46,683 nucleotides of DNA, from IMG/VR virus record IMGVR_UViG_3300045988_122518; one strand, 5' to 3'. Both the position numbers and the translations under genes were made by a program. Numbering within the stretch: position 1 is the first letter of the stretch; the number at the start of each line of letters is the position of its first letter. Below the pieces are notes generated by a model. The model was given only the letters and a program-made list of their open reading frames with translations, had not been told where the DNA came from and searched no databases. The stretch comes from a virus. This document shows positions 1-46,683 of this stretch, in pieces.

Positions 1-97
1 GAAATTGAAAATTGATTTGTTGTTTTAAATCGTACTTTGAAATTGAAAATTGATTTGTTGTTTTAAATCGTACTTTGAAATTGAAAATTGATTTAGA
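1..97. repeat. Tandem direct repeat of a 38-bp unit (gaaattgaaaattgatttgttgttttaaatcgtacttt), 2.5 copies at the window edge
   Basis: Exact copies at 1-38 and 39-76, partial copy at 77-94. The array may continue left of the window. Confidence 0.9.
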
Positions 98-271
98 CTG
101 TGTTTTGTCCACGCAAAAGAAAAAACACAAATCAAAAAAAATTTTTTCCCGAAATACACCCCCCATCCATAAGGTTCTAACTCGTTTATTCTCTGAGAGT
201 ATACCAGCCTTACTCTCGCTCTTTTGCGGAACGCATGATGCCATCCCGCACAAACACCCCGGTAAACGTTG

Positions 272-310
272 CTCGGCTCGCTGGCGGTAGTGGCGAGCCG
301 AGTTTTATAA
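272..310 (+). terminator. Rho-independent terminator (ctcggctcgc...gcgagccgag + TTTTAT)
   Basis: 10-bp GC stem followed by a T-run. Confidence 0.6.
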
Positions 311-409
311 AAATCAGCAGTTTGCACAAATTTCTTGCCGAAACTTCGTCATAATGCACAATAGTCAAAATACCCGAAACTACGCCATCACATTTGTGCA
401 GAATGACTA

Positions 410-438
410 TTGACAATCCAGTAGCCATGTGCTATACT
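410..438 (+). promoter_or_regulatory. Early (sigma70/sigmaA-type) promoter: TTGACA 410-415, 17 bp, TATACT 433-438
   Basis: Consensus hexamers with exact 17-bp spacing, upstream of the RBS aaagaaagagg and the ATG at 470. Confidence 0.6.
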
Positions 439-469
439 TGTATCATCAAAAAGAAAGAGGTAAATCAAA

Positions 470-832
470 ATGAAAAACGTTTCCAAAATCATCACCATGG
501 CCATTGCCATCATTCTCTCCGTGTCTTTCTTCGGATTGCACGACCATACAACCGCGGAAGCCTGTGAGGAAGCCCCCCAGTCCTACGACCTCTCGGTCAT
601 TGAGAATTGGTGCGGTGCAGGCACGGAACGCGGAAGTATTCGTTTCGTCGGTGCAGAGGTCTACGCACGCGAGGGTGATACCCTGACGCTCATTGACGAG
701 CAGGGCAATCTGTGGGACGTGGAAGCACTCAACATTGATGACAACGACTTCTTGCTCTTGTGGATTAACGACAATGACACTGATACTGTGGAAGATGATA
801 CAATCATTAAGGTATGGAGAGAGGCTTATTAA
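470..832 (+). CDS. Small secreted protein (120 aa) with an N-terminal signal peptide
   Basis: RBS aagaaagagg 8 nt upstream. Hydrophobic N-terminus MKNVSKIITMAIAIILSVSFFG..AEA. Terminator hairpin follows at 815-850. Confidence 0.6.
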   Translation: MKNVSKIITMAIAIILSVSFFGLHDHTTAEACEEAPQSYDLSVIENWCGAGTERGSIRFVGAEVYAREGDTLTLIDEQGNLWDVEALNIDDNDFLLLWINDNDTDTVEDDTIIKVWREAY

Positions 833-862
833 GTCTCTCTCTTTCTTGCGGATCGGCGAAGA

Positions 863-880
863 TTGTTAAAAAATTAACAA
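863..880. promoter_or_regulatory. 18-bp perfect palindrome TTGTTAAAAAATTAACAA (operator-like), about 25 bp upstream of the -35 at 903
   Basis: Perfect dyad symmetry. An identical 27-nt block (cggcgNagattgttaaaaaattaacaa) recurs at 1278-1304, and a variant TTGTTAAAATTTTAACAA lies at 3941-3958. Confidence 0.55.
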
Positions 881-902
881 GCAGAGAAGAGTAAAAAAGG
901 TC

Positions 903-931
903 TTGACAAATGTGCGGTAATGTGCTACAAT
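903..931 (+). promoter_or_regulatory. Early promoter: TTGACA 903-908, 17 bp, TACAAT 926-931
   Basis: The -35 lies within ggtcTTGACAaat, identical to the promoter at 1324. Confidence 0.6.
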
Positions 932-961
932 GTAGATACAATAAGAAAGGGGAATACTCAA

Positions 962-1252
962 ATGACTAATCAGGATTTTTACAAGGCTCTCAAAGCAGAA
1001 AAGGAACGTTTAATGAACGAAAGCAAGCAGGCGTTCCGCGACTGTCAGGTTAAACGTGGTGAGATGTCGAGGGCATGGCACGAGGTAGACGCGCTCGAAG
1101 ATGCAGGTAAGTTTGGCACACAGGAACTCAACGACGCGTATGATGACTACGAGGAAGCCAGCCATGCAAGTATGTTGGCAGACAACTACCTCGATGACAT
1201 TGATGAAGCCATTGAAAAGATAAATGAATTGATAAGTCTTTACGCAGAATAA
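962..1252 (+). CDS. Small acidic ORFan protein (96 aa)
   Basis: The ATG at 962 is preceded by aagaaaggggaa. The six-frame ORF starting at 920 begins inside the promoter, so the start was moved to 962. Terminator gggagca..tgctccc lies at 1253-1280. Confidence 0.55.
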   Translation: MTNQDFYKALKAEKERLMNESKQAFRDCQVKRGEMSRAWHEVDALEDAGKFGTQELNDAYDDYEEASHASMLADNYLDDIDEAIEKINELISLYAE

Positions 1253-1286
1253 GGGAGCAGTAATGCTCCCTTTCCAACGGCGTAGA

Positions 1287-1304
1287 TTGTTAAAAAATTA
1301 ACAA
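1287..1304. promoter_or_regulatory. Second copy of the TTGTTAAAAAATTAACAA palindrome upstream of the promoter at 1324
   Basis: Exact repeat of 863-880, including 9 nt of flank. Confidence 0.55.
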
Positions 1305-1381
1305 AGATTTTCTCGAAAAGGTCTTGACAAATCAGTTAGAATGTGGTATTCTATAATCACAAAAGGAAAGGGGAATGAAAA

Positions 1382-1591
1382 ATGATTTACGGCATTGTTT
1401 ATTACACTAAGGGCGGTCAGGGCTATCTCTTCCAGCAGGCGTTCGAGGAACAGCGCGCTATGGAGATTGCAGGTAAGATGAATGACTTACTCGCAACAGG
1501 TGCTACAATGTATAATGACAAGTCCTATGGCAAGCTCGACTTGCGGAATGTCGAGTATTTCACAGTTGAACCCAGTAGCGAAATGTATTAA
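1382..1591 (+). CDS. Small ORFan protein (69 aa)
   Basis: RBS aaaggaaaggggaa. Terminator at 1593-1625. Confidence 0.55.
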   Translation: MIYGIVYYTKGGQGYLFQQAFEEQRAMEIAGKMNDLLATGATMYNDKSYGKLDLRNVEYFTVEPSSEMY

Positions 1592-1774
1592 GGGCGGGAG
1601 CGGGCTTCCCGCTCTTTCTCTTGCGCCGTAGTGCGCGTGCAGGGCGTCCCAGCCCGGACTTTACCACGGTAAAGCGTTAAAGCAAAATTTTTTCCATTTT
1701 TTGCCAAAAACCACTTGACATTCCTATCCCGAAATGCTATAATAGTATCATCAAAGGAAAGGGGAATACAACAA

Positions 1775-1993
1775 ATGACTATCGAACAGATTATGGAGAC
1801 TTACAGCAAGGGCTATGACGTGATGATTGATGATGGATTCAACACTTGGACTCCCAGCGGGAACGATGAATGGGACGCATTAGATGAGTTTGGGTGGACT
1901 TGCACGAACAAGGAAGTCAATGAAGCGGGCATTAAGGGCATCGAAGTCTTACCGGAGAAAATCGTATTTGTCAAAGTTGGAAAAGAACTGTAA
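1775..1993 (+). CDS. Small acidic ORFan protein (72 aa)
   Basis: Promoter acTTGACAttcctatcccgaaatgcTATAAT at about 1716-1745. RBS aaaggaaaggggaa. True start ATG 1775 rather than the track start at 1715. Confidence 0.55.
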   Translation: MTIEQIMETYSKGYDVMIDDGFNTWTPSGNDEWDALDEFGWTCTNKEVNEAGIKGIEVLPEKIVFVKVGKEL

Positions 1994-2073
1994 AAAAAAT
2001 AAAAAAGGGACTTGACAAAAGCCCCTTTGTTTGGTATAATGAATACATCAAAAGAAAGAAAGAGGTAAATCAA

Positions 2074-2196
2074 ATGTCTACTCATGATGGTCTTGTTCTT
2101 CTCGCTATCTATGTTGGTGTTATCGGCGCGGGTGCGCTCATCGAATACGTGGAGCACCGCGTAAAGAGAGCGATTCGCCATAGAAAGAGAAGTTGA
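2074..2196 (+). CDS. 40-aa membrane mini-protein
   Basis: Promoter gggacTTGACAaaagcccctttgtttggTATAAT. RBS agaaagaggtaaa. The hydrophobic stretch is LVLLAIYVGVIGAGALI. A terminator overlaps the stop (gagaagttgaaaaacttctc + T9). Confidence 0.35.
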   Translation: MSTHDGLVLLAIYVGVIGAGALIEYVEHRVKRAIRHRKRS

Positions 2197-2304
2197 AAAA
2201 CTTCTCTTTTTTTTTGAAAAAAACACTTGACATTCTTTGCGGTCTGTGGTATTATAATATCAGAAAGGGAAAGGAAAATCCCAAACACCAGAAAGGTTAA
2301 TTCA

Positions 2305-2466
2305 ATGATTACTATCAAGACTCTTCTCGACGGCGTTCTTCCTGTCAAGCCCCTGGCCTATGTCCTCGGCGATGACTGGACGTATCTTTACTCCGACACC
2401 TATAAGGGTGTGGAGTTCGATGTCCACGCCTGCATGAATGGCGAGGTCGTCGCGGTGTTAAATTAA
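2305..2466 (+). CDS. Small ORFan protein (53 aa)
   Basis: Promoter acTTGACAttctttgcggtctgtggTATTATAAT. The ATG at 2305 follows a purine-rich leader. Terminator ttaagggctgaaaagcccttaa + T8 lies at 2460-2490. Confidence 0.5.
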   Translation: MITIKTLLDGVLPVKPLAYVLGDDWTYLYSDTYKGVEFDVHACMNGEVVAVLN

Positions 2467-2564
2467 GGGCTGAAAAGCCCTTAATTTTTTTTCCAAAAAG
2501 CCCTTGACAAATCCAGAAGCAGATGCTATAATAAAAGCACAATAAAGGAAAGGGAAATGCTAAC

Positions 2565-2927
2565 ATGATGAACTTTGAAGTTTATAGTCTTTTGAGAAAA
2601 TGCCTTGATGATGGCACTTTCACCGGAATGGACGTGTTTCAGGCGGAACGGGCTTGCCAGAAATTCGAGGAAGCCCAGGAAGCGCGGAAACTGAAACAGG
2701 AAATCCGCAACACCATGATGAAAAACATGATGCTCGATGTTCTCTCAAAGGCGGAAAAGCCCCTGTGCCCTACGGAAATCCAGTTTATTCTTTACCGTGA
2801 GACAGGCAAAGAATATCCTTGCGCCACCGTTGCATGGTATTGCGGTCATCTTTGTTGGATTGACAAAAAGTTGACCTACACCAAAAAGGGAAGCCGAACC
2901 TACTATTCCATTAGAAAAGAAAATTGA
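2565..2927 (+). CDS. ORFan protein (120 aa)
   Basis: Promoter ccTTGACAaatccagaagcagatgcTATAAT. RBS aaaggaaaggg. Confidence 0.55.
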   Translation: MMNFEVYSLLRKCLDDGTFTGMDVFQAERACQKFEEAQEARKLKQEIRNTMMKNMMLDVLSKAEKPLCPTEIQFILYRETGKEYPCATVAWYCGHLCWIDKKLTYTKKGSRTYYSIRKEN

Positions 2928-2937
2928 AAAAAATAAG

Positions 2938-2968
2938 AAAAAGGGCTTGACAAAAAGCCCTTTTTCTA
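2938..2968 (+). terminator. Terminator hairpin aaagggcTTGACAaaaagcccttttt whose loop carries the -35 of the next promoter
   Basis: Stem aagggc/gccctt with loop ttgacaaaa, followed by a T-run. TACTATACT -10 lies 17 bp downstream. Confidence 0.55.
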
Positions 2969-3007
2969 CTATACTTAATGTATCAAAGGAAAAGGGAATA
3001 AAAAAAA

Positions 3008-3124
3008 ATGAAATTTACTGAGGAACAAATTAAAGCTATTTTAGAATGTATCGGCAATACGAACATTGAATTATTCAGAAGCGAATGGGAAGAAATTGAA
3101 GAGAGTTTGAGAAAGGGGAATTAA
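3008..3124 (+). CDS. 38-aa mini-protein
   Basis: RBS aaggaaaagggaa. Below the ORF-track length threshold. Confidence 0.35.
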   Translation: MKFTEEQIKAILECIGNTNIELFRSEWEEIEESLRKGN

Positions 3125-3125
3125 A

Positions 3126-3197
3126 ATGAAATGTCCTTATTGCGATGGAAAGTGCGGAACGCACGCTCAATGCATTAAATGTAAAAAGGGGAAATAA
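3126..3197 (+). CDS. 23-aa CxxC zinc-ribbon-like peptide (MKCPYCDGKCGTHAQCIKCKKGK)
   Basis: RBS agaaaggggaa. Starts immediately after the stop of the upstream mini-ORF. Confidence 0.25.
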   Translation: MKCPYCDGKCGTHAQCIKCKKGK

Positions 3198-3199
3198 AA

Positions 3200-3556
3200 A
3201 TGGGAATGGAATTTTTAATCGTTGGCGGAATTTTTAGCGCAGTCCTTGCGCTGTTTGTTTGCCTTGTCTGTTGGTGCAACATGGACAAGTCTCACCCAAT
3301 AGTCAGACTGTTGGTTGGTCTTCTCATTTCGTGCGCTCTTGGCTACGGTATGACGGGCGCAGTAGTCGCTGACCACAATGCCGACAAAAAAGCATGGAAT
3401 GACGGCTATTGCTCCATCTGTGGAAATGAAATGAAATTTGTAAATGCTTCTCATGGCCGGTATGGAACAGTTTATTACTATTGGTATTGCGATGAGTGCG
3501 GACATACGTTAGAGCTAACCTCTAACTTTGCAAAGGGGGAAACAAATAATGAATGA
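3200..3556 (+). CDS. Membrane protein (two TM helices) with a C-terminal CxxC..CxxC zinc ribbon (118 aa)
   Basis: RBS aaaaaggggaaataaaaATG. Hydrophobic N-terminus. Motifs CSICGN and CDECGH. Confidence 0.55.
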   Translation: MGMEFLIVGGIFSAVLALFVCLVCWCNMDKSHPIVRLLVGLLISCALGYGMTGAVVADHNADKKAWNDGYCSICGNEMKFVNASHGRYGTVYYYWYCDECGHTLELTSNFAKGETNNE

Positions 3557-3755
3557 AAAACCTATCCCGCAGGCTTTGAGAGAACAGGCAGACGCCCTTG
3601 AAAAATTGGCTCAAAGAATTGCAAAAGAAAGTCAGAAATTTTCAGACGCGGAAGACTACAAAGACGGCGGAGAACTTGCGAACGCCTTGTTTGCGATTCA
3701 GTCCAAACTCCGCTATGAATACTTCTGGATTGCGGAAGCCATGTGGGACGTATAA
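3549..3755 (+). CDS. Small helical ORFan protein (68 aa)
   Basis: RBS aaagggggaaacaaataATG. Overlaps the upstream stop. Terminator at 3757-3798. Confidence 0.5.
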   Translation: MNEKPIPQALREQADALEKLAQRIAKESQKFSDAEDYKDGGELANALFAIQSKLRYEYFWIAEAMWDV

Positions 3756-3799
3756 TTTTCAGGCGAGATTTAATTATCTCGCCTGAAAATTTTTTTCAA

Positions 3800-4158
3800 A
3801 AAACTATTGACAAACTCGCCCCGTTGTGGTATTATAATCATGTCAAGAGGAAATGGTAAGCCTCTTGAAGTAGTAAACAAATTTTTCATACTATGGTTTG
3901 CGCGGTAGCCGATAATTACCGCGCCCTTTCTATTTCATTTTTGTTAAAATTTTAACAATGGTTGTTCGGCCGGGCGCGCACGGCCCACGCGCCCGGAATT
4001 TCCATTATATCACGGGGCCAGCAATTTGTCAAGCAAAAAGTTGCGAAAATTTGCACAAATTATTTTTCCCAATTTTGTGCGATCCGTCAATAGACAAATC
4101 TCTAAGGGTGTGTTATATTATAATTGTTCCAAGGGAACAGAAAGATGAGGTAAATAAA
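3800..4158. repeat. Intergenic module copy A: P1, palindrome, GC hairpin 3968-3998, minus-strand promoter, TTTGCGAAAA box, P2
   Basis: Shares the GC hairpin, aatttccattatatcac, caatttgtcaag and aatagacaa blocks with copies at 5908, 7948, 10368, 12913 and 15004. Confidence 0.7.
4004..4032 (-). promoter_or_regulatory. Minus-strand promoter inside module A (TTGACA = rc of 4027-4032; TATAAT = rc of 4004-4009; 17-bp spacer)
   Basis: Perfect consensus hexamers on the minus strand. Transcription would run leftward through the GC hairpin. Confidence 0.5.
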
Positions 4159-4365
4159 ATGACTAACTACAACATTCACTCTTTTATCAAGACCCAGCTT
4201 CTCTATGCCGAGCAGATGCCCTCTGACGCCGAACTTTTCAAGCATAACGCTTATGGCGCAGTTCAGTGGGAGTTATATCGCACGAATGACTCGACTCTTG
4301 AAACACAGTGGGAAATCATATATGCTCCCAAGTTCGACGCCATCATCAGAAATTATCATTTCTGA
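4159..4365 (+). CDS. Small ORFan protein (68 aa)
   Basis: RBS agatgaggtaaataaaATG. The six-frame ORF starting at 3958 runs through the non-coding module, so the start was placed at 4159. Confidence 0.5.
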   Translation: MTNYNIHSFIKTQLLYAEQMPSDAELFKHNAYGAVQWELYRTNDSTLETQWEIIYAPKFDAIIRNYHF

Positions 4366-4433
4366 TAAAAAGGGCTTGACAAAAGCCCTTCCGCATGGTA
4401 TAATACATATACAATCAAGAAAGAGGTAAGTAA

Positions 4434-4584
4434 AATGGATATGGTTCGAGTTTACAACAGACACACTAACGAAGTCCTTGAAAAGGTCTTTGCAGACCCC
4501 GCAGACGCAGACGACTTTGAAACTATTCTCGACTTCCTTGAAGCGGAATATGAGCGCTACCACGATGGGGAACAATTATATTAA
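4434..4584 (+). pseudogene. Small acidic protein gene interrupted by a +1 frameshift at the C4G2 run near 4497-4501
   Basis: Perfect promoter (aagggcTTGACAaaagccc..tggTATAAT) and RBS. The start frame ends at TGA 4518 after 28 codons. The +1 frame then continues as ADADDFETILDFLEAEYERYHDGEQLY to TAA 4582. Confidence 0.35.
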
Positions 4585-4656
4585 AGGGGCTTGACAAGTC
4601 CCTCCCCATATGGTATAATACAATCAATCCAAGAGGAAAAGAAAGAGGTAAAACAA

Positions 4657-4995
4657 ATGCTTATCAAAATGTCAAAACACGCTACGCAAGACCGCATTGA
4701 CCGCCTGCTCTTCATCTACGATAATGTAGGAATCGGCGAACCGTATATCGACAGCATTGAGGACGATGTTCTCTACACTATCACTACAACCGGTATTCTT
4801 CTTATTCGTAGCGCTAAGGACGGCACACTCATTACCGCCTATATCGCGGATATTGATAAAATCACCGCGATTTGGAGAAACAAGCACGGCGAGCGCCCCA
4901 TGCCTGACAACCTTTACAAGCGTGTCCTCGCAAATGCGTTCTTCGATAGAATGTGGAATAAACAGGAAAAGGAGAAAAAGAAAAATGTTCGGTAA
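4657..4995 (+). CDS. ORFan protein (112 aa)
   Basis: Promoter gggcTTGACAagtccctccccatatggTATAAT. RBS agaaagaggtaaaacaaATG. Confidence 0.55.
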   Translation: MLIKMSKHATQDRIDRLLFIYDNVGIGEPYIDSIEDDVLYTITTTGILLIRSAKDGTLITAYIADIDKITAIWRNKHGERPMPDNLYKRVLANAFFDRMWNKQEKEKKKNVR

Positions 4996-5341
4996 GAAAA
5001 AAGAAAAGAAATTCAATCCCTATGAGAATCACACAGACGAAATGCTTTATAAGGTTTGGGAAGAGCGCGACCGCCTTTATGAAAAGACAAGGCAAGCCAT
5101 TACGCGCGTAGGAGTGATTAACCTTTATCCTGACTGCCCTGACCGCAAGAAAGCAGTCTCCGACGCCGAAGAAGCGAAACACGCTTTAATTGTGGCTATT
5201 GGAGCATACGACACCGCGCGCATGGAGTATAATAACTACATCAAAAAGTATGCGGAAAAGTTCAATAGTCCCAAAGAGGAATGGACTACCACAAGCCATG
5301 AAATCATTGAATGGGCTTACAAATACTATTATAAAGGGTGA
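4985..5341 (+). CDS. Basic/helical ORFan protein (118 aa)
   Basis: RBS aaaaggagaaaaag. Overlaps the upstream gene by 11 nt. Confidence 0.5.
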   Translation: MFGKKKEKKFNPYENHTDEMLYKVWEERDRLYEKTRQAITRVGVINLYPDCPDRKKAVSDAEEAKHALIVAIGAYDTARMEYNNYIKKYAEKFNSPKEEWTTTSHEIIEWAYKYYYKG

Positions 5342-5346
5342 ACGAA

Positions 5347-5586
5347 ATGAAAATTACTGTTAAGCATAGCAACAAAATGGTTGCATTTGAAGACCTCCCC
5401 GAGGGTATGATTTTTCAAGACCCTGCTTCTGGAAACGTCTATTACATCAAAATCGCGACTGTGGTTGATGAAGATACCGGTGCAGAAGAATGGAACGCTC
5501 TCAATTTAGACACTTACAATCTCGACTGCTTTGGCGCGCCCTGCATGGTTCGGCCTGTCTATGACGCGGAACTGATTATCCCTTGA
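5347..5586 (+). CDS. Small ORFan protein (79 aa)
   Basis: RBS aaagggtgaacgaaATG. Translationally coupled to the upstream gene. Confidence 0.5.
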   Translation: MKITVKHSNKMVAFEDLPEGMIFQDPASGNVYYIKIATVVDEDTGAEEWNALNLDTYNLDCFGAPCMVRPVYDAELIIP

Positions 5587-5697
5587 CAAAACCGAACTTT
5601 TGTTCGTGTTTTTCTCCCCCTTTCCTATGGCTTTGGCGGTTGTGCCTGAAACAACCGCCACCCTTTCCAAAAAATAAATTGAATGGAGATAAGAAAA

Positions 5698-5874
5698 ATG
5701 AAGAATGAGAAACTGAGCGAGGTTGTTGAAACGGTGTGCAGAATGGCTCGATACGGCATTCAGAAGAGATACCCGTCGGGCGGAACAGCAGCAAATGAAA
5801 TGATTGAGCGTGTCGCGCTTCTTGAAGACAAGCTCGTTCCCATTCTCGTCGACCTCGAAGCCGTAGAAAACTAA
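5698..5874 (+). CDS. Small ORFan protein (58 aa)
   Basis: RBS ggagataagaaaaATG. A 9-bp GC hairpin lies upstream at 5636-5660. Terminator at 5880-5908. Confidence 0.45.
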   Translation: MKNEKLSEVVETVCRMARYGIQKRYPSGGTAANEMIERVALLEDKLVPILVDLEAVEN

Positions 5875-5907
5875 ATGAAAAATCACCCAAATTGGGTGAT
5901 TTTTTTT

Positions 5908-6100
5908 GTTTACTTTCACTATTGACAAAGTTCCTTGAATGTGATAAAATCGTCGGCGCGCGGACGATTGTGGCGCGCCGAGTTTTTTGTCAAGAGGTAA
6001 GTTCAACAAATTTTCGCACGAATTTTTGTGTAAAATGCCAATAGACAAAAATCCTATAATGTAGTAAGATGTATACAACAAATAAAGGGGGAATAAAATA
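5908..6100. repeat. Intergenic module copy B (P1 TTGACA 5922-5927 / TAAAAT 5945-5950; GC hairpin 5953-5980; TTTCGCACGAA box; P2)
   Basis: Same architecture as the other copies but lacks the minus-strand -10 element. Confidence 0.65.
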
Positions 6101-6445
6101 ATGGTGGCATGGTATTGGTTGATTCTCGCGTTTTGTGTGGGTATTGCATTCGCTACAATCACCGACGAATGGTGCGAATGGGAAAACACCTTGACTGATG
6201 TTCTCGCATGGATTGCTCTGATTATCGGCTTTGTTCCTTTGTCTTTCTATTGCATATTTCTCAAACTGACAGTTTTCCACCCCACTACGCAAGAGAAGTT
6301 TGAGGAAGTCAAAAAGGTTAGCGAAGAAACTTGTAAAATCTATCGAGTATGCGGAAACGTGTATTTCTGGATTGACCCCAAAGCAACAAAAATCTATAAC
6401 AAGGTCTTTTTTGTCCGAGTAAAGGAGGCTGAAAACAATGGGTGA
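6101..6445 (+). CDS. Membrane protein (114 aa, 2-3 TM helices)
   Basis: RBS aaagggggaataaaataATG. Hydrophobic N-terminal half. Confidence 0.55.
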   Translation: MVAWYWLILAFCVGIAFATITDEWCEWENTLTDVLAWIALIIGFVPLSFYCIFLKLTVFHPTTQEKFEEVKKVSEETCKIYRVCGNVYFWIDPKATKIYNKVFFVRVKEAENNG

Positions 6446-6596
6446 AAGATTTAATGTTTTATGTTTAATTGAGTGGTTGCGTGCTTGGGTAGAGACCTTT
6501 AACGACTGCGCGTGTTGTCCTTTGTCCAACGAGTGCGACCGCAGAAGCATCAGCTATGAATGTGCTGATGACCTATTAGAAAAATTAAAAGAGTAA
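6438..6596 (+). CDS. Cys-rich mini-protein (52 aa)
   Basis: RBS aaaggaggctgaaaacaATG. Its start overlaps the upstream stop by 8 nt. Confidence 0.4.
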   Translation: MGERFNVLCLIEWLRAWVETFNDCACCPLSNECDRRSISYECADDLLEKLKE

Positions 6597-6669
6597 ATTA
6601 AAAACTCTCTATTGACATTTCTATTATAATATGATATTATTATAATAGAAAAAGGAAAGGGTGATAATA

Positions 6670-7143
6670 ATGAATACAATTCTTCTGTTCGCGCTTTGCA
6701 CGGCGGTGAATGTGATTCTGTCAACTATCAAAAGCATTTTGACTGTCAACGGCGGGAAGTTTAGTGCTTCTCTTATCAATGCCATCACATATGGATTTTA
6801 TTCCTATGTGATTGTGCTGACTTCCGCGGACGGTATGCCTATCTGGTTGAAAATGGCTATTACTGCTGTTTGTAATTTCGTGGGCGTCTACTTTGTTAAG
6901 TGGATTGAAGAGAAAGCCCGCAAAGACCGATTATGGAAAGTCGAACTGACTGTCCCGACAAAATACACTAACACCATTGATTTTGATTTGCATGACGTTC
7001 CGCACTCTTACATTGAATTGAGCGATAAACATACGCTTTTCAATTTTTATTGTGCGACCCAAAAGGAAAGCGCAAAAGTCAAGGCTATTGCCAATCAATA
7101 CGAAGCAAAATATTTTGTCGCGGAAAGCAAAAATCTTGAATAA
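6670..7143 (+). CDS. Membrane-anchored ORFan protein (157 aa)
   Basis: Promoter ctaTTGACAtttctattataatatgaTATTAT. RBS aaaggaaagggtgataataATG. Confidence 0.55.
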   Translation: MNTILLFALCTAVNVILSTIKSILTVNGGKFSASLINAITYGFYSYVIVLTSADGMPIWLKMAITAVCNFVGVYFVKWIEEKARKDRLWKVELTVPTKYTNTIDFDLHDVPHSYIELSDKHTLFNFYCATQKESAKVKAIANQYEAKYFVAESKNLE

Positions 7144-7207
7144 AGGGCTTGACAAAAGCCTTTTGTTCTGCTATACTTAACGTATCAAGTGAAAGGGGAA
7201 AATTAAA

Positions 7208-7660
7208 ATGAAAGCTACTGGTATTGTTCGCAGAATTGATGACCTTGGACGTGTGGTTATCCCGAAAGAGATTCGCCGGACTTTGAAGATTCGAGAGGGC
7301 GACCCGCTTGAAATCTTCATTGAAGACAACGACTGCGTTTGCTTCAAGAGATATTCAGTGCTTGGCTCTTTGACCGAAGAAGCTCTGCGAGTTGCTATCA
7401 CAATGGCGTCAAATTCCGGCCTGCGTCCCATCGCAATCTATGACACTACCGTGAAACTGCGGGGCATGGAAAACTTTCCGCCTTATGTTTCGACCCAGTG
7501 GGATTTTAAAAGAAAGCCGTTTGTTTTCAATAACACTTATGGCGTTTACCCGATTTGTGCGGACGGCGACCTTGTGGGTTATGCGGTTTGCGACCAGCAG
7601 GACATGGGTTGCGAAATGGACATGATTGTCCGCTACCTCAGCATTGTGTCTGAACGCTAA
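7208..7660 (+). CDS. AbrB/SpoVT-family swapped-hairpin DNA-binding regulator (150 aa)
   Basis: N-terminus MKATGIVRRIDDLGRVVIPKEIRRTLKIREGDPLEIF matches the AbrB/MazE/SpoVT N-domain signature (..GIVRKVDELGRVVIP.E.RR.L.I...D.LEI). This comparison is from memory, not a database search. Confidence 0.6.
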   Translation: MKATGIVRRIDDLGRVVIPKEIRRTLKIREGDPLEIFIEDNDCVCFKRYSVLGSLTEEALRVAITMASNSGLRPIAIYDTTVKLRGMENFPPYVSTQWDFKRKPFVFNNTYGVYPICADGDLVGYAVCDQQDMGCEMDMIVRYLSIVSER

Positions 7661-7736
7661 AAAAATAGCATAAGGGACTTGACAAAACAAGTCCCTTATG
7701 CTACAATAAAAGCATCAAAGGAAAGAGGTAAATAAA

Positions 7737-7916
7737 ATGGAAATTGAAAAGACATTCTGGGTTGATTACAGCGGTAAAAATCCTTGGGACCAGTATTATG
7801 ATAATCGGGTTCGTTTTTACTCCGAAGAAGAAGCTGATGCTTTTATCCAAAAGTTGATGGAAGATGAAAATATCTATCAGATTTTCAAAACCATTACTAC
7901 CAGCTATCACAGATAA
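7737..7916 (+). CDS. Small ORFan protein (59 aa)
   Basis: Promoter gggacTTGACAaaacaagtcccttatgcTACAAT, with the -35 in a hairpin loop. RBS aaaggaaagaggtaaataaaATG. Terminator at 7917-7948. Confidence 0.5.
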   Translation: MEIEKTFWVDYSGKNPWDQYYDNRVRFYSEEEADAFIQKLMEDENIYQIFKTITTSYHR

Positions 7917-7947
7917 AATTTGAGGTGAAAATTCACCTCATTTTTTT

Positions 7948-8170
7948 AGTTATTTTGCCTATTGACAAAAATCCAATAGTGTGATAAAATGACCGGCCGT
8001 TCGCGCCTGCCACGGCCGGAAATTCCATTATACCACCATCTCAGCAATTTGTCAATAGGAAATTTAGCCAAAAGTCCAACTAATTATTTTCCTGAATTTG
8101 GGTATTTTACCAATAGACAAGAATGTAATAATCTGCTATACTATGGATACAGTAAAGAAAGGGGATACAA
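7948..8170. repeat. Intergenic module copy C (P1 7962-7990; GC hairpin 7993-8019; minus promoter 8027-8055; P2 8114-8142)
   Basis: All three promoters have consensus hexamers with exact 17-bp spacers. Confidence 0.7.
8027..8055 (-). promoter_or_regulatory. Minus-strand promoter in module C (TTGACA = rc 8050-8055; TATAAT = rc 8027-8032)
   Basis: Reverse complement reads cctatTGACAaattgctgagatggtggTATAATgg. Confidence 0.5.
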
Positions 8171-8173
8171 ACA

Positions 8174-8437
8174 ATGTATTACACTCACGATTTTTCTACT
8201 GAAAAGTTCTCCACTCGCGAAGAATGTGCGGAAGAGCTTCTTTCTTCTATGGATTCTCTTGATATTTCAGAATTCCTTGCTCAGCGCGTTAGTCTCAGCG
8301 ACATTATTGATGAACGCGCGACCCGCGACCCCGAGGATTTTTATGACTGGTTGGATAGGGAAATTGAGATTGCAACTAATGCTTATCTCAACTATCATAT
8401 CAACGAATACGCGGGCCACTTGGAGGATTTAGAATGA
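8174..8437 (+). CDS. Acidic ORFan protein (87 aa)
   Basis: RBS aaagaaaggggatacaaacaATG. Confidence 0.55.
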   Translation: MYYTHDFSTEKFSTREECAEELLSSMDSLDISEFLAQRVSLSDIIDERATRDPEDFYDWLDREIEIATNAYLNYHINEYAGHLEDLE

Positions 8438-8556
8438 TTATTTTAATCGGCATTTTCGGCCTCGTTTTTGGCTTTATTTTTGCCTATTCCTGTGAAAAGT
8501 CTCGGGTGGGACTCTTTCAATATCGTCTACGCTATTCCTGTGCTGATTTTGCTTAA
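8434..8556 (+). CDS. 40-aa membrane mini-protein
   Basis: ATGA start/stop overlap with the upstream gene. Hydrophobic IILIGIFGLVFGFIFA. Confidence 0.35.
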   Translation: MIILIGIFGLVFGFIFAYSCEKSRVGLFQYRLRYSCADFA

Positions 8557-8584
8557 TTTCTTATCTTTTAAGGGGTAAAATAGT

Positions 8585-8716
8585 ATGTCATTTTGTGAAA
8601 GTTTTAATTGTGGCTATTACTATAAAGGTGAAAATGATGAATTCGCCTGTTGCCACTGTGAAAGCCCCATCGCGCCTTGTGAAGAAGAAGACGAAAATTA
8701 TGAAGAAGAAAATTGA
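8585..8716 (+). CDS. 43-aa Cys-rich acidic mini-protein
   Basis: RBS aaggggtaaaatagtATG. CxxC motifs. Confidence 0.3.
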   Translation: MSFCESFNCGYYYKGENDEFACCHCESPIAPCEEEDENYEEEN

Positions 8717-8786
8717 AAAAAACTCTTGACAAATCCAAAAGTATCTGATATACTATGGGTATAGTAAAGGAAAGGGGTAAACACCT

Positions 8787-9080
8787 ATGAGTAAACCGAA
8801 AACTTATGAGTATGAGGGAAGAACCTTTGAGGTCAAGGCATACAGCGGAGATGAGTATGGGGCTTTCTTATTCATCTATGTTTATGAAGTTATCCACCCT
8901 AACCGCAAATTCTTTGGTCGAACTCGGCTCTTTTGCGAAGATTTTATTCTTCTCGACCAATATCTTTCTATTGATGACGCGGTAAAAGATGTCATCGCAC
9001 GGGGTCTTTGGCAGGAAGAATATAAAAAGTTTGCCAAAGATAAATGGAAAGAATGGATAAATAAAGCGGGAAATTGCTAA
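8787..9080 (+). CDS. ORFan protein (97 aa)
   Basis: Promoter ctcTTGACAaatccaaaagtatctgaTATACT. RBS aaaggaaaggggtaaacacctATG. Confidence 0.55.
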   Translation: MSKPKTYEYEGRTFEVKAYSGDEYGAFLFIYVYEVIHPNRKFFGRTRLFCEDFILLDQYLSIDDAVKDVIARGLWQEEYKKFAKDKWKEWINKAGNC

Positions 9081-9148
9081 AATTTTTCTTGACAACCGCG
9101 CAGATGTATGGTATAATACAAATACAGTAAAGGAAAGGGGTAATACCT

Positions 9149-9649
9149 ATGAAAATCACTTACATCAAGTCCCACGTTGTGGCCACTCGACGTTCCATCA
9201 ACTTTGACATGGACGGCACTATCGCTGACCTCTACGGCGTCAAGGATTGGCTCGCGCTTCTCCGTTCGGAAAATCCTAAGCCCTATCGAACTGCCGTTCC
9301 CATGTGCGACATGGCTGAATTGAATGAGGTTTGCGAACTTCTCCGCGCCGAGGGCTGGGAAATCAATATCATCACTTGGCTCTCTAAGGATTCGAGCGAG
9401 GAATATAAAAACCTCGTGCGTGAAGCAAAGCGCGCTTGGCTTGAAGAGCAGGGCTTCCACTATGACCACTTCCACGGCGTCCAGTATGGCGCGACTAAGG
9501 CCGACAGCGTGCGCGACCGCTATGACGTGTCCATCTTGGTTGACGATAATGAAAAGGTTCGGAATGGTTGGCATTTGGGTGAAACTATTGACCCGACCGC
9601 AGTAAACATTATCGAAAAACTTTCGGAACTTTTGGAGAAAAGGGCTTGA
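9149..9649 (+). CDS. HAD-superfamily phosphatase, likely a 5'(3')-deoxyribonucleotidase (NT5C-like) (166 aa)
   Basis: Motif I FDMDGTIAD (DxDGT) sits near the N-terminus, the usual position in NT5C-type phage nucleotidases. Promoter tcTTGACAaccgcgcagatgtatggTATAAT. Confidence 0.5.
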   Translation: MKITYIKSHVVATRRSINFDMDGTIADLYGVKDWLALLRSENPKPYRTAVPMCDMAELNEVCELLRAEGWEINIITWLSKDSSEEYKNLVREAKRAWLEEQGFHYDHFHGVQYGATKADSVRDRYDVSILVDDNEKVRNGWHLGETIDPTAVNIIEKLSELLEKRA

Positions 9650-9703
9650 CAAAGCCCTACTCCAATGGTATAATAAATGTATCAAATGAAAGGGGAAAAT
9701 AAA

Positions 9704-9910
9704 ATGTTTGTTCTTTTGATTCTGCTGTCTCTCGCAATTTCGTTCCTGCTTACCTCTGGTCTGGTTTGGCTTCTCTGTTGGCTTCTTCCCGCCCTCGGTA
9801 TTACCGCAATCGGCACTTTCGTCATCGTGTTCTCGTGGAAGCTGGCACTCGCAATTTGGATTATTCTCGTGCTTTTGCAGTCCATCTTCTCGGTCGGTTC
9901 AAAGGGGTGA
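9704..9910 (+). CDS. Small integral membrane protein (68 aa)
   Basis: Promoter gggcTTGACAaagccctactccaatggTATAAT, a terminator/promoter hairpin. Two TM helices. Confidence 0.5.
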   Translation: MFVLLILLSLAISFLLTSGLVWLLCWLLPALGITAIGTFVIVFSWKLALAIWIILVLLQSIFSVGSKG

Positions 9911-9915
9911 TAAAA

Positions 9916-10059
9916 ATGATGCCTTATTTTTGGGTTGATGTTGGAATCATCGGAAAAGTAGTTGAAAAGATTGATGACGACCTTTTCATCTATGAAACTG
10001 TTATCACCAAAGAACGCGCGACCGTGACCGCAAAATGGGTCAAGGAACATCTGCTTTAA
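9916..10059 (+). CDS. 47-aa mini-protein
   Basis: RBS aaaggggtgataaaaATG. Confidence 0.35.
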   Translation: MMPYFWVDVGIIGKVVEKIDDDLFIYETVITKERATVTAKWVKEHLL

Positions 10060-10075
10060 GAGAGGAGAAATAAAA

Positions 10076-10333
10076 ATGAAAGTAAATTTTGGCACTAAGG
10101 GTCAGCTCCAAATTATCAACATTCTCAGCGGTGGCACGTTCACCACTCTGCGCTCTAACGGTAGCGGTATGGGAATGTATCTCAAAATTGACAGCAACAA
10201 CAACACGCCGTTTGTCCGGTCGAGAGGTTCGCAGTATTGCTACGCGGTGAATCTTGAAACGGGTCAGGTTCGCGAATTCTCGCGCGACAAGATGGTAACG
10301 CCTGTCAGAACCGAAGTCAGTGTGATTGGCTAA
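10076..10333 (+). CDS. ORFan protein (85 aa)
   Basis: RBS agaggagaaataaaaATG. A bidirectional terminator follows at 10338-10368. Confidence 0.55.
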   Translation: MKVNFGTKGQLQIINILSGGTFTTLRSNGSGMGMYLKIDSNNNTPFVRSRGSQYCYAVNLETGQVREFSRDKMVTPVRTEVSVIG

Positions 10334-10367
10334 AAGAAAATCTCCCCAAAAATGGGGAGATTTTTTT

Positions 10368-10570
10368 GTTTACTTTGACTATTGACAAAATCATTTGAAT
10401 GTGATATAATGGGCCGGCCGTTTCCGCGCGCTACGGCCGGAATTTACCATTATACACCCTGCCAGCATTTTTGTCAAGAGAAATTTCGCACAAATTTCAA
10501 TTTTATTTTTTCCCGTTATTTAGCTATTTTACTAATAGACAAATCAGTATCAATCTGCTATACTACATAA
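10368..10570. repeat. Intergenic module copy D (P1 10382-10410; GC hairpin 10412-10440; minus promoter 10449-10477; TTTCGCACAAA box 10484-10494; P2 10536-10564)
   Basis: Best-preserved copy. All spacers are exactly 17 bp. Confidence 0.75.
10449..10477 (-). promoter_or_regulatory. Minus-strand promoter in module D (TTGACA = rc 10472-10477; TGTATAAT = rc 10449-10456)
   Basis: Face-to-face with P1 (-10 at 10405-10410), about 40 bp away with the GC hairpin between. The predicted leftward transcript of roughly 110 nt would end at the bidirectional terminator 10338-10368. Confidence 0.5.
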
Positions 10571-10756
10571 TGTCAGGAGGAAAGAGTAAGACCTGCGGAA
10601 AGGCAGTTCCCTTGACCATCATACCAGAAGCCGACACAAGGAATGTTCCAAGCGTGGCGTGCCGAACAAACTTTCAAAAAAAGTTTGAAAAACCCCTTGA
10701 CAAACCGCTCGACCTATGGTATAATGAATACATCAAATATGAGAGGTAAAAACAAA

Positions 10757-10796
10757 ATGATTTCTGATGCTCGCCCACCGCCTTAAAAACTAATGG
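10757..10796 (+). CDS. Possible 12-aa leader peptide MISDARPPP* (polyproline then stop)
   Basis: Canonical early promoter (ccccTTGACAaaccgctcgacctatggTATAAT) and RBS gagaggtaaaaacaaaATG. Followed by a second mini-ORF MYSNKPRDRP* at 10849-10881. Confidence 0.2.
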
Positions 10797-10979
10797 CTTA
10801 TTGAATTGGATTGGTTTATGAGTATAGATAAAGGTAGGTATAAACAAGATGTATAGTAATAAACCTCGCGACCGCCCCTAAAAAAATTTGCAAAAACTAT
10901 TGACAACCTGCTTCGCCTATGATATAATAACTACATCAAAGACAAGGACAGTCTTAAAAACCAGAAAGGAATTGATACT

Positions 10980-11360
10980 ATGGCTACTTCTACTTCTACC
11001 ACTAAGAAGCTCACCAAGCGCGACCGTTTCGAGGCTCTGCTTAAAATGAGCGAGGTTCAGGCAAATCCTGACATGGTGGCGTTCATTGAGCATGAGATTG
11101 AACTGCTCGCCAAGAAGAACGCGGGCGACAAGAAGCCCACGGCCAAGCAGATGGAGAATGACGCCGTGAAGCAGGTCATTCTGGACGAGATGACCGCGAA
11201 TCCCGACAAGCTGTATACCGTAACCGACCTCATCAAGGGCGTTCCCGAGCTTGCGGACTACTCCAACCAGCGCGTTTCCGCTCTTCTGCGTCAGATGATT
11301 GACGCGGGTGCGGTTGTCAAGACGGTTGACAAGCGCAAGTCCTACTTCTCCCTCGCGTAA
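10980..11360 (+). CDS. Paralog A of a three-member family, possibly a winged-helix DNA-binding protein (126 aa)
   Basis: Promoter ctaTTGACAacctgcttcgcctatgaTATAAT. Shares TKKLTKRDRFEALLK..EHEIELL..KKNAGDKKPTA..QRVSALLRQMI..KRKSYF with 13540-13917, and the core FxEHEIELLxKK with 34343-34759. Confidence 0.55.
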   Translation: MATSTSTTKKLTKRDRFEALLKMSEVQANPDMVAFIEHEIELLAKKNAGDKKPTAKQMENDAVKQVILDEMTANPDKLYTVTDLIKGVPELADYSNQRVSALLRQMIDAGAVVKTVDKRKSYFSLA

Positions 11361-11449
11361 AGGGAAAAGGGCAGGGGATAAAAAAAATCCCCTGCCCTAC
11401 AAAAAAAACTGTTGACAAACCAATAGCAAGGTGCTATACTATTATTAGA

Positions 11450-11478
11450 GGTTGAGAGAACGATGGTAAACCTCAATC
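11450..11478 (+). ncRNA. Conserved 5'-UTR hairpin element ggttgagagaacgatggtaaacctcaatc (copy 1)
   Basis: Identical 29-mer at 14499-14527. Stem gaggtt/aacctc with a 16-nt loop, sitting between a promoter and the start codon. Confidence 0.4.
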
Positions 11479-11503
11479 TACTTTTCCAATAGGAGACGAT
11501 AAG

Positions 11504-12280
11504 ATGGGTATTGATAAGCGCAAAAACTACGGCATTATGCTGGACACGGAAACCGCAAACACCATTCAGGACGGCGATAAGCTGGATATGTCAAATGTGC
11601 TTCCCTATGACTTCGGCTGGGCGGTCATTGATTCCAAGGGAAATGTTTATGAAACTCATTCCTTTGTGAATCGCGACATTTTCTGCTACGAGCGTGACCT
11701 CATGCAGTCCGCATACTATGCCGATAAGATTCCCCGCTACATTGAGGACATTCAAAACGGCACTCGCATTATGGCTGACCTTTACGAAATTCGTCTTGCG
11801 TTCTGCGAATGTGTCGAGCGCTACAACTGCTCTTTTGTCTGTGCTCATAATATGCGGTTCGACCTTAACGCCTGCAACAACGCGCAAAGATGGGACACGA
11901 AAAGCAAGTATCGCTATTTCTTCCCCTACGACCTTGAAATTTGGGACACGTTGAAAATGGCGCGTCAGGTTATCGGCAAGATGCCTACTTACCGCGACTA
12001 TTGCGAAAAGAACGGCTATAAAACCAAGAACGGACAGCTCCGTTTCACCGCAGAAATTCTCTATCGCTTTATCAGCGGTGAGGACAGCTTTGATGAATCC
12101 CACACGGGACTTGAAGATGTTCTCATTGAAGTTGAGATTCTGCGCTATTGCGTCCGACAGCACAAGGAAATGGACAAGTCCCTTTTCAAAACTCCCACGG
12201 TGAAGCGCCCCAAGCCTACCGAGTTTCAGCGCGCGCTCATGCGAAACATTAAGGAAAATCCCGTTGTAAACATGAGCTAA
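11504..12280 (+). CDS. DEDDh-family 3'-5' exonuclease (DnaQ/RNase T-like) (258 aa)
   Basis: Exo I motif IMLDTETAN (D-x-E). Exo III-like motif ESHTGLEDVLIE (H-x4-D). Promoter ctgTTGACAaaccaatagcaaggtgcTATACT. Confidence 0.5.
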   Translation: MGIDKRKNYGIMLDTETANTIQDGDKLDMSNVLPYDFGWAVIDSKGNVYETHSFVNRDIFCYERDLMQSAYYADKIPRYIEDIQNGTRIMADLYEIRLAFCECVERYNCSFVCAHNMRFDLNACNNAQRWDTKSKYRYFFPYDLEIWDTLKMARQVIGKMPTYRDYCEKNGYKTKNGQLRFTAEILYRFISGEDSFDESHTGLEDVLIEVEILRYCVRQHKEMDKSLFKTPTVKRPKPTEFQRALMRNIKENPVVNMS

Positions 12281-12357
12281 AAAAAATAGGGAATAGGGCT
12301 TGACAAGTCCTATTCCCTATGGTATAATCAATATATCAAATGAAAGAGGTGTTTCAC

Positions 12358-12636
12358 ATGAACGCTAAACAAGTCCTTTTTGTAGTCCCTGATGACAATG
12401 ACCCTCACATGGGCATTTTAATCGACCATGACTATATTATCTGCGCCGAGTGCGGTGGCGTCTTTGAAGCCGATGAAGTTTTCATTATTCAGACCTACGA
12501 CTCTTGGGTAAACTTTGAAGCCGAGATTGCGGACGAGCTTGACCTACTGACCGCAAAAGACATTGGCAAGAAGTTAGACCGCGAGGAAAAATTCGGCTGG
12601 GACGCATGGAAAGAAGCAATTAAAGGGGAGTTTTGA
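12358..12636 (+). CDS. ORFan protein with a CxxC motif (92 aa)
   Basis: Promoter gggcTTGACAagtcctattccctatggTATAAT. RBS gaaagagg. Start at 12358 rather than the track start at 12340. Confidence 0.5.
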   Translation: MNAKQVLFVVPDDNDPHMGILIDHDYIICAECGGVFEADEVFIIQTYDSWVNFEAEIADELDLLTAKDIGKKLDREEKFGWDAWKEAIKGEF

Positions 12637-12638
12637 AA

Positions 12639-12878
12639 ATGGATTTAGATTTGAATTACATGACCGACGAGGAACTGGACGAACTCATTATCCAGATACA
12701 GGAAGCCAGAAAAGCCCGCGAAGAAAGCCGAAAGACTGACCTTTGGAGAAGTGTTCAGCGGGCGGTGCAGACTTACGTCATGGAATGTGGAATGATTGAA
12801 CTCTTTACCGAGGATTACAATTCCACGCTGGATGCTGATTCTTTCAGAATTCCCGGCGAGATTAACCTGCTGGACTAA
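12639..12878 (+). CDS. Acidic ORFan protein (79 aa)
   Basis: RBS aaaggggag 8 nt upstream. Terminator at 12885-12912. Confidence 0.5.
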   Translation: MDLDLNYMTDEELDELIIQIQEARKAREESRKTDLWRSVQRAVQTYVMECGMIELFTEDYNSTLDADSFRIPGEINLLD

Positions 12879-12912
12879 ATAAAAAACTGCCCAAAAATGG
12901 GCAGTTTTTTTT

Positions 12913-13110
12913 GTCTATTTTGCCTATTGACAAACGCGGATTTTTGTGATAAAATGGCCGGCCCGCCAACGCCCAAAGCGGGCCGAATTCACCATTATAC
13001 CACGCCCCGCCAATTTTGTCAAGAGAAAAGTTGCACAAAAGTGAAGAAAATTTTTTCCCGTAATTTGGTTATTTTGTCAATTGCAATCTGTGGGCAATCT
13101 GCTATAATAG
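12913..13110. repeat. Intergenic module copy E (P1 12927-12955; GC hairpin 12959-12985; minus promoter 12994-13022; box aaagttgcacaaaa; P2 -10 13103-13108)
   Basis: Same ordered blocks as copy D. Confidence 0.7.
12994..13022 (-). promoter_or_regulatory. Minus-strand promoter in module E (TTGACA = rc 13017-13022; TATAAT = rc 12994-12999)
   Basis: Reverse complement reads ctcTTGACAaaattggcggggcgtggTATAATgg. Confidence 0.5.
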
Positions 13111-13440
13111 ATAATGTCAAGAGGGAAACGGCTCAATGAGGGTCGCTCCCATCAGGATTAAGCCGAAAAAATTTCAAAGAAATTTGAAATTCCCTCTTGA
13201 CAAATCCCAGCGAGTGTGCTACAATAGAAAATGTCAAGAGGGAGTAGCCCAAGAAATCCGAGGGCGCGCGACCTTGAGAAAGTATAGGAAGTAAACATAA
13301 TACACCACGTTGTAAAGCCAAACGTTGAACGTGAAAGTGAGTTTGATTGAACCAACTATCCTTGACGCGGTTTTCCGCTGACAAATAGATTGAATCAACA
13401 AACAATAAATTATCCGTCAGGTCGGGGTAGTAATTCGTGT
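13110..13440 (+). ncRNA. Promoter-driven stretch of about 330 nt with no convincing ORF; candidate non-coding RNA or leader
   Basis: Three tandem sigma70-like promoters at about 13081-13108, 13199-13228 and 13450-13478. Each is followed by the leader aatgtcaagaggga. The only ORFs here run through promoters or lie antisense. Confidence 0.25.
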
Positions 13441-13539
13441 GAAAAGTTTGCGAAACCTCTTGACAAGTACTCTAAAGTGTGGTATACTCAATAATATCAA
13501 AAGGGTAGCGACCTACCGCCAAAGAAAGGAATTGATACC

Positions 13540-13917
13540 ATGTCTACTTCTACTGTTAAGAAGCTCACCAAGCGCGACCGTTTCGAGGCTCTGCTCAAAC
13601 TGTCCGAGGTTCAGGCTGACCCCGCCATGGTTGAGTTTATCAACCACGAAATCGACCTGCTGTCCCGCAAGAACGCGGGGGACAAGAAGCCGACCGCGAA
13701 TCAGATTGCCAACGACGGCTACAAGGACATTATCTTTGCTGAGCTGTCCGCGAATCCTGACAAGCTCTACACCGTGACCGAACTCATCAAGAACGTGGAC
13801 GGTCTGGGCGACCTCACCAACCAGCGCGTTTCCGCTCTTCTGCGTCAGATGATTGAAGCGAACGGCGTCGAGAAGATTGTGGACAAGCGCAAGTCCTACT
13901 TCCGTCTCGCCCACTGA
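13540..13917 (+). CDS. Paralog B of the three-member family (125 aa)
   Basis: About 65% identical to 10980-11360. Terminator gggggagcgcctga..tcaggcgctccc at 13921-13960. Confidence 0.55.
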   Translation: MSTSTVKKLTKRDRFEALLKLSEVQADPAMVEFINHEIDLLSRKNAGDKKPTANQIANDGYKDIIFAELSANPDKLYTVTELIKNVDGLGDLTNQRVSALLRQMIEANGVEKIVDKRKSYFRLAH

Positions 13918-14017
13918 TTCAGGGGGAGCGCCTGAAAAAAATCAGGCGCTCCCAAAAATTTCTCTTGACATTTGCTAACGGCGGTGTTATAATCATACTT
14001 GAAAGGGGGCAAAAGAA

Positions 14018-14425
14018 ATGCCTAAAATGAGTGAAAAAGACTTTCAGGCAAAGATTGATAATCTAATGAAAAAGTTAGATTGTACTGCCGAGGAAGCAAA
14101 AGAAATTCTCATGGACGATGATGACATTGACCATGGAATCGCCAAGGACTTTGACCTGTCCGCGGAAAAGCTCAAAGAAGCTAACAAGTATTCTAAAACC
14201 GGAACACGCAAAGCGCCGACCGCTTATAAGTTTGAGAAGCGACAGCGCAAGGAAAACCCCACAAAGCGCTCGATTATCGCTGAACTTGCAACTTTTTTGC
14301 GTGAAAACAGCGAAAATGCGTGCGAAAATGTGGAAATCACGAACATTGAACGCATGATTGCGTTCCATGTGGGCGAAAATGACTATGAATTGACCCTGAT
14401 TCAGAAGCGAAAGCCCAAAAATTGA
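14018..14425 (+). CDS. Acidic/basic ORFan protein (135 aa)
   Basis: Promoter ctcTTGACAtttgctaacggcggtgtTATAAT. RBS aaagggggcaaaagaaATG. Terminator at 14434-14472. Confidence 0.55.
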   Translation: MPKMSEKDFQAKIDNLMKKLDCTAEEAKEILMDDDDIDHGIAKDFDLSAEKLKEANKYSKTGTRKAPTAYKFEKRQRKENPTKRSIIAELATFLRENSENACENVEITNIERMIAFHVGENDYELTLIQKRKPKN

Positions 14426-14498
14426 CAAAAAAGGGTGAAAAACCGCTGAAAAATGCGGTTTTTCACCCAAAAACAAGTCAAAAAATGCAAAAAATAAT

Positions 14499-14527
14499 GG
14501 TTGAGAGAACGATGGTAAACCTCAATC
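14499..14527 (+). ncRNA. Conserved 5'-UTR hairpin element (copy 2 of ggttgagagaacgatggtaaacctcaatc)
   Basis: Identical to 11450-11478. Located 20 nt upstream of the start at 14549. Confidence 0.4.
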
Positions 14528-14548
14528 AATAGAGAGGATTTTGTGCCG

Positions 14549-14959
14549 ATGGAAGAAATTACTATTAAGCTACGCCGATTTAAGGACGGCAGACCGCCCG
14601 TTTCAATGGAGTTTATGCCTAATTGTGGCGAGAATCTGAAAGACGTTCAAGCGGTCTACTTTTTCAAGTTTTACAACAACAACAAACTTGAATTTAACAA
14701 GGTAGGCACTTCCGCAAAAGACGTTGTAGGGCGTTTGCGTGATGAAATCGGTGAGTATGCAAAAAAGTATGCTATCACGCGCGTTGAAATTCATCGAATT
14801 CGTTCTTGCGGGGACTCCCCCGCCGAGGGCGCGGAAAGCGCGTTGCGTGCGGAACTGATTAGACGCTACCCCAAAGCGTTTCGCAAGAATGACCGCTTTT
14901 TTAACGTGGACATTAACCCCACGGTTTTCGATGAAATTGTAAACGCATTTCTTGCATAA
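14549..14959 (+). CDS. ORFan protein (136 aa) with a weak GIY-YIG-like N-terminal pattern
   Basis: RBS agagagga. The start could also be GTG 14543. The pattern AVYFFKF..KLEFNKVGTS..GRLRDE loosely resembles GIY..YIG..R..E, which is weak evidence. Terminator at 14966-15004. Confidence 0.4.
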   Translation: MEEITIKLRRFKDGRPPVSMEFMPNCGENLKDVQAVYFFKFYNNNKLEFNKVGTSAKDVVGRLRDEIGEYAKKYAITRVEIHRIRSCGDSPAEGAESALRAELIRRYPKAFRKNDRFFNVDINPTVFDEIVNAFLA

Positions 14960-15003
14960 ATATTCAATCAGCAGGTTGACTAAAACCTGCTGATTTTTTT
15001 TTG

Positions 15004-15100
15004 TGCATTTTGCCTATTGACACCGATCGGAAAATGTGGTATAATGGACCGCCCGATCACTGACGCTCCGGGCGGAATTTCGGAATAATTATAGGTTTAG
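15004..15100. repeat. Intergenic module copy F (P1 TTGACA 15017-15022 / TGgTATAAT 15037-15045; GC hairpin 15049-15075; degenerate downstream blocks)
   Basis: Retains aatttcggaataattatagg and tttgtgcgaaaa, but the minus-strand -35 is degenerate. Confidence 0.55.
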
Positions 15101-15414
15101 CAAATTTTGTGCGAAAAAAGTGTTTAAAATAGACTCAGACTAAAATCCCGGAATGCTCAGTCTATTTGGCCGGCTCGCGGTGGGACGCTGCGAGCCGATT
15201 TCCCGATCGGTATACCCATATGCAAAATTTCTCATACTTCTAGCACCTCTCCATATGGCCCAAAAAAATCCCGAAAATTGACTTTTTATAAAAAATATGT
15301 TATAATGGTAAAAAAGACTTTTTTAAGCCCGCGTAGGATCATATGCCTTTATGATTAATTAAAAATTGCTTCGCCCTTACATTGTTTCACGCGTATGTTT
15401 TCATTTAAAAAAAT

Positions 15415-15444
15415 CTTGACATTTTTAAAAAAAAAGTATATAAT
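15415..15444 (+). promoter_or_regulatory. First class-2 (AT-rich) promoter: TTGACA, tttttaaaaaaaaagta spacer, TATAAT, then conserved leader atatatagaaaataagaaaagagg
   Basis: Marks the shift from the GC-richer early region to the AT-rich region. The same roughly 60-nt promoter and leader recurs at least 14 more times downstream. Confidence 0.55.
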
Positions 15445-15475
15445 ATATATAGAAAATAAGAAAAGAGGTATTCAT

Positions 15476-15856
15476 ATGGATATGAATGATATTATTGCTC
15501 GTCTAAAAAATGGTGAGGACGCTCAGGCTATTGCGGACGAAATGGCTAAGTCTCTGAATGATGCGGTTAAGCAGGTAGAGCAGGAGACTAAGAAGCAGGC
15601 CGATCAGAAGACCGCGCTCGCGCAAGAAATTGCCGATCGGATTAACGAGTATGCCGCTCTTAATGGCTACAAGGATTCCGCATTGACCGCGTCTGATGTG
15701 GAGAACATCTTTGCTGAGGTTTACGGTCTTATGACCGGGGTTAACGATCTTCTTGACGTGCTTTTTCCCAAGAGCACCCCGGTAAAGGTTAAGAAGGTCA
15801 AGAGAACTGATGATGATGTAATTGCCGAATTTTTGAACACTTTCATTAACAAGTGA
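15476..15856 (+). CDS. Helical ORFan protein (126 aa)
   Basis: RBS agaaaagagg 9 nt upstream of ATG 15476, not the track start at 15395. Terminator agagagac..gtctctct + T9 at 15926-15962. Confidence 0.5.
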   Translation: MDMNDIIARLKNGEDAQAIADEMAKSLNDAVKQVEQETKKQADQKTALAQEIADRINEYAALNGYKDSALTASDVENIFAEVYGLMTGVNDLLDVLFPKSTPVKVKKVKRTDDDVIAEFLNTFINK

Positions 15857-16248
15857 ACAATGTGTAGGGTGAGATATTTTTCATCCTAAGAATCGACAAT
15901 TTCACCAAGAATTGCTTAATATGAAAAAAGAGAGACTAAAAAAAGTCTCTCTTTTTTTTAGGTTCGAAGAACGGAGATGAGGAAATGTGGTTGGTGTTGG
16001 TTAAACAGATCGGCACCACACGACCACAATTTCCAGCATTTTCGCAAATTTCAGCAATTCATAATAATTTCTATATTTCCGATCAATTATTCCACTCAAC
16101 CGCACTTTACTCCACGTCATCCGAATCTTCCAAACCCTTAATCACTATCCAGAAGCGAATCAACCAATATAGATCTATTATCGATCTCTTCCAGCGTTCC
16201 ATATGCAATATCCAACAGCTACACCAATTAAAAACCAAATAATACCAC

Positions 16249-16638
16249 TCATACAAGCAACTCCTCCAACTTTGTTTTAAATGCACTATCAAGAATATCA
16301 TCAGCAAGCGTTCTCTTACTGAGATCCACATCCTCAGATCCAGGAGCAACAGAATTAGTAGCCTGCGGTTTCTCTTCTAATACAGGCTTCACATATCTAT
16401 ACTCACTCTCAATATATTCAACCCTACCCTGCTCATTAATTCGACCAAGAACTTTACCATGAAAAACCAACTTATTACAGTCGTCCCAAATAAGATATGC
16501 GCCTCGCGTATCTTCCCTATTAAAAAACTCTTTTTTAGTAGTTGCAATTACATTCCAATTGCGGAAGACACCTACCTTTTCTCCATTATTCTCTTTTAAG
16601 GTTTTAGCATCAAATTTCATTTCATTATTCCTTTTCAA
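16249..16638 (-). CDS. ORFan protein (129 aa), minus strand
   Basis: Lies in the AT-rich minus-strand island. A weak RBS aaaaggaataatgaa sits upstream on the minus strand. Confidence 0.4.
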   Translation of the reverse strand: MKRNNEMKFDAKTLKENNGEKVGVFRNWNVIATTKKEFFNREDTRGAYLIWDDCNKLVFHGKVLGRINEQGRVEYIESEYRYVKPVLEEKPQATNSVAPGSEDVDLSKRTLADDILDSAFKTKLEELLV

Positions 16639-17107
16639 ATTTTGATTTCATTTTCCTAAACGTTCCCCGGAATAGACACCCCTACTTTACGCAGAAATAA
16701 CCTACCCCGAGATTTCATTTCAAAATTATATTTCTTTCTTTTATTATATATATATTATAATATATTATTTATTAAATGTCAATTGACTCTTGTAAGAATG
16801 GATTCTCTTCTATTGATTCAGGTCTATCCTCATATTTTATTTTAATTGGTTTTGTCTCATCTGGAACAACAAAATAAATAGTATCATCTTTCATATATAG
16901 ATCAGGTTTTATCATATTTGTTTTATCTATCATCTTATCAAACTATTCTTGCGTTCCTCTTACAAATCTTATTATTGACATATTACCTTTTCCTCCTCTT
17001 ATTACATCTTCATATATCATTACCTTTTACTCCTTTTACTCTCATTACTACCCCTGAATTACCCAGCCGATATATATTAAATATTATCTATTATATATAT
17101 ATTAATA

Positions 17108-17340
17108 GGAACTTTTTGTTCCGAAAATATAGGCAATTCGGAACTAACGGTTCCAAACATAAGGGGCATTTTGGAACTAACGGTTCCGCAGTCCCTAATA
17201 ATTCATCACGTTTTAAATGAATGGAACTAACGGTTCCGAATTTAATGTTAAAATTCAAATTTGTCTTCTTTCGGAACTTTTTGTTCCACTTTATTATTAT
17301 TAATTATCTATTTTTGAATAACAACCTATCCTTTTGGAAC
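17108..17340. repeat. Array of six GGAAC-N5-GTTCC inverted repeats (iteron/operator-like)
   Basis: Copies at 17108-17122, 17140-17154, 17173-17187, 17223-17237, 17273-17287 and 17326-17340. Spacers are TTTTT or TAACG. Centre-to-centre distances are about 32, 33, 50, 50 and 53 bp. Flanked by AT-rich tracts at 16735-16790 and 17075-17107. Confidence 0.8.
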
Positions 17341-17589
17341 TTTTTGTTCCGGAAAATCATTACAGTTATCATAAAAATCATATTTTCCTTCTGCGGTTTC
17401 GACTAAATAGTTATTATTCTTTAAATCATTTATGCCAGCATCAATGGCTTTGCGGACTGCCCTTGCTTCACTCGCCTTTGAATAATCTTTTCCTAACCAA
17501 TTGGCATAGGCGGTCGGATTCATAGTCCAAACAAAATTATTAGTATTACCAGCTAAATATAAATATAATCTTAAACCATTCAATGTCAA
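17326..17589 (-). CDS. Winged-helix replication-initiator / replisome-organizer N-domain-like protein (87 aa to TAG; may extend by TAG read-through)
   Basis: LRLYLYLAGNTNNFVWTMNPTAYANWLGKDYSKASEARAVRKAIDAGINDLKNNNYLVETAEG resembles the wHTH N-domain of phage/plasmid initiators (RepA_N / phage_rep_org_N type). Its 3' end overlaps the iteron array. Its stop is TAG. Confidence 0.4.
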   Translation of the reverse strand: MTLNGLRLYLYLAGNTNNFVWTMNPTAYANWLGKDYSKASEARAVRKAIDAGINDLKNNNYLVETAEGKYDFYDNCNDFPEQKVPKG

Positions 17590-17678
17590 ACTCCCAGTAG
17601 CCTAACCCAACGTAGGAGTGTTTATTGAAGTAAAATTACCACTCTATAAAACTTCTTTATGAATCTTAAATAGGCTCA

Positions 17679-17855
17679 TTATTTCTCGCCCATTAATTCA
17701 TCCAGAGCCTGAACTAACTCCGGAGTCTTTTCGTATATCCAACACATAAAGTTAGGCTTCCGCGGATTCGCGGTTGTTGTTATTGGATATATTCCTTTCT
17801 TTTCTAATTCTAAATATATTCTTAATGAATATATAATTTTATTGGCATTTGGCAT
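17679..17855 (-). CDS. Small ORFan protein (58 aa), minus strand
   Basis: Strong RBS aaaggagtcgctaatATG on the minus strand. Confidence 0.45.
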   Translation of the reverse strand: MPNANKIIYSLRIYLELEKKGIYPITTTANPRKPNFMCWIYEKTPELVQALDELMGEK

Positions 17856-17884
17856 ATTAGCGACTCCTTTAAGTAATTAAAATA

Positions 17885-18442
17885 TTATTCTAAATATTTA
17901 AACGGAGCCAATCTTGATACTTTCTTATTATGTTCCGATTGGAAAATATAATCTAATGGAAGCTGAATTCCATCTTTAATCGGATAAGCATAAAATTCGA
18001 GACAATCTTTGCGTTCTCTTAAATATCCATGATGAACTAATAAGTCAAAATTAAATACAATGTCTTCTATATCTTTACAATACTAAATATCTGTATTCAA
18101 GATATCATTAAAATGAATATAATCTCCATCTTTCTTATTCATTACATAACACCATAATTCAAAATTAATATAATAAGCAAATGTGTATGTGAATAAATAA
18201 AGCGGAACTCCATTATATGCTTTATGTGAAGCCAAAGGCGGAATCTCCCTATTTATTTTAATAGGTTTAGTAAAATCTAATACCGCTCCTGTTTCATACA
18301 AATCATAATTATCAGGACCATTCTTTATAACTTGATAATGTTCCTTTTCAGCAATCTATTCAATATCTTTAACCGCTCTCATACTACCTTTCTTATAATA
18401 GTATTTATCGTGGAAAAAAGTTATCAATTCTTTTTTAGTCAA
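17885..18442 (-). CDS. Minus-strand protein (about 185 aa) intact only if two in-frame TAG codons are read as sense
   Basis: Strong RBS aaaggaggaggac then TTG start. An internal ATG lies at 18382. TAGs at 18360-18358 and 18085-18083 are in frame, and the single frame runs to TAA 17887-17885. The track shows only a 72-aa fragment at 18083-18301. Confidence 0.4.
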
Positions 18443-18770
18443 TTTATAAGTCCTCCTCCTTTTCTTTTTAATTGTTCTATAATAAATAAAAATTTTTTCA
18501 ATACTTTTAATTGCGTTTGCCCATAAATTTTTAAATATTTTTCTAAAAGTAATAATTTGTCTTACATTTTAATACAAAATGGTAAAAATTTTCTACAATT
18601 TTAACTAACGCGGTTTTCCCGTCTAATGTTCCTTCTATCCTAAGCATAGCGATCTCTAATACCTACATAGGCGACTATGAAAAATTGCCTACAATTTTTA
18701 CCTATTTTAATTACATTTAATATGTTTGCCCAAACGCGGTTTATTTTTCATTTAATTCAAAAAACATTTA

Positions 18771-18799
18771 TTGATTTTTATTAAATTTTAATATATAAT
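18771..18799 (+). promoter_or_regulatory. Class-2 promoter variant (TTGATT 18771-76, 17 bp, TATAAT 18794-99)
   Basis: Divergent from the minus-strand island. Drives the 18841+ gene cluster. Confidence 0.5.
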
Positions 18800-18840
18800 A
18801 TAAATATAAAATAAAGAAAAACTATTAAAGGTGATAAAAA

Positions 18841-19038
18841 ATGCTTGCTAAACTTATTGATAATCAAGGTCAAACTCATATCCTTAATACGACTCATATT
18901 CATTCAATTTCTGTAAAGAATTCTGGGTCGGATAAACTTGTAATGGTTTTTTGGGACAATGAAGCAAAAACCGCGTATTATGTAAGACCCACTGAGTATA
19001 GCACTTTTATCAATACTATTTTTAAGGAGGACAAGTAA
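18841..19038 (+). CDS. ORFan (65 aa)
   Basis: RBS aaaggtgataaaaaATG. Confidence 0.5.
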   Translation: MLAKLIDNQGQTHILNTTHIHSISVKNSGSDKLVMVFWDNEAKTAYYVRPTEYSTFINTIFKEDK

Positions 19039-19039
19039 T

Positions 19040-19378
19040 ATGTCTGTTGATTTTGGTTCTAAGCTCGTATGCGGTTATAAAGTCCCCAAGAACCTTCTCG
19101 AAAACTATGATAATATGGCTGAGGCTATCGAACAACTTACCGAAGAAGGTTATTGGCATCGCGCAAGCGATTATGATAACGACGAGAATCCTATCTTCGG
19201 CTATCTTCTCGGTGAGTCTTCCGCAGGTGAAGCCGTCCGCATTGACAATATCTTCATCGCTCCACAGGAATATTATCGCCTTAATGACACAATGAAGGAA
19301 GCTTATGCAAAGTTTCTCAAAATCCCCATCGAAAGCCTTGATGACCCCGAGATTTTTCTAATCTCTACAATCTCTTAA
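19040..19378 (+). CDS. ORFan (112 aa)
   Basis: RBS aaggaggacaagtaatATG. Coupled to the upstream gene. Confidence 0.55.
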   Translation: MSVDFGSKLVCGYKVPKNLLENYDNMAEAIEQLTEEGYWHRASDYDNDENPIFGYLLGESSAGEAVRIDNIFIAPQEYYRLNDTMKEAYAKFLKIPIESLDDPEIFLISTIS

Positions 19379-19394
19379 AGAAAGGAAAATAAAT

Positions 19395-19649
19395 ATGAAA
19401 CAATGCCCCGTTTATTATGAAGCACGCTATTGGGACGACTCTGATAAAATGGATAGATTTACGTGCGGTTTTATCTTTGCAGAAACTCTCACAGAAGCTG
19501 GCCGTTGGGCCGAAGAGTATTTCGACGATCTTATTACTGTCGCATTTACCCCTCTTGATGATGGCCCCTTGCGCGTCAACCGCGATCTTGCCAATAAGAT
19601 TTTAAAGTTTGACAGCGAAGATGAACCCTATTCTGCTAAAATACTATGA
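19395..19649 (+). CDS. ORFan (84 aa)
   Basis: RBS aaaggaaaataaatATG. Confidence 0.5.
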   Translation: MKQCPVYYEARYWDDSDKMDRFTCGFIFAETLTEAGRWAEEYFDDLITVAFTPLDDGPLRVNRDLANKILKFDSEDEPYSAKIL

Positions 19650-20095
19650 TGACTTTTTATTGTAATAACTGCGGTTATTACCGGCCAACAACCGGATTAT
19701 GTCAAATCACAGGCAACACTATGGATCCCAATCACGCAACTTGTGAAAACTTTCTTTGCGGTGAATATTACACTTGTAAAGCATGTCATACTCCAATTTT
19801 CCATAAGCAAATGATCATCGACGATCAAGGCAACACTTATTGCGATAAATGTTGGGCAAAACTTAACACGTGCCAAAATTGTGAACAAAATGTGAACTGC
19901 GCGTTTGATGCTTCTCCCGACACACCGAAAATGGTCCAAAAGCGAGAAATCGTTGGAAATATGCAAGCCGTTATAAATGTCCGTAATCCCGACATTGTCC
20001 GAGACACATGCCAAAATGGTTGTTCTTGTTTCACTGAGGAAAATGGCTGTATGAGAGATTTCAATTACTGCGATAACCTCAAACCTATTCTTTAA
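19646..20095 (+). CDS. Cys-rich (about 19 Cys) probable zinc-binding protein (149 aa)
   Basis: Multiple CxxC pairs: CNNCG, CKAC, CDKC, CQNC. ATGA overlap with the upstream gene. Confidence 0.5.
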   Translation: MMTFYCNNCGYYRPTTGLCQITGNTMDPNHATCENFLCGEYYTCKACHTPIFHKQMIIDDQGNTYCDKCWAKLNTCQNCEQNVNCAFDASPDTPKMVQKREIVGNMQAVINVRNPDIVRDTCQNGCSCFTEENGCMRDFNYCDNLKPIL

Positions 20096-20109
20096 AGGAG
20101 GAATTAAAT

Positions 20110-20709
20110 ATGTTTATCTTCTTCTTGAAAACGCTGGTGGGCGGATTTGTTCTACCGACCTTAATTATTTTTCTGATTTTCGCTATTCATTCCGCATATT
20201 GTAGCTATGGTTATTACAGCACTCTTTCCGATCCTAAGGCTAAGCACTTCCGCAACTGGTCTCACCGCGACCGCGTTGACATTCCCCGTCAAATTATTCC
20301 TGCCTTTTGGATCGGCGTTTGTCTTTATCTTGCCGTAAGTATGTTCGGCGGAGTTATGATGTCTTCCATTACCGAAGATTATGCTAACTATGATTATACG
20401 ATTGCGGAAGCCAAAGAGTTAACGAGTATGGATGATGATGGCAATATCTATACTTACCGCGCATTCGAGGGTGAAAGTGTTTACTATACTTATCTTACAC
20501 TCAGCGCTGATGGCATTACAAGCACTGAAAATTATCCTGTGAATAGCACAGTAGTTATTTACTCTAATCAGGTTCCGCACATTGAGAAGCGTCTCCCGCG
20601 TTATGGCGATTGGAGAGAGTGGTTCTTTGTCTGCACTAAATCAACGCGAGCTTATCTTTATATTCCAGAAGGAACAGATGTAGCGAAAGACTATATTGTG
20701 GAGAAGTGA
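20110..20709 (+). CDS. Membrane-anchored protein (199 aa)
   Basis: RBS aaaggaggaattaaatATG. Two N-terminal TM helices. Confidence 0.55.
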   Translation: MFIFFLKTLVGGFVLPTLIIFLIFAIHSAYCSYGYYSTLSDPKAKHFRNWSHRDRVDIPRQIIPAFWIGVCLYLAVSMFGGVMMSSITEDYANYDYTIAEAKELTSMDDDGNIYTYRAFEGESVYYTYLTLSADGITSTENYPVNSTVVIYSNQVPHIEKRLPRYGDWREWFFVCTKSTRAYLYIPEGTDVAKDYIVEK

Positions 20710-20710
20710 A

Positions 20711-20965
20711 ATGAACAAAGGTGATTTAATTTATTTAAAAATGTCTAATGGCGACCGCGCTTTTATTAATGTAAATGAGGTCGTTATAGTTCTTGTTTCT
20801 CATACTACCAAAAGTAATTCAGATGATAATAATATCTCCACTGAAACTTTTGAAACAAAACTTGAGTTTTGTATGAGCAATAAGTCTCATTATATGTATA
20901 CCTTTGATGACAATGATCCTGATGGTATGAGAGTTATAAGACAACTTAGAAATTTCTTATACTAA
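20711..20965 (+). CDS. ORFan (84 aa)
   Basis: RBS ggag. Starts 2 nt after the upstream stop. Confidence 0.5.
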   Translation: MNKGDLIYLKMSNGDRAFINVNEVVIVLVSHTTKSNSDDNNISTETFETKLEFCMSNKSHYMYTFDDNDPDGMRVIRQLRNFLY

Positions 20966-20976
20966 GGAGCATTTAG

Positions 20977-21222
20977 ATGACTGTAATTTTACACAACTTC
21001 CGCGGTATTAAGTATCTTATCAATACTAATAATATCAATAGCGTTAGCTTTTCCGCGGTCGATTCTAAACAATATGCAGATGAGATTGCGGAAGCAGGCG
21101 GGAGTCCCCTCACGCGCATTTACATTGATTGGTATGGCGGTTCTTCCACAAGCATTCTTGCAATTTCCGAAGTGGCTGATGAATTTCTCAATCTTTTTGA
21201 AAACGCGGTTGAAATCTTTTAA
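20977..21222 (+). CDS. ORFan (81 aa)
   Basis: RBS aaggagcatttagATG. Confidence 0.5.
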   Translation: MTVILHNFRGIKYLINTNNINSVSFSAVDSKQYADEIAEAGGSPLTRIYIDWYGGSSTSILAISEVADEFLNLFENAVEIF

Positions 21223-21280
21223 TTTCTAAATATATTATAACAAAAATTTTGGGTAAAATCAATTAATGGAGGAATAATAT

Positions 21281-21496
21281 ATGAGTCGTATCCCTGTTCT
21301 ATTCATTTATGATGAGTCTCGCGATGAAATTTATTGCGCAACAAATCTTGGTGAATCTGATGCGCTTGAAATCACTATGTCTGCTATTGAGGAGAACGTC
21401 GAAGAGCAATTCCAGTGTCATAAGTTCGATGCTCAGATCTATAATAAAGCGCTTGAACATATGATTGTCTATTACGAATATGTTCCCGTTCTCTGA
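21281..21496 (+). CDS. ORFan (71 aa)
   Basis: RBS aatggaggaataatatATG. Terminator at 21498-21536. Confidence 0.5.
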   Translation: MSRIPVLFIYDESRDEIYCATNLGESDALEITMSAIEENVEEQFQCHKFDAQIYNKALEHMIVYYEYVPVL

Positions 21497-21531
21497 TCTT
21501 TAAAGGATTTGCGTAAACCGCAAATCCTTTT

Positions 21532-21560
21532 TTGATTTTTTATAAAAAATAATATATAAT
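21532..21560 (+). promoter_or_regulatory. Class-2 promoter (TTGATT 21532-37, 17 bp, TATAAT 21555-60) with conserved leader
   Basis: Sequence gattttttataaaaaataatatataatatatatataaagtaaagaaagaaagg. Confidence 0.5.
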
Positions 21561-21597
21561 ATATATATAAAGTAAAGAAAGAAAGGAAATAAAAATT

Positions 21598-21918
21598 ATG
21601 ACTACTTCTAATTCTAAGATTAAAACTCATTCCATTGGTATTCTTTGTGATACGGCCGGAGACCATAATTTCTATTTCCTGAATGCGTCCGAGGCTGATA
21701 TGCAGGAAATGTTTATGGAATATTGTCGAGATATGGTCGATGATAGTCTTATGGAGCGTCAGTTCGAAATGATTCAGAAAGATTCCGATTATGATTGGTA
21801 TCTTTACCACGGTGAGATGACCGGCGAATGGACAAGGAGATTTTCTTCTTATCTCGATATGATGAACGAGGTCGCAAATGATGTTTTCATTGATTTCGTT
21901 GATGCGGTTGAAATGTAA
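21598..21918 (+). CDS. Acidic ORFan (106 aa)
   Basis: RBS in the conserved leader. Confidence 0.5.
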   Translation: MTTSNSKIKTHSIGILCDTAGDHNFYFLNASEADMQEMFMEYCRDMVDDSLMERQFEMIQKDSDYDWYLYHGEMTGEWTRRFSSYLDMMNEVANDVFIDFVDAVEM

Positions 21919-21929
21919 GGAGAATAACT

Positions 21930-22205
21930 ATGAAAGAAATTACTTGTTATAAAATCGAAGATGAAATGACTGGTAAGTCTTGGACATTCGCCAACATCTC
22001 TGAGGCAGAAGCGGAAGAGTTATATCTTGCTTTCCTCGAAGGCGCAATCGAAGAAGATATTATGGAAACTCAGCGAATTGAATATTACGATCTTCCTCTT
22101 TCTGCTCCTGATTGGTGGAAGATCGATCATCGAGAAGAGGTTGATAAACTTCTTCTTATGGATGGCGAGTTCTATATGTATAAATTTAATGCTTACGCAT
22201 TTTAA
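21930..22205 (+). CDS. Acidic ORFan (91 aa)
   Basis: RBS gtaaggagaataactATG. Confidence 0.5.
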   Translation: MKEITCYKIEDEMTGKSWTFANISEAEAEELYLAFLEGAIEEDIMETQRIEYYDLPLSAPDWWKIDHREEVDKLLLMDGEFYMYKFNAYAF

Positions 22206-22216
22206 GGAGGATATAA

Positions 22217-22951
22217 ATGATTCCTGGACTTTATGAAATTTTTAATACGCGCTGGGGCGGTCAGACGGTCTGGGTATCCTCTGATTGGCATTTTGGTGAT
22301 TCGGATTTGCGGATTGGCCACCCCAACCGTATTTCTGACGATGACCTTGTAAAACTTTTAAACAGCAAAGCCGGTCGGAAAGATGTGCTTCTTTGTTTGG
22401 GGGATGTAGGTACGATCTCCTATGTGCGGAAACTGCGCGCCGGTTATAAGGTTCTTATCAAGGGCAACCATGATGCGGGATCTGAAAACTATAAGCGTAA
22501 AATCATCAAGAAGAAATTCTCTATGGATTATTACCAAAAGGACGAAGCACTTATGGAAATGAAGCGTCTTTATCCTGATTGTAAGTATTCTATTGATTCG
22601 GGATTTGATTTCCACACTCCCTTTGAATATTGGGAGATTACCGCGGATAACGGTCTTTTTGATGAAGTGTATGAGGGCGTTCTTGTTATTGGTGAGAAAC
22701 TTATACTTTCTCACGAACCGATTAAGCAGGACTGGGCTCTCGATCTTCACGGCCACGACCACAATCATAAAGAGACGGACATCTATCACAAGAATGTTTG
22801 TGTAGATGTGTTTGGCCCCGCTCCTTTGAATCTAAACCAGTTCATGAAAAATGGTCCAACCGCAAAGATCGGGAGCGTCCACAGAAAAACAATCGACACC
22901 GCGACCAAGAGAAAGCAGAAGCGAGGAGGTAAAAAGATATGGGAGAAATGA
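22217..22951 (+). CDS. Calcineurin-like metallophosphoesterase (244 aa)
   Basis: Ordered MPP motifs DWHFGD, GDVG, GNHD, SHEP and GHDHNH (D-x-H ... GD ... GNH[DE] ... H ... GH-x-H). RBS aaggaggatataaATG. Confidence 0.6.
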   Translation: MIPGLYEIFNTRWGGQTVWVSSDWHFGDSDLRIGHPNRISDDDLVKLLNSKAGRKDVLLCLGDVGTISYVRKLRAGYKVLIKGNHDAGSENYKRKIIKKKFSMDYYQKDEALMEMKRLYPDCKYSIDSGFDFHTPFEYWEITADNGLFDEVYEGVLVIGEKLILSHEPIKQDWALDLHGHDHNHKETDIYHKNVCVDVFGPAPLNLNQFMKNGPTAKIGSVHRKTIDTATKRKQKRGGKKIWEK

Positions 22952-23109
22952 TTATTATGCTATTTATTATATTAGTATTTTTCGGCTTTATGTATATGGA
23001 TTTGCTGGATGATAATACTATGTCTCTTAATGAGAAGTATTATTACTGCGGTATGGGCATGTTGCTCTGCCTGTTTGCTGGTTTCATTCAGTCAGTCTTT
23101 TATGCTTAA
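22939..23109 (+). CDS. 56-aa membrane mini-protein
   Basis: RBS gaggaggtaaaaagatATG. Overlaps the upstream 3' end. Confidence 0.35.
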   Translation: MGEMIIMLFIILVFFGFMYMDLLDDNTMSLNEKYYYCGMGMLLCLFAGFIQSVFYA

Positions 23110-23182
23110 AGCAATAATTCTTTGTTTTTGCGCTCTTGGCATTTTATCCGTTTTGTTCGATGAATTAGATTAAGGAGGGTGT

Positions 23183-23389
23183 ATGGTAGGATTTATTATA
23201 GAAATTATTCTTGGATTAGTTGTAATAAGGATTGCTTTGTATATCTTTAACCTTATCGACGGCGCCGACTCTTCCAAAGATATGTTTCTGATTGATACTT
23301 GTATCATTACCGGAACTCTTCTACTTGTAATTTCCGCGCTCCCAATCGTTTTAGGATTGTATGGAGTAATTCAATATTTTATTCATTAA
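23183..23389 (+). CDS. Small membrane protein (68 aa)
   Basis: RBS taaggagggtgtATG. Two TM helices. Confidence 0.5.
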   Translation: MVGFIIEIILGLVVIRIALYIFNLIDGADSSKDMFLIDTCIITGTLLLVISALPIVLGLYGVIQYFIH

Positions 23390-23402
23390 GGAGAAGATAG
23401 TT

Positions 23403-23807
23403 ATGCTTTATGTAGTTTTTATTCTTGCACTTGCGGTCTTTATTGCTCTTATAGTTTGGGGTTGTAATAAATATTCTGCTCTTGGTTGTATTAGTTCGAT
23501 TGTTGGCTTCATCGGCACCGTTATCTTTGGAATCGTAATGGTATTTTCTACTATTGTGATTATCAATGAAAATGTATACAGTGATTCTCTCTATGAGAAA
23601 TATACAACTCGTAAGGCCACTCTTGAATGGCGACTTGAACAGGACTATACTGATAATGATAACAACCTTGGCGCAACCGAACTTTATGAAGAAATTCAGG
23701 AATATAATGAAGACCTTGCGAGCGCAAAGGCTAATCGCGCAAACCCTTGGTTGAAGGTTTTTGCGGGAGAATATGTTGATCGACTTGAACCTATTGAGTT
23801 AAAGTAA
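23403..23807 (+). CDS. Membrane-anchored protein (134 aa)
   Basis: RBS aaggagaagatagttATG. Terminator at 23810-23846. Confidence 0.5.
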   Translation: MLYVVFILALAVFIALIVWGCNKYSALGCISSIVGFIGTVIFGIVMVFSTIVIINENVYSDSLYEKYTTRKATLEWRLEQDYTDNDNNLGATELYEEIQEYNEDLASAKANRANPWLKVFAGEYVDRLEPIELK

Positions 23808-23904
23808 ACAATAAGGACTTATGTTAATTCATAAGTCCTTATTTTATTTTTATAAAAAAATATAATATAATATATATATAAAGTTAAGAAAGGAAATGAA
23901 AATT

Positions 23905-24180
23905 ATGTATGTAGAGCTTTGGGATTTGATTGGTAGAAAGTATACTGATCCAGAAGATGATGAATACGCAATGCTCGTTTCTAAGGATGGCGTTCATATC
24001 GCCAACGCGGTTGAGATTCTTTTCTCCAAGGCTAAGGGCGAGGGTCGAATCCGCGAATATAGCATTGAAATCCCCTGTGTTTTCGACACAATCGGCGTAG
24101 AAATGGTTTATGTGCTGATTGTTTCTTGGATTAATGCAGATGGCTCTCTTGGAACTTATTATACGGAGGTATGTCATTAA
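23905..24180 (+). CDS. ORFan (91 aa)
   Basis: Class-2 promoter/leader. ATG 23905 sits at the conserved +10 distance after aagaaagga. The track start at 23896 is only 1 nt after the RBS. Confidence 0.45.
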   Translation: MYVELWDLIGRKYTDPEDDEYAMLVSKDGVHIANAVEILFSKAKGEGRIREYSIEIPCVFDTIGVEMVYVLIVSWINADGSLGTYYTEVCH

Positions 24181-24416
24181 TGATTGTTTATGCACTTTGT
24201 TTACATTATGATAGCGGTGGTCTTACCAATGATGCGCACATACTCTCGCTTCATTCTACCAAAGAGAAAGCATTTACCGCAGGTAAGATTTGGGAGAAAC
24301 GCGCGCAGGAAAGATGGGAAAAACATCACGAACCGCAGGAATTGCGCCCAATGTTTACTGGCATGTATGCCGGTGAATACGGTAGTTGTTATGTAAAAAC
24401 CACCACACTTGAATAA
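24180..24416 (+). CDS. ORFan (78 aa)
   Basis: RBS ggagg at 24165-69. Confidence 0.45.
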   Translation: MIVYALCLHYDSGGLTNDAHILSLHSTKEKAFTAGKIWEKRAQERWEKHHEPQELRPMFTGMYAGEYGSCYVKTTTLE

Positions 24417-24429
24417 AGGAGACTATCTA

Positions 24430-24747
24430 ATGGTTGTAATGATTTATGCTTATGAAAGCGTCTATTGCGGACTCCACGGCATCAATACTGGTGGAGTGTA
24501 TGAGGTTGATAATGTCGCAGAAGCCGATGAGATTGGTAGAGAACTGGCTTATGACGTAATCGAGGGCTATGGCCATGTCTTTGAGGATTACGACCAAGAA
24601 GAGGTAAAGGAAGGCATTGAGTGGGAAGTTTGGCCTGTCCGCGATAATACTGGGCTTTCCGTCAGTGAGCTTGACTGCGAATTTGCGAACCTCGGTAGAA
24701 GTCTCTTTATTGATGAGTATTGTTGTGTAGATATCCACAATACTTAA
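24430..24747 (+). CDS. Acidic ORFan (105 aa)
   Basis: RBS aaggag at 24417-22. Confidence 0.5.
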   Translation: MVVMIYAYESVYCGLHGINTGGVYEVDNVAEADEIGRELAYDVIEGYGHVFEDYDQEEVKEGIEWEVWPVRDNTGLSVSELDCEFANLGRSLFIDEYCCVDIHNT

Positions 24748-24930
24748 TATAAAACTCTGGAAGGGCATTCTCTTCCCCAATAGGATAAAGTCTCAGTCCA
24801 TACCGCTCAGGGGTGCTATTCAATAAGGTTAGATTATAAGTGGGTATGATAATTCTGCTAACAAACTTGAATAGGCTATATTATATACGCTGAATCCTTG
24901 ATTGTATGATACCTCCAAAAAAGAGTTTTA

Positions 24931-24959
24931 TTGATTTTTTATAAAAAATATAATATAAT
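24931..24959 (+). promoter_or_regulatory. Class-2 promoter (TTGATT 24931-36, 17 bp, TATAAT 24954-59)
   Basis: Sequence ttgattttttataaaaaatataatataatatttatagaaagttaagaaaggg. Confidence 0.5.
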
Positions 24960-24992
24960 ATTTATAGAAAGTTAAGAAAGGGAATGATAATT

Positions 24993-25166
24993 ATGAAGTT
25001 GGTAGAAAAGCCCTTCACTAAGGAAGATGCGGTTAAGGCTCTTGAAGTGATTGATACTTATGTTGATATGCTTGATTGGCAAGGTATCATTGATAACGAT
25101 GAGCTTGATGAACTTACTTTGAATATTTCAATTCTTGAAAGCTTTATTCGAAACGTAAAAGAATAA
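24993..25166 (+). CDS. ORFan (57 aa)
   Basis: ATG at the conserved distance from the leader RBS. Confidence 0.4.
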   Translation: MKLVEKPFTKEDAVKALEVIDTYVDMLDWQGIIDNDELDELTLNISILESFIRNVKE

Positions 25167-25200
25167 TCAATAAACATTAGTGAGAGAGGAAATAATAATT

Positions 25201-25500
25201 ATGGAGAAGTTTATTAACGCAATCGTTTTTGATGATGGCTATCACGATAAGTATGTCATCTGTGAAGGTGATATTCATAAGTATAGTTTCTGGCTTTTTG
25301 TTAATAAGATTGCAATTTGTCATAATGAAACTTATATTATTAAAACTATCCATTATGAAGACCTCGAAGAAAGCAATGTCGTAGAAGCCTTTGAAGCAAT
25401 GGATTCTTCTACTGAGTTGTTTCATACTGAAAAGACTGCGAAGGCTTTCGAAATTCTTTGGAATTGCGAAGATGCGGTTGAAGGCATTGATGTTTATTGA
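25201..25500 (+). CDS. ORFan (99 aa)
   Basis: RBS gagagaggaaataataattATG. Confidence 0.5.
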   Translation: MEKFINAIVFDDGYHDKYVICEGDIHKYSFWLFVNKIAICHNETYIIKTIHYEDLEESNVVEAFEAMDSSTELFHTEKTAKAFEILWNCEDAVEGIDVY

Positions 25501-25521
25501 GATTGTAAAGGGGTAATCAAT

Positions 25522-26118
25522 ATGTTTTATTTTGTTCGTTATACTGATAGTTGGGCTGATGAAATGACCATTGACGGTTTCTCCATTATGGACGAAAAGG
25601 AATATGAGCATTATGTTGCAACCGTAAATGCGATTATTGCGGATATTGAGAGCGGTCTGCCGTTTATCTATCAGGTTGGCTCCAATGAGGAAATTGAATA
25701 TAATAACGTCGATGACTTCCTTAGCGCATTTGAAACGTCTGAATTTGAAGAGTATCCCGAAGGCATCGAAATGGTCTTCGGTAAGAAGTTCCCTGAATTT
25801 GGGTTTTTCCCTTACGGGCAGATGCTTGATACTCTTTGGGATCGAGCTAATGGCCTCGAAGTTGGAGATAAAGAATTGATGGAAGAGTATTATCGCATTG
25901 ATTATTACAATTCTATCACTAAGGAACATGTTGGCGATCCTGTATATATTAAAGTAAGGGGATACTCTGAGATTGAGGTTGATGCTCAGATCGAATCTTT
26001 TGAGGAGCATTTTGCCACGGAATATTATAAACAGTATGGTGTATATGTCTATCCTGAGACGGGTCGGATTCCCGAAGACCTTTATAATAAGGAGATGAAT
26101 CTTAATGTCAACGACTAA
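25522..26118 (+). CDS. Acidic ORFan (198 aa)
   Basis: RBS aaaggggtaatcaatATG. Confidence 0.55.
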   Translation: MFYFVRYTDSWADEMTIDGFSIMDEKEYEHYVATVNAIIADIESGLPFIYQVGSNEEIEYNNVDDFLSAFETSEFEEYPEGIEMVFGKKFPEFGFFPYGQMLDTLWDRANGLEVGDKELMEEYYRIDYYNSITKEHVGDPVYIKVRGYSEIEVDAQIESFEEHFATEYYKQYGVYVYPETGRIPEDLYNKEMNLNVND

Positions 26119-26407
26119 GTATAAGAAGAGCGCGAAAGACCTTGCTTTTGAACGTGAGAAAGTTAAGCTTCAAGCACGTAATCTTCAACTTTGTAGAGAG
26201 CTTGCGGAAGCCCAAAAGGAGCTGGAAACCGCGAAGAAGGAACTTGAAGAGAGTCGTGCCCGCAATGCGGAACTCGTCTCCTATATTGAGGAAACTACTG
26301 GGTGTTGCCCTGAAACTCTCAAAAAAGATATCAAGAACCGCGAAATGATTGCGGGCTTGCTTCGTTTTTCCTCTCAGGCTATGATGTATGGAGGATTCGA
26401 ACTGTGA
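26105..26407 (+). CDS. Coiled-coil protein (100 aa)
   Basis: RBS aaggagatgaatcttaATG. Heptad-like KVKLQARNLQLCRELAEAQKELETAKKELEE. Confidence 0.5.
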   Translation: MSTTKYKKSAKDLAFEREKVKLQARNLQLCRELAEAQKELETAKKELEESRARNAELVSYIEETTGCCPETLKKDIKNREMIAGLLRFSSQAMMYGGFEL

Positions 26408-26568
26408 AAATTGGTATTGTAATTGGCGTTGCCTATGGGCTTTTGGCTATCTTTTTTACCTTTGTTGGAGCGTCAGGAGGCACTATCCCCTGGCCTATTA
26501 CCGTAGCTTTTGCCGGAATAATTTCTGCTTCTGGTTTTCTTGACGCTAACGATTGTCGGAGGAATTGA
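26404..26568 (+). CDS. 54-aa membrane mini-protein (GTG start)
   Basis: RBS ggagg 10 nt upstream. Overlaps the upstream stop. Confidence 0.3.
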   Translation: MKIGIVIGVAYGLLAIFFTFVGASGGTIPWPITVAFAGIISASGFLDANDCRRN

Positions 26569-26571
26569 TTT

Positions 26572-26757
26572 ATGACGAAATTTCTTATCGCTGGGTGTTA
26601 TACTTTCCTTACAACGTTCCTTTGTTTAGAGGGAATTCATGGGCATCCTATTCCTTGGATTACTCCGGTGCTTCTGTCTGGGGCTATTGCTTTTATATAT
26701 TGGTATGACTTTATAACCGAAGAAAAAGACACGGAGGATCCTCCTGATGAAAAGTAA
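26572..26757 (+). CDS. Small membrane protein (61 aa)
   Basis: RBS cggaggaattgatttATG. Confidence 0.45.
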   Translation: MTKFLIAGCYTFLTTFLCLEGIHGHPIPWITPVLLSGAIAFIYWYDFITEEKDTEDPPDEK

Positions 26758-26920
26758 TATTTTAGGCGGGCTTTGTTTCTCTGTTTTATGCGCTGGTGCT
26801 TGCCTTAATATTATGGAAGGTGTCGGCGTGGAGATTGCGGTTCCCGCACTAATTACTTGGTTGGTTCTGGCGTTCCGCTGTTTCTGGAACGCTTACGATG
26901 ATAAATATGGCGATGATTAA
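26747..26920 (+). CDS. 57-aa membrane mini-protein
   Basis: RBS acggaggatcctcctgATG. Terminator at 26921-26958. Confidence 0.35.
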   Translation: MKSNILGGLCFSVLCAGACLNIMEGVGVEIAVPALITWLVLAFRCFWNAYDDKYGDD

Positions 26921-27021
26921 AGACCTTATGTAAACCATAAGGTCTTTCTTTATTTTTATAAAAAAATATATTATAATATTTATAGAAAGTTAAAGAGAAG
27001 ATAAAAAAAGGAGAGACGCTT

Positions 27022-27294
27022 ATGCTTGGCACTGTTAATATTCCTTATTCTAAAATTAAAGAAGACATTGAGGACATTTGCGTTGAGTATGGTCATGGCG
27101 GTTATGATGTAATGACTTGTGATGAAAGCGCCGTTGATAAAATTATTGAATACTTTCATGCTAAGCGCGCATCTCAGCAATGGAATCTTTCTTGCGCTGA
27201 ATGGCCCAATAGAGAAGGCGGTGCTTGCTTTGTCTCTTGGATTGAGGAAGGTCATTTGTGCGGTTATGGATTTGATTATTTGATGGAGAATTAA
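27022..27294 (+). CDS. Cys/His-containing ORFan (90 aa)
   Basis: Class-2 promoter/leader, with -10 TATAAT at 26972-77. RBS aaaaaggagagacgcttATG. Confidence 0.5.
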   Translation: MLGTVNIPYSKIKEDIEDICVEYGHGGYDVMTCDESAVDKIIEYFHAKRASQQWNLSCAEWPNREGGACFVSWIEEGHLCGYGFDYLMEN

Positions 27295-27295
27295 T

Positions 27296-27547
27296 ATGGA
27301 AGTTAAATTTTATCACATTCAAACATACACCTGCTATTGTGGCGAAACAATAGATCATTTCTTTAAAGGCACGGAAAAAGAGATGGAACGATATGCGGAA
27401 TCTTGTGTTGAAGATGACGCTATGGAGTGGTGGGATCAGCAAAGCGAAGAAGACTTTTATGATGAGTATGACGCTTATCTTGCCGAATGTGGATACAATG
27501 TTTGGGAAGTCTCGGAAGAAGAATACGAAAAGTATAAGGAGTTTTAA
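27296..27547 (+). CDS. Acidic ORFan (83 aa)
   Basis: Coupled to the upstream gene; the start follows its stop by 1 nt. Confidence 0.5.
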   Translation: MEVKFYHIQTYTCYCGETIDHFFKGTEKEMERYAESCVEDDAMEWWDQQSEEDFYDEYDAYLAECGYNVWEVSEEEYEKYKEF

Positions 27548-27549
27548 TT

Positions 27550-27864
27550 ATGAAAACGATTTACGCTATTAGGGACAATGAAACTGAGGAGATTGTTCTT
27601 CTTACAGAAACTATTGATGATGCTCAGGAGACAGTTCTTTCTCTCCAAGAGGAGGCAATGTATGAGCGATTCCTTAGTGATACCGTGCGGTTCACCAGCT
27701 CTTATCTTACCATTAAGCCGGAAAAGTGGTGGACTGAGGTCGCCAGTTTGAAAGATTGGTATAGCAAGCTTCAAGCAATGCGGTCTCCCTATATCACAAC
27801 CGAAGGTTTCGCAATTCAGTTCAAGAGCCATGAATATTATATTGAGGAGCAGACAATCTTATGA
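27550..27864 (+). CDS. ORFan (104 aa)
   Basis: RBS aaggag. Confidence 0.5.
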   Translation: MKTIYAIRDNETEEIVLLTETIDDAQETVLSLQEEAMYERFLSDTVRFTSSYLTIKPEKWWTEVASLKDWYSKLQAMRSPYITTEGFAIQFKSHEYYIEEQTIL

Positions 27865-28148
27865 AAAGAGTTCATTTAATATGGGATGAGTTTCGTCCCG
27901 TTTTAGCTTGCAGTGATCTTTCAGACGCATATGAAATGCTTCTTTCTTTTTATGAAGAAAGAACTTATGATGATTTTCTTTGGTCTTGTGTTTATCATGA
28001 TTTGTCCATTGAGGATTATTTTGATAGTATGAAATGTTCTTTTGAGCTATATAATAAGTATAATAACTCTAAGAAATATGAAACACTTGAAGCTTATATT
28101 TTAGAGGATGAAAAACATTTTAGCATAGTTAGTATGTGGGAGGTGTAA
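27861..28148 (+). CDS. ORFan (95 aa)
   Basis: ATGA overlap. Confidence 0.5.
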   Translation: MKRVHLIWDEFRPVLACSDLSDAYEMLLSFYEERTYDDFLWSCVYHDLSIEDYFDSMKCSFELYNKYNNSKKYETLEAYILEDEKHFSIVSMWEV

Positions 28149-28151
28149 AGT

Positions 28152-28871
28152 ATGGTAGCTCCGAGTTTTCAGAAATTTGAATTCATTGGCGATGTGTATG
28201 TGTCTGCGGGAAAGAAATATATCCAGGTGAAGAACCCGAAAACCGGGACTATTCGCCAGGTGCGTTGGTATGAAGACGCGGAGTATGCTAAGCTTTACCC
28301 TGAAAAATCCCAAGAGGTAGCAACTAAGATGGCTCCGCATCGTCAGGTTCTTGGGTTTGGCGATGCGGGCTACATCACGATTTTCAAAGGTAATTGTGAT
28401 GAAGAGAATGATTGGTTTAAGATGAGTTCCGCACGTTATACGCGGTTGTGGGGTTGGTATTTCCGCTCATGTGATGAGATTCCTGCGCTTCCCGCAGATG
28501 TTGAACCGATTCGTCTTGATTGGGATAAGGTTGGCGGAGCAGATGGTGAACTTTATCGTGAAGAAGTGGTAAAGCACGCGGTTGATGCCCTTGTGTATGA
28601 CGAGAGCTTGGCTCAGTGGATCGGCAACATTGGCGACCGCATTGACATTACCGTAAAGATTGATGATAAGCATGCTCTTGAAAGCAAGTATGGTCATACC
28701 ATTGCTTATTCTATGAGCGATGCCGATGGTAATCAGTTTATGTGGATTACTTCTTCCAAGAGTGATTGGACTGTTGGGAATACTTATCATATCCGCGGAA
28801 CCGTGAAATCGCAAGATGTTCGTAAGAATGTAAAGATTAACACGTTAACAAGATGTAGTGAGGTAAAATAA
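28152..28871 (+). CDS. ORFan protein (239 aa)
   Basis: RBS gggaggtgtaaagtATG. Confidence 0.55.
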   Translation: MVAPSFQKFEFIGDVYVSAGKKYIQVKNPKTGTIRQVRWYEDAEYAKLYPEKSQEVATKMAPHRQVLGFGDAGYITIFKGNCDEENDWFKMSSARYTRLWGWYFRSCDEIPALPADVEPIRLDWDKVGGADGELYREEVVKHAVDALVYDESLAQWIGNIGDRIDITVKIDDKHALESKYGHTIAYSMSDADGNQFMWITSSKSDWTVGNTYHIRGTVKSQDVRKNVKINTLTRCSEVK

Positions 28872-29047
28872 TGGAAATGGAACCTATTTATTGTGCGTAT
28901 GACACTTTGAATCCAACCATCAATCCTGATGGAACTGAGAAGCATTGGTGCAGTAGTTATAATACTTATATTTGTCTCAGGTGTCCTTCTCGGTTTGATG
29001 GTGAACGTATCAAAAATTATATGGAAAATAATCCGAAGGAGCATTAA
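28871..29047 (+). CDS. 58-aa Cys-containing mini-protein
   Basis: TAATG overlap. RBS gtgaggtaaaataATG. Confidence 0.35.
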   Translation: MEMEPIYCAYDTLNPTINPDGTEKHWCSSYNTYICLRCPSRFDGERIKNYMENNPKEH

Positions 29048-29050
29048 ATT

Positions 29051-29722
29051 ATGAAGAGATTTATTTGTGGTATTATTGCAATTATCCTTTGCCTTTCGTT
29101 GACCGCGTGCGACAGTCCAGAAACAACTACAATTACCGCCGAGCCGGAAGATGGCGACGTTAAGCTTTCTTTCCTCGCTACCTTTTATGATAATCACGGC
29201 GCCCAGTGGCTTCGGTGTGAAGGCGAGACCTTCGACATTAAGCCTAACAAGGTGAAGGAATGGGCTTATACTACTGATGGTAGTTGGGTTGGTTCGTATT
29301 CTCTTTCGTCAGTTGTAAGCATTGACATTGATGGCAAGAGTATTGAGAGTTGCGGTTCTACTATTGTTTTTGCGGATAGCCGTCTCACTCAGTATGATGT
29401 AGATATTCCCGCGGAAGCCTCGACTAATAGTGGCAATGGAGCTAGCATTTCCGCGCCTACCGACCGCAGTTGGGATGAGTATTGGGATCTTTCTTGGTGG
29501 TATTGGAAGTCTAAGGATTTGAATAATGCGGATACCGGCAGTAAGATTGTAGTAATTCAGTCTCAGATGGGCGACCCCATTTGTATGTTTACTGGTGATA
29601 ATATTTCTTGGAATATTCCGAAGAATCTTCCTAAGACTACTCAGTTAACGATTGATGATAAGGCAGTATATATTCATCGTGCGAATTTCGCCATTATTGA
29701 TACTGATTTATTCAACAATTAA
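29051..29722 (+). CDS. Lipoprotein (223 aa)
   Basis: Signal peptide MKRFICGIIAIILCLSLTAC with lipobox L-T-A-C. RBS aaggagcattaaattATG. Confidence 0.6.
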   Translation: MKRFICGIIAIILCLSLTACDSPETTTITAEPEDGDVKLSFLATFYDNHGAQWLRCEGETFDIKPNKVKEWAYTTDGSWVGSYSLSSVVSIDIDGKSIESCGSTIVFADSRLTQYDVDIPAEASTNSGNGASISAPTDRSWDEYWDLSWWYWKSKDLNNADTGSKIVVIQSQMGDPICMFTGDNISWNIPKNLPKTTQLTIDDKAVYIHRANFAIIDTDLFNN

Positions 29723-29741
29723 ATAAATTAAAAGTCCTTTT

Positions 29742-29770
29742 TTGATTTTTTATAAATATTATTATATAAT
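29742..29770 (+). promoter_or_regulatory. Class-2 promoter (TTGATT 29742-47, 17 bp, TATAAT 29765-70)
   Basis: Flanked by the inverted repeat aaagtcc...ggacttt. Confidence 0.5.
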
Positions 29771-29805
29771 ATTTATAGAAAGTTAAGAAAGGACTTTTTT
29801 TTTAT

Positions 29806-30090
29806 ATGACTTATATTTCTAAGCCTGTTGTGCGTCATGATCAGTTCATTGAATGGCTTCATGACACTTTCCCCGATTGGACTGAGGATGATATAAATGA
29901 TGTGGTGGAATTCCTTCTTGATTATGGTAATTATGTAGAAATTCGTTTTATTGGCAATGACGAAGATCTATCTATCTGCGATGAAGATGAATTTGAAGTC
30001 TTTGCCAATGTGAACCGCGTCTATGCGGAACTCCGCAAATTCTTTTGCTATACCGATTACAAGACCATGCTTGTATGTTGCGATTGGTAA
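29806..30090 (+). CDS. Tandem paralog 1 (94 aa)
   Basis: About 60% identical to 30124-30408 (LHDTFP.W.E.DI.DV...L......E..FI.NDEDLS..DEDE.E.FANVNRVYAELRK.FC.TDY...LVC..W). Confidence 0.55.
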   Translation: MTYISKPVVRHDQFIEWLHDTFPDWTEDDINDVVEFLLDYGNYVEIRFIGNDEDLSICDEDEFEVFANVNRVYAELRKFFCYTDYKTMLVCCDW

Positions 30091-30123
30091 AATAATGTAG
30101 GAAGTTAAGAGAGGACTTTTTTT

Positions 30124-30408
30124 ATGGATTATACTTTGAAACCTATTGTATATGGAAGTCAATTTAGAATTTGGCTTCATGATACTTTCCCCGAATGGTC
30201 AGAGAATGATATTGATGATGTTTTAGATATTATCCTTGGTGATTGGAGTTATACCGAAGTTTATTTCATCAACAATGATGAAGATTTATCTCTTGTTGAT
30301 GAAGATGAGCGCGAAATTTTCGCTAATGTGAATCGTGTTTATGCCGAGCTTCGTAAGGTCTTTTGTGACACTGACTATGTAAGTATTCTCGTATGTCGTA
30401 GTTGGTAA
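30124..30408 (+). CDS. Tandem paralog 2 (94 aa)
   Basis: See 29806-30090. Confidence 0.55.
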   Translation: MDYTLKPIVYGSQFRIWLHDTFPEWSENDIDDVLDIILGDWSYTEVYFINNDEDLSLVDEDEREIFANVNRVYAELRKVFCDTDYVSILVCRSW

Positions 30409-30420
30409 GATCTTTTTGAC

Positions 30421-30449
30421 ATTTTTAAAAAAATAATATATAATATATA
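30421..30449 (+). promoter_or_regulatory. Class-2 promoter (TTGACA 30421-26, 17 bp, TATAAT 30444-49)
   Basis: Near-identical to the promoter at 15415. Confidence 0.5.
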
Positions 30450-30477
30450 TAGAAAATAAGAAAAGAGGTTATTTACT

Positions 30478-30720
30478 ATGGAGTATCACTACATAGCTCA
30501 TGTTCATGCAGTAGACCCAGAAAAAGAAGATTTTCAGGGTGTAATGGTAGCCTCTGATTATTTGGAAGCAATTAAGCGTATTGTGTATTTCTATAAATAC
30601 GATATTGCTTTTGTGGAAATTATTATCGCTGATGATAAAACAGTTCCTTACCTTGGAGCGAAGATTACGTTTAGTCATCAGGCAATTTGCGATATATTAG
30701 GAGAGGATAACAATGATTGA
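30478..30720 (+). CDS. ORFan (80 aa)
   Basis: RBS agaaaagaggttatttactATG. Confidence 0.5.
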   Translation: MEYHYIAHVHAVDPEKEDFQGVMVASDYLEAIKRIVYFYKYDIAFVEIIIADDKTVPYLGAKITFSHQAICDILGEDNND

Positions 30721-30988
30721 AAAAGTAATCGCGATTCATAGTGAGCGCTATGGCTTGGTGTTTTGCACGGCTACTGAAACTTGGACTCCCGAGGAATTCA
30801 TTACCCATTTAGCTATTCCTCACAAGTCTCGTTATAAGATTCGTGAAATTTGGGAAATGGATTATCCCGAAGATGGTATTCATGCTCATATGATGGATAT
30901 TCTTATTAATAAAGATAAGGATGGCAAAGCTCATACTGAGTTTGATTTCTTCTGGGACGATAAAGATACATTGGAGTGGATGGAGTAA
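30713..30988 (+). CDS. ORFan (91 aa)
   Basis: Overlaps the upstream gene by 8 nt. Confidence 0.5.
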   Translation: MIEKVIAIHSERYGLVFCTATETWTPEEFITHLAIPHKSRYKIREIWEMDYPEDGIHAHMMDILINKDKDGKAHTEFDFFWDDKDTLEWME

Positions 30989-31149
30989 TGGATAATTTGT
31001 TTATGTGTTATGCGAATCACACTGAGGAACTTGAAAGAATTATCAAGGAAATTAGTGCTGGTGCAACGACTTTCCAGACTGAGCTCACTCTAACAGACAG
31101 CGATATGGAATATATCCGACGAGAAGTGGAGAGGAGACTAAATGGCTGA
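30988..31149 (+). CDS. 53-aa mini-protein
   Basis: TAATG overlap at 30986-30990. Confidence 0.3.
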   Translation: MDNLFMCYANHTEELERIIKEISAGATTFQTELTLTDSDMEYIRREVERRLNG

Positions 31150-32518
31150 ATCTAATGTAATGGGAACTTATAAATTCCCACCTAATGTCTTTGATAAAGT
31201 CTTAGATAAATTTAGTCAAGCAGTTCAAGATGGTAAGTATCATAAGCTTGATTACGTCTTTTGGCGTAAATTAAAGACTACTAAAAATAGTGTTAGGATT
31301 GTTGTCAAATCTGACCTTAATGGTAAAATTTTCTTTGATATTTTTCCTGATACTTATATTATGAATTCTTTCTTTGCTGACGGTATTGATGGTTCTTTTG
31401 GTGAATACTTAGTTGATAATGTTTGTAATATTTTTACAAATGATTATGCGATTGAATGTTCGGAAAAGTTTCTTGAATATAAGATGCGTAGAGCGAAAAA
31501 GACTACTGAAAAGAATAATAATATAAGCAAATATATCAAAGTATATGATAAGACGGATGATCTTGATTATACCAAAGTGTATGACAAGACAGGGTGGATG
31601 GCAGAATTTTCTTGCGCAAATACTATTTCTGACGAAGAAGCTCAGAAAATTCTTGGAGAGTTAAATACTACACCTATTACGATAGTTCCTGATAACGATT
31701 GTATGACTGGAAAGGTTGCTTCGATTAATTCTAACGCAATTTTTGCTACTTCTGCTACAACTACACTTGGTGGTCGAATTGACGCAATTGAAGATAAGTG
31801 CGCTATGATTGATAACGACTATATTGATGGTCGAATCAATAAAGTTTTGAACGAACAAAATACATTTAACAATAATGTTGATAATAAGAAAGGAAATAAG
31901 AAAATGAAGGCGTTTAATTTTGATTTTGGCCCCTGCACCACTGATAACATTCGTATGTCTATGTATGGCCTGGCCGTGAAGAACGCGAATGGCACTTGGG
32001 TTTCTTACAACCCTGAGAGTAAGGAGATTATCGACGTCGATATCTTCAACTTTGATGGCGGTAAGTTCCTTTACAAGATGCCGGTTGCCATCAAGGATAT
32101 CGCCCCTGGTATGGTTATTGTTCATAACCGCAAGGCTATGTTCGTAATTGAGGTTGGCGATAGCGGTATTACGGTTGTTGATCCGCAGGCCGGTGAGGAG
32201 AAGAAGATTCTTCCTACGAAGAATTGTTTCAACTTTAACTTCTATACTCGTGTTATTTCTCTGTTTGACTCTTTTATGAAGAGTCCTGAGAATGCGCCGA
32301 GTGTGGAGAATCCGTTCGGTAATATGCTTCCCCTTTTCATGATGAGTGAGAATAGTGGCGAGTTTGACATGAACACCATGCTGATGCTCTCTATGATGAG
32401 TGGTCAGGGTGGCATGGATTTCTCTAAGAATCCTATGATGATGTATTTCCTTATGAAGGACTCCAAGAACGCGGATGATCTTCTTCCGCTCATGTTCATG
32501 GGTAATCTTTGTAAGTAA
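31142..32518 (+). CDS. Large ORFan protein (458 aa) with a Met-rich C-terminus
   Basis: ATGGCTGA overlap with the upstream gene. Terminator at 32548-32582. Confidence 0.55.
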   Translation: MAESNVMGTYKFPPNVFDKVLDKFSQAVQDGKYHKLDYVFWRKLKTTKNSVRIVVKSDLNGKIFFDIFPDTYIMNSFFADGIDGSFGEYLVDNVCNIFTNDYAIECSEKFLEYKMRRAKKTTEKNNNISKYIKVYDKTDDLDYTKVYDKTGWMAEFSCANTISDEEAQKILGELNTTPITIVPDNDCMTGKVASINSNAIFATSATTTLGGRIDAIEDKCAMIDNDYIDGRINKVLNEQNTFNNNVDNKKGNKKMKAFNFDFGPCTTDNIRMSMYGLAVKNANGTWVSYNPESKEIIDVDIFNFDGGKFLYKMPVAIKDIAPGMVIVHNRKAMFVIEVGDSGITVVDPQAGEEKKILPTKNCFNFNFYTRVISLFDSFMKSPENAPSVENPFGNMLPLFMMSENSGEFDMNTMLMLSMMSGQGGMDFSKNPMMMYFLMKDSKNADDLLPLMFMGNLCK

Positions 32519-32647
32519 ATATAATAAAACCCCTTTCGCAAGAAAGCCCTTTGATTGACCGCAAAGGGCTTTCTTTATTTTTATAAAAAAATATAATATA
32601 ATATATATATAAAGTTAAGAAAGATATTAAAAAGAGGTTGATAAGAT

Positions 32648-34252
32648 ATGGCTAATTTATTTGAGCTCCTTTCCAAAGAAGATTGTGAAAAGATTGAAGG
32701 ATATATCCGTAATTTTGCGGGTCTCGGTGGAGATAGTTCCGATATGAAGGCATCTCTCGATTACATTCTCCGCTTTTGGGCTTATAATAAGCAGAATCTT
32801 TACAAGATGTTGGGAGATAATCTTATCATTTCTCGTAAGGTAAGTTATTCTCGCTCTTATGAAGAGATGAGTGAGGATTTTTATGATTATTTCGGTCGAA
32901 ATAGTGATGGATATGAATTCCGAGATACCTTTAATAATAAGGTAAGAGATCTTTATCTCAGGACAACCATCTCTAATACTCAGTATCTTAATTTGGCAAG
33001 TCTTTTGGATGTTGATCCTTTAATGTCTAATATTTATGATGGTGAATCTTTTAAATTCACTTATAACAATAAAACTCTTATGATTAATAAGGGTATGAAG
33101 CTTAGCAAGATGCTTGGTAAGATGAGTGATATCTTGGAGATTGACCGCGATATCTATGAAAAGTTCCGTATTGCTCATTCTCAGTTCCTTAATCAGAAAA
33201 ATATTTCTGGCGAACTTTGTCTTTCTGTTCATCCTCTTGACTATATCACTATGAGTGATAATAATTGCGGTTGGGATTCTTGTATGAGATGGCAGAATGG
33301 TGGTGGCGAATATCGTCAGGGAACCGTTGAGATGATGAATTCTCCCATTATCCTCGAAGCTTATCTTAAATCTGATAAGGATATGGAAATTTGGTATAAA
33401 GTTGGTAAGCCTGTGATGTGGAATAGTAAGCGCTGGCGTGAGCTTTTCATTGTAGATAAAAGCCTTATTCTTGGTATCAAGGGTTATCCTTATTGTAATG
33501 AAAATCTTGAAAGCATTTGTCTCGCTTGGATCAAGAAGCTCGCTGAACAGAATCTTGGCTTTGGTCCTTATACCAAGTATTTAAATAAGATTCAGAATTA
33601 CAGTAATAATATTATTGGTGAGTTTGATAGAAATATTTATTTCAATCTTGATACCAATTTCATGTATAACGATATCTATTCAGAGCATAATGCTTACGTT
33701 TCCACTAAGATTCCTACGGACGAAAACATTGATCTTAACTACTCGGGTGAATCTGAGTGTATGTGTTGTGGAGAGCTTCTTGATGATTCTCTCTTCGATG
33801 ATAGAGAGAATAACGCGGAAATGACTATCTGTCCAAGTTGCTCGGGTGCAGTAAAGTGCGATAAGTGTGGCGATATTGTTTATGTCGATGACACTTATAA
33901 TGTCGATGGAAAAACTTACTGCGCTTATTGTTATGATGAAAGTACAGAAATTTGTCCTTGTTGCAGAGTCCGCAAAGATTATGATGACATGAAGCAAATC
34001 CGCCTCCGATTCCAGAAGAAGCCAGTTGGATTCTATGTGGATATTTGTTGGGATTGTTGTGGAGATAAAAAAGTAAAAACCTTTTTCAGTGGTGAAATTG
34101 AAGAAGACAGAGACGGTTGGCGCTCCAATTATTATGTCGATGGAGAAACTCTCACTAAAAAGGGTAGAGACCTCTTTGATATCAATGAAAAGGAGTTTAT
34201 TTCTTGGGTTAATGGCACTAACCCAAATCAAAGACCTTCTTTGATTTTTTAA
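32648..34252 (+). CDS. Large protein (534 aa) with a C-terminal multi-CxxC zinc-ribbon cluster; paralog of 36760-38190
   Basis: Shares a core (L/C)SVHPLD(Y/F)...W(D/R)SC...GEYR(Q/A)G...NSK(R/K)WR with 36760-38190. C-terminus has CMCCGE, CPSCSG, CDKCG, CAYC, CPCC, CWDCCG. Confidence 0.55.
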   Translation: MANLFELLSKEDCEKIEGYIRNFAGLGGDSSDMKASLDYILRFWAYNKQNLYKMLGDNLIISRKVSYSRSYEEMSEDFYDYFGRNSDGYEFRDTFNNKVRDLYLRTTISNTQYLNLASLLDVDPLMSNIYDGESFKFTYNNKTLMINKGMKLSKMLGKMSDILEIDRDIYEKFRIAHSQFLNQKNISGELCLSVHPLDYITMSDNNCGWDSCMRWQNGGGEYRQGTVEMMNSPIILEAYLKSDKDMEIWYKVGKPVMWNSKRWRELFIVDKSLILGIKGYPYCNENLESICLAWIKKLAEQNLGFGPYTKYLNKIQNYSNNIIGEFDRNIYFNLDTNFMYNDIYSEHNAYVSTKIPTDENIDLNYSGESECMCCGELLDDSLFDDRENNAEMTICPSCSGAVKCDKCGDIVYVDDTYNVDGKTYCAYCYDESTEICPCCRVRKDYDDMKQIRLRFQKKPVGFYVDICWDCCGDKKVKTFFSGEIEEDRDGWRSNYYVDGETLTKKGRDLFDINEKEFISWVNGTNPNQRPSLIF

Positions 34253-34269
34253 AAAAAATAATATATAAT
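34241..34269 (+). promoter_or_regulatory. Class-2 promoter (TTGATT 34241-46, 17 bp, TATAAT 34264-69)
   Basis: Upstream of the paralog C gene. Confidence 0.45.
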
Positions 34270-34342
34270 ATTTATGTAAGGTAAAGGAAGAGATGCTTCC
34301 TAAAAATAAAATTGTTATTTATGAAAGGTTAAGGTAAAAATT

Positions 34343-34759
34343 ATGACTAATGAAATTAAAGTATCTAAGCGCGATTATCTGACCGCAATTATCGGAGCTA
34401 TGCATACTGGTGAGATCAAGTATGATCCCAATGACGTGATCGCATTTTGCGAGCATGAGATTGAGTTGCTTGATAAGAAGACTGCCAAGGCTAAGGAGCG
34501 TGCGGCCGCCAAGCGTGCTGAGGGCGATGAGTTGACTGAGCAGATTTATAATGTTCTTTATGACGACGAGTTTATGACCATCCCTGAGATCGTCAAGGCT
34601 CTCGGCGATGAGAGTGTTTCCGCACAGCGTGCCAGTTATCGACTCCGCACTCTTGTAGCTGAGAAGCGCGCGGAGAAGACTGAGGTTTCTATCCCGGGCG
34701 CTGATGGCGGTAAGGCTTCCAAGAAAGTGGCTTATAAGAAAATTGTCGCTGAGGACTAA
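34343..34759 (+). CDS. Paralog C of the 10980/13540 family (138 aa)
   Basis: Conserved block AFCEHEIELLDKKTAKAK. Terminator at 34786-34813. Confidence 0.5.
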   Translation: MTNEIKVSKRDYLTAIIGAMHTGEIKYDPNDVIAFCEHEIELLDKKTAKAKERAAAKRAEGDELTEQIYNVLYDDEFMTIPEIVKALGDESVSAQRASYRLRTLVAEKRAEKTEVSIPGADGGKASKKVAYKKIVAED

Positions 34760-34877
34760 GCATTAAATAATTAAATGGACTGAAAATTTTTCAGTCCATT
34801 TTTTCTTGTTATCTGCTCCGACCGGTGCTGGTCGCACATACCGAAAGTCCAAAAGTAAAAAGCCGTTTAGAATTTTC

Positions 34878-34906
34878 TTGACAAAATTAGAGTTTTTTGT
34901 TATAAT
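34878..34906 (+). promoter_or_regulatory. Early-type promoter cTTGACAaaattagagttttttgtTATAAT inside the late region
   Basis: TTGACA 34878-83 and TATAAT 34901-06 with a 17-bp spacer. Confidence 0.5.
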
Positions 34907-34930
34907 TATATTATAAAGGAGTGATATAAT

Positions 34931-35731
34931 TTGAAATATTGTGTTTCTGTGCGTCAACCTGATGTTGTTCGTGAGAAGGCTGATGAGCTTATGGTTAATT
35001 ATAATGATATAAACATTATGTATGATATGATTTAGAAATTTCCTAATAAGCGATATATTATCAGAATCCGCAAAAACGAAGAAGTGAATTGGGAAGAGAT
35101 TGATTCCTTTAAGGATAAAGTCGATCTTATTGTAGCATTTGAAGATATGCTTACTCGTAATGGATGTAATATTGATGTAAAGTATTATTTCGCTTATCCC
35201 GCTACTACATGGGCAGAAGTCCGCGTTCTCCTTGATCTTAAAGTTAGCGAACTTTTCATCGGGGCACCACTTACATTTGATTTGAGACAATTAAATCAAC
35301 AAGCAAAAGTCCCAATTCGTATGATTGCGAATAAATGCTATGACGATAATCTTCCAAGAGAAAATGGAATATGCGGTTCCTACGTCCGACCGGAAGATGT
35401 AGATTATTATGGAACATATGTCTCGACATTAGAATTCGACGAACCCGCACTCTCTAAGGAAGCCGTGCTTTTGGATATCTACCAAAGTGGTCATTGGCAA
35501 GGTAATCTAAACCTTTTATTAACCAATCTAAATTATAATGCGGATAATCGTGGAATCCCCGAAGATTTTGGCCCCAACCGCATCAATTGCGGTCAGCGCT
35601 GTCAGCGACAAGGGACGTGTCATTATTGTGAAACCGCATTTATATTCTCTCGTGTTATAGATAAAGCCGTTCAAGCAAGTAAGCAGAATAATCCTATCCC
35701 CGAGGCGGAAGAGGACTCAATTGACAAATAA
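34931..35731 (+). CDS. Protein (267 aa) with a TTG start and an in-frame TAG at 35033-35035; Cys-rich C-terminus
   Basis: Perfect RBS aaaggag + 8 nt + TTG, immediately downstream of the promoter. The TAG is in frame, with phase checked base by base, and joins a 34-codon N-terminal segment to the 215-aa ORF at 35084-35731. Confidence 0.45.
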
Positions 35732-35782
35732 AAAAAATAATGTTATAATATAAATATAAGATAAAAGATAGGAGAATAAACT

Positions 35783-36889
35783 GTGAGAGGTTTTAAAACT
35801 AATGAACTTTGGTTATTTGAATATCTGGTTCGCTCGACGCAAGATGAGTTAAGGGAATATGTTGCCGATGTATTAAAATCTAAATATACTGAAGTAGTTA
35901 TTACTAAAGAGTATGTTTGTGCAGTTGGCGATATTCCGATTGCTTTAGTGGCTCATCTTGATACCGTGTTTGAGAAACCGGTCAAAGATTTATATTATGA
36001 CACAAGAAAAAATGTGCTTTGGTCGCCTGAAGGTCTTGGCGCAGATGATAGAGCAGGAGTATATGCGATTCTTCATATTTTGAGGAATACATCTTTGCGC
36101 CCTTCTATTATTTTTACCACTGATGAAGAAATTGGTGGATTAGGCGCCGAAGCATTAGTATTACAATATTTTGAGTGTCCATTTCCTGATTTGAAATATA
36201 TTATTCAGTTGGATAGACAAGGCACAAATGATTGTGTGTTTTATGACCTTTACAATCCTAAATTCATCGATTACATTGAATCTTTTGGATTTGTAGAGGA
36301 TTTTGGCACGTTTAGTGATATTAGTGTTTTATGTCCTGAATGGAAAATTTGTGGTGTAAATCTTTCAGTTGGATACAAGAATGAACATAGTCATGTTGAA
36401 ACATTAAATGCGGGTGCTCTTTTTGATACGATTAATAAGGTAATCCGCATGCTCCAAGAGAAAGATATCCCTAATTTTGAGTATTATCGTAATTATCATA
36501 ACATTTGGTTCGATAATGTTTGTAAGAATTTTCCAACTGATGGCGATGGATTCTACGTTCATTGTAGAGGATGCGGTCAGTTATTTAGTGAATATGAAAC
36601 ATTTCCAGTAAAGGGATTAGACGGACATACATGTTTTTATTGTCCTGATTGTATTCCCAGTAATGTTGAATGGTGTGCGGAGTGTGAAGAGGCATTTGAA
36701 ATTGACCCTGCGAACCCACACAGCGAGTATTGTAAAGATTGTATTGGAGGATTAGTCAAATGTCATATGACTTCGACATCGAAAGCATTAGAGAACAGTT
36801 CAACAAAGTCATCAGTTACTCCCAAGGAATCAGTAATCCAAAAACAGAAGAACTATTCGAAAGGTTCCTCGAAGCCAAAAAAGACTTAA
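35783..36889 (+). CDS. M20/M28/M42-type Zn-dependent peptidase-like protein with a Cys-rich C-terminal extension (368 aa)
   Basis: Motifs ALVAHLDTVF, GADDRAG and DEEIGGLGA match the metal-binding H/D/EE positions of the M42 (FrvX/YsdC) and M20 folds. GTG start with RBS taggagaataaactGTG. Confidence 0.45.
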   Translation: MRGFKTNELWLFEYLVRSTQDELREYVADVLKSKYTEVVITKEYVCAVGDIPIALVAHLDTVFEKPVKDLYYDTRKNVLWSPEGLGADDRAGVYAILHILRNTSLRPSIIFTTDEEIGGLGAEALVLQYFECPFPDLKYIIQLDRQGTNDCVFYDLYNPKFIDYIESFGFVEDFGTFSDISVLCPEWKICGVNLSVGYKNEHSHVETLNAGALFDTINKVIRMLQEKDIPNFEYYRNYHNIWFDNVCKNFPTDGDGFYVHCRGCGQLFSEYETFPVKGLDGHTCFYCPDCIPSNVEWCAECEEAFEIDPANPHSEYCKDCIGGLVKCHMTSTSKALENSSTKSSVTPKESVIQKQKNYSKGSSKPKKT

Positions 36890-38190
36890 TTAAATTTTTC
36901 CACGGTCATTTAATTTATGAATGGCCGGAAAAGGTATCTTTTTCCTTAGATGATAAAACCAAAGAACATCGTCTTGAGGAGTTTCTTGAAACAATTAATT
37001 ATACTTATAATAATGAAGACTTAAAAGATTTTATTTCAGTAAATAAAGAAGGATTCTTTGATAATACAGTTATAGATACTTATTTTTATAAGGATAAAAA
37101 GATTCCAAGAGGAATGAAATTAGTTAAGGCTTTTAAGTATTTTGAAGAGAATCCGCGTTCTTTGGAAGATATTCAAAATTATGCAAGTCGTATTATCCAA
37201 GAGGATAAGATTGAGGGAACATTATGTTTCTCAGTTCATCCTTTGGATTTTTTAAGCGTAAGTGAAAATACTTATAATTGGCGTTCTTGCCATGCGCTTG
37301 ATGGTGAATACAGAGCAGGAAATTTATCTTATATGGTAGATAGAAGCACTTTTATTTGCTATTTGCGCGGAGCGGAGAATCAGAAACTTCCGCATTTCCC
37401 CGAAGACGTTCTTTGGAATTCTAAGAAATGGCGTATGCTTCTTTATATGGAAGATAAACGACGCGGTTTGATGGCTGGTCGCCAATATCCTTTTATGACA
37501 ACTAATGCTTTAATTAAAATTAAAGATATTATCAATACTTTTGATAAGACCTTTCAGTTGCGTGATTGGGTAGATGGAGGTATTAACACTGTCTCTAATA
37601 GGATGAGCATTACTTCTTTTGGTGAAGAAACTATCGGATTATCTGAAACATGGATTCCTATTTTATCTCGTTTATATCCTATTGGTGATATTGTTGGAGA
37701 TATTGGCGAGCATACTCTTCAATATAATGATTTGCTTTATTCCTCTTGTTATTTACCTATTTACAGTTTAAAATTGTATTATTATCCATTGGAGACTGAT
37801 CTTCCTCATTGGTCTATTGGTGGTGATGTTCCTTGCTTACAATGCGGTAAAACTGTAATCGAAAGTGGAGAATATATGCGATGCGGAGATTGTGAATTCA
37901 GTTATGGAGTAAACGAAGACGATAACTATGGGTATTGCGCTTGTTGCGGTTCTCGTATAATTCTTGATGAAGCAAATTCCGTAGGCGATGAGAATGAATT
38001 AGTTTGCGATAGTTGTGCGGATACTTATTGTAAACGATGCGAATGTTGTAATAATTTATATTATACAGAAGATATTCACTATCATAAAGGAACTGATATG
38101 TATTTATGTCCTTGGTGCTTTAGAGATGCTGGTGAAGAAAAAGTTAATAATTTTAGGTCTTTAAAAGACTTTATACATAATTTTAGTTAA
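36760..38190 (+). CDS. Large protein (476 aa), paralog of 32648-34252, with C-terminal CxxC clusters
   Basis: ATG 36760 with RBS ggagga + 9 nt. Overlaps the upstream peptidase-like gene by 130 nt in another frame. CLQCGK, CGDCEF, CACCGS, CDSCAD, CKRCECC, CPWC. Confidence 0.55.
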   Translation: MSYDFDIESIREQFNKVISYSQGISNPKTEELFERFLEAKKDLIKFFHGHLIYEWPEKVSFSLDDKTKEHRLEEFLETINYTYNNEDLKDFISVNKEGFFDNTVIDTYFYKDKKIPRGMKLVKAFKYFEENPRSLEDIQNYASRIIQEDKIEGTLCFSVHPLDFLSVSENTYNWRSCHALDGEYRAGNLSYMVDRSTFICYLRGAENQKLPHFPEDVLWNSKKWRMLLYMEDKRRGLMAGRQYPFMTTNALIKIKDIINTFDKTFQLRDWVDGGINTVSNRMSITSFGEETIGLSETWIPILSRLYPIGDIVGDIGEHTLQYNDLLYSSCYLPIYSLKLYYYPLETDLPHWSIGGDVPCLQCGKTVIESGEYMRCGDCEFSYGVNEDDNYGYCACCGSRIILDEANSVGDENELVCDSCADTYCKRCECCNNLYYTEDIHYHKGTDMYLCPWCFRDAGEEKVNNFRSLKDFIHNFS

Positions 38191-38202
38191 GGAGAATTAG
38201 AT

Positions 38203-38508
38203 ATGGCTAAAGGCGCAGTAGCTAAGGAACAAATCGCTAAGAAAATGGCGGAAGTATTTGGCGCTGATTGGATCGGCGAGCGAGATAAAAAGTATTATCT
38301 TTGGGCTAACGAAAATGGTGAGCGAATTCAGATTGCTATTAGTATGACATGCCCAAAGACTCCGATCGGTGAAGTAGGCGCAACCGCGGATTCAAATGTT
38401 TTGAATTTTGAAGATGGGGCAACCGCAGGTGGAGAAACCCCGATTGAAATCACCACAGATGAAAAGAAAAATATTGCCGATTTAAAGGCAAGATTGGGAT
38501 TAAGTTAA
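38203..38508 (+). CDS. ORFan (101 aa)
   Basis: RBS taaggagaattagatATG. Terminator at 38511-38549. Confidence 0.55.
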   Translation: MAKGAVAKEQIAKKMAEVFGADWIGERDKKYYLWANENGERIQIAISMTCPKTPIGEVGATADSNVLNFEDGATAGGETPIEITTDEKKNIADLKARLGLS

Positions 38509-38627
38509 TCTAAAGAGTAATGTCATTTGACATTACTCTTTTTTTATTTAACCAAATTAAATTAATGACTTACCTATAAATTTTTAAATTTTATAGAAAT
38601 AATAAAATTTATAAGGAGGTCATTTAA

Positions 38628-39183
38628 ATGGCAATTCCAAAAGCTATAGAACATATGCGTAGTGGAAGTGGTAGTTTAGAAATTATTCCAATTACTTCTA
38701 CTGATGGATTAACTTACACAGGAACCGCAAGATCTATTAAAGAATATAAAGACGGAATGATTATTGGCCTTATTCCAAATATGAATAATGTTGCGACAAA
38801 TCCAATTACTAATATAACAATAAATATAAATAATTTAGGAGCATTAAAATTAACTCAATATTATATTAAAAAAGAACATTCTAATAATGGATTGGGGTGT
38901 TGGCATTAGAATACTGCTGTAGAAGCAAATTTTCTATATAAAGATGAAGCATTTATCGGATAGATACAATTAGGGTTATCTAGTGGTGATTATATTTTAC
39001 CCATTAATCCAGGATTAGACTTAGCTTAGATTACTAATGGTTCTATGGGGTCTAATTTATCTGTCACCGCTAATTCTTCTTATTTAAACAATAATATTTT
39101 AAGAAATATTAAAGTATCTACTTCAGCACCTACTTCTTCAGATGGAAATGTTGGAGATATTTGGATTTAGTATTTTGCTTAAT
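38628..39183 (+). CDS. Protein (185 aa) requiring read-through of five in-frame TAG codons
   Basis: RBS ataaggaggtcatttaaATG. The frame is open from 38628 to TAA 39181-39183 apart from TAGs at 38907, 38964, 39027 and two further positions. The track stops at 38909. Confidence 0.45.
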
Positions 39184-39198
39184 AAAGGAGGAATTTAA

Positions 39199-40614
39199 AT
39201 GCCAAATATTTATAATCCTTCTGGAACTTCTATAACTGATTATTCTTCTATTAAATTTATTCCAGGAGATATTGTTAATAGTGGCTATTCAGGAGCTGTA
39301 AATCCAATAAAACTTCCAGCGGGGAACTATCAATTGGAATGTTGGGGAGCTTATGGCGGAATTGGCTATTCGGGATCTTTAACGTCATCAACAACAACTT
39401 CATGGATATATATAGGAAGTGGTAATGCAACTAGTTATTTTAACATTAGTAATGATCCAAATTATTATTTTCGTCAAGATGGAAATGACTGGATAGCTAC
39501 TAATGGAGGAATAAATTCAAGTACTGCCACAACTACATTAACTTGTACTTCAGCGGGGACTTATAAAATTTCATATTATTATAAAACTGAAGTAAATTAT
39601 GATAAAGTTACTTTAACTGTTGGAGGAACTACAGTTTTAAATGCGGTTTCTGGATCAAGTTCTCTTACTACCGCAGGTAGTTATTCTTTATCATCAGGAT
39701 CTACTATCGTAATGACTTATACTAAAGATAGCTCAAATTCAGAAACTGGTGAAGAAGTTTATTTTTAGATTTAGAAACAAGAAAATAATACTACTTATAC
39801 TCCTGCAAGTTCAAAAAATAGTTATTGGGGTGGAACAGGAGGATATTCTACAGGAATTCTTTCTTTATCAACTCCTACTTCTATTTATTTATACACCGGA
39901 GGTTAGGGTAGCTATTCAAGTGATAGTGAAAAAGGTAAGGTAGTTAATGGTGGATTTAATGGAGGAGGTAGCTCCAGAATTAGATGGTATACTTCTGCTT
40001 ATACTTCAGGGGGAGGGGGTGGAGGAGCTTCCGACATTCGCATAGGTCAAGATTCTCTTTATGCTCGAGTAATCGTTGCCGGTGGAGGTGGTGGTGGAGC
40101 AGGAGAAAGTAATTCTTCTATTAAATAGGGTGGCGGATTGACGGGTAACTCTGCGGTTGAAGAATATAAGGCTACATAGACTAAAGCAGGAACAAATGGA
40201 TCTTTTGGTCAAGGTGCTAGCGCCAGCGGGTCTACTAATTATAATTATGGCCCCGGTGGTGGTGGCGGCGGCTGGTATGGTGGTGGTGCTTCTACTAATG
40301 TTAGTGATAGCTCTGCTGATTATAGAACTTATAATGGTGGTGGTTCTGGCTATGTATATACTTCATCAACCGCTTCTAATTATCCTTCTGGTTGTTTGTT
40401 AAATAGTAACTATTATTTAACAAATACTTCTACTACAATGGGATATAATAGAACTAATCCTGGAGGGACGTAGGGATATATTCGCATTACTGTATTATCA
40501 CCATTAAATGTAAAAATCAATTCTAATACTTATGCTCCCATTAAAGCGATATACACAAAAATAGATAATACGACTTGGAAAGGAGGAATAACTACATGGC
40601 AACCTATGACTTAA
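39199..40614 (+). CDS. Gly-rich fiber/structural-like protein (471 aa) with seven in-frame TAG codons
   Basis: RBS aataaaggaggaatttaaATG. TAGs at 39766, 39772, 39904, 40126, 40177 and 40471 were phase-checked. Contains collagen-like GGGGGGAG and GGGGGGGWYGGG tracts and the motif CLLNSNYYLT. Confidence 0.5.
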
Positions 40615-41921
40615 CTTCTTCAATTCCTTCTTCTTCTTCTTTAAAAACAGGAGATATATTAAATTGTCCTTATAGTGGAACTTATAAATCTATTACTCTT
40701 CCAAAAGGTACTTATAAATTAGAATGCTGGGGCGCATAGGGCGGTACTGGAAATCCGACTGCTAATATAGGCGGATTGGGTGGATATAGTTATGGAAATA
40801 TAACGCTTGCAGAAAATACTGTCTTATTTTTATATACAGGGTCTAAAGGATATGATAGAGTAGAAACAACCGTTTTTAATGGTGGGGGTATTGCTGAAGG
40901 CAGTAGTAACTATAATTCTGGTAGTGGCGGTGGAGCTTCTGATATTAGAATAAAAACAGACTCTCTTTACGCCCGCGTAATCGTTGCCGGAGGAGGTGGC
41001 GGAGGAGCCGGAGCCAATGAAACTACTTATATTGGAGGATACGGAGGGGGCACATTAGGAGGATCTTCTTCAGCTAATTCTTCTGGGTCTAGCGGTACTG
41101 CTTCTGGAGGTAATTAGACTGGGGCAGGAACTTTTTCTAATCCTGGCTCTTACACTGGATTAACTGGATCTTTCGGTCAAGGTGGTAATTATAGTGGAGG
41201 CGGTGACCGTTCAGGCGGTGGAGGCGGCGGTGGAGGCGGCGGTGGCTGGTATGGTGGCGGAGCAGGATCATATGGAGTTGCTGGGGCTGGCGGTTCTGGC
41301 TATGTATATACTTCATCAACCGCTTCTAATTATCCTTCTGGTTGTTTGTTAAATAGTAACTATTATTTAACTTCTGCATCAACTATCGCAGGTAATTCTT
41401 CATTTATTTCTCCAACAGGATCATTTGAAACAGGTCATGGTGGAAATGGCTATATAAGAATTACTATTTAGTCTATAGCAAATTGGGCTTATTCTACTGT
41501 GTCAATATCTGCTCCCACTTATAACAAATAGAACACCTCTTCTTGGACTTTATCTCCAAGCACTTGTCGATATTTTTCTTTTACTCCTACTATTTCAGGG
41601 GACTTTATTGTTTATTCTAATTCTTCGATAGACACTTATGGATATTTAACATCAAATATTACTTCTCTTAATAGTAGTGGGTAGCCTTCTTCTAATATTT
41701 TAGTTAGTGATGATGATTATGCAAAAAAATATGGCGGTACTGGAGCTAATTTTGGTATTTGTTATAAAGTTACTGCTGGAACTACTTATTATATATATGT
41801 TAAGCCTTATCGTGATAGTACGGCAAATAGTTCAGTATATTTAACTTATTATATGGCTCATCCTGACAGTAGAGTATATGTAAAAATAAATAGCACAACA
41901 TGGAAATTAATAACTAATTAA
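40596..41921 (+). CDS. Paralogous Gly-rich fiber/structural-like protein (441 aa) with five in-frame TAG codons
   Basis: RBS gaaaggaggaataactacATG. TAGs at 40737, 41115 and three further positions. Shares LECWGA[Y/*]GG, DIRI.TDSLYARVIVAGGGGGGAG, SGYVYTSSTASNYPSGCLLNSNYYLT and GYIRIT with 39199-40614. Confidence 0.5.
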
Positions 41922-41928
41922 AAATTTT

Positions 41929-41957
41929 TTGACATTTTTAAAAAAATAATATATAAT
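41929..41957 (+). promoter_or_regulatory. Class-2 promoter (TTGACA 41929-34, 17 bp, TATAAT 41952-57)
   Basis: Followed by a 230-nt untranslated leader before the HNH gene. Confidence 0.5.
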
Positions 41958-42188
41958 ATATTTATAAAATAAAGAAAGACCTTTACAGCAAAAATAACTT
42001 CCAGAATAGACTAAAGGTTAGGTCATAATCCTTCAAGATTAAGTTAATGGTTCAAATCCATTTTCCGGACAAAGTTAAGGTCTTGTTAAGTAAAATCTTG
42101 GCAAAATTTTCAGTCAAATACCGGTCAAAAGAAATAAAAGTATTTTACTGAAAATTTATATATAATAGTAAAATTAGGAGGTTATTAT

Positions 42189-42674
42189 ATGCCAAGAAAA
42201 AGTAAAATTTATTCAGTATCAGATGAAGAATTTCGTAATATTGTAGAAAATTCTGATAGTTATTCAGACTGTTTGAGACAATTAGGATTAGGAACTCGTG
42301 GAGGTTCATCTACTGATATTCTTAAAGAAAGAATTTAGGAATTATCTTGTGATATTAGTCATTTTGGAAATAAGAAAAAAGTTATTGCTCCAAATGTTAA
42401 ATATTCTCTTGATGAAATTTTAATAGAAAATTCTACTTATAAAAATATCGCTCGTCTAAAAACAAGATTAGTTAAAGAAGGCTATCTTGAATATAAATGT
42501 GCTCGTTGTGGTATTAATGAGTGGATGGGTGAACCAATTTCATTACAATTAGATCATTAGAATGGTAAAAATAATGATCATAGACTTGAAAATTTAAGAT
42601 TTTTATGTCCTAATTGTCATTCTTAGACTGATACATATGCTGGAAAAAATAAAAATTTATCAGGGGAACCTTAA
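42189..42674 (+). CDS. HNH homing endonuclease (161 aa) with three in-frame TAG codons
   Basis: RBS attaggaggttattatATG. HNH core LQLDH*NGKNNDHRLENLRFLCPNCHS*TD (DH.NG...N...NL..LCP.CH). TAGs at 42336, 42558 and 42624 are all in phase. Confidence 0.55.
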
Positions 42675-42769
42675 TCCCGGAGGGACTGGGGCGTGACTCC
42701 AAATCTCGTGGTAATGCGTTCGACTCGTACCCCTGGTGCCATTTAATATTTTAAACAAAAAGAACTTTT

Positions 42770-42798
42770 TTGATTTTATTAAAAATATATAATATAAT
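42770..42798 (+). promoter_or_regulatory. Class-2 promoter (TTGATT 42770-75, 17 bp, TATAAT 42793-98)
   Basis: Conserved leader atatatagaaagttgagaaagg. Confidence 0.5.
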
Positions 42799-42832
42799 AT
42801 ATATAGAAAGTTGAGAAAGGAGAAAATAAATA

Positions 42833-43015
42833 ATGAATATTGAAGTTGGTAATTCTTATTGTTTTGTCCCTTATCGCGGTCGTTGTTATCGTAGACAGTA
42901 TCTTAAATGCACTGTCATTCGAGTATTAAATTATCAGATTGAAGTCCTTGATGAGCATGGTGAAAAGTGGCTTCTTTCAGAAGATGATTTAATGCCAATT
43001 CAAAGACCTTATTGA
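42833..43015 (+). CDS. ORFan (60 aa)
   Basis: ATG at the conserved leader distance. Confidence 0.45.
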   Translation: MNIEVGNSYCFVPYRGRCYRRQYLKCTVIRVLNYQIEVLDEHGEKWLLSEDDLMPIQRPY

Positions 43016-43128
43016 CATTTTATAAAAAATATTATATAATATTTATATAAGATGAAGAAAGAAAAAAGAAAATAAAAAAACTTGGGTAAAAGAGAAAAGT
43101 TGATTTTTTAAAAAAAATATAATATAAT
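43012..43128 (+). promoter_or_regulatory. Two tandem class-2 promoters (TTGACA 43012-17 / TATAAT 43035-40; TTGATT 43100-05 / TATAAT 43123-28) upstream of the tRNA array
   Basis: Both have 17-bp spacers. The first tRNA starts at 43169. Confidence 0.5.
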
Positions 43129-43168
43129 AAATATATAAAGTAAGGATTTTAAAAAGTCCTTCTTTTAT

Positions 43169-43245
43169 GGGAGTGTAGCTCAGTTGGTTAGAGCGCTTGT
43201 CTGTTAAACAAGATGTCATAGGTTCGAATCCTATCTCTCCCGCCA
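43169..43245 (+). tRNA. tRNA-Asn (anticodon GUU), CCA encoded
   Basis: Cloverleaf: acceptor gggagtg, D-arm gctcagttggttagagc, anticodon stem cttgt/acaag with loop ctGTTaa, T-arm atagg-ttcgaatc-ctat. Confidence 0.8.
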
Positions 43246-43484
43246 TTGGGGCGTTAACACGGATTTTGTAAGTTTAAACTACCACTGGTCGAAAGAATAT
43301 GTGGCTTGCGGAAAACGCCCGACTAAATATAAGGAAGCGAAGTAAAACTTATTGTGAAGTAGTGGCTATACTCACATTAATCAAGGCTATGGGTTCTGGG
43401 AATCCAAAAGAGTAAAAGTTGGTTCGAGTCCAACGACTGACGAAGTTCGAATCTTCGCGATGTGGGTTATAAAACTCTTTATTT
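43246..43484 (+). other. Region with two T-arm-like hairpins but no resolvable canonical cloverleaf; possible degenerate or unusual tRNA or other structured RNA
   Basis: Perfect T-stems/loops at 43418-43434 (gttggTTCGAGTccaac) and 43441-43457 (cgaagTTCGAATcttcg). A 7-bp pairing gggcgtt/aacgccc at 43249-43320 also lacks a T-loop. Confidence 0.25.
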
Positions 43485-43561
43485 GCTGGTGTAGTCGAAT
43501 TGGCATAGACGAATGATTTAGGATCATTAATCTGAAGGTTCGAGTCCTTTCTCCAGCACCA
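43485..43561 (+). tRNA. Class-I tRNA with anticodon UAG (Leu-type anticodon, short 5-nt variable arm), CCA encoded
   Basis: Acceptor gctggtg/ctccagc with one mismatch. Anticodon stem aatga/tcatt, loop ttTAGga. T-arm gaagg-ttcgagt-ccttt. A canonical tRNA-Leu would have a long variable arm. Confidence 0.55.
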
Positions 43562-43648
43562 ACCCCTCCCTGGGAATGCGTCGAAGGCTTGCGGACTTTG
43601 AACGCAGGTGGTTGGCGACTCCATCTATACATAAATAAGTCGCATTTC

Positions 43649-43725
43649 GGGCCGGTAGTTCTAATTGGGAGAATATCTGATTTGCACTCAGGAGGTTGCG
43701 AGTTCGAACCTCGCTCGGTCCACCA
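43649..43725 (+). tRNA. tRNA-Ala (anticodon UGC), CCA encoded
   Basis: Acceptor gggccgg/tcggtcc with two G-U pairs. Anticodon loop ttTGCac. T-arm gcgag-ttcgaac-ctcgc. Confidence 0.7.
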
Positions 43726-44129
43726 TTATATGGCTATATGGTGTAAAGAGTAAGCACGGCGGTTAAGTAAACCGCAAGTTTGGGAGCATTGCCCAATATA
43801 ACCAATTATATGATTGGTGATAAAAGCAGCCAGAAATATTATCTTATTAATTAAACATTAATACAATATACTAAATGATATAATAGATAAGGTATATTAA
43901 TAAAACTTATATACAATAAGATAATATATACAAAATGCTAATAGTGATTTTGGTTTCAGCGCTAAGAAAGTTTTTCCCACTAAGAAGAGAAAATTTGAGT
44001 AGTTAGCGTAGTCTTGATAATTATATCTTAAATAATTATCCCTTTTTGGCTTATAACCTTTTTTTGGATAAAAAATTATAGTATATTTACCGTGATGCCG
44101 CGGAGGGACGGCCGCCCTAAAGTGCGATT

Positions 44130-44216
44130 AAGATTAGAAAGAAGTTGGAAGATCTTCTTAAAACTTCCGTTAGATTAGAAAGAAGTTTTGAGGGTTCTTC
44201 TTAAAAATCCTCTTAG
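44130..44216. repeat. Two tandem roughly 43-nt units, each a hairpin (agattagaaagaagtt..cttcttaaaa..)
   Basis: Unit 1 contains the perfect palindrome GAAGATCTTC. Unit 2 is a diverged copy. Confidence 0.5.
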
Positions 44217-44220
44217 TTAT

Positions 44221-44308
44221 GCTTTGATGGCGGAATTGGCAGACGCGATCGGCTCAAACCCGATTATCCGAACGGATGGTGAGAGTTCAAGTCTCTCTCG
44301 AAGCACCA
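44221..44308 (+). tRNA. tRNA-Leu (anticodon CAA), class II with long variable arm, CCA encoded
   Basis: Anticodon stem atcgg/ccgat, loop ctCAAac. Variable hairpin atccg-aa-cggat. T-arm gagag-ttcaagt-ctctc. Acceptor gctttga/tcgaagc. Confidence 0.8.
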
Positions 44309-44415
44309 GTCACCTCCTTTAATTAGTAGGTTAGTGTGAAAATGGTAAGTGTTTGTGAATATTGACGGCGGTGGAGTGGCGACCATCGTTAACAAATATC
44401 GCTTTTGGTTAGTCT

Positions 44416-44444
44416 TTTAATCTTTTGACATTTTATAAAAAATA
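44416..44444 (+). promoter_or_regulatory. Class-2 promoter inside the tRNA region (TTGACA 44416-21, 17 bp, TATAAT 44439-44)
   Basis: Drives the small ORF at 44488 and the downstream tRNAs. Confidence 0.5.
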
Positions 44445-44487
44445 AGTTATAATATTTATAGAAAGTTAAGAAAGGAAGATTTAAATT

Positions 44488-44595
44488 ATGTATAATGATT
44501 ACTATGAAAGCTATGCTTGCGAAATTCAGAGTGATGAATATGCTGCTTATCAGGATCTTTCCCTTTATGAAGATGAGGATGAATACCGTGAATAA
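44488..44595 (+). CDS. 35-aa acidic mini-protein
   Basis: ATG at the conserved +10 position after leader RBS aagaaagga. A basic 46-aa ORF at 44606-44743 in another frame is of uncertain status. Confidence 0.35.
   Translation: MYNDYYESYACEIQSDEYAAYQDLSLYEDEDEYRE

Positions 44596-46683: not shown

Follow-up and report, generated by a model that had tools for sequence, protein, structure and literature searches.

The window, meaning the whole 46,683-nt stretch that was analysed and to which all coordinates refer, comes from a large uncultivated gut phage whose host probably belongs to the gut Bacillota, and it carries an array of host-takeover-like early genes. This array runs from ~400 to ~15,450, so that the range of 1990-12330 given in the original prediction was too short. 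Promoter-like sites number 105, against 45.9 +/- 6.8 in shuffles, and 19 of them are perfect 12/12 matches. Among the 34 strong + strand promoters of the array, 8 have a hairpin that encloses the -35 hexamer and 26 do not, and perfect - strand promoters are embedded at 4032, 8055, 10477 and 13022. A transcription unit comprises between 1 and 5 ORFs, which range from 23 to 258 codons in length, several of the units being operons, and only 8 of the 24 gene-to-promoter junctions are fused, so the "uniform single-gene cassette" that had been proposed for the region was an overstatement. The proposed leader is likewise genuine in part: ATCAAAGGAAAGGGG (up to 3 mismatches) occurs in 10 copies on the + strand of the array, with ~2 expected by chance in the whole window, but it accompanies about a third of the promoters and not all.

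Hairpins enclosing the -35 hexamer

All eight sites first listed are present where they had been placed, and in each an inverted repeat encloses the -35 hexamer, typically as AAAGGGC-TTGACAA-AAGCCCTTT; the other 26 strong + strand promoters are without it. Folding was assessed on the RNA window -22..+30 around the -35 of all 34 promoters. The elements, named in the text by the first position of the -35, are the following (dG in kcal/mol, z relative to shuffles):

2004..2040, + strand, element 1: hairpin 2004-2028, AAAGGGACTT-gacaa-AAGCCCCTTT; -35 2012-2017, T-rich spacer TTTGTTTGG, -10 TATAAT 2035-2040; dG -9.4, z -1.7; + strand tail score 4.54; upstream gene 1775-1993, stop-to-(-35) distance 18 nt
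2936..2975, + strand, element 2: hairpin 2936-2967, AGAAAAAGGGCTT-gacaaa-AAGCCCTTTTTCT; -35 2947-2952, -10 TATACT 2970-2975; dG -19.8, z -6.5, 0/200 shuffles; A-run/T-run shape of a bidirectional terminator; upstream gene end 2927
4370..4404, + strand, element 3: hairpin 4370-4390, AAGGGCTT-gacaa-AAGCCCTT; -35 4376-4381, -10 TATAAT 4399-4404; dG -13.9, z -2.5; no T-run, TTCCGCATGG next; upstream gene end 4365
4585..4619, + strand, element 4: hairpin 4585-4603, AGGGGCTT-gac-AAGTCCCT, one G.U pair; -35 4591-4596, -10 TATAAT 4614-4619; dG -12.6, z -1.1; no T-run, CCCCATATGG next; upstream gene end 4584
7138..7177, + strand, element 5: hairpin 7138-7168, GAATAAAGGGCTT-gacaa-AAGCCTTTTGTTC; -35 7149-7154, spacer with T-run, -10 TATACT 7172-7177; dG -17.2, z -5.3, 0/200 shuffles; upstream gene end 7143, hence stop codon within the 5' arm
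7666..7707, + strand, element 6, long class: 16-bp perfect hairpin 7666-7703, TAGCATAAGGGACTTG-acaaaa-CAAGTCCCTTATGCTA, reaching from about -49 into the -10 hexamer; -35 7679-7684, -10 TACAAT 7702-7707; dG -26.4, z -10.6; A7 upstream (T7 on the - strand), no + strand T-run; upstream gene AbrB/MazE-like, 7208-7660 (Pfam MazE_antitoxin)
9628..9674, + strand, element 7: inner hairpin 9641-9658, AGGGCTT-gaca-AAGCCCT, outer stem TTGGAG/CTCCAA, 9628-9669; -35 9646-9651, -10 TATAAT 9669-9674; dG -22.0, z -6.0; stop TGA (9647-9649) of gene 9149-9649 inside the -35 hexamer, hence 5' arm coding
12286..12328, + strand, element 8, long class: hairpin 12286-12320, ATAGGGAATAGGGCTT-gac-AAGTCCTATTCCCTAT; -35 12300-12305, -10 TATAAT 12323-12328; dG -23.9, z -6.8; A8 upstream, no + strand T-run; upstream exonuclease-like gene end 12280
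2460..2495, + strand, stand-alone terminator: AAATTAAGGGC-tgaaaa-GCCCTTAATTT followed by T8; GGGC/GCCC core as in the nested hairpins; + strand tail score 4.57
14966..15004, + strand, stand-alone terminator: AATCAGCAGG-TTGACTAAAA-CCTGCTGATT followed by T9; -35-like TTGACT in the loop; + strand tail score 5.68

About 30 bp are common to the hairpin and the next promoter, as had been predicted. The -35 hexamer is, however, not "in the loop": its TT or TTG is base-paired in the stem, and the loop consists of GAC(A)(A) only. The innermost 2-3 pairs (TT/AA, TTG/CAA) and the loop are thus supplied by the -35 region TTGACAA, while the G-rich arm always lies on the 5' side and the C-rich arm occupies the start of the spacer. 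Loop size varies from 3 to 6 nt and the symmetry centre shifts among elements. Of the promoter features foreseen downstream, the 17-bp spacer is found in 8/8 and the extended -10 TG in 7/8, and a -10 of TATAAT in 5/8. The long-class hairpins are perfect duplexes of 16-17 bp with an A7-8 run that abuts the stem instead of sitting at the fixed -45..-40 position; most stems of the set have only 6-8 GC-core pairs.

The RNA dG of the eight hairpin promoters lies between -9.4 and -26.4 kcal/mol, compared with 0 to -10.4 kcal/mol for the other 26, among which only P410 (-10.4) is not weaker than -9.4. Five of the eight have z <= -5.3 with 0/200 shuffles folding as well, those at 4376, 2012 and 4591 being individually weak, and six control promoters are unstructured (z > -0.7). 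The layout of hairpins enclosing the -35 is confirmed.

Conservation and spread of the pairing

Across the window and 22 related loci (relatives are labelled L001, L002 and so on), 52 unique hairpins with differing stem sequences were found. Pairing holds in 95.3% of the long-class cells, compared with 27-52% when the partner is slid, compensatory changes occur in 5/16 pairs, and the covariation score was reached by 0/500 shuffles. Among individual orthologs, G-C replaces the G.U pair of element 4 in L002, and element 8 has undergone a compensatory T-A to C-G change in L013. Conservation in relatives together with compensatory changes indicates that the hairpins are selected.

The design is found well outside these relatives. 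In a pattern search of viral contigs, the complementary pattern gave 48 matches and a non-complementary control 3, and the design recurs in about 29 distinct contig sequences. In these unrelated GGGCTTGACA..GCCC..TATAAT sequences, TTTT directly follows the 3' arm in 7/29, against ~0.5 expected by chance on our own estimate. By protein, the nearest cultured relatives of the phage are ~140-kb Enterococcus phages at 26-39% identity. The cultured Enterococcus phage EF1 has six such promoters in the homologous region, and in 4/6 the annotated upstream CDS ends on a TGA inside TTGAC(A/T).

The terminator slot and competing explanations

The 24 gene-to-promoter junctions comprise 8 fused ones, 13 whose hairpin or terminator stands apart, ~15 nt ahead of the promoter, and 3 with neither, and the fused junctions are the only ones in which the upstream stop lies <=20 nt from the -35. 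The terminator at 2460 represents this junction type in its unfused form, lying 9 nt before the A-tract and -35 (2504) of the next promoter. The one at 14966, possibly a "half" element, lacks a -10 at the 17-bp distance from its TTGACT, and the real promoter lies further on, at 15017. Behind the AbrB-like gene, L002 and L003 have an A/T-flanked terminator that stands alone, whereas the window and L001 have a fused hairpin-promoter in that place. The nested hairpins occupy the terminator slot, directly after the upstream stop codon, where stand-alone terminators sit at other junctions.

As for the claim that the hairpins terminate transcription, the position is that of a terminator and a T-run follows the 3' arm in 3/8 (2012, 2947, 7149), but no U-tract is present on the + strand in the other five (4376, 4591, 7679, 9646, 12300). 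The + strand tails of these five score 1.75-2.99, with a background mean of 2.12, whereas the region's eight stand-alone terminators with a T-run score 3.05-5.74. Efficient canonical termination can therefore not be assumed at five of the eight sites. Non-canonical termination is known from related phages: efficient termination sites in the early terminal repeat of a Herelleviridae Listeria phage were not recognised as canonical intrinsic terminators (PMC12282133).

The elements are, with somewhat better than even confidence, composite early promoter/stem-loop elements of the PeSL type. Each combines a near-consensus sigma-70/sigma-A promoter (UP-like A-tract, TTGACA, 17-bp spacer, TGnTATAAT) with the 3'-end hairpin of the upstream transcription unit, nested inside that promoter because the junction is compact: the stop codon and the -35 are separated by 0-20 nt, and in one case the stop lies within the hexamer. 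The hairpin is present only in RNA from upstream promoters; transcripts that start at the nested promoter lack it. At 2012, 2947 and 7149, where the T-run falls in the spacer, it may act as a terminator or attenuator on the upstream RNA; at 4376, 4591, 7679, 9646 and 12300 it may be a weaker, possibly factor-assisted terminator and/or a structure that protects the 3' end.

An unlikely alternative is that polymerase reads through and that the hairpins are elements of RNA processing or stability, which either serve as RNase III cleavage sites or halt 3'-to-5' exonucleases and thereby define and stabilise the 3' end of the upstream cistron. In early mRNA of T7 and SP82/SPO1, intercistronic RNase III sites define or stabilise upstream 3' ends in this manner, and like the hairpins here they have no U-tract and lie between early cistrons of a lytic phage. 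The absence of a U-tract in 5/8, the long-class duplexes, which exceed the needs of termination, and the intercistronic position all suit such a role, and the lack of any hairpin at junctions 8716/8726 and 9080/9089 makes read-through likely. The known RNase III sites are, however, longer, interrupted duplexes that do not overlap promoters, whereas stems of 6-8 bp, as most are here, make poor RNase III substrates. T-runs placed as in terminators (3/8 here and 7/29 independent sequences) and canonical T7-T9 terminators filling the same slot at other junctions and in relatives also speak against processing. That the hairpins are instead minus-strand or bidirectional terminators, insulators that stop antisense transcription from 4032, 8055, 10477 and 13022 and overlap promoters incidentally, appears quite improbable. 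Given the A-run upstream, they do resemble - strand terminators at least as much: tail scores exceed the background 95th percentile in 28/50 unique hairpins of the family on the - strand and 7/50 on the + strand (means 3.69 and 2.70), and - strand terminators are predicted by a consensus scan at 2028-2004, 2967-2936, 7160-7146 and 7704-7665. Consensus - strand promoters also lie to the right of several hairpins, and the A-run of the long class abuts the stem. The A-run at -45..-40 is, however, equally present in hairpin-less promoters (e.g. AAAAAccacTTGACA, AAAAAActaTTGACA) and is thus explained as an UP-like promoter element. Moreover, transcripts from P-10477 and P-13022 would meet T-rich bidirectional stand-alone terminators (10367-10334, 12910-12881) before any nested hairpin, downstream T4 (7/29) is as common as upstream A4 (6/29) in the unrelated contigs, and in EF1 and at 9646 both the 5' arm and the A-run belong to coding sequence. 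Counts of G.U versus A.C mispairs for the folding strand are 33 versus 30, under a strand-symmetric definition of the stem.

It is very doubtful that the palindrome acts at the DNA level, as a cruciform masking the -35 or as an operator bound by a dimeric protein of phage or host, to shut off a subset of early promoters. The -35 is covered exactly by the inverted repeat, which is perfect or nearly so and always has its G-rich arm 5', and the array encodes an AbrB/MazE-fold DNA-binding protein (7208-7660), but the stems vary freely (GGGCTT, GGGGTTGA, GCGGTTG, GGACTTG, unrelated long arms) while pairing is kept by compensation, which marks a nucleic-acid structure and not a site read by a sequence-specific protein; the shifting loop size and symmetry centre would likewise not be tolerated at a fixed dimer site. 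Least probable of all is that the hairpins are functionless, serving only as recombination linkers or having hitch-hiked as copies of a single mobile regulatory block. The core AAGGGCTTGACAAAAGCCC is common to 2947, 4376, 7149 and 9646, and hairpin elements bound the cassette indels 7666-7944 and 4437-4610; compensatory changes and independent stems in distant clades and unrelated contigs nevertheless show that pairing itself is selected.

Relation to known phage cassettes

The closest known system is that of the PeSL (promoter-early stem-loop) cassettes of T4-like phages, in which this layout has already been described. PeSLs, found in RB49/phi1 (Arbiol et al. 2010, PMC2839356) and in PST and nt-1 (Comeau et al. 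2014, PMC4122927), combine a sigma-70 promoter with a stem-loop and an AT-rich upstream region; the stem-loop can overlap the -35, and one terminates in vivo (PMC2839356). Both systems share a near-consensus TTGACA-N17-TATAAT promoter preceded by an AT-rich tract, a G-run/C-run stem-loop within one ~100-bp intergenic block from upstream stop to downstream Shine-Dalgarno/ATG, and dense arrays beside small genes without known function, located where the genome is most plastic. A stem-loop over the -35 is one of five described PeSL subclasses, and the nt-1 consensus A3-4G3-loop-C3T3-4 (PMC4122927) matches AAAGGGC...GCCCTTT here. Yet the phage lineages are unrelated, and since the nearest cultured relatives are Enterococcus phages at such low identity, the resemblance is one of analogy, not homology. 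Furthermore, the fused form here always encloses the -35, whereas in RB49/phi1 the stem-loop most often covers the -10 or the stretch that separates it from the -35; the extended -10 (TGn) and an upstream stop that is sometimes the TGA inside TTGACA also set the present elements apart. For PeSLs, terminator activity and mini-circle formation were shown experimentally; for the hairpins here a terminator function is predicted from sequence. Intrinsic (Rho-independent, including bidirectional) terminators resemble them in the 6-16 bp GC-rich stem, the 3-6 nt loop and the position right after the stop, and at 2012, 2947 and 7149 also in the A-run before and the T-rich tract after the stem; in 5/8, by contrast, the sense strand has no U-tract, its place being taken by the promoter spacer and -10.

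In SPO1-like phages, the host-takeover module is a ~15 kb genome-end array of many short genes on one strand, every one of which has its own early promoter of very strong sigma-A consensus and a strong Shine-Dalgarno. This module of SPO1-like (Herelleviridae) phages was reportedly described by Stewart et al. 1998, as cited in PMC12282133. The present array likewise occupies ~15 kb at a genome end, with short genes on one strand and strong promoters and Shine-Dalgarno sequences, and gene turnover is high near the genome ends (PMC12282133); SPO1 has no detectable sequence homology to this phage.

The overlap of hairpin and promoter is best read as compaction and probably not as the special coupling of termination and initiation that was originally suggested. 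Neighbouring strong promoters would thereby be partly insulated. In comparisons of the window with L001-L014, 39/55 homology breakpoint clusters fall outside gene interiors (34% expected, p = 2.5e-8), and breakpoints between relatives cluster at regulatory junctions, as do the indels and replacements between close relatives that are bounded by PeSLs. Purifying selection alone would also put breakpoints at gene borders; the promoter-hairpin-leader blocks may nonetheless be the places where related phages acquire, lose and exchange gene cassettes.

Hairpins enclosing the -35 hexamer

Between ~400 and ~15,450 of the window lies a one-strand array of ~38 small genes (23-258 codons) driven by ~34 sigma-70/sigma-A promoters that come close to a perfect TTGACA-N17-TGnTATAAT; by scan there are 105 promoter-like sites, 19 of them perfect (12/12), against 45.9 +/- 6.8 in shuffles. 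At eight of the array promoters a terminator hairpin fused with the promoter had been predicted, and at all eight an inverted repeat is indeed found to enclose the -35.

Hairpins of the eight elements, each named by the start of its -35
2004-2028, + strand: hairpin of element 2012
2936-2967, + strand: hairpin of element 2947
4370-4390, + strand: hairpin of element 4376
4585-4603, + strand: hairpin of element 4591
7138-7168, + strand: hairpin of element 7149
7666-7703, + strand: hairpin of element 7679
9641-9658, + strand: hairpin of element 9646 (outer stem 9628-9669)
12286-12320, + strand: hairpin of element 12300

The promoters of these elements have 11-12 of 12 matches and a 17-bp spacer, with the TG extension in seven; A3-A8 runs lie upstream, stop codons fall 0-20 nt before the -35, and a Shine-Dalgarno/ATG follows ~45-60 nt after it. 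The arms are GGG(C/A)...(G)CCC. The -35 does not simply occupy the loop, as had been claimed, for its TT or TTG is paired (TT/AA, TTG/CAA) and the loop is GAC(A)(A) only; in 7679, 9646 and 12300 stems of 13-16 pairs extend to the extended -10. When the segment from -22 to +30 around the -35 was folded for all 34 array promoters, dG was -9.4 to -26.4 kcal/mol in the eight elements and 0 to -10.4 in the other 26. Against shuffles, z is <= -5.3 in five elements (0/200 shuffles fold as well); the remaining three, at -2.5, -1.7 and -1.1, are weak when taken singly, and six hairpin-less control promoters have z > -0.7. The leader motif ascribed to these cassettes is real, but is found at ~10 promoters only.

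The hairpin structure is, by comparative evidence, under selection. Scanning of relatives with 45-97% protein identity brought the set, over the window and 22 loci, to 52 unique -35-enclosing hairpins with differing arms, such as GGGCTT/AAGCCC, GGGGTTGA/TCAACCCC, GCGGTTG/CAACCGC and GGACTTG/CAAGTCC. In a gapless alignment of 12 elements with long perfect stems (the long class), 95.3% of cells are paired, compared with 27-52% when the partner is slid; compensatory double changes occur in 5/16 pairs, and the covariation score was reached by 0/500 shuffles.

The design extends beyond the window's own phage family. In viral contigs the pattern GGGCTTGACA-N2-4-GCCC-N4-9-TATAAT has 48 matching stretches, which reduce to 29 distinct sequences and come from many unrelated metagenomes; the non-complementary control GCCC...GCCC has 3 matches. 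The cultured Enterococcus phage EF1 (MF001358.1) has six such promoters around the homologous exonuclease-like gene, with nested hairpins at 6381, 7153, 7948, 8709, 9130 and 9484 in the coordinates of its locus L074; at four of them (6381, 7948, 8709 and 9484) the upstream CDS, as annotated, stops at the TGA of TTGAC(A/T). This arrangement, seen in four independently annotated EF1 genes, occurs once in the window, at element 9646, where the upstream gene's stop is the TGA inside the -35 hexamer TTGACA (9646-9651). With the upstream stop inside the hexamer, both the A-run and the hairpin's 5' arm fall within coding sequence (...E-K-R-A-stop).

Junction position and terminator features

The GC-rich hairpin of the eight elements lies directly 3' of the coding region and is absent from transcripts started at the nested promoter. 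Among 24 gene-to-promoter junctions, eight are fused, 13 have a separate hairpin ~15 nt before the A-tract of the next promoter, and three have no hairpin; the fused ones are those with a stop codon <=20 nt from the -35. The AbrB/MazE-like gene 7208-7660 is followed by a stand-alone A/T-flanked terminator in two close relatives (L002, L003), and in the window and a third (L001) by the fused hairpin-promoter of an inserted cassette. A GGGC/GCCC core is common to the nested hairpins and to the stand-alone terminator at 2460-2495 (+). It is chiefly from this positional equivalence with stand-alone terminators that the nested hairpin is taken to form the 3' structure of the transcription unit before it. 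We favour, as rather likely, a compact element resembling the promoter-early stem-loops (PeSLs) of T4-like phages, in which compression of the junction would have nested a hairpin of the upstream unit, its terminator or attenuator, around the -35 of the next promoter.

As terminators, which is how they were originally read, the hairpins are uneven. A T-run follows the GC core at 2012 (TTTGTTTGG), 2947 (TTTTTCT) and 7149 (TTTTGTTCT), but the other five have only 2-4 T in the 9 nt after it (TTCCGCATG, TCCCCATAT, TACAATAAA, TACTCCAAT, TATGGTATA). Canonical intrinsic terminators have at least ~5 U in the 8 nt directly 3' of the stem on the sense strand, and 5/8 elements fall short of such a U-tract. 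The + strand tail score of these five is 1.75-2.99, with a background mean of 2.12 and values of 3.05-5.74 for stand-alone terminators with a T-run. In the unrelated contigs, TTTT stands directly after the 3' arm in 7/29 sequences where we estimate ~0.5 by chance, indicating a real subset built as sense-strand terminators. The strong stand-alone hairpins 11368-11398, 13923-13952 and 14433-14468, after + strand genes, also have no + strand T-run (11368 and 14433 have one on the - strand), so non-canonical 3' hairpins are general in this phage and not confined to promoters. A Listeria phage of the Herelleviridae likewise terminates efficiently, in its early terminal repeat, at sites that were not identified as canonical terminators (PMC12282133).

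Bidirectional terminators have an A-tract 5' and a T-tract 3' of a symmetric hairpin; among the elements, an upstream run of A is present in 8/8 and a downstream T-run in 3/8. Of 50 unique family hairpins, 28 score above the 95th percentile of the background on the - strand and 7 on the + strand. Minus-strand or bidirectional insulation is a doubtful reading: the excess on the - strand is due to the upstream A-run, which is found at -45 to -40 in hairpin-less promoters too and is thus accounted for as an UP-like element, except that in the long class it follows the edge of the stem. Upstream AAAA occurs in 6/29 sequences from unrelated contigs, and no anticorrelation with downstream T-runs was seen among the 29 (7 with T4, 6 with A4, 1 with both, ~1.4 expected). 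A little less doubtful, but still unlikely, is that these are RNA processing or stability hairpins. As a guide to which strand folds, G.U and A.C mispairs are nearly even, at 33 and 30 under a strand-symmetric stem definition (a count of 44 versus 11 was dropped as biased by the stem definition), and alignment A1 has ~4 independent G.U events versus at most 1 A.C. Action at the DNA level, as an operator or cruciform, is very improbable; an operator palindrome was rejected on the grounds that the arms vary in sequence and length around a loop of 3-6 nt, with pairing kept by compensatory change. A single-stranded promoter hairpin (Frpo-like) was also rejected, as the -35 would here be unpaired in the loop and not reconstituted as a duplex.

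It is improbable, too, that the nesting is functional and not mere compaction, the same ~30-40 bp acting as a two-way insulator and as a promoter dependent on upstream traffic. An incoming polymerase that terminates or pauses in the spacer or -10 would transiently occlude or hand over the downstream promoter, or cruciform extrusion, driven by upstream transcription, would mask the -35. If so, neighbouring early cassettes would fire in order or mutually exclusively, and the recurrence in unrelated contigs, together with the TGA-in-TTGACA stop, would mark a general, so far unstudied type of regulatory module in the early regions of phages. The proposed mechanistic coupling of termination and initiation is unsupported, and the finding reveals no new mechanism. 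The original prediction is borne out as an observation, and only partly as an interpretation.

The phage and its other non-coding features

The GC content of ~42-47% in the array falls to ~33-38% beyond 16 kb, with a sharp shift from ~43% to ~35% at ~16 kb, and another promoter type and a tRNA array are present beyond. Promoters of this second class have an AT-only conserved spacer (TTGACATTTTTAAAAAAATAATATATAAT, then ATATATAGAAAATAAGAAAAGAGGT); they lie at 15416, 30416, 41929, 43012 and 44425 (+) and 16782 (-), in the lower-GC part after ~15.4 kb, and such promoters are interspersed among the 10-11 tRNA genes at 42000-46290 (two Asn, two Leu, Ala, two Glu, Asp, Met and others). At the Rfam gathering threshold the tRNA array (42-46 kb) alone matched, the early region having no hit. 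Among 50,697 phage records, no nucleotide-level relative was found by megablast with 1-16000 as query. The best protein matches (26-39% identity) are Enterococcus phages of ~140 kb and human-faecal phage contigs, and the 22 related loci in IMG/VR are on contigs of up to 197 kb, so that the phage is taken to be large and uncultivated, with a probable host among gut Bacillota. In its early array it is, we infer, akin to SPO1-like phages with their host-takeover region. Of the array ORFs compared with Pfam (5) and PHROGs (3), most gave no match of named function. At the extreme left end (1-110), tandem direct repeats of ~47 bp (GAAATTGAAAATTGATTTGTTGTTTTAAATCGTACTTT...), which several related loci have at a contig end, may mark the end of the genome or the boundary of a terminal repeat.

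A repeated non-coding module of ~205 bp, without an Rfam match, is present at 3790-4120, 5905-6100, 7940-8145, 10365-10570, 12905-13110 and 15000-15200 (copies 72-77% identical). After a terminator, a + strand promoter (cctaTTGACA...TGaTAAAAT) faces a perfect - strand promoter, their -10s only ~36 nt apart with a GC-rich hairpin (e.g. CCGGCCG...CGGCCGG) between; a TAGACA...TATACT promoter for the next gene follows. There would hardly be room for two polymerases on the facing pair at once, and the module may serve as a switch of convergent promoters or encode two short 5'-hairpin RNAs. Long structured 5' leaders are found on two paralogous genes, 10980-11360 and 13540-13917 (125-126 codons, ~75-78% DNA identity). 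Genes 11504 and 14543 are both preceded by the 29-nt sequence GGTTGAGAGAACGATGGTAAACCTCAATC (at 11445-11475 and 14500-14530), possibly a leader or RNA element that they share. Short palindromes (GGAACTAACGGTTCC and GGAACTTTTTGTTCC, three times each) cluster at 17110-17350, where AT-rich non-coding DNA adjoins - strand genes; they may form an origin-like region or an array of sites for protein binding.

Possible cassette shuffling and likeness to PeSLs

Comparison of the window with its 14 close relatives gave 55 clusters of homology breakpoints, 39 of them outside gene interiors (34% expected, p = 2.5e-8) and nine inside hairpin-promoter-leader blocks. Seven relatives lack the cassette 7666-7944, a hairpin-promoter with a 59-codon ORF and a terminator, and two (L004, L014) lack that between 4437 and 4610, a single promoter-leader there aligning to both flanking copies. 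This pattern fits PeSL-mediated shuffling, but selection against breaks within genes would look similar. That the hairpins are functionless recombination linkers, placed where cassettes join, is the most improbable reading of all for structures with compensated stems.

PeSLs are composite cassettes of a sigma-70 promoter and a stem-loop with an AT-rich tract upstream, filling the space between a stop codon and the next Shine-Dalgarno/ATG; they are most frequent in hyperplastic regions of small ORFan genes and are implicated in indels (PMC2839356). Their stem-loops, often with a G-run and a C-run as arms, may lie upstream of the promoter, over the -35, between the boxes, over the -10 or downstream, and in a reporter assay one of them equalled rrnB T1 in termination (PMC2839356). 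By reporter assay, the stem-loop of PeSL211/210 terminates or attenuates upstream transcription, and recombination between PeSLs yields excised mini-circles, sought by inverse PCR. The PeSL consensus of phage nt-1 is A3-4G3-loop-C3T3-4 (PMC4122927). The window elements share all the sequence-level defining features of PeSLs, but their phage's lineage and host group are not those of T4-like phages, so the likeness is one of analogy and not homology. An ONT-cappable-seq paper on Pseudomonas phages makes no mention of promoter-terminator overlap, and a limited search of the SPO1 literature found no explicit description of -35-enclosing hairpins.

Junctions between early genes may be annotated by the signature A(n)G3-4[C]-TTGACA-[G]C3-4T(n)-TGnTATAAT, most sites of which will escape standard terminator predictors, and it is seen that a -35 hexamer can contain a stop codon. 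As compact natural promoter and terminator parts, the elements may interest synthetic biologists. The PeSL idea is extended beyond T4-like phages of Gram-negative hosts, as promoter-plus-stem-loop cassettes also occur in an unrelated group of large Bacillota phages, cultured Enterococcus phages included, and in many metagenomic contigs, where such self-contained cassettes would insulate small early genes and allow them to be shuffled.

Follow-up and report, generated by a model that had tools for sequence, protein, structure and literature searches.

The early region of an uncultured gut phage, represented here by a window that is the whole 46,683-nt stretch of DNA analysed, carries an array of modules in which three promoters of one type succeed one another in the order P1 (rightward), P_L (leftward) and P2 (rightward), with a GC-rich hairpin between P1 and P_L. 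As read from sequence, the module probably gives rise to a short RNA transcribed backward and sets the early genes apart in blocks; our preferred reading, to which we give a probability of about 0.4, is that it would act as a boundary node dividing early (host-takeover) transcription units. All six copies (A to F) listed in the initial annotation were recovered in place by inspection and alignment, and a seventh, decayed copy lies at the left end (272–440). The modules recur every 2–2.5 kb (1984–2545 bp between A and F), D and E lying inside a segmental duplication of about 1 kb (families D8 and D14), and their elements are restricted to the first 15.2 kb of the window. A chance origin of the module features is excluded. 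We found no earlier description of a head-on promoter/hairpin unit in the literature. The elements had been thought specific to this genome, which proved wrong: about 60 distinct copies are present in about 30 IMG/VR viral contigs of 60–197 kb, related and distant. The features of the window are as follows, with strand where one applies.

272–302: hairpin H0 of the decayed seventh module; perfect, 10-bp stem, 11-nt loop, no flanking promoters
321–330, minus: upstream element remnant of the lost P_L of H0, TTTGTGCA (321–330 reads TTTGCACAAA)
410–438, plus: first early promoter, P2 equivalent of H0, 11/12; TTTGTGCA ahead at 393–400
3807–3835, plus: promoter upstream of module A, 11/12; predicted short transcript ending at hairpin 3900–3924
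3900–3924, plus: hairpin resembling a terminator, lying between the 3807 promoter and hairpin A; T tail weak on plus and absent on minus
3970–3996: hairpin A, 9-bp stem, 9-nt loop
4004–4032, minus: P_L of A, 12/12 with TG, 7 nt from stem
4091–4119, plus: P2 of A, TAGACA-17-TATATT, feeding gene 4159–4365
5877–5905: bidirectional terminator ahead of B
5922–5950, plus: P1 of B, 11/12, TG
5953–5981: hairpin B, 9-bp stem, 11-nt loop
6042–6070, plus: P2 of B, feeding gene 6101–6445
7921–7940: bidirectional terminator ahead of C
7962–7990, plus: P1 of C, 11/12, TG
7993–8019: hairpin C, 8-bp stem, 11-nt loop
8027–8055, minus: P_L of C, 12/12 with TG
7912–8021, minus: predicted leftward RNA of C, about 110 nt; 5′ hairpin, AU-rich linker, terminator; MFE −36.2, z −5.5
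8114–8142, plus: P2 of C, feeding gene 8174–8437
10334–10367: bidirectional terminator ahead of D
10382–10410, plus: P1 of D, 12/12 with TG
10414–10440: hairpin D, 8-bp stem, 11-nt loop
10449–10477, minus: P_L of D, 12/12
10328–10443, minus: predicted leftward RNA of D, about 116 nt; MFE −38.3, z −4.3
10536–10564, plus: P2 of D
12881–12910: terminator ahead of E, A run upstream, T run downstream
12927–12955, plus: P1 of E, 11/12, TG
12959–12985: hairpin E, 8-bp stem, 11-nt loop
12994–13022, minus: P_L of E, 12/12 with TG
12872–12988, minus: predicted leftward RNA of E, about 117 nt; MFE −44.2, z −4.7
13081–13108, plus: P2 of E
14966–14995: bidirectional terminator ahead of F
15017–15045, plus: P1 of F, 12/12 with TG
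15049–15075: hairpin F, 7-bp stem, 13-nt loop
15088–15115, minus: weakened P_L of F, TTCGCA-16-TATAAT, 10/12, 12 nt from stem
15171–15197: promoterless hairpin G at the early-region border

A consensus promoter scan of positions 1–16000 returned 82 promoter-like sites, where shuffled sequence gave 29.1 ± 5.4. Only four minus-strand sites in that span reach 12/12 (4032–4004, 8055–8027, 10477–10449 and 13022–12994), and they fall exactly in the copies, A, C, D and E, for which a perfect minus-strand promoter had been claimed. That these four also carry face-to-face promoters flanking the hairpin is true of C, D and E; A is effectively P_L-only, since its plus promoter lies 135 bp upstream, behind hairpin 3900–3924. 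The minus-strand promoter, described as degenerate in B and F, has indeed lost its −10 block in B (a deletion of about 24 nt that left TTGTCAAGAG at 5988–5997), whereas F retains a weak 10/12 P_L. What had been listed as a separate TTTCGCACAAA box forms the upstream part of P_L, and P1 and P2 are preceded by it as well. By their sequence, P1 and P_L, both near-perfect promoters of host type, and P2 are plainly versions of a single, presumably strong, sigma-70/sigma-A-like promoter.

The geometry of the pair is nearly fixed across copies: the −35 elements of P1 and P_L span 92–97 bp, and their −10 hexamers are separated by 34–37 bp in more than 50 copies. P1 stands 2–4 nt from the stem and P_L 7–8 nt, across an AT-rich interval. 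The P_L −35, 17-bp spacer, TGn and −10 are all retained in related and distant contigs, and neither the −35 hexamers nor the 17-bp spacing had been part of the search pattern, which specified only the two −10 regions; the view that selection maintains the minus-strand blocks as a promoter is supported. In distant relatives the modules are the sole early-region DNA still detectable by blastn. P_L is antisense to genes at every locus examined, P_L-only copies included, and a promoter of its type is also found alone beside a hairpin. Some hairpins are accompanied by P1 alone, some by P_L alone and some by no promoter at all.

Hairpins of this class (a GC stem of 7–10 bp and a loop of 9–13 nt) number eight in 1–15200, where shuffles lead one to expect 0.2, and none in 15300–46683. 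Overall size is 27 nt in 6 of 8 in this genome and in 32 of 50 in the wider copy set. The stems covary strongly: 91.5% of cells are paired versus 24–40% with the partner slid, seven of the nine stem pairs show double changes, and the observed covariation score was reached by none of 500 shuffles. To be sure, compensatory changes can arise without selection, via template switching in quasi-palindromes, and one hairpin, inverted exactly over 30 bp, shows that such DNA-level events occur. The hairpin had been placed right at the P1 start point; more precisely, in this genome the start lies 1–4 nt inside the left arm, so that the P1 RNA would carry a truncated stem only, weakened to about −7 to −15 kcal/mol, and the P_L RNA the whole hairpin. 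Of 28 clustered copies that have P_L, 22 form a hairpin RNA that is stabler in the P_L sense, and of ten P1-only copies, nine form one that is stabler in the P1 sense (Fisher p = 2.5e-4); copies with both promoters favour the P_L sense by 16 to 4. Counts of G:U versus A:C are too few to be decisive (3, plus 1 opposite case by eye). The strand skew in stability is indirect evidence that P_L fires; it could come from transcription-associated mutation bias instead of selection, which would still imply leftward transcription.

Terminators stand ahead of modules B to F. Their description as often bidirectional is apt for B, C, D and F, which score on both strands (C with a poor tail on the minus strand), and fails for A, where no U-tailed minus-strand terminator appears before about 3754. 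Leftward RNAs running toward the bidirectional terminator had been predicted at 120–130 nt (110–134); promoter and terminator positions do predict such RNAs for C, D and E, at about 105–117 nt, and A has no near minus-strand terminator to end one. The three predicted RNAs fold as a 5′ hairpin, a linker and a terminator, with z scores of −4.3 to −5.5.

How a boundary node might work can be pictured from these positions, with start points, termination and promoter strength all predicted. P_L would start 0–3 nt before the stem, so its RNA would open with the complete hairpin as a 5′-terminal stem-loop, extend about 105–117 nt and stop at the bidirectional terminator of the upstream operon. RNA polymerase has a footprint of roughly −55 to +20. 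With −10 hexamers only 34–37 bp apart and start regions overlapping by 24–26 nt, two polymerases could not occupy P1 and P_L together, and one at either promoter would exclude the other; the convergent-transcription switch suggested in the initial annotation is in this respect geometrically plausible. A polymerase leaving P_L would collide head-on with read-through past the upstream terminator, and the node would insulate each early-gene block of 2–2.5 kb and hold down P1, presumably the weaker opener owing to its GC-rich start region, with P2 still supplying the downstream operon. The 5′ ends of the P1 and P_L RNAs, complementary over 24–26 nt, could also pair. Decay of P_L at the left end, where no upstream operon exists to oppose, would fit this picture. 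Blocking P1 would leave the operon unsilenced, as P2 lies downstream of the clash; and since P1-only, P_L-only and promoterless hairpins exist, mutual occlusion cannot account for the function in full, and the hairpin may do something in its own right.

It is possible, though unlikely, that the product of P_L is what matters: an abundant and very stable non-coding RNA, protected by a stem-loop at its 5′ end and a terminator at its 3′ end, that acts in trans, for instance by titrating a host RNase, an RNA chaperone or a defence sensor as a decoy or sponge would, the overlap with P1 being incidental. P_L-only copies do keep the hairpin, whose stability is adjusted to the P_L sense, the predicted RNAs are shaped like classic small RNAs, and a strand-specific CG persists at loop positions 4–5, often as (C/A)ACG. 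However, structure alone is conserved, with stem and loop sequences differing even among copies of one genome. Between hairpin and terminator only the P1 promoter consensus positions are conserved, the RNA body is unrelated in P_L-only copies, and Rfam gave no match; the family of small RNAs once proposed is not supported as one that shares a functional sequence. Nor is a 34–37 bp spacing to P1, fixed in more than 50 copies, easily regarded as incidental.

In T4-like phages, PeSLs (promoter-early stem-loops) are described as motifs composed of a terminator and an early promoter through which indels are mediated (PMC4122927, PMC2839356). Our modules would, on an unlikely reading, be recombination cassettes of this kind, providing homology for the swap, gain or loss of early genes, with ordinary early promoters. 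Like the module, PeSLs are short, combine a terminator with an early promoter, are repeated in many copies between small, variable early genes, surpass those flanking genes in conservation and turn up at indel borders (PMC2839356, PMC4122927). At the tier-2 loci, where the early regions otherwise cannot be aligned, the modules are the most strongly conserved DNA. Indel borders in close relatives fall at 6103, 7944, 8092, 12865 and 13129, all module edges, and the close relatives L052 and L067 lack 15055–15167, a deletion that fuses hairpins F and G. Further borders, however, lie at ordinary promoters or gene ends (8568/8708, 9109, 9936/10060 and 13193), as for any intergenic indel, and the hotspot for recombination proposed earlier is no more than suggestive. 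Homology does not account for an antisense promoter that is perfect, for spacing that is fixed yet asymmetric, or for a stem that covaries and whose stability is tuned to one strand, and the hairpin is the least conserved sequence within the module. PeSLs have neither an antisense promoter nor a GC hairpin at the transcription start, whereas the core of the module is a head-on promoter pair of Firmicute-like type with a covarying stem.

We consider it rather improbable that the module is a DNA-level element at which RNA polymerase binding serves a DNA transaction: replication from a transcription-activated origin or R-loop primer site, passage of a checkpoint as the genome enters stepwise, or the blocking of end-processing nucleases. 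Such roles would suit confinement to the first 15.2 kb at regular spacing, promoterless hairpins at both early-region borders, a hairpin (272–302) still perfect though unlikely to be transcribed, and the G-rich tendency of the leftward RNA loops; the inversion and the hairpin-to-hairpin deletion show active DNA. Yet cruciform extrusion is unfavourable with loops of 9–13 nt, the stems vary and thus offer no obvious sequence-specific protein site, the asymmetry in stability follows promoter type, which is an RNA-level signal, and six to seven origins in 15 kb would be unusual. Very improbable, finally, is a hairpin that merely stabilises the rightward P1 mRNA, as 5′-terminal stem-loops do in Firmicutes, with P_L a functionless by-product of an ancient inverted promoter duplication: the common promoter type and the P1-only copies, stabler in the P1 sense, would agree with this, but a functionless P_L would neither exist alone nor remain 12/12, with TG and a 17-bp spacer, across distant, otherwise diverged contigs, P1 transcribes a truncated hairpin where P_L transcribes all of it, and two-promoter copies favour the P_L sense.

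Taken as a boundary node, the module recalls coliphage 186 pR/pL, Enterococcus pCF10 prgQ/prgX, pIP501 RNAIII and lambda oop RNA, where a strong counter-directed promoter makes a short terminated RNA and both collision or occlusion interference and antisense pairing are possible; as with oop, the RNA is predicted to end in the 3′ region of the upstream unit. In those systems 60–300 bp separate the starts, and complementarity between the antisense RNA and its target is long, whereas here the starts overlap by only 24–26 nt, co-occupancy would be barred, the shared segment is the hairpin, and the unit is repeated six to seven times per genome. Ribosomal RNA operons carry tandem P1 and P2 promoters, the upstream one with a GC-rich start and the second about 120–150 bp later in the same operon. 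Module P1 and P2 are similarly arranged, with a GC-rich, probably G-initiated upstream start and the second promoter about 120–150 bp on, although rRNA operons lack both the antisense partner and the hairpin; sensitivity of the phage's P1 to GTP or ppGpp would be pure conjecture from this analogy. The host-takeover block of Bacillus phages SPO1 and SP82 occupies 13–15 kb at the genome end, with many small genes in short operons, each with a strong sigma-A promoter and a terminator, and in SP82 repeated RNA hairpins between early genes are RNase III sites. The early region described here resembles it as a terminal block of small genes in short operons, each with a promoter of that type and a terminator, and with hairpins between them, and no sequence or protein similarity to SPO1/SP82 was found. 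The SP82 sites share a conserved sequence and are internal to polycistronic RNAs, whereas the module hairpins lie between overlapping promoters.

The first 15.3 kb of the window resembles a host-takeover region in its organization. Small plus-strand genes are densely arrayed there in short operons, each of which has a terminator and a promoter close to the TTGACA-17-TATAAT consensus, and a consensus scan found 82 promoter-like sites for 29 expected. Beyond this early region the window is AT-rich and displays a different promoter family. All six places where the initial annotation had put a repeated intergenic module do carry it (A, 3800-4158; B, 5908-6100; C, 7948-8170; D, 10368-10570; E, 12913-13110; F, 15004-15100), in the order terminator, plus-strand promoter P1 (cTATTGACAAA-17-TGTGATAAAAT), GC hairpin, a promoter block reading on the minus strand (P_L) and plus-strand promoter P2. 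The terminator directly adjoins the P1 upstream element in B-F and in a 50-copy consensus. The consensus and hairpin scans placed P_L and the hairpins as follows.

4032-4004, minus strand, P_L promoter of module A, 12/12 consensus match
8055-8027, minus strand, P_L promoter of module C, 12/12 consensus match
10477-10449, minus strand, P_L promoter of module D, 12/12 consensus match
13022-12994, minus strand, P_L promoter of module E, 12/12 consensus match
272, start of hairpin, module H0
3970, start of hairpin, module A
5953, start of hairpin, module B
7993, start of hairpin, module C
10414, start of hairpin, module D
12959, start of hairpin, module E
15049, start of hairpin, module F
15171, start of hairpin G

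The four P_L sites are the sole 12/12 minus-strand promoters within the 16 kb scanned. The eight hairpins form one class; six are exactly 27 nt long and none lies past 15200 (0.2 expected in the hairpin scan). The one found at 272 belongs to a seventh module, H0, at the extreme left end, which lost both flanking promoters and kept the TTTGCACAAA element and a P2 equivalent, and an additional hairpin without promoters (G, 15171) stands at the early region's right-hand border. Copies within the window are 60-79% identical over 58-78 nt, with a variable hairpin core. Modules D and E are part of a segmental duplication of ~1 kb, which also holds the only paralogous pair among 38 early proteins (genes g10980, at 10980-11360, and g13540, at 13540-13917; 73% identity). 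With these two as the only paralogues, a common gene downstream of the modules is ruled out. Face-to-face promoters flanking the hairpin had been proposed for A, C, D and E. This stands for C, D and E, where both abut the hairpin; A has its plus promoter 135 bp off, beyond another hairpin, and is thus a P_L-only copy. P_L, thought degenerate in B and F, did lose its -10 block in B through a deletion of ~24 nt, while F still has a 10/12 P_L, at the wrong distance. Finally, the TTTCGCACAAA box is not an element of its own: TTTGTGCA-like sequence is found ~45-55 bp upstream of the P1, P_L and P2 starts alike, oriented with each promoter, and the module thus employs a single promoter type in three places (-> <- ->).

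Contrary to what the initial annotation had stated, these features are not specific to this genome, as ~60 distinct full modules occur in ~30 viral contigs of 60-197 kb. A first IMG/VR scan, with a pattern that fixed only both -10 regions, returned, besides chance matches, several dozen sites with a GC-rich interval; nearly all of these had TTGACA / TGTCAA 17 +/- 1 bp outside the -10s, with a hairpin between. The count of ~60 adds a second scan and an explicit search for promoter pairs. Across modules the -35 boxes are 92-97 bp apart, the hairpin is 27 nt long in 32 of 50, 2-4 G-rich nt separate the P1 -10 from the stem and 7-8 nt (AATTTnCC) the stem from the P_L -10. More distant contigs (L001, L035, L044, L062, L105, L267, L274) have the same architecture in unrelated sequence, some distant ones with 10-bp stems and loops of 3-4 nt. 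Modules are still detectable at 70-78% identity where genes no longer are, and in distant (tier-2) relatives they are the sole early DNA that blastn can detect. In the related contig L046 (6475-6742) two modules follow one another directly (-> <- -> <-), the P2 of the first doubling as P1 of the second pair, and the second hairpin is different (TTCGGGGT...ACCCCGAA). An exact-protein look-up found the same phage in assemblies from the human gut, as contigs 127 and 134 kb long. DNA searches for near and for distant similarity gave no module match in GenBank phages, and a cultured distant relative, Enterococcus phage EF1, has neither module nor class hairpin in the 50 kb examined (40-90 kb). In Rfam 15 only tRNAs reach the gathering threshold and no RNA family matches the module; permissive hits (STnc230, Phe_leader, others) score 24-37 bits for thresholds of 50-55 and are driven by terminators. 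Among the matches listed in prokaryotic (bacterial and archaeal) genomes, mostly chance ones, at least one is genuine, carried by a contig of 3 kb that had been assigned to a Nanosyncoccus MAG; this contig is probably a mis-binned phage fragment, and no host assignment is drawn from it. A literature search found no earlier description of an equivalent element. The element is real and conserved, its parts are familiar and their arrangement is unusual; it is classed here with convergent-promoter/antisense control and with the repeated promoter-terminator cassettes of phage early regions.

The hairpin itself is under structural constraint. Over 34 distinct modules the nine-pair helix is 91.5% paired, against 24-40% with the partner slid, both-side changes occur in 7 of 9 pairs (62 cells) and 0 of 500 shuffles reached the observed covariation, a result to be read knowing that later filters, though not the first retrieval, demanded a hairpin, and that template switching can 'correct' quasi-palindromes. 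Indeed, L046:6475-6570 and L089:6998-7093 (a second related contig), 99.8% identical over 596 bp, differ solely by the exact inversion of the 30-bp hairpin core, which carries the stem over from P1's side to that of P_L, so the hairpin can flip in nature. Invertible promoter switches (invertons) have a segment that occurs in both orientations between inverted repeats, and a recombinase; here the case consists of one contig pair, the repeats measure just 6-8 bp and a recombinase was not found. No U tract directly follows the stem: AAUUUnCC comes next on the plus strand and CC(C)AUUAUA or CCAUUUUAU on the minus strand. The absence of that tract speaks against a terminator, and the terminator scan leaves the central hairpins uncalled save for a marginal call at 12970-12957. 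Roles as a mimic of CRISPR repeats, as a Chi site or as an operator for a protein are rejected or unsupported, stems and loops varying among copies. The N4-type virion-RNA-polymerase promoter is a short DNA hairpin, with a 5-7 bp stem and a 3-nt loop, serving early genes, and the module does not fit it: loops have 9-13 nt in most copies and the early genes have textbook sigma-70-type promoters. Nor is this a REP/MITE-like repeat (e.g. a Correia element): the arms agree at promoter consensus positions only, their spacers are unrelated and hairpins differ among copies of one genome.

Copies of the hairpin with a single promoter, or with none, exist and show that it is valuable on its own. The promoter type with a 2-4-nt spacer is always co-directional with the genes, and that with a 7-9-nt AT-rich spacer always antisense to them, even when alone. 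Every hairpin was folded as RNA in both senses. Once near-duplicates had been clustered, 22 of the 28 P_L-bearing copies proved more stable in the P_L sense and 9 of the 10 P1-only copies in the P1 sense (Fisher p = 2.5e-4); in the window, the minus sense is favoured in A, C, D, E and F and the plus sense in H0, B and G. This test took the place of a count of G:U versus A:C wobbles as strand indicators, where 3 versus 1 events were too few. The skew may result from selection on the RNA or from a transcription-associated mutation bias; on either reading it tracks whichever promoter transcribes the whole hairpin. It is the best available evidence, albeit indirect, for the use of P_L, which, judging from its sequence, is very probably a working promoter.

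With starts predicted at the usual 7-nt distance from the -10, P_L RNAs would begin 0-3 nt ahead of the stem and P1 RNAs 1-4 nt within its left arm, so that the whole hairpin (-14 to -21 kcal/mol) would be part of the former and a truncated one (about -7 to -15) of the latter. The predicted leftward RNAs of C, D and E have 105-117 nt and fold as a 5' hairpin, an AU-rich linker and a terminator. A terminated RNA is predicted for B-F type copies. Three of them (B, D, E) have a good minus-strand U tail, that of C and F is poor, and there is none near A; a terminated product of ~110 nt is somewhat more likely than not to be made. Inspection by eye ruled out a conserved small ORF within it, as start codons or ribosome-binding sites are not shared. 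The predicted P1 and P_L starts overlap by 24-26 nt and the footprint of RNA polymerase reaches about +20, so two open complexes cannot coexist. Like cis-antisense or countertranscript systems, the module has a putative opposite-strand promoter convergent with that of its target (12/12 in the window, conserved in ~60 copies); unlike them, its complementarity to the P1 RNA is limited to 24-26 nt at the extreme 5' end, and this overlap contains no ribosome-binding site or attenuator.

Because the P_L RNA would carry the full hairpin and end terminated, and because open complexes exclude each other, we read the module as a boundary node, with a probability of about 0.4 for a boundary or occlusion function. 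P_L would yield a backward RNA, hairpin-capped and terminated, and would both occlude P1 and oppose read-through from the upstream operon, while P2 would serve the genes that follow. At the left end, which has nothing upstream of it, P_L has been lost, in keeping with this account; the copies with one promoter or none, and the escape of P2 from the clash, speak against it. A recombination cassette similar to the promoter-early stem-loops (PeSLs) of T4-like phages has some support: the module does contain a composite of terminator and early sigma-70-type promoter, similarity among copies gives homology for recombination, in the tier-2 relatives blastn detects no early DNA but the modules, and several indel borders of close relatives are at module edges (6103, 7944, 8092, 12865, 13129, 15055/15167), one deletion fusing hairpins F and G. 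A similar number of borders, however, are at other promoters or gene ends, and recombination leaves the antisense promoter and the fixed asymmetry, both absent from PeSLs, unexplained (PMC2839356, PMC4122927). That fusion is seen in two close relatives (L052:8514-8524, L067:4358-4368), which are without the 112 bp between hairpins F and G (window 15055-15167), so that a G-type hairpin directly follows the P1 of F; the junction is a deletion or insertion with end points within hairpins. It is possible that the P_L product is a stable RNA acting in trans, but conservation is limited to structure. A role at the DNA level, as an origin, an entry checkpoint or a nuclease barrier, fits in part, with modules confined to the first 15 kb and spaced regularly (1984-2545 bp), yet not with the asymmetry at the RNA level. 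That P_L has no function is contradicted by its conservation.

A bolder speculation, which we hold unlikely, sees in the module a regulatory element of a class new to phages, namely a two-state promoter toggle in which the balance of backward and forward transcription would report the physiological state of the host. P1 and P_L would be rivals for a single stretch of DNA and have a single RNA hairpin in common; P1, with its GC-rich start, would probably initiate with G, and P_L, AT-rich at its start, with A. The choice between expression of the takeover-gene block and a backward dead-end RNA would then be set by GTP/ATP pools or by how supercoiled the DNA is just after entry. Inversion of the hairpin, of the kind that separates L046 from L089, would provide a heritable reset.

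The early host-takeover region of a large lytic phage is commonly portrayed as a plain series of strong promoters and terminators. Across this whole group of uncultured human-gut phages, with genomes of ~130 kb, no early-region DNA is better conserved than an antisense unit of precise build, which implies that these phages actively partition or gate their early transcription rather than just turning it on. Being small (95 bp) and made of parts that the host RNA polymerase should recognise, the unit is directly testable in vitro. If occlusion holds true, synthetic biology would gain a natural insulator or toggle of small size; should the RNA instead be what acts, a new family of phage non-coding RNAs would be defined by structure alone.

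Several further features accompany the modules. The window opens with a tandem repeat of a 46-bp unit (GAAATTGAAAATTGATTTGTTGTTTTAAATCGTACTTT...), about 2.5 copies within positions 1-100, possibly marking a physical genome end. At many single early promoters (2004-2028, 2936-2967, 7146-7160, 7665-7704) a hairpin includes the -35 hexamer (GGGCTTGACAAAAGCCC, then a T run), thus fusing terminator and promoter in one sequence. After several promoters, (A)TGTCAAGAGG(G)AA sits at the start point (3838-3850, 10568-10580, 13113-13125, 13231-13243, 13493-13505); it is the reverse complement of CCTCTTGACA around other -35 boxes, and the two can pair over 12 nt (13116 and 13190) into a structured RNA of ~90 nt. 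The stretches 10570-10750 and 13110-13530 look largely non-coding. A candidate regulator of early promoters is encoded at 7208-7660, an early protein whose DNA-binding domain is of the AbrB/MazE (SpoVT-AbrB) type (E = 3.5e-10). In a 127-kb assembly of essentially the same phage (L293:13458-14641), genes of 454 and 534 aa (window 31142-34252) follow almost directly after the early region, so ~15 kb of the window (15400-30400) is variable or absent there. A second promoter-like family (TTTGAttttttATAAAAAATAATATATAATATATATAGAAAGTTAAGAAAGG), 12-15 copies within 15400-46683 (e.g. 21530-21605, 24929-25004, 42768-42843), precedes genes in the AT-rich part; as phage EF1 has a similar motif (L292:14709), this may be a middle or late promoter of the phage group. 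Reading through TAG lengthens ORFs in 15300-46683, from 13 to 17 of at least 150 aa; for stop-codon recoding this weak TAG signal in the late region is the sole hint. Ten to eleven tRNA genes cluster at 42000-46287, and the one at 42000-42070, with an unassignable anticodon, may be a suppressor, since recoding of TAG in late genes is described for the related phAss-1 group (PMC10607447). The late gene at 40249-41385 has an internal duplication: it holds glycine-rich GGTGGTGGCGGC repeats, and two copies of a 98-nt segment, 950 bp from each other, are 93% identical.

What the first reader, a model, noticed from the sequence alone, without database searches (positions are those of the whole stretch)
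16650..17600. Candidate replication origin: six GGAAC-N5-GTTCC inverted repeats and AT-rich tracts next to a winged-helix initiator-like gene
Six copies of the 15-bp dyad GGAAC-(TTTTT|TAACG)-GTTCC lie between 17108 and 17340. Three have the TTTTT spacer and three have TAACG. Centre spacings are about 32, 33, 50, 50 and 53 bp, roughly 3 and 5 helical turns. Pure A/T tracts sit at 16735-16790 and 17075-17107. The minus-strand gene 17326-17589 overlaps the last dyad. Its product has a wHTH-like block (ARAVRKAIDAGINDLKNNNYLVETAEG) reminiscent of phage and plasmid initiator N-domains. The region is the only minus-strand, AT-rich island in an otherwise plus-strand genome, and it sits at the early/late boundary. 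Iterons overlapping or adjoining the initiator gene plus a DNA-unwinding element is the classic ori layout. A regulatory operator array for a dimeric repressor is the alternative reading.
Basis: partly seen in the sequence, partly recalled or inferred. Interest (0 to 1): 0.7.

Follow-up and report, generated by a model that had tools for sequence, protein, structure and literature searches.

The report
Origin-like protein-binding array in a phage gene
Six exact copies of a 15-bp palindrome run from the end of a small DNA-binding-protein gene into a neighbouring AT-rich stretch in a roughly 190-kb gut phage that reads the TAG stop codon as an amino acid; the arrangement is conserved across many related phages and most resembles a replication origin built into its initiator gene, though a gene-regulatory role is not excluded.

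Summary
Six exact GGAAC-N5-GTTCC dyads lie at 17108-17350, far more than chance gives.

The gene model needed correcting. This phage reads TAG as a sense codon, so the winged-helix gene is 17248-17679 (-), 143 aa. Two of the dyads lie inside its 3' end, where each encodes the peptide EQKVP.

In nine independent lineages, with protein identity down to about 35%, the exact DNA dyad is kept. It is always in the same reading frame, and further copies lie in non-coding DNA just downstream. The last dyad abuts a conserved TATTAATATATATA tract. Selection therefore acts on the DNA, not on the peptide.

Best reading (about 0.55): an iteron origin embedded in its initiator gene, as in lambda O, SPP1 gp38 and pSK41 Rep. 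Main rival (about 0.25): an operator array controlling a promoter in the AT tract.

The parts
17108..17122 (.). Dyad 1 (GGAACTTTTTGTTCC on +, GGAACAAAAAGTTCC in gene sense). It is the terminal site and directly abuts the AT tract.
   Evidence: The junction 'GGAACAAAAAGTTCC-TATTAATATATATA' is identical in the window, L004, L005 and L008.
17140..17154 (.). Dyad 2 (TAACG spacer), non-coding.
   Evidence: The 32-bp spacing to dyad 1 is conserved in L004, L005 and L008.
17173..17187 (.). Dyad 3 (TAACG spacer), non-coding.
17223..17237 (.). Dyad 4 (TAACG spacer), non-coding, 11 bp past the stop codon of gene C.
17273..17287 (.). Dyad 5, inside gene C. It encodes the peptide VEQKVPK.
   Evidence: reading frame 2: xxG GAA CAA AAA GTT CCn.
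17336..17350 (.). Dyad 6, inside gene C. It encodes the peptide PEQKVPK.
17070..17107 (.). AT tract, 37 of 38 A/T, conserved start TATTAATATATATA. Candidate DNA-unwinding element. Alternatively the -10 region of a promoter that lacks a -35 element.
   Evidence: third least stable 40-mer of the window. (conserved across lineages). TATAAT sits 12 nt after the dyad in the window, but the hexamer is not conserved in L005 or L008.
17074..17157 (.). Conserved core: the last two dyads, the 17-bp spacer (AATTGCCTATATTTTC) and the AT tract.
   Evidence: This stretch is 90.6% identical to L005 over 85 bp, whereas the adjoining coding DNA is about 70% identical and the proteins about 50%.
17248..17679 (-). 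Gene C, 143 aa with 4 in-frame TAG codons. Winged helix at residues 1-105, disordered tail at 106-143 carrying two EQKVP repeats, and a conserved C-terminal F-x-F.
17679..17855 (-). Gene B, 58 aa, DUF5659-like. Its stop codon overlaps the ATG of gene C.
   Evidence: weak DUF5659 match. (29% identity, E 2e-9, to the DUF5659 gene directly upstream of the initiator-like P0051 in L029). The gene is present in L004, L005, L024, L025, L031 and L032.
17885..18442 (-). Gene A, 185 aa, TTG start after a GGAGG ribosome-binding site, 2 in-frame TAG codons. Its C-terminal half is a winged helix paralogous to gene C.
   Evidence: hhalign probability 89%, E 2e-6.
16772..16981 (-). Gene D, 69 aa, strong ribosome-binding site (AGGAGG), one in-frame TAG. 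First gene downstream of the array. It is not conserved in L001.
16754..16782 (-). Consensus sigma-A-type promoter TTGACA-17-TATAAT. It drives gene E.
   Evidence: 12 of 12 matches. (one of a family of similar promoters in the window).
16249..16620 (-). Gene E, 123 aa, last gene of the minus-strand island. It converges on the plus-strand block that ends at 16242.
   Evidence: Proteins that look similar by eye lie downstream of the array in L004, L005 and L032; this similarity was not tested.
18443..18840 (.). Divergent, AT-rich (26% GC) control region between gene A and the plus-strand block that starts at 18841. It has no GGAAC dyad here, unlike the relatives.
   Evidence: In L004, L005, L008 and L024 there are 1-2 dyads upstream of gene A; in the three whose sequence was read (L004, L005, L008) they sit just upstream of its ribosome-binding site.

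Best explanation
The array is the cis-acting site of a small winged-helix protein (gene C). It most likely works as an iteron-type replication origin embedded in, and extending just beyond, the initiator gene.

Proposed mechanism:
1. The A-B-C operon is transcribed leftwards from the 18.45-18.84 kb control region. Genes A, C and D can be translated in full only when TAG is decoded as Gln.
2. Dimers of protein C bind GGAAC-N5-GTTCC. The two half-sites lie one helical turn apart around an A-tract.
3. Six dimers over 243 bp, with the last three at a conserved spacing of about three turns, build a nucleoprotein complex. This complex stresses the adjoining 38-bp AT tract so that it opens.
4. The disordered tail and its conserved C-terminal F-x-F recruit a helicase, primase or other replisome partner, standing in for the C-terminal domain of larger initiators.
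5. In relatives, an extra dyad upstream of gene A gives autoregulation.

What is shown: the sites exist and are not chance; they are conserved; selection acts on the DNA; the protein has a winged-helix fold; it is homologous to HTH_36 initiator-like phage proteins; a longer relative has the same layout of iterons inside the gene.

What is inferred: that C, rather than its paralogue A, binds the dyads; that the AT tract melts; that the tail recruits a partner; and that replication starts here.
For: 1. The array is not chance: 6 exact sites, 0 of 100 shuffles reach the observed count.
2. It is conserved in nine independent lineages. These hold 29 exact dyads inside the gene, all in the frame xxG-GAA-CAn-nnn-GTT-CCn, and 23 in non-coding DNA. 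Background codon usage gives about 0.05 per site that an EQxVP peptide would be encoded as an exact dyad.
3. The middle residue x varies (K, I, V, N, F, A, S, G). It corresponds to the unconstrained spacer.
4. L032 has 10 dyads, 9 of them non-coding.
5. The terminal core of two dyads plus the AT tract is more conserved (90.6%) than the neighbouring coding DNA.
6. The AlphaFold model has mean pLDDT 84.6. It shows a winged helix at residues 1-105 and a disordered tail.
8. The profile search finds 249 cluster representatives. Eight of the ten longer members scanned reach Pfam's HTH_36 cut-off (two fall just below it). Of the ten proteins scanned against PHROGs, six were longer members, and four of those six, plus the 244-aa P0066, match 'replication initiation O-like', 'DnaD-like helicase loader' and/or 'replication initiation protein'.
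9. P0051 lies in a temperate-phage early region: integrase, DUF5659, P0051, then RuvC. It has five TGTGTAC-AAAAA-GKACACAG iterons at 23-bp spacing directly after its winged helix, followed by AT-rich DNA. Its upstream DUF5659 gene is homologous to window gene B.
10. Literature. pSK41 Rep binds Rep boxes centrally within its own gene, and the linker encoded by the ori is dispensable. The pPR9 Rep N-terminal domain is pfam13730 (PMC5703833). [quoted passage not shown] SPP1 gp38 binds repeats of oriL inside gene 38, next to an AT-rich unwinding element (PMC6316719).
11. There is only one cluster in about 60 kb of phage sequence examined.
Against: 1. Gene C matches no Pfam, PHROGs or NCBIfam model directly. 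It has no sequence match in the PDB.
3. The protein has no folded C-terminal domain, and no helicase, loader or primase gene lies nearby.
4. Genes A, C and D carry in-frame TAG codons. In this window TAG is otherwise confined to fibre-like and homing-endonuclease genes. That pattern is unexpected for an early initiator.
5. The AT tract resembles the -10 part of this phage's own promoters.
6. A distant homologue sits on a 5.2-kb plasmid that has its own Rep_3-like gene (assigned by eye from its sequence), so not every family member need be the initiator.
7. The skew data are uninformative.
Confidence: 0.55

Rival explanations
1. The array is a set of operators for a transcription regulator. Dimers of C (or of A) bind the dyads to repress or activate a promoter in the conserved AT tract that drives the downstream genes D and E. 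Where present, an upstream dyad lets the protein autoregulate the A-B-C operon. No replication role is involved.
For: The sites are perfect dyads, which is typical of dimeric repressors. In L004, L005 and L008, 1-2 dyads sit just upstream of gene A's ribosome-binding site; L024 also has one upstream of gene A, though its flanks were not read. The AT tract contains TATAAT 12 nt after the last dyad, with no -35 hexamer, so the dyad occupies about -39 to -25. AT tracts of this composition elsewhere in the window are promoters. Hairpin-prone leaders and a ribosome-binding site follow the tract in L004, L005 and L008. In-frame TAG codons fit a late regulator.
Against: Six to ten sites spread over 240-350 bp are far more than a promoter needs. 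The candidate -10 hexamer is not conserved: TATAAG in L005, TATATG or TATATA in L008, and it is shifted by 2 bp in L004. No other promoters in the window carry the dyad. Family relatives sit in phage replication modules and carry initiator annotations. Autoregulation through inverted repeats is also normal for initiators.
Confidence: 0.25
2. The array is a centromere-like or genome-organising site. Protein C acts as an adaptor, in the manner of ParR or TubR. It coats the array, and its C-terminal F-x-F hook captures a cytoskeletal or ATPase motor encoded elsewhere in the roughly 190-kb genome. This would serve segregation of a plasmid prophage or positioning of the genome.
For: The array has 6-10 repeats. 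The architecture of a DNA-binding domain, a disordered linker and a conserved terminal hydrophobic motif matches, from general knowledge, the way ParR and TubR tails engage their motors. TubR appears among the weak Foldseek hits.
Against: There is no motor gene in the operon and no ORF over 80 aa with a Walker A or tubulin signature in the whole 46.7-kb window; the loose actin-like pattern had one hit, in the 244-aa metallophosphatase gene at 22217-22951. Centromeres normally adjoin their par operon. The relatives sit in replication-module positions in small phages. The TubR hit is not significant (E about 1).
Confidence: 0.08
3. The array is a DNA-packaging recognition site (pac/cosB-like). 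Protein C would be a TerS- or gpNu1-like specificity factor whose tail recruits the large terminase, with cutting in or near the AT tract.
For: From general knowledge, pac and cosB sites often lie in or beside the gene of the recognition protein, and lambda gpNu1 is a winged helix. In-frame TAG codons suggest late expression. The 180-kb contig behind L001 ends about 350 bp beyond the array.
Against: The end of the L001 contig falls in a 60-bp tandem repeat, which is an assembly break. The locus is internal and collinear in a 190.9-kb and a 163.9-kb contig. No terminase gene lies next to it, and the large neighbouring ORFs have no terminase hits. Protein C has no oligomerisation domain.
Confidence: 0.04
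4. The repeated peptide EQKVP is the selected feature, as a protein motif, and the DNA palindromes are a by-product of it.
For: EQxVP repeats are conserved in the protein alignments.
Against: There are 23 exact dyads in non-coding DNA. All 29 in-gene copies use GAA and GTT, and the preceding codon always ends in G, although only 13% of background codons end in G. The only variable residue is the one encoded by the spacer. The tail is predicted to be disordered.
Confidence: 0.01

Closest known systems
pSK41-type RepA_N replicons (and the pfam13730/HTH_36 variant pPR9) of Firmicutes plasmids
   Different: There is no RepA_N or HTH_36 Pfam hit for the window protein. There is no C-terminal domain of about 120 aa, only a 38-aa disordered tail ending in F-x-F. 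Most sites lie beyond the stop codon. The element sits in a roughly 190-kb phage, not a plasmid. The gene contains sense TAG codons.
Phage lambda O / ori-lambda and SPP1 gp38 / oriL (replisome organisers with the origin inside the gene)
   Same: A cluster of dyad-symmetric or repeated initiator sites inside the initiator gene, followed by an AT-rich unwinding element (SPP1: PMC6316719; lambda: general knowledge). Relatives of gene C give sub-threshold hits to Phage_rep_O and hits to PHROGs 'replication initiation O-like'.
   Different: O and gp38 have C-terminal domains that bind the helicase loader, and they are followed by loader and helicase genes. Here there is neither. The direct Pfam match to Phage_rep_O is absent for the window protein and below the cut-off in its relatives.
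P0051-type HTH_36 proteins of small temperate Clostridia phages (locus L029)
   Same: Homologous winged helix (profile E 5.9e-12). A homologous small DUF5659 gene lies directly upstream. Poly-A-centred semi-palindromic iterons lie directly after the winged-helix coding part, followed by AT-rich DNA.
   Different: P0051 is 359 aa with a C-terminal region that matches PHROGs initiator families. Its iterons are 5 copies at 23-bp spacing with different arms (TGTGTAC/GKACACA). None of these proteins has been characterised experimentally.
ParR/parC and TubR/tubC centromere-adaptor systems
   Same: A small dimeric DNA-binding protein, an array of many repeats, and a flexible tail with a terminal interaction motif.
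   Different: No adjacent motor gene. A different fold class from ParR, and only insignificant similarity to TubR.

Membership tests
Iteron-type origin embedded in or adjoining its initiator gene (lambda O, SPP1 gp38, pSK41 Rep) | A cluster of at least 3-4 repeated binding sites, unique in the replicon. | tested here: met
   Six exact dyads, no other cluster in the window. Relatives have 5-10. Only about 60 kb of the roughly 190-kb genome could be examined.
Iteron-type origin embedded in or adjoining its initiator gene (lambda O, SPP1 gp38, pSK41 Rep) | Sites overlap the initiator's coding sequence just after its DNA-binding domain. | tested here: met
   Dyads 5 and 6 lie at codons 110-116 and 131-137 of gene C. 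The same holds in nine lineages.
Iteron-type origin embedded in or adjoining its initiator gene (lambda O, SPP1 gp38, pSK41 Rep) | An AT-rich DNA-unwinding element adjoining the sites. | tested here: inconclusive
   A tract of 37/38 A/T abuts the last dyad, is conserved, and is the third least stable 40-mer in the window. Promoters in this phage have the same composition, and melting cannot be tested here.
Iteron-type origin embedded in or adjoining its initiator gene (lambda O, SPP1 gp38, pSK41 Rep) | The initiator carries a domain that recruits a helicase, loader or primase. | tested here: not met
   Only a 38-aa disordered tail (pLDDT about 50) with a conserved C-terminal F-x-F. No loader or helicase gene is nearby. 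A short recruiting motif remains possible.
Iteron-type origin embedded in or adjoining its initiator gene (lambda O, SPP1 gp38, pSK41 Rep) | Supports initiation of replication (ori activity, marker-frequency peak). | not testable with these tools
   No read data and no experiment. GC skew in the window only follows gene orientation.
Pfam HTH_36 (PF13730) | Score above the gathering threshold. | tested here: not met
   No hit at E<=1 for the window protein. Five of the 50 short family members scanned at E<=0.01 match HTH_36, as do all ten longer relatives scanned, eight of them above the cut-off. The link to the window protein is only transitive, through the profile search.
Pfam RepA_N (PF06970), Phage_rep_O (PF04492), DnaD_N (PF21984) | Score above the gathering threshold. 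| tested here: not met
Repressor with operators at a promoter | Sites overlap the core promoter of the regulated gene. | tested here: inconclusive
   The last dyad would span about -39 to -25 of a TATAAT in the AT tract, but that hexamer is not conserved. Relatives, though not the window, have dyads upstream of gene A; in L004, L005 and L008 they lie just upstream of its ribosome-binding site.
Plasmid or phage partition system (ParR/parC, TubR/tubC, ParB/parS) | An NTPase motor gene in the same operon or neighbourhood. | tested here: not met
   No ORF over 80 aa with a Walker A, ParA or tubulin signature anywhere in the window; the single hit to the loose actin-like pattern lies in the metallophosphatase gene at 22217-22951. 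Genes A and B have no such motif.
TerS/pac or gpNu1/cosB packaging recognition | Adjacent large-terminase gene, and a genome terminus or pac cut nearby. | tested here: not met
   The neighbours are small genes of unknown function, and the large ORFs scanned have no terminase hit. The locus is internal in contigs of 190.9 and 163.9 kb. Not every ORF was scanned, and termini cannot be mapped here.
TAG-to-Gln recoded phage (genetic code 15) | In-frame TAG codons in conserved genes that align with sense codons in homologues; a suppressor tRNA(CUA). | tested here: inconclusive
   In-frame TAG codons occur in 8 genes and restore full-length conserved proteins. The TAG at codon 26 of gene C aligns with Gln (CAA) in the standard-code homologue L004. 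No tRNA with a CUA anticodon was found among the 11 tRNAs of this window. It may lie elsewhere in the genome.

The most novel reading that the evidence does not exclude
This could be an origin gated by the genetic code. The initiator (gene C), its paralogue (gene A) and the next gene all need amber suppression to be made. In several relatives the binding sites themselves begin with a sense TAG codon (TAG-GAA-CAA...). Assembly of the origin complex would then be licensed only after the phage switches the cell to its TAG=Gln code. That would couple a second, late mode of replication, or the hand-over from host-driven to phage-driven replication, to the code switch. The minimal initiator would recruit its partner through the C-terminal F-x-F peptide rather than through a folded domain.
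Probability: 0.12. Interest if true: 0.8.

Novelty: new variant of a known kind. Interest (0 to 1): 0.55.

Why it matters
Origins of replication are unknown for essentially all uncultured gut phages that reassign stop codons. This locus is a concrete, conserved candidate that can be tested with a 300-bp DNA fragment and a 143-aa protein.

It also defines an unannotated family of minimal proteins: a winged helix, a disordered tail and a terminal F-x-F hook. The profile search found 249 cluster representatives. At least part of the family keeps its own binding sites inside its coding sequence. That is a clear case of DNA-level selection dictating a repeated peptide (EQxVP).

If the origin reading holds, in-frame TAG codons in the initiator would challenge the view that recoded stops are confined to late structural and lysis genes, and would tie replication control to the code switch. 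If the regulator reading holds instead, the locus is still a compact, conserved control element of a large group of gut phages whose relatives occur in Oscillospiraceae/Clostridia genome bins.

Tried and rejected
- blastn of the region, and tblastn of the protein (P0001), against the GenBank phage collection and PLSDB plasmids found nothing.
- Pfam, PHROGs and NCBIfam gave no hit for genes A, C and D. Genes B and E had only insignificant below-threshold Pfam/PHROGs hits. NCBIfam was run only on genes A and C.
- Profile searches of PDB sequences gave only noise.
- The first AlphaFold model, from 8 sequences, was poor (pLDDT 57.6), and its Foldseek hits were meaningless. Only the 50-sequence model was usable. 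Foldseek on that model still gave no hit with E below 0.3.
- Rfam found only tRNAs in the window.
- The terminator reading of the dyads flagged by the scan was rejected. The stems are 5 bp, there is no U-tract, and the sites are conserved in both coding and non-coding contexts.
- There is no cluster of DnaA boxes near the locus.
- GC skew is dominated by the gene-strand switch and says nothing about the origin.
- The idea that the 180-kb contig ending near the array marks a genome terminus was rejected. The contig ends in a tandem repeat, and two other contigs run through the locus.
- Gene A is not homologous to the 178-aa gene that follows P0051 in L029.
- I first suspected that the fragmented ORFs in 1-16 kb meant a second recoding or frameshifts. 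No alternative stop-codon set opened long ORFs there, and ATG-started ORFs of 90 aa or more, almost all free of TAG, tile the plus strand, so I read the region as a dense run of small plus-strand genes.
Full report
**1. The observation**

The six dyads exist exactly as described, at 17108, 17140, 17173, 17223, 17273 and 17336 (starts). Three have a TTTTT spacer and three have TAACG. Allowing one mismatch, the window holds 8 matches against 0.86 expected, and none of 100 dinucleotide-preserving shuffles reaches 8. At up to two mismatches there is no second cluster.

**2. The genetic code and the gene model**

Standard-code ORFs around the array are short. On the minus strand, the ORF 17326-17589 continues in frame through two TAG codons upstream to an ATG at 17679. 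That ATG overlaps the stop of the preceding gene (TAATG). The ORF also continues through two more TAG codons downstream to a TAA at 17248.

With TAG read as sense, other genes also become full length:
- a 185-aa gene at 17885-18442;
- a 69-aa gene at 16772-16981;
- two Gly-rich fibre-like genes at 39199-41921;
- an HNH gene and a GIY-YIG gene.

The protein database holds a 143-aa protein that is 97% identical, with Q at all four TAG positions. In the standard-code homologue L004, Gln (CAA) aligns with the TAG at codon 26. The phage therefore uses TAG as a sense codon, most probably Gln. No tRNA(CUA) is present among the 11 tRNAs of this window.

As a consequence, dyads 5 and 6 lie inside the gene, each encoding EQKVP, and dyads 1-4 lie just downstream of its stop.

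**3. Genome context**

The window is collinear with a 190.9-kb IMG/VR contig, a 180.2-kb contig and a 163.9-kb contig filed as a 'Mollicutes' genome bin. It is therefore an internal quarter of a phage of roughly 180-190 kb. Family relatives occur in Oscillospiraceae, Acutalibacteraceae and Clostridia genome bins.

The minus-strand island spans 16249-18442 and holds genes A-B-C, the array, then genes D and E. The same island is present in two further related viral contigs.

GC skew simply follows the strand switch.

**4. Conservation and what is under selection**

Homologues of gene C share as little as about 35% identity. All carry one to six EQxVP repeats in a C-terminal tail, and nearly all end in [G/E/D]F-x-F.

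DNA was recovered for nine independent lineages (window, L004, L005, L008, L023-L027). Every EQxVP but two is encoded by an exact GGAAC-N5-GTTCC, always in the frame xxG-GAA-CAn-nnn-GTT-CCn. That gives 29 sites inside the gene. A further 23 exact dyads lie in non-coding DNA, mostly just past the stop codon.

The residue x varies, and it corresponds to the spacer. The codon before the dyad always ends in G and is often TAG. Only 13% of background codons in these genes end in G. From background codon usage, the chance that an EQxVP peptide is encoded as an exact dyad is about 0.05 per site. L032 has ten dyads, nine of them non-coding.

The DNA motif is therefore the selected feature, and the peptide is its by-product.

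The terminal part is the most constrained. The spacing of the last three dyads is about 23-33 bp and then 32 bp. The last dyad abuts TATTAATATATATA in the window, L004, L005 and L008. This 85-bp core is 90.6% identical between the window and L005, whereas the adjacent coding DNA is about 70% identical.

In L004, L005, L008 and L024, one or two extra dyads lie upstream of gene A. In the three whose sequence was read (L004, L005, L008) they sit just upstream of its ribosome-binding site, which suggests autoregulation. The window lacks such a site.

**5. The protein**

Gene C has no direct Pfam, PHROGs or NCBIfam match. With a 50-sequence alignment, AlphaFold gives a confident winged helix for residues 1-105 and a disordered tail for residues 106-143.

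An exhaustive profile search finds 249 cluster representatives. Longer members (244-423 aa) match HTH_36; eight of the ten scanned reach Pfam's cut-off, and Phage_rep_O and DnaD_N score below it. Of the ten proteins scanned against PHROGs, six were longer members, and four of those six, plus the 244-aa P0066, match 'replication initiation O-like', 'DnaD-like helicase loader' and/or 'replication initiation protein'. Five of the 50 short members match HTH_36 at E<=0.01, and two match Rep3_N.

One long member, P0051, lies in the early region of a small temperate phage, between integrase and RuvC. It is preceded by a DUF5659 gene that is homologous to window gene B. Directly after its winged helix it carries five TGTGTAC-AAAAA-GKACACAG iterons at 23-bp spacing, followed by AT-rich DNA. 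Another long member, P0054, lies between integrase and terminase in a small phage contig where no other called gene has an annotated replication function.

Gene A's C-terminal half is a paralogous winged helix.

**6. Comparison with the known**

- In pSK41, the Rep N-terminal domain binds four Rep boxes centrally within the rep gene. The linker encoded by the ori is dispensable, and the C-terminal domain binds primase. pPR9 uses a pfam13730 N-terminal domain instead (PMC5703833).
- RepA_N iterons are described as semi-palindromic direct repeats whose inverted arms converge on a poly-A tract, with most characterised arms at least 5 bp long (PMC7145576). This is the shape of GGAAC-AAAAA-GTTCC.
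- SPP1 gp38 binds repeats of oriL inside gene 38, next to an AT-rich unwinding element (PMC6316719). Lambda O and ori-lambda are analogous (general knowledge).

The locus therefore works like an origin embedded in its initiator gene. It fails direct membership tests for the RepA_N, Phage_rep_O and HTH_36 models, and it lacks a C-terminal recruitment domain.

**7. Rivals**

An operator array that controls a promoter in the AT tract is the main alternative. Points in its favour:
- the sites are dyads, as for dimeric repressors;
- relatives have operators upstream of gene A;
- TATAAT lies 12 nt after the last dyad and has no -35 element;
- AT tracts elsewhere in this phage are promoters;
- TAG-containing genes may be expressed late.

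Points against it: there are six to ten sites, the -10 hexamer is not conserved, and no other promoter in the window carries the dyad.

A centromere-adaptor reading fits the protein architecture but lacks any motor gene. A pac-site reading lacks a terminase neighbour or a terminus. The reading in which only the peptide is selected is excluded.

**8. Verdict**

The locus is a conserved cis-array under DNA-level selection, together with a minimal winged-helix protein related to phage initiators. It is most likely an origin of the type embedded in its initiator gene (about 0.55). It represents a new variant: a truncated initiator with a terminal F-x-F hook, most sites downstream of the stop codon, and sense TAG codons within the initiator gene. 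Function remains untested.

Noticed in passing
window 38628-41921, 42189-42674, 45480-46139, 16772-18442: TAG is used as a sense codon in a subset of genes: the fibre-like Gly-rich paralogues, the HNH and GIY-YIG endonucleases, and island genes A, C and D. ATG-started ORFs of 90 aa or more in 1-16 kb and 19-38 kb are almost all free of TAG. No tRNA(CUA) is present in this window.
   Followed up: partly
window 42000-42070 (promoter 41929-41957): This tRNA-like gene scores 46 bits against the Rfam tRNA model but has an abnormal anticodon loop: 6 nt (CTTCAA) on a 5-bp stem, or 8 nt on a 4-bp stem. ARAGORN reports a two-base 'anticodon'. It sits 43 nt downstream of a perfect TTGACA-17-TATAAT promoter and directly after the TAG-rich fibre genes. 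It could be an unusual suppressor or a frameshift-type tRNA.
   Followed up: partly
window 45289-45364: A second tRNA with a CAT anticodon, directly after tRNA-Met at 45212-45287. Rfam found it (39 bits) but ARAGORN missed it. The array at 42000-46287 holds 11 tRNAs, interleaved with the HNH and GIY-YIG genes.
   Followed up: partly
window 21535, 23841, 24927, 26949, 29738, 30421, 32574, 41934, 42766, 43010, 43103 (starts of 40-mers), and 16738 on the minus strand: Twelve of the window's 15 least stable 40-mers share a repeated intergenic promoter motif: in most a TTGAyw -35 hexamer is visible, followed by about 17 A/T-rich bases, TATAAT, then ATATATA. These 40-mers are pure or nearly pure A/T.
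   Followed up: partly
window 18584-18605 and 18680-18701: Two copies of a second palindromic motif (AAAATTG-N4-CAATTTT-like) lie in inverted orientation in the divergent control region between gene A and the plus-strand block. They may be operators for another regulator, perhaps the gene A paralogue.
   Followed up: no
window 10980-11360, 13540-13917, 34343-34759: Three paralogous genes of 125-138 aa share an (E/N)HEI(E/D)LL motif in the N-terminal half and a C-terminal region that looks like a winged helix by eye. Other paralogue pairs: 29806-30090 with 30124-30408, and the Cys-rich 534-aa and 476-aa proteins at 32648-34252 and 36760-38190.
   Followed up: no
L028 (plasmid pRGF00006, HG796773.1) 540-930, minus strand: This 5.2-kb gut plasmid has its own initiator-like gene (Rep_3-like by eye) and a serine resolvase-like gene. 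It also carries an unannotated homologue of the winged-helix family, about 128 aa, with several in-frame TAG codons. That homologue could be made only when amber suppression is available, which hints at a plasmid that depends on a recoded phage.
   Followed up: partly
L001 10770-10901: The 180-kb contig ends in a 60-bp tandem repeat (AAATAATACCCCGTAGGCAGGGAGGATCGTAGATCCGAGTCGCCTGCCTGCGTGGCGAACGC). Gene D is replaced there by two copies of a short hairpin element (GGGCACAAGTGCCC). The stretch between the array and gene E is therefore variable among close relatives.
   Followed up: partly
L007 (CAMELE010000001.1): A 163.9-kb contig deposited as an 'uncultured Mollicutes bacterium' genome bin is collinear with this phage. 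It is almost certainly a phage genome that was mis-binned.
   Followed up: partly
L004 1605-1650, L005 1820-1860, L008 6480-6530: A long hairpin (14-16 bp stem) follows the AT tract in three lineages. The sequences differ while the stem is kept; L004 has a perfect 15-bp stem with a TTCG loop. The window and L001 lack it. Its role is unknown: leader RNA, terminator or single-strand initiation site.
   Followed up: no
window 7208-7660: This gene has an AbrB/SpoVT-type N-terminal domain (PHROG 4681, E 5.5e-20), which is consistent with a Firmicutes host.
   Followed up: no

Follow-up and report, generated by a model that had tools for sequence, protein, structure and literature searches.

Tandem ALK-type glycine-rich genes with TAG apparently read as glutamine in an uncultivated phage of about 190 kb

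The stretch of DNA that we analysed (IMGVR_UViG_3300045988_122518; 46,683 nucleotides, hereafter the window) belongs to an uncultivated phage, about 190 kb in size, in which some genes are written in genetic code 15. Two of these genes, A and B, are ancient tandem paralogs, and comparison of their sequences with those of relatives indicates that their in-frame TAG codons encode glutamine and not tyrosine. We consider it likely that the complete picture holds, namely a code-15 phage with an ALK-type paralog pair in a recoded module, a core of B involved in host range, and late expression.

The gene pair and its recoded module

The features that define the module are the following:

38512–38541, + strand: terminator-like hairpin with a 13-bp stem and a T run; left edge of the recoded module
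38628–39182, + strand: gene of 184 aa with 4 in-frame TAG codons and a GC3 of 0.14; first gene of the recoded three-gene module
39199–40614, + strand: gene A, 471 aa, with 6 in-frame TAG codons read as Gln
40596–41921, + strand: gene B, 441 aa, with 5 in-frame TAG codons read as Gln
40596–40614, + strand: overlap of 19 nt between the 3′ end of A and the start of B; the ribosome-binding site of B (GGAGG) lies inside the 3′ end of A
41929–41957, + strand: promoter-like site, perfect TTGACA-17-TATAAT, directly after gene B, marking where the module ends and the tRNA array begins

The coordinates, frames and 19-nt overlap (40596–40614) given in the initial annotation were correct. Both starts have a ribosome-binding site of the AGGAGG type, and the initiating Met is the same as in homologs. 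Neither TAA nor TGA occurs in the frames of A (471 codons) and B (441 codons), as opposed to 52 and 43 in the other two frames of 39199–41921, indicating that these are real open frames and not chance ones. The TAG codons are numbers 190, 192, 236, 310, 327 and 425 in gene A (first bases 39766, 39772, 39904, 40126, 40177 and 40471) and numbers 48, 174, 292, 312 and 363 in gene B (first bases 40737, 41115, 41469, 41529 and 41682).

The two genes had been described as paralogs with long common blocks, and we located the quoted blocks (GGGASDIRI, DSLYARVIVAGGGGGGAG, GGSGYVYTSSTASNYPSGCLLNSNYYLT and GYIRIT) in both of them. The codon alignment that had been suggested as a check gave an omega of about 0.13 between the paralogs in the ASDIRI...AG block, in agreement with purifying selection across and beyond the TAG codons, with dS saturated at about 1.2. 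That the ORFs are decaying pseudogenes, or that TAG is an ordinary stop and only fragments of 189 aa (A) and 47 aa (B) are made, is vanishingly improbable, and we regard this reading as effectively refuted already. The standard code does split the region into short ORFs, and the suppressor tRNA is absent from the window. However, all 912 in-frame codons are free of TAA and TGA; homologs of A and B number in the thousands, with full-length orthologs on contigs of 160–198 kb; purifying selection persists past the TAGs; the predicted folds are confident across the TAG positions; TAG is exchanged with CAA at orthologous sites; and TAG never serves as a terminator in the window (43 gene ends on the + strand: TAA 30, TGA 13, TAG 0). 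Gene A orthologs are uniformly 84–91% identical. The TAGs are, as had been proposed, not random damage but sense codons in functional genes.

The 184-aa gene, A and B constitute a recoded three-gene module, with the hairpin on its left and the tRNA array promoter on its right. The hairpin closes an upstream set of TAG-free genes, with the gene at 38203–38508, also without TAG, just 5′ of it, and the promoter hexamers are invariant in seven lineage members. The 184-aa gene is homologous (BLASTP E 9e-11, 33% over 98 aa) to positions 8830–9369 of the standard-code phage L023, a small gene that precedes a glycine-rich pair in that phage and matches PHROG 2189, "tail protein". GC3 splits completely between TAG genes (0.08–0.18) and other genes (0.23–0.75). 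In the window, TAG genes comprise the fibre-like module and homing endonucleases, to which the relatives add a gene for a NAGPA/SPOR (cell-wall-binding) protein; the other window genes are compatible with the standard code. This set matches the pattern described by Borges et al, who found recoding mainly in late genes for structure and lysis, as well as in an intron endonuclease; a GC3 split coinciding with recoding is not stated in the sections consulted. Pfam and PHROG scans of the genes at 31142–38508 and of ten genes in the left half returned mostly unknown functions and no structural hallmark; one M28/M20-like peptidase was found among them.

The meaning of TAG

Four codons are central to what follows:

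39352–39354, + strand: TAT (Tyr52) in ECWGA-Y-GG of gene A; the family residue is Gln, and TAT is one step from TAG
40737–40739, + strand: TAG codon 48 of gene B, in ECWGA-TAG-GG; CAA in the relative L007 and canonical Gln in standard-code phages
40177–40179, + strand: TAG codon 327 of gene A, in KAT-TAG-TKAG; conserved Gln of GGTQT, invariant in eight lineage members
41115–41117, + strand: TAG codon 174 of gene B, in GGN-TAG-TGAG; same profile column as A 327 if read as Gln, and CAA in L007

Among eight lineage sequences, TAG was exchanged with CAA at alignment columns 192, 194, 236, 310 and 338 of gene A and at columns 48, 209 and 231 of gene B, column 209 being codon 174. A lineage-wide tally that included other genes made CAA the commonest partner codon of TAG (10 columns), although CAA is two mutations away from it; a few TAG columns alternated with Tyr, Ser, His or Asn codons. 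In-frame TAG of conserved genes aligns with Gln of standard-code homologs, which is the pattern of code 15. In standard-code phages, the canonical residue at LECWGAQGG is Gln, with a few exceptions among 132 domains (80 unique), and so it is at GGTQT in some of them. With TAG read as Gln, the peptide spanning the first TAG of gene B would be LECWGA[Q]GGTGNPTANIGGLGGYSYGNITLAENTVLFLYTGSK.

Three profile tests agreed with these exchanges. In the first, the profile was built from standard-code phage domains only and TAG was tried as Q, X, Y and other residues; Q was the best residue, scoring +5.0 bits over X in A and +4.4 bits in B, and Y was negative. The Pfam family PF12810 gave 162.7 bits with Q, 158.5 with X and 157.2 with Y, and PHROG 10822 on the neighbouring HNH gene gave 190.7, 186.5 and 185.5, respectively.

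That TAG stands for Tyr, or for another residue such as Ser or Trp, appears highly improbable to us, despite several observations in its favour. TAT lies opposite TAG at ECWGA-x-GG, TAT or TAC alternates with TAG at A232, B103 and B417, and the family consensus at A310 is Tyr, with Y as the best single-site fit (+1.9 bits). In addition, the tRNA(CUA) that we found in the relative L006 is 90 nt long and has an unusual 17-nt insert in its variable region, and a long variable region is a class II feature of bacterial Tyr, Ser and Leu tRNAs. This tRNA nevertheless has U1 and the discriminator G73, which by established tRNA identity rules are Gln-like, the discriminator of bacterial tRNA-Tyr being A73; its identity elements would thus point to Gln rather than Tyr. 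Kienbeck et al predict a non-Gln isotype for about 30% of suppressor tRNAs. Against the Tyr reading, each of the three profile tests put Tyr among the worst residues, the commonest partner codon by a wide margin is CAA even though two changes are needed, the motif positions are Gln in standard-code phages, and changes from TAG to TAY are single-step non-synonymous substitutions of which some rate is expected. On the strength of the profile tests and the lineage-wide tally of partner codons, Tyr and Ser were rejected and Gln was retained as the meaning of TAG.

The contrast at ECWGA-x-GG, TAT in A and TAG in B, had been singled out as internal evidence for what TAG encodes. The codons are indeed at 39352–39354 and 40737–40739, but as a clue the pair misleads: it points to Tyr, when the family residue is Gln (found in 56 of 63 members of one homolog set) and Tyr scores among the worst in the profile tests. 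Gene-A-type proteins have Tyr (TAT in lineage DNA) or Trp (only codon TGG) at this position, and both TAT and TGG are a single step from TAG and two or more steps from CAA or CAG. We interpret the Tyr of gene A as a derived substitution, one nucleotide away from TAG. More generally, comparing paralogs within a genome can mislead, as the TAT opposite TAG did in hinting at Tyr.

Shared amber sites, suppressor tRNA and timing of expression

The initial annotation also placed a TAG of each gene at the same aligned site, T-TAG-T, and took the amber codon to be conserved across the duplication. In a plain pairwise alignment of A and B the two codons remained unpaired, and the pairing emerged only when Gln was substituted or orthologs were used. 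On the standard-code-only profile, codon 327 of A falls on the conserved q of "ggtqta", and codon 174 of B joins this column if its TAG is translated as Gln; if the TAG is masked as X, the position of the codon within a low-complexity stretch becomes ambiguous. Where the window has this TAG, the B ortholog in L007 reads GGTQTG, with the Gln encoded by CAA. Homology of the two sites is thus borne out by the Gln-read profile and by orthologs, and what is conserved is the Gln of GGTQT; the amber codon need not be, as B orthologs with CAA illustrate.

TAG accounts for 22 of the 34 Gln codons in TAG genes, the other 12 including no CAG, so that codon usage by itself would be expected to give both paralogs TAG at a conserved Gln in roughly 4 of 10 cases. 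We do not claim a full replacement of CAG by TAG as evidence of selection, since 0 CAG among 12 CAA and CAG codons is unsurprising at a GC3 of 0.08–0.18. Site-specific selection that keeps the amber codon itself, for instance as a translational gate, with the shared TAG inherited from the duplication, is unlikely in our judgement. It would fit with TAG being present at A190, A327, B292 and B312 in 8/8 lineage sequences, with 62 TAG columns being invariant lineage-wide (a count that includes some off-frame ORFs), with the share of TAG among Gln codons in genes of such low GC3, and with gene families preferring TAG over CAA and CAG, as reported by Borges et al. However, B orthologs have CAA at the T-TAG-T site itself, and TAG and CAA are exchanged at many other sites between sequences that are mostly 85–100% identical in DNA (gene A and the flanks of B). 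Invariance means little among relatives as close as those sampled, dS between the paralogs is saturated, and gene conversion between A and B occurs locally (see below), so that the shared codon cannot be read as identity by descent. Moreover, the ratio of 22 TAG to 12 CAA is compatible with roughly equal use without selection, which would be expected under AT mutation pressure because both codons are AT-rich end points of CAG and the step from TAG to TAA is barred. A conserved family Gln, encoded by either TAG or CAA, is hence the reading that we prefer for this site.

Full-length A and B would need an amber-suppressor tRNA(CUA). None was found in a search of the window and of the relatives L001–L005, but L006 carries one at 21191–21280. 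There it lies about 9.3 kb downstream of gene B, where the sampled portion of the same tRNA array ends; by synteny, this position falls beyond the end of the window. An exact pattern search located the same tRNA in four IMG/VR contigs, two of which hold L006 and L009. From these relatives, we infer that the window's own genome encodes it as well. Suppressor tRNAs followed at the 3′ side by a theta (HDV-like) ribozyme have been described (Kienbeck et al, 2024; PMC10879173), and similarly a match to the HDV-like ribozyme family RF02682 comes directly after the tRNA(CUA) of L006. The present case differs in that the tRNA was seen in relatives only and outside the window, in that the match scores 26.1 bits, below the Rfam gathering score of 44, and in the 17-nt insert. 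Before tRNA(CUA) is made, translation would end at codon 190 of A and at codon 48 of B, and for this reason both would be late products, their timing presumably gated by the suppressor tRNA.

Right after gene B, at 42000–42070, lies a tRNA-like gene that is highly conserved and whose anticodon loop has 6 nt. Its loop triplets are UCA or UUA, both of them stop-codon anticodons, and it could act as a further non-canonical decoder in the code switch. That the recoded genes form a separately tuned "late" translation class and that this tRNA-like gene is such a decoder is, taken together, a distinctly doubtful proposition; if true, recoding in a late class would also alter which substitutions can be reached from a conserved Gln. 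The GC3 split and this odd tRNA are the only leads that might alter current understanding.

Predicted folds, variable core of gene B and likely function

The domains and blocks relevant to function are these:

39364–39810, + strand: insertion in gene A, about residues 56–204, all-beta, after the ECWGAYGG strand; boundaries approximate
41472–41918, + strand: C-terminal domain of gene B, about residues 293–441, with 3 TAG; well conserved among relatives
40746–41287, + strand: hypervariable cassette of gene B (glycine-rich core); boundaries at 100-nt resolution
40342–40421, + strand: A copy of an 80-nt block, identical to 41292–41371, encoding GSGYVYTSSTASNYPSGCLLNSNYYL
41292–41371, + strand: B copy of the 80-nt block, bordering the variable cassette on its right

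With TAG masked as X, both proteins matched PF12810 (ALK/LTK glycine-rich) far above its gathering threshold of 24.5 bits (A, 116.6 bits, E 2.4e-33; B, 156.4 bits). The suggested structural modelling was informative: the model of A (pLDDT 86.9) had ALK/LTK glycine-rich domains as its top 19 PDB matches in Foldseek, and the predicted fold is a TNF-like beta-sandwich (jelly roll) fused to a polyglycine-II helix lattice, as in PF12810. The predicted insertion in A resembles CUB and carbohydrate-binding-module sandwiches (structural matches to CUB and CBM29/35/36/86), and the PF12810-type profile match resumes at residue 205. In the model of B, the TNF-like plus glycine-rich domain spans residues about 20–292 and precedes a C-terminal beta-sandwich that resembles pre-peptidase C-terminal and collagenase collagen-binding domains. 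The glycine tracts had been called collagen-like, a description that we rejected in favour of the polyglycine-II ALK/LTK type. Gly-X-Y runs extend to at most 4 triplets in A and 5 in B, the tracts are poly-G runs of 6–11, Pro is scarce (14 in A, 13 in B), and no collagen family is among the Pfam matches of A and B at E ≤ 0.01.

The cassette of gene B has a nucleotide identity of only 0.25–0.63 to relatives other than L001, compared with mostly 0.8–0.99 for its flanks, and protein matches to B reached 85–96% identity over only 42–48% of its length. At the border of the cassette, the 80-nt identity between A and B, for which 0 matches are expected by chance, reflects a recent gene conversion in the branch of the window and L001; in other relatives, the two copies differ at 10–13 of 84 nt, at synonymous positions. 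Because of this divergence, we rejected the idea that the block is a DNA site conserved for a nuclease or for recombination. The block also holds an imperfect palindrome of 24–27 nt. In the arrangement that we propose, A would be the conserved partner with an inserted sugar-binding-like sandwich, and B would have conserved ends around a glycine-rich core that is hypervariable and swappable, a design to be expected of a host-range determinant.

A and B are probably tail-fibre or receptor-binding parts, their virion location and receptor binding being deduced from the following comparisons. The label "fibre-like" in the initial annotation was a reasonable guess. Solved phage structures of the same fold are tail components. 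In gp24 of the cyanophage Pam3 (7ypx), the TNF-like plus glycine-rich part is the tip of a tail fibre that recognises the receptor (PMC9608196), and the models of A and B contain such a distal-type domain. Pam3 gp24 has a conserved glycine stem and variable tips that are said to recognise the receptor (PMC9608196). In contrast to it, the models of A and B are all beta or coil at the N-terminus, without long helices or a docking–trimerisation domain, no obvious gp25-type chaperone gene lies near them, and there are two tandem paralogs instead of one fibre gene. Bxb1 gp33, the tail wing brush of a mycobacteriophage (9d93), has a similar glycine-rich fold, and the likeness to the S16 gp38 adhesin is more distant than that to Pam3. 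Compared with ALK/LTK themselves (7nx3, 7lrz, 7ls0, 7nx1), with which they share the PF12810 match and the predicted jelly roll and polyglycine-II lattice, these phage proteins lack the kinase, the EGF-like module and the cytokine ligand; A has a sandwich of roughly 150 residues inserted after the first motif, and B has a domain like the pre-peptidase C-terminal one.

A role outside the virion, with A and B being other late products, for example proteins that bind the cell wall or polysaccharides and are involved in lysis, surface modification or phage exclusion, is a minority possibility that we take seriously. No recognisable tail genes adjoin A and B in the window, their models do not include a helical baseplate-docking domain, the PHROGs of the family are all of "unknown function", the NAGPA/SPOR cell-wall-binding protein of the relatives is encoded in the same region about 8.6 kb downstream, and secreted enzymes, too, contain carbohydrate- or collagen-binding modules like the C-terminal and inserted domains. 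On the other hand, besides the tail components of this fold (PMC9608196), such genes occupy the distal tail-fibre slot in two distant relatives: in the C. difficile phage CDMH1, the glycine-rich gp30 comes after the tail fibre gp29 and before the holin, and in L023 the glycine-rich pair lies between tail-fibre-like genes and the endolysin. The upstream gene is homologous to a member of a "tail protein" family, host-range determinants typically have a cassette-like hypervariable core between conserved ends, and "virion structural protein" is the annotation of one structural match in BFVD. A place in the tail thus remains our favoured assignment.

Overall, this is an ordinary case of a phage with a known alternative code, and it does not change current understanding. 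As in the code-15 gut phages (Borges et al, 2021/2022), TAG aligns with Gln and recoding is confined to some genes; no gene is terminated by TAG, GC is low, the genome is large with many tRNAs, and lineage members of this phage carry a suppressor tRNA(CUA). Gln at UAG has been validated by proteomics in other code-15 phages (Peters et al, 2022; PMC9523058). A difference is that megablast of positions 31000–42000 against GenBank phages gave no match, so the lineage is undescribed in that collection. Comparing the codons of close relatives, together with profiles built from standard-code domains only, can reveal what a reassigned stop codon encodes, with no need for proteomics. For annotation, A, B and their neighbours need to be translated with code 15, or else they appear fragmented. 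The module adds a tandem ALK-type pair with a swappable core to the probable host-range determinants of large gut phages, and it fits the published idea that recoding serves late genes.

Reading frames, family and predicted fold of the two genes

Features of the glycine-rich pair and its surroundings
38512-38541, terminator-like hairpin directly after the last TAG-free gene
38628-39182, 184-aa gene with four TAG codons, between the hairpin and gene A
39199-40614 (+), gene A, 471 aa, six in-frame TAG codons
40596-41921 (+), gene B, 441 aa, five in-frame TAG codons
41929-41957, perfect promoter-like site (TTGACA-17-TATAAT) after gene B, opening the tRNA array
L006 21191-21335 including a ribozyme match (a relative, not part of the window), tRNA whose anticodon is CUA, 9.3 kb downstream of B

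The sequence bears out the coordinates of the paralogs A and B and their 19-nt overlap, and the peptide blocks that the initial annotation had quoted as common to both were found. The genes lie in different frames, each downstream of an AGGAGG-type ribosome-binding site. Neither contains an in-frame TAA or TGA, whereas the remaining two frames of the same stretch hold 52 and 43, so that both frames are truly open except for TAG.

Both proteins match the ALK/LTK glycine-rich domain of Pfam (PF12810; 116.6 bits for A and 156.4 for B, threshold 24.5), as well as PHROGs annotated as of unknown function. AlphaFold models of one ortholog of each gene, built on homolog alignments, were confident (pLDDT 86.9 for A and 84.7 for B), and for the A model the 19 best PDB hits were all ALK/LTK glycine-rich domains. 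In the predicted structure, A carries, after the first motif, a beta-sandwich insert of ~150 residues that resembles CUB and carbohydrate-binding modules. The products had been described as fiber-like and collagen-like. The first part is reasonable as a guess at function. In BFVD the fold is common to many viral proteins, including one annotated as a virion structural protein. The collagen-like reading was rejected: the glycine tracts consist of 6-11 consecutive Gly, there is little proline, and the longest Gly-X-Y run spans 4-5 triplets.

Meaning of the TAG codon

The collection proteins carry Q at every TAG because they are translations under code 15, in which TAG is read as Gln; loci under the standard code do not give the query. 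As such residues are circular evidence, we used DNA instead, and compared codons across eight sequences from this phage lineage, on contigs of ~160-198 kb. TAG alternated with CAA at alignment columns A192, A194, A236, A310, A338, B48, B209 and B231. In a lineage-wide tally of recoded genes, CAA was the commonest partner of TAG (10 columns), followed by CAT and TAY at 1-2 columns; a partner two mutations away is to be expected if CAG, the step between, is synonymous too. In 132 domains (80 unique) of phages without in-frame TAG, with few exceptions, the Gln of LECWGAQGG has a canonical codon, and GGTQT has a canonical Gln in some standard-code phages. Profile tests also favoured Gln, and left TAG = Tyr unsupported, with Y scoring below the masked residue X throughout.

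Profile scores for residues placed at TAG (X, TAG masked)
Profile from standard-code domains, gene A: Q +5.0 bits over X; next best K +2.7; Y -2.1
Profile from standard-code domains, gene B: Q +4.4 bits over X; next best M +2.7; Y -1.2
Pfam PF12810, gene B: Q 162.7; X 158.5; Y 157.2
PHROG 10822, neighbouring HNH gene: Q 190.7; X 186.5; Y 185.5

None of the genes of the window uses TAG as a terminator. In L006, the tRNA(CUA) lies at the distal end of what was sampled of the tRNA array adjoining B. It is 90 nt long, has U1 and G73, carries an insert of 17 nt in its variable region, and is directly followed by a hit to RF02682, a family of HDV-like ribozymes, that is sub-threshold for Rfam (26.1 bits, E 0.026). 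Its exact sequence occurs in four IMG/VR contigs (163-196 kb), two of which are those holding L006 and another relative, L009. A suppressor tRNA followed by an HDV-like ribozyme is an arrangement described in PMC10879173. By synteny, this tRNA would lie past the window end. Taken together, the codon swaps, standard-code homologs, profiles, terminators and suppressor tRNA make Gln a well-supported assignment for TAG at the sequence level.

At ECWGA-x-GG we found TAT in A and TAG in B, as reported, but the pair does not serve as evidence on the meaning of TAG. The family residue is Gln, and gene-A-type proteins have Tyr, Trp, Gln, Ala or Thr. In lineage DNA the Tyr codon is TAT, Trp has TGG as its sole codon, and both codons lie a single step from TAG and at least two from CAA/CAG. 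The pair thus goes back to a derived substitution that TAG makes reachable, and gives no clue to TAG = Tyr. Single-step TAG-to-TAY changes also occur in the lineage alignment at A232, B103 and B417, and Tyr is the family consensus at A310, a column with TAG or CAA in A.

The shared amber site and evolution of the pair

Codon 327 of A falls on the q of the profile's 'ggtqta'; codon 174 of B falls on the same column if read as Gln, its placement being ambiguous with TAG masked, and the B ortholog of the relative L007 has CAA there, in GGTQTG. The two TAGs thus occupy a homologous site, a family-conserved Gln. The further proposal that the codon itself had been conserved across the duplication does not follow, since A and B have reached saturation at synonymous sites (dS ~1.2), TAG and CAA swap freely among sequences far closer than A and B, and B orthologs have CAA at the site. 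As TAG makes up 22/34 Gln codons across the five TAG genes, the two genes are likely to share it by chance at a conserved Gln. Under AT pressure CAG can end as either TAG or CAA, and the change from TAG to TAA is barred, so we infer that near-equal use of TAG and CAA requires no selection. TAG is present in 8/8 lineage sequences at A190, A327, B292 and B312, a sample too shallow to tell selection.

The dN/dS comparison of A with B shows purifying selection on the ASDIRI...AG block (omega ~0.13). A stretch of 80 nt is identical in A (40342-40421) and B (41292-41371). Elsewhere in the lineage, the A and B copies are separated by 10-13/84 nt, none of which alters the peptide, so the identity reflects recent gene conversion in the branch of the window and its relative L001. 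Orthologs of A are uniformly 84-91% identical, and many B homologs show 85-96% identity over only 42-48% of B. Within B, ~40746-41287 has only 0.25-0.63 identity between relatives, with flanks mostly at 0.8-0.99. B thus combines conserved ends with a glycine-rich core that is swappable, as would be expected for a host-range determinant. The poly-Gly tract of B (41205-41263) has 11 Gly in the window against 7 in L001, which is near-identical otherwise; this difference of 12 nt inside a GGN repeat looks like replication slippage.

Genomic context and two codon-usage classes

The functions of the upstream genes at 31142-38508 are unassigned except for one M28/M20-like peptidase, so that no tail module is evident there and the window by itself shows none. 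Relatives do provide a tail context. In C. difficile phage CDMH1, the glycine-rich gp30 follows the tail fibre gp29 and precedes the holin. Similarly, the standard-code phage L023 has two large proteins, each with two glycine-rich domains, between tail-fibre-like genes and an endolysin, and the small gene preceding them is homologous to 38628-39182 (E 9e-11). The tandem glycine-rich pair with its preceding small gene is therefore a conserved module of recoded and non-recoded phages alike.

Two TAG-free proteins upstream, of 534 aa (32648-34252) and 476 aa (36760-38190), look paralogous (C[LF]SVHPLD[YF], Cys-rich C-terminal parts), and the latter matches PHROG 18912, annotated as unknown function. 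Near the 534-aa gene there is an additional gene in L001 (298 aa) and in L005 (310 aa), that of L001 being TAG-rich (6 TAG). At 25174-26118 (+), two ORFs (25174-25500 and 25501-26118) share a frame with a single TGA between them, and a long ORF (25177-26010) lies on the opposite strand.

Downstream of B, the tRNA array is interrupted by TAG-containing HNH and GIY-YIG homing endonuclease genes (42189-42674 and 45480-46139; 3 and 4 TAG). Their presence varies among close relatives, L003 having a GIY-YIG gene in place of the window's HNH. Directly after B, a tRNA-like gene (42000-42070, +; Rfam tRNA 46.2 bits, ARAGORN 2-base anticodon) has a 6-nt anticodon loop, and recurs at L001 11393-11463, L002 11381-11451, L006 11954-12024 and in others. 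Across 7 lineage members, promoter and tRNA share 99% identity, yet the loop is CUUCAA, AUUUAA or CUUUAA; as triplets these would give UCA or UUA, both stop-codon anticodons. A further tRNA (45289-45364, +; Rfam 39.1 bits, missed by ARAGORN), with loop CUCAUAA and so CAU, starts 2 nt after tRNA-Met (45212-45287).

Codon usage by gene class
5 TAG-containing genes: CAA 12, CAG 0, TAG 22, GC3 0.08-0.18
13 long TAG-free genes: CAA 31, CAG 50, TAG 0, GC3 0.25-0.60

The GC3 split is complete between genes with several TAGs (for example 38628-42674 and 45480-46139) and TAG-free plus-strand genes (920-38508), with all TAG-free plus-strand ORFs at 0.23-0.75; it recurs in L001, a few small genes excepted. 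Together with the absence of CAG from TAG genes and its preference in TAG-free genes, this defines two codon-usage classes in one genome. In the 16-20 kb region, a short minus-strand block of ORFs (16772-18382) has GC3 of 0.17-0.25 and 1, 4 and 2 in-frame TAGs, and coincides with a local GC-skew reversal and a GC dip to 0.33.

The recoded set comprises the fibre-like module and the homing endonucleases, to which relatives add a NAGPA/SPOR cell-wall-binding gene. This agrees with the pattern described by Borges et al., in which partial recoding falls mainly on late genes for structure and lysis and on an intron endonuclease, and for which those authors propose temporal control. The initial observation holds, with its interpretation correct in part, and the pair adds a new case to something already known: code-15 phages whose recoded late genes encode, here, ALK-type glycine-rich fibre-like proteins.
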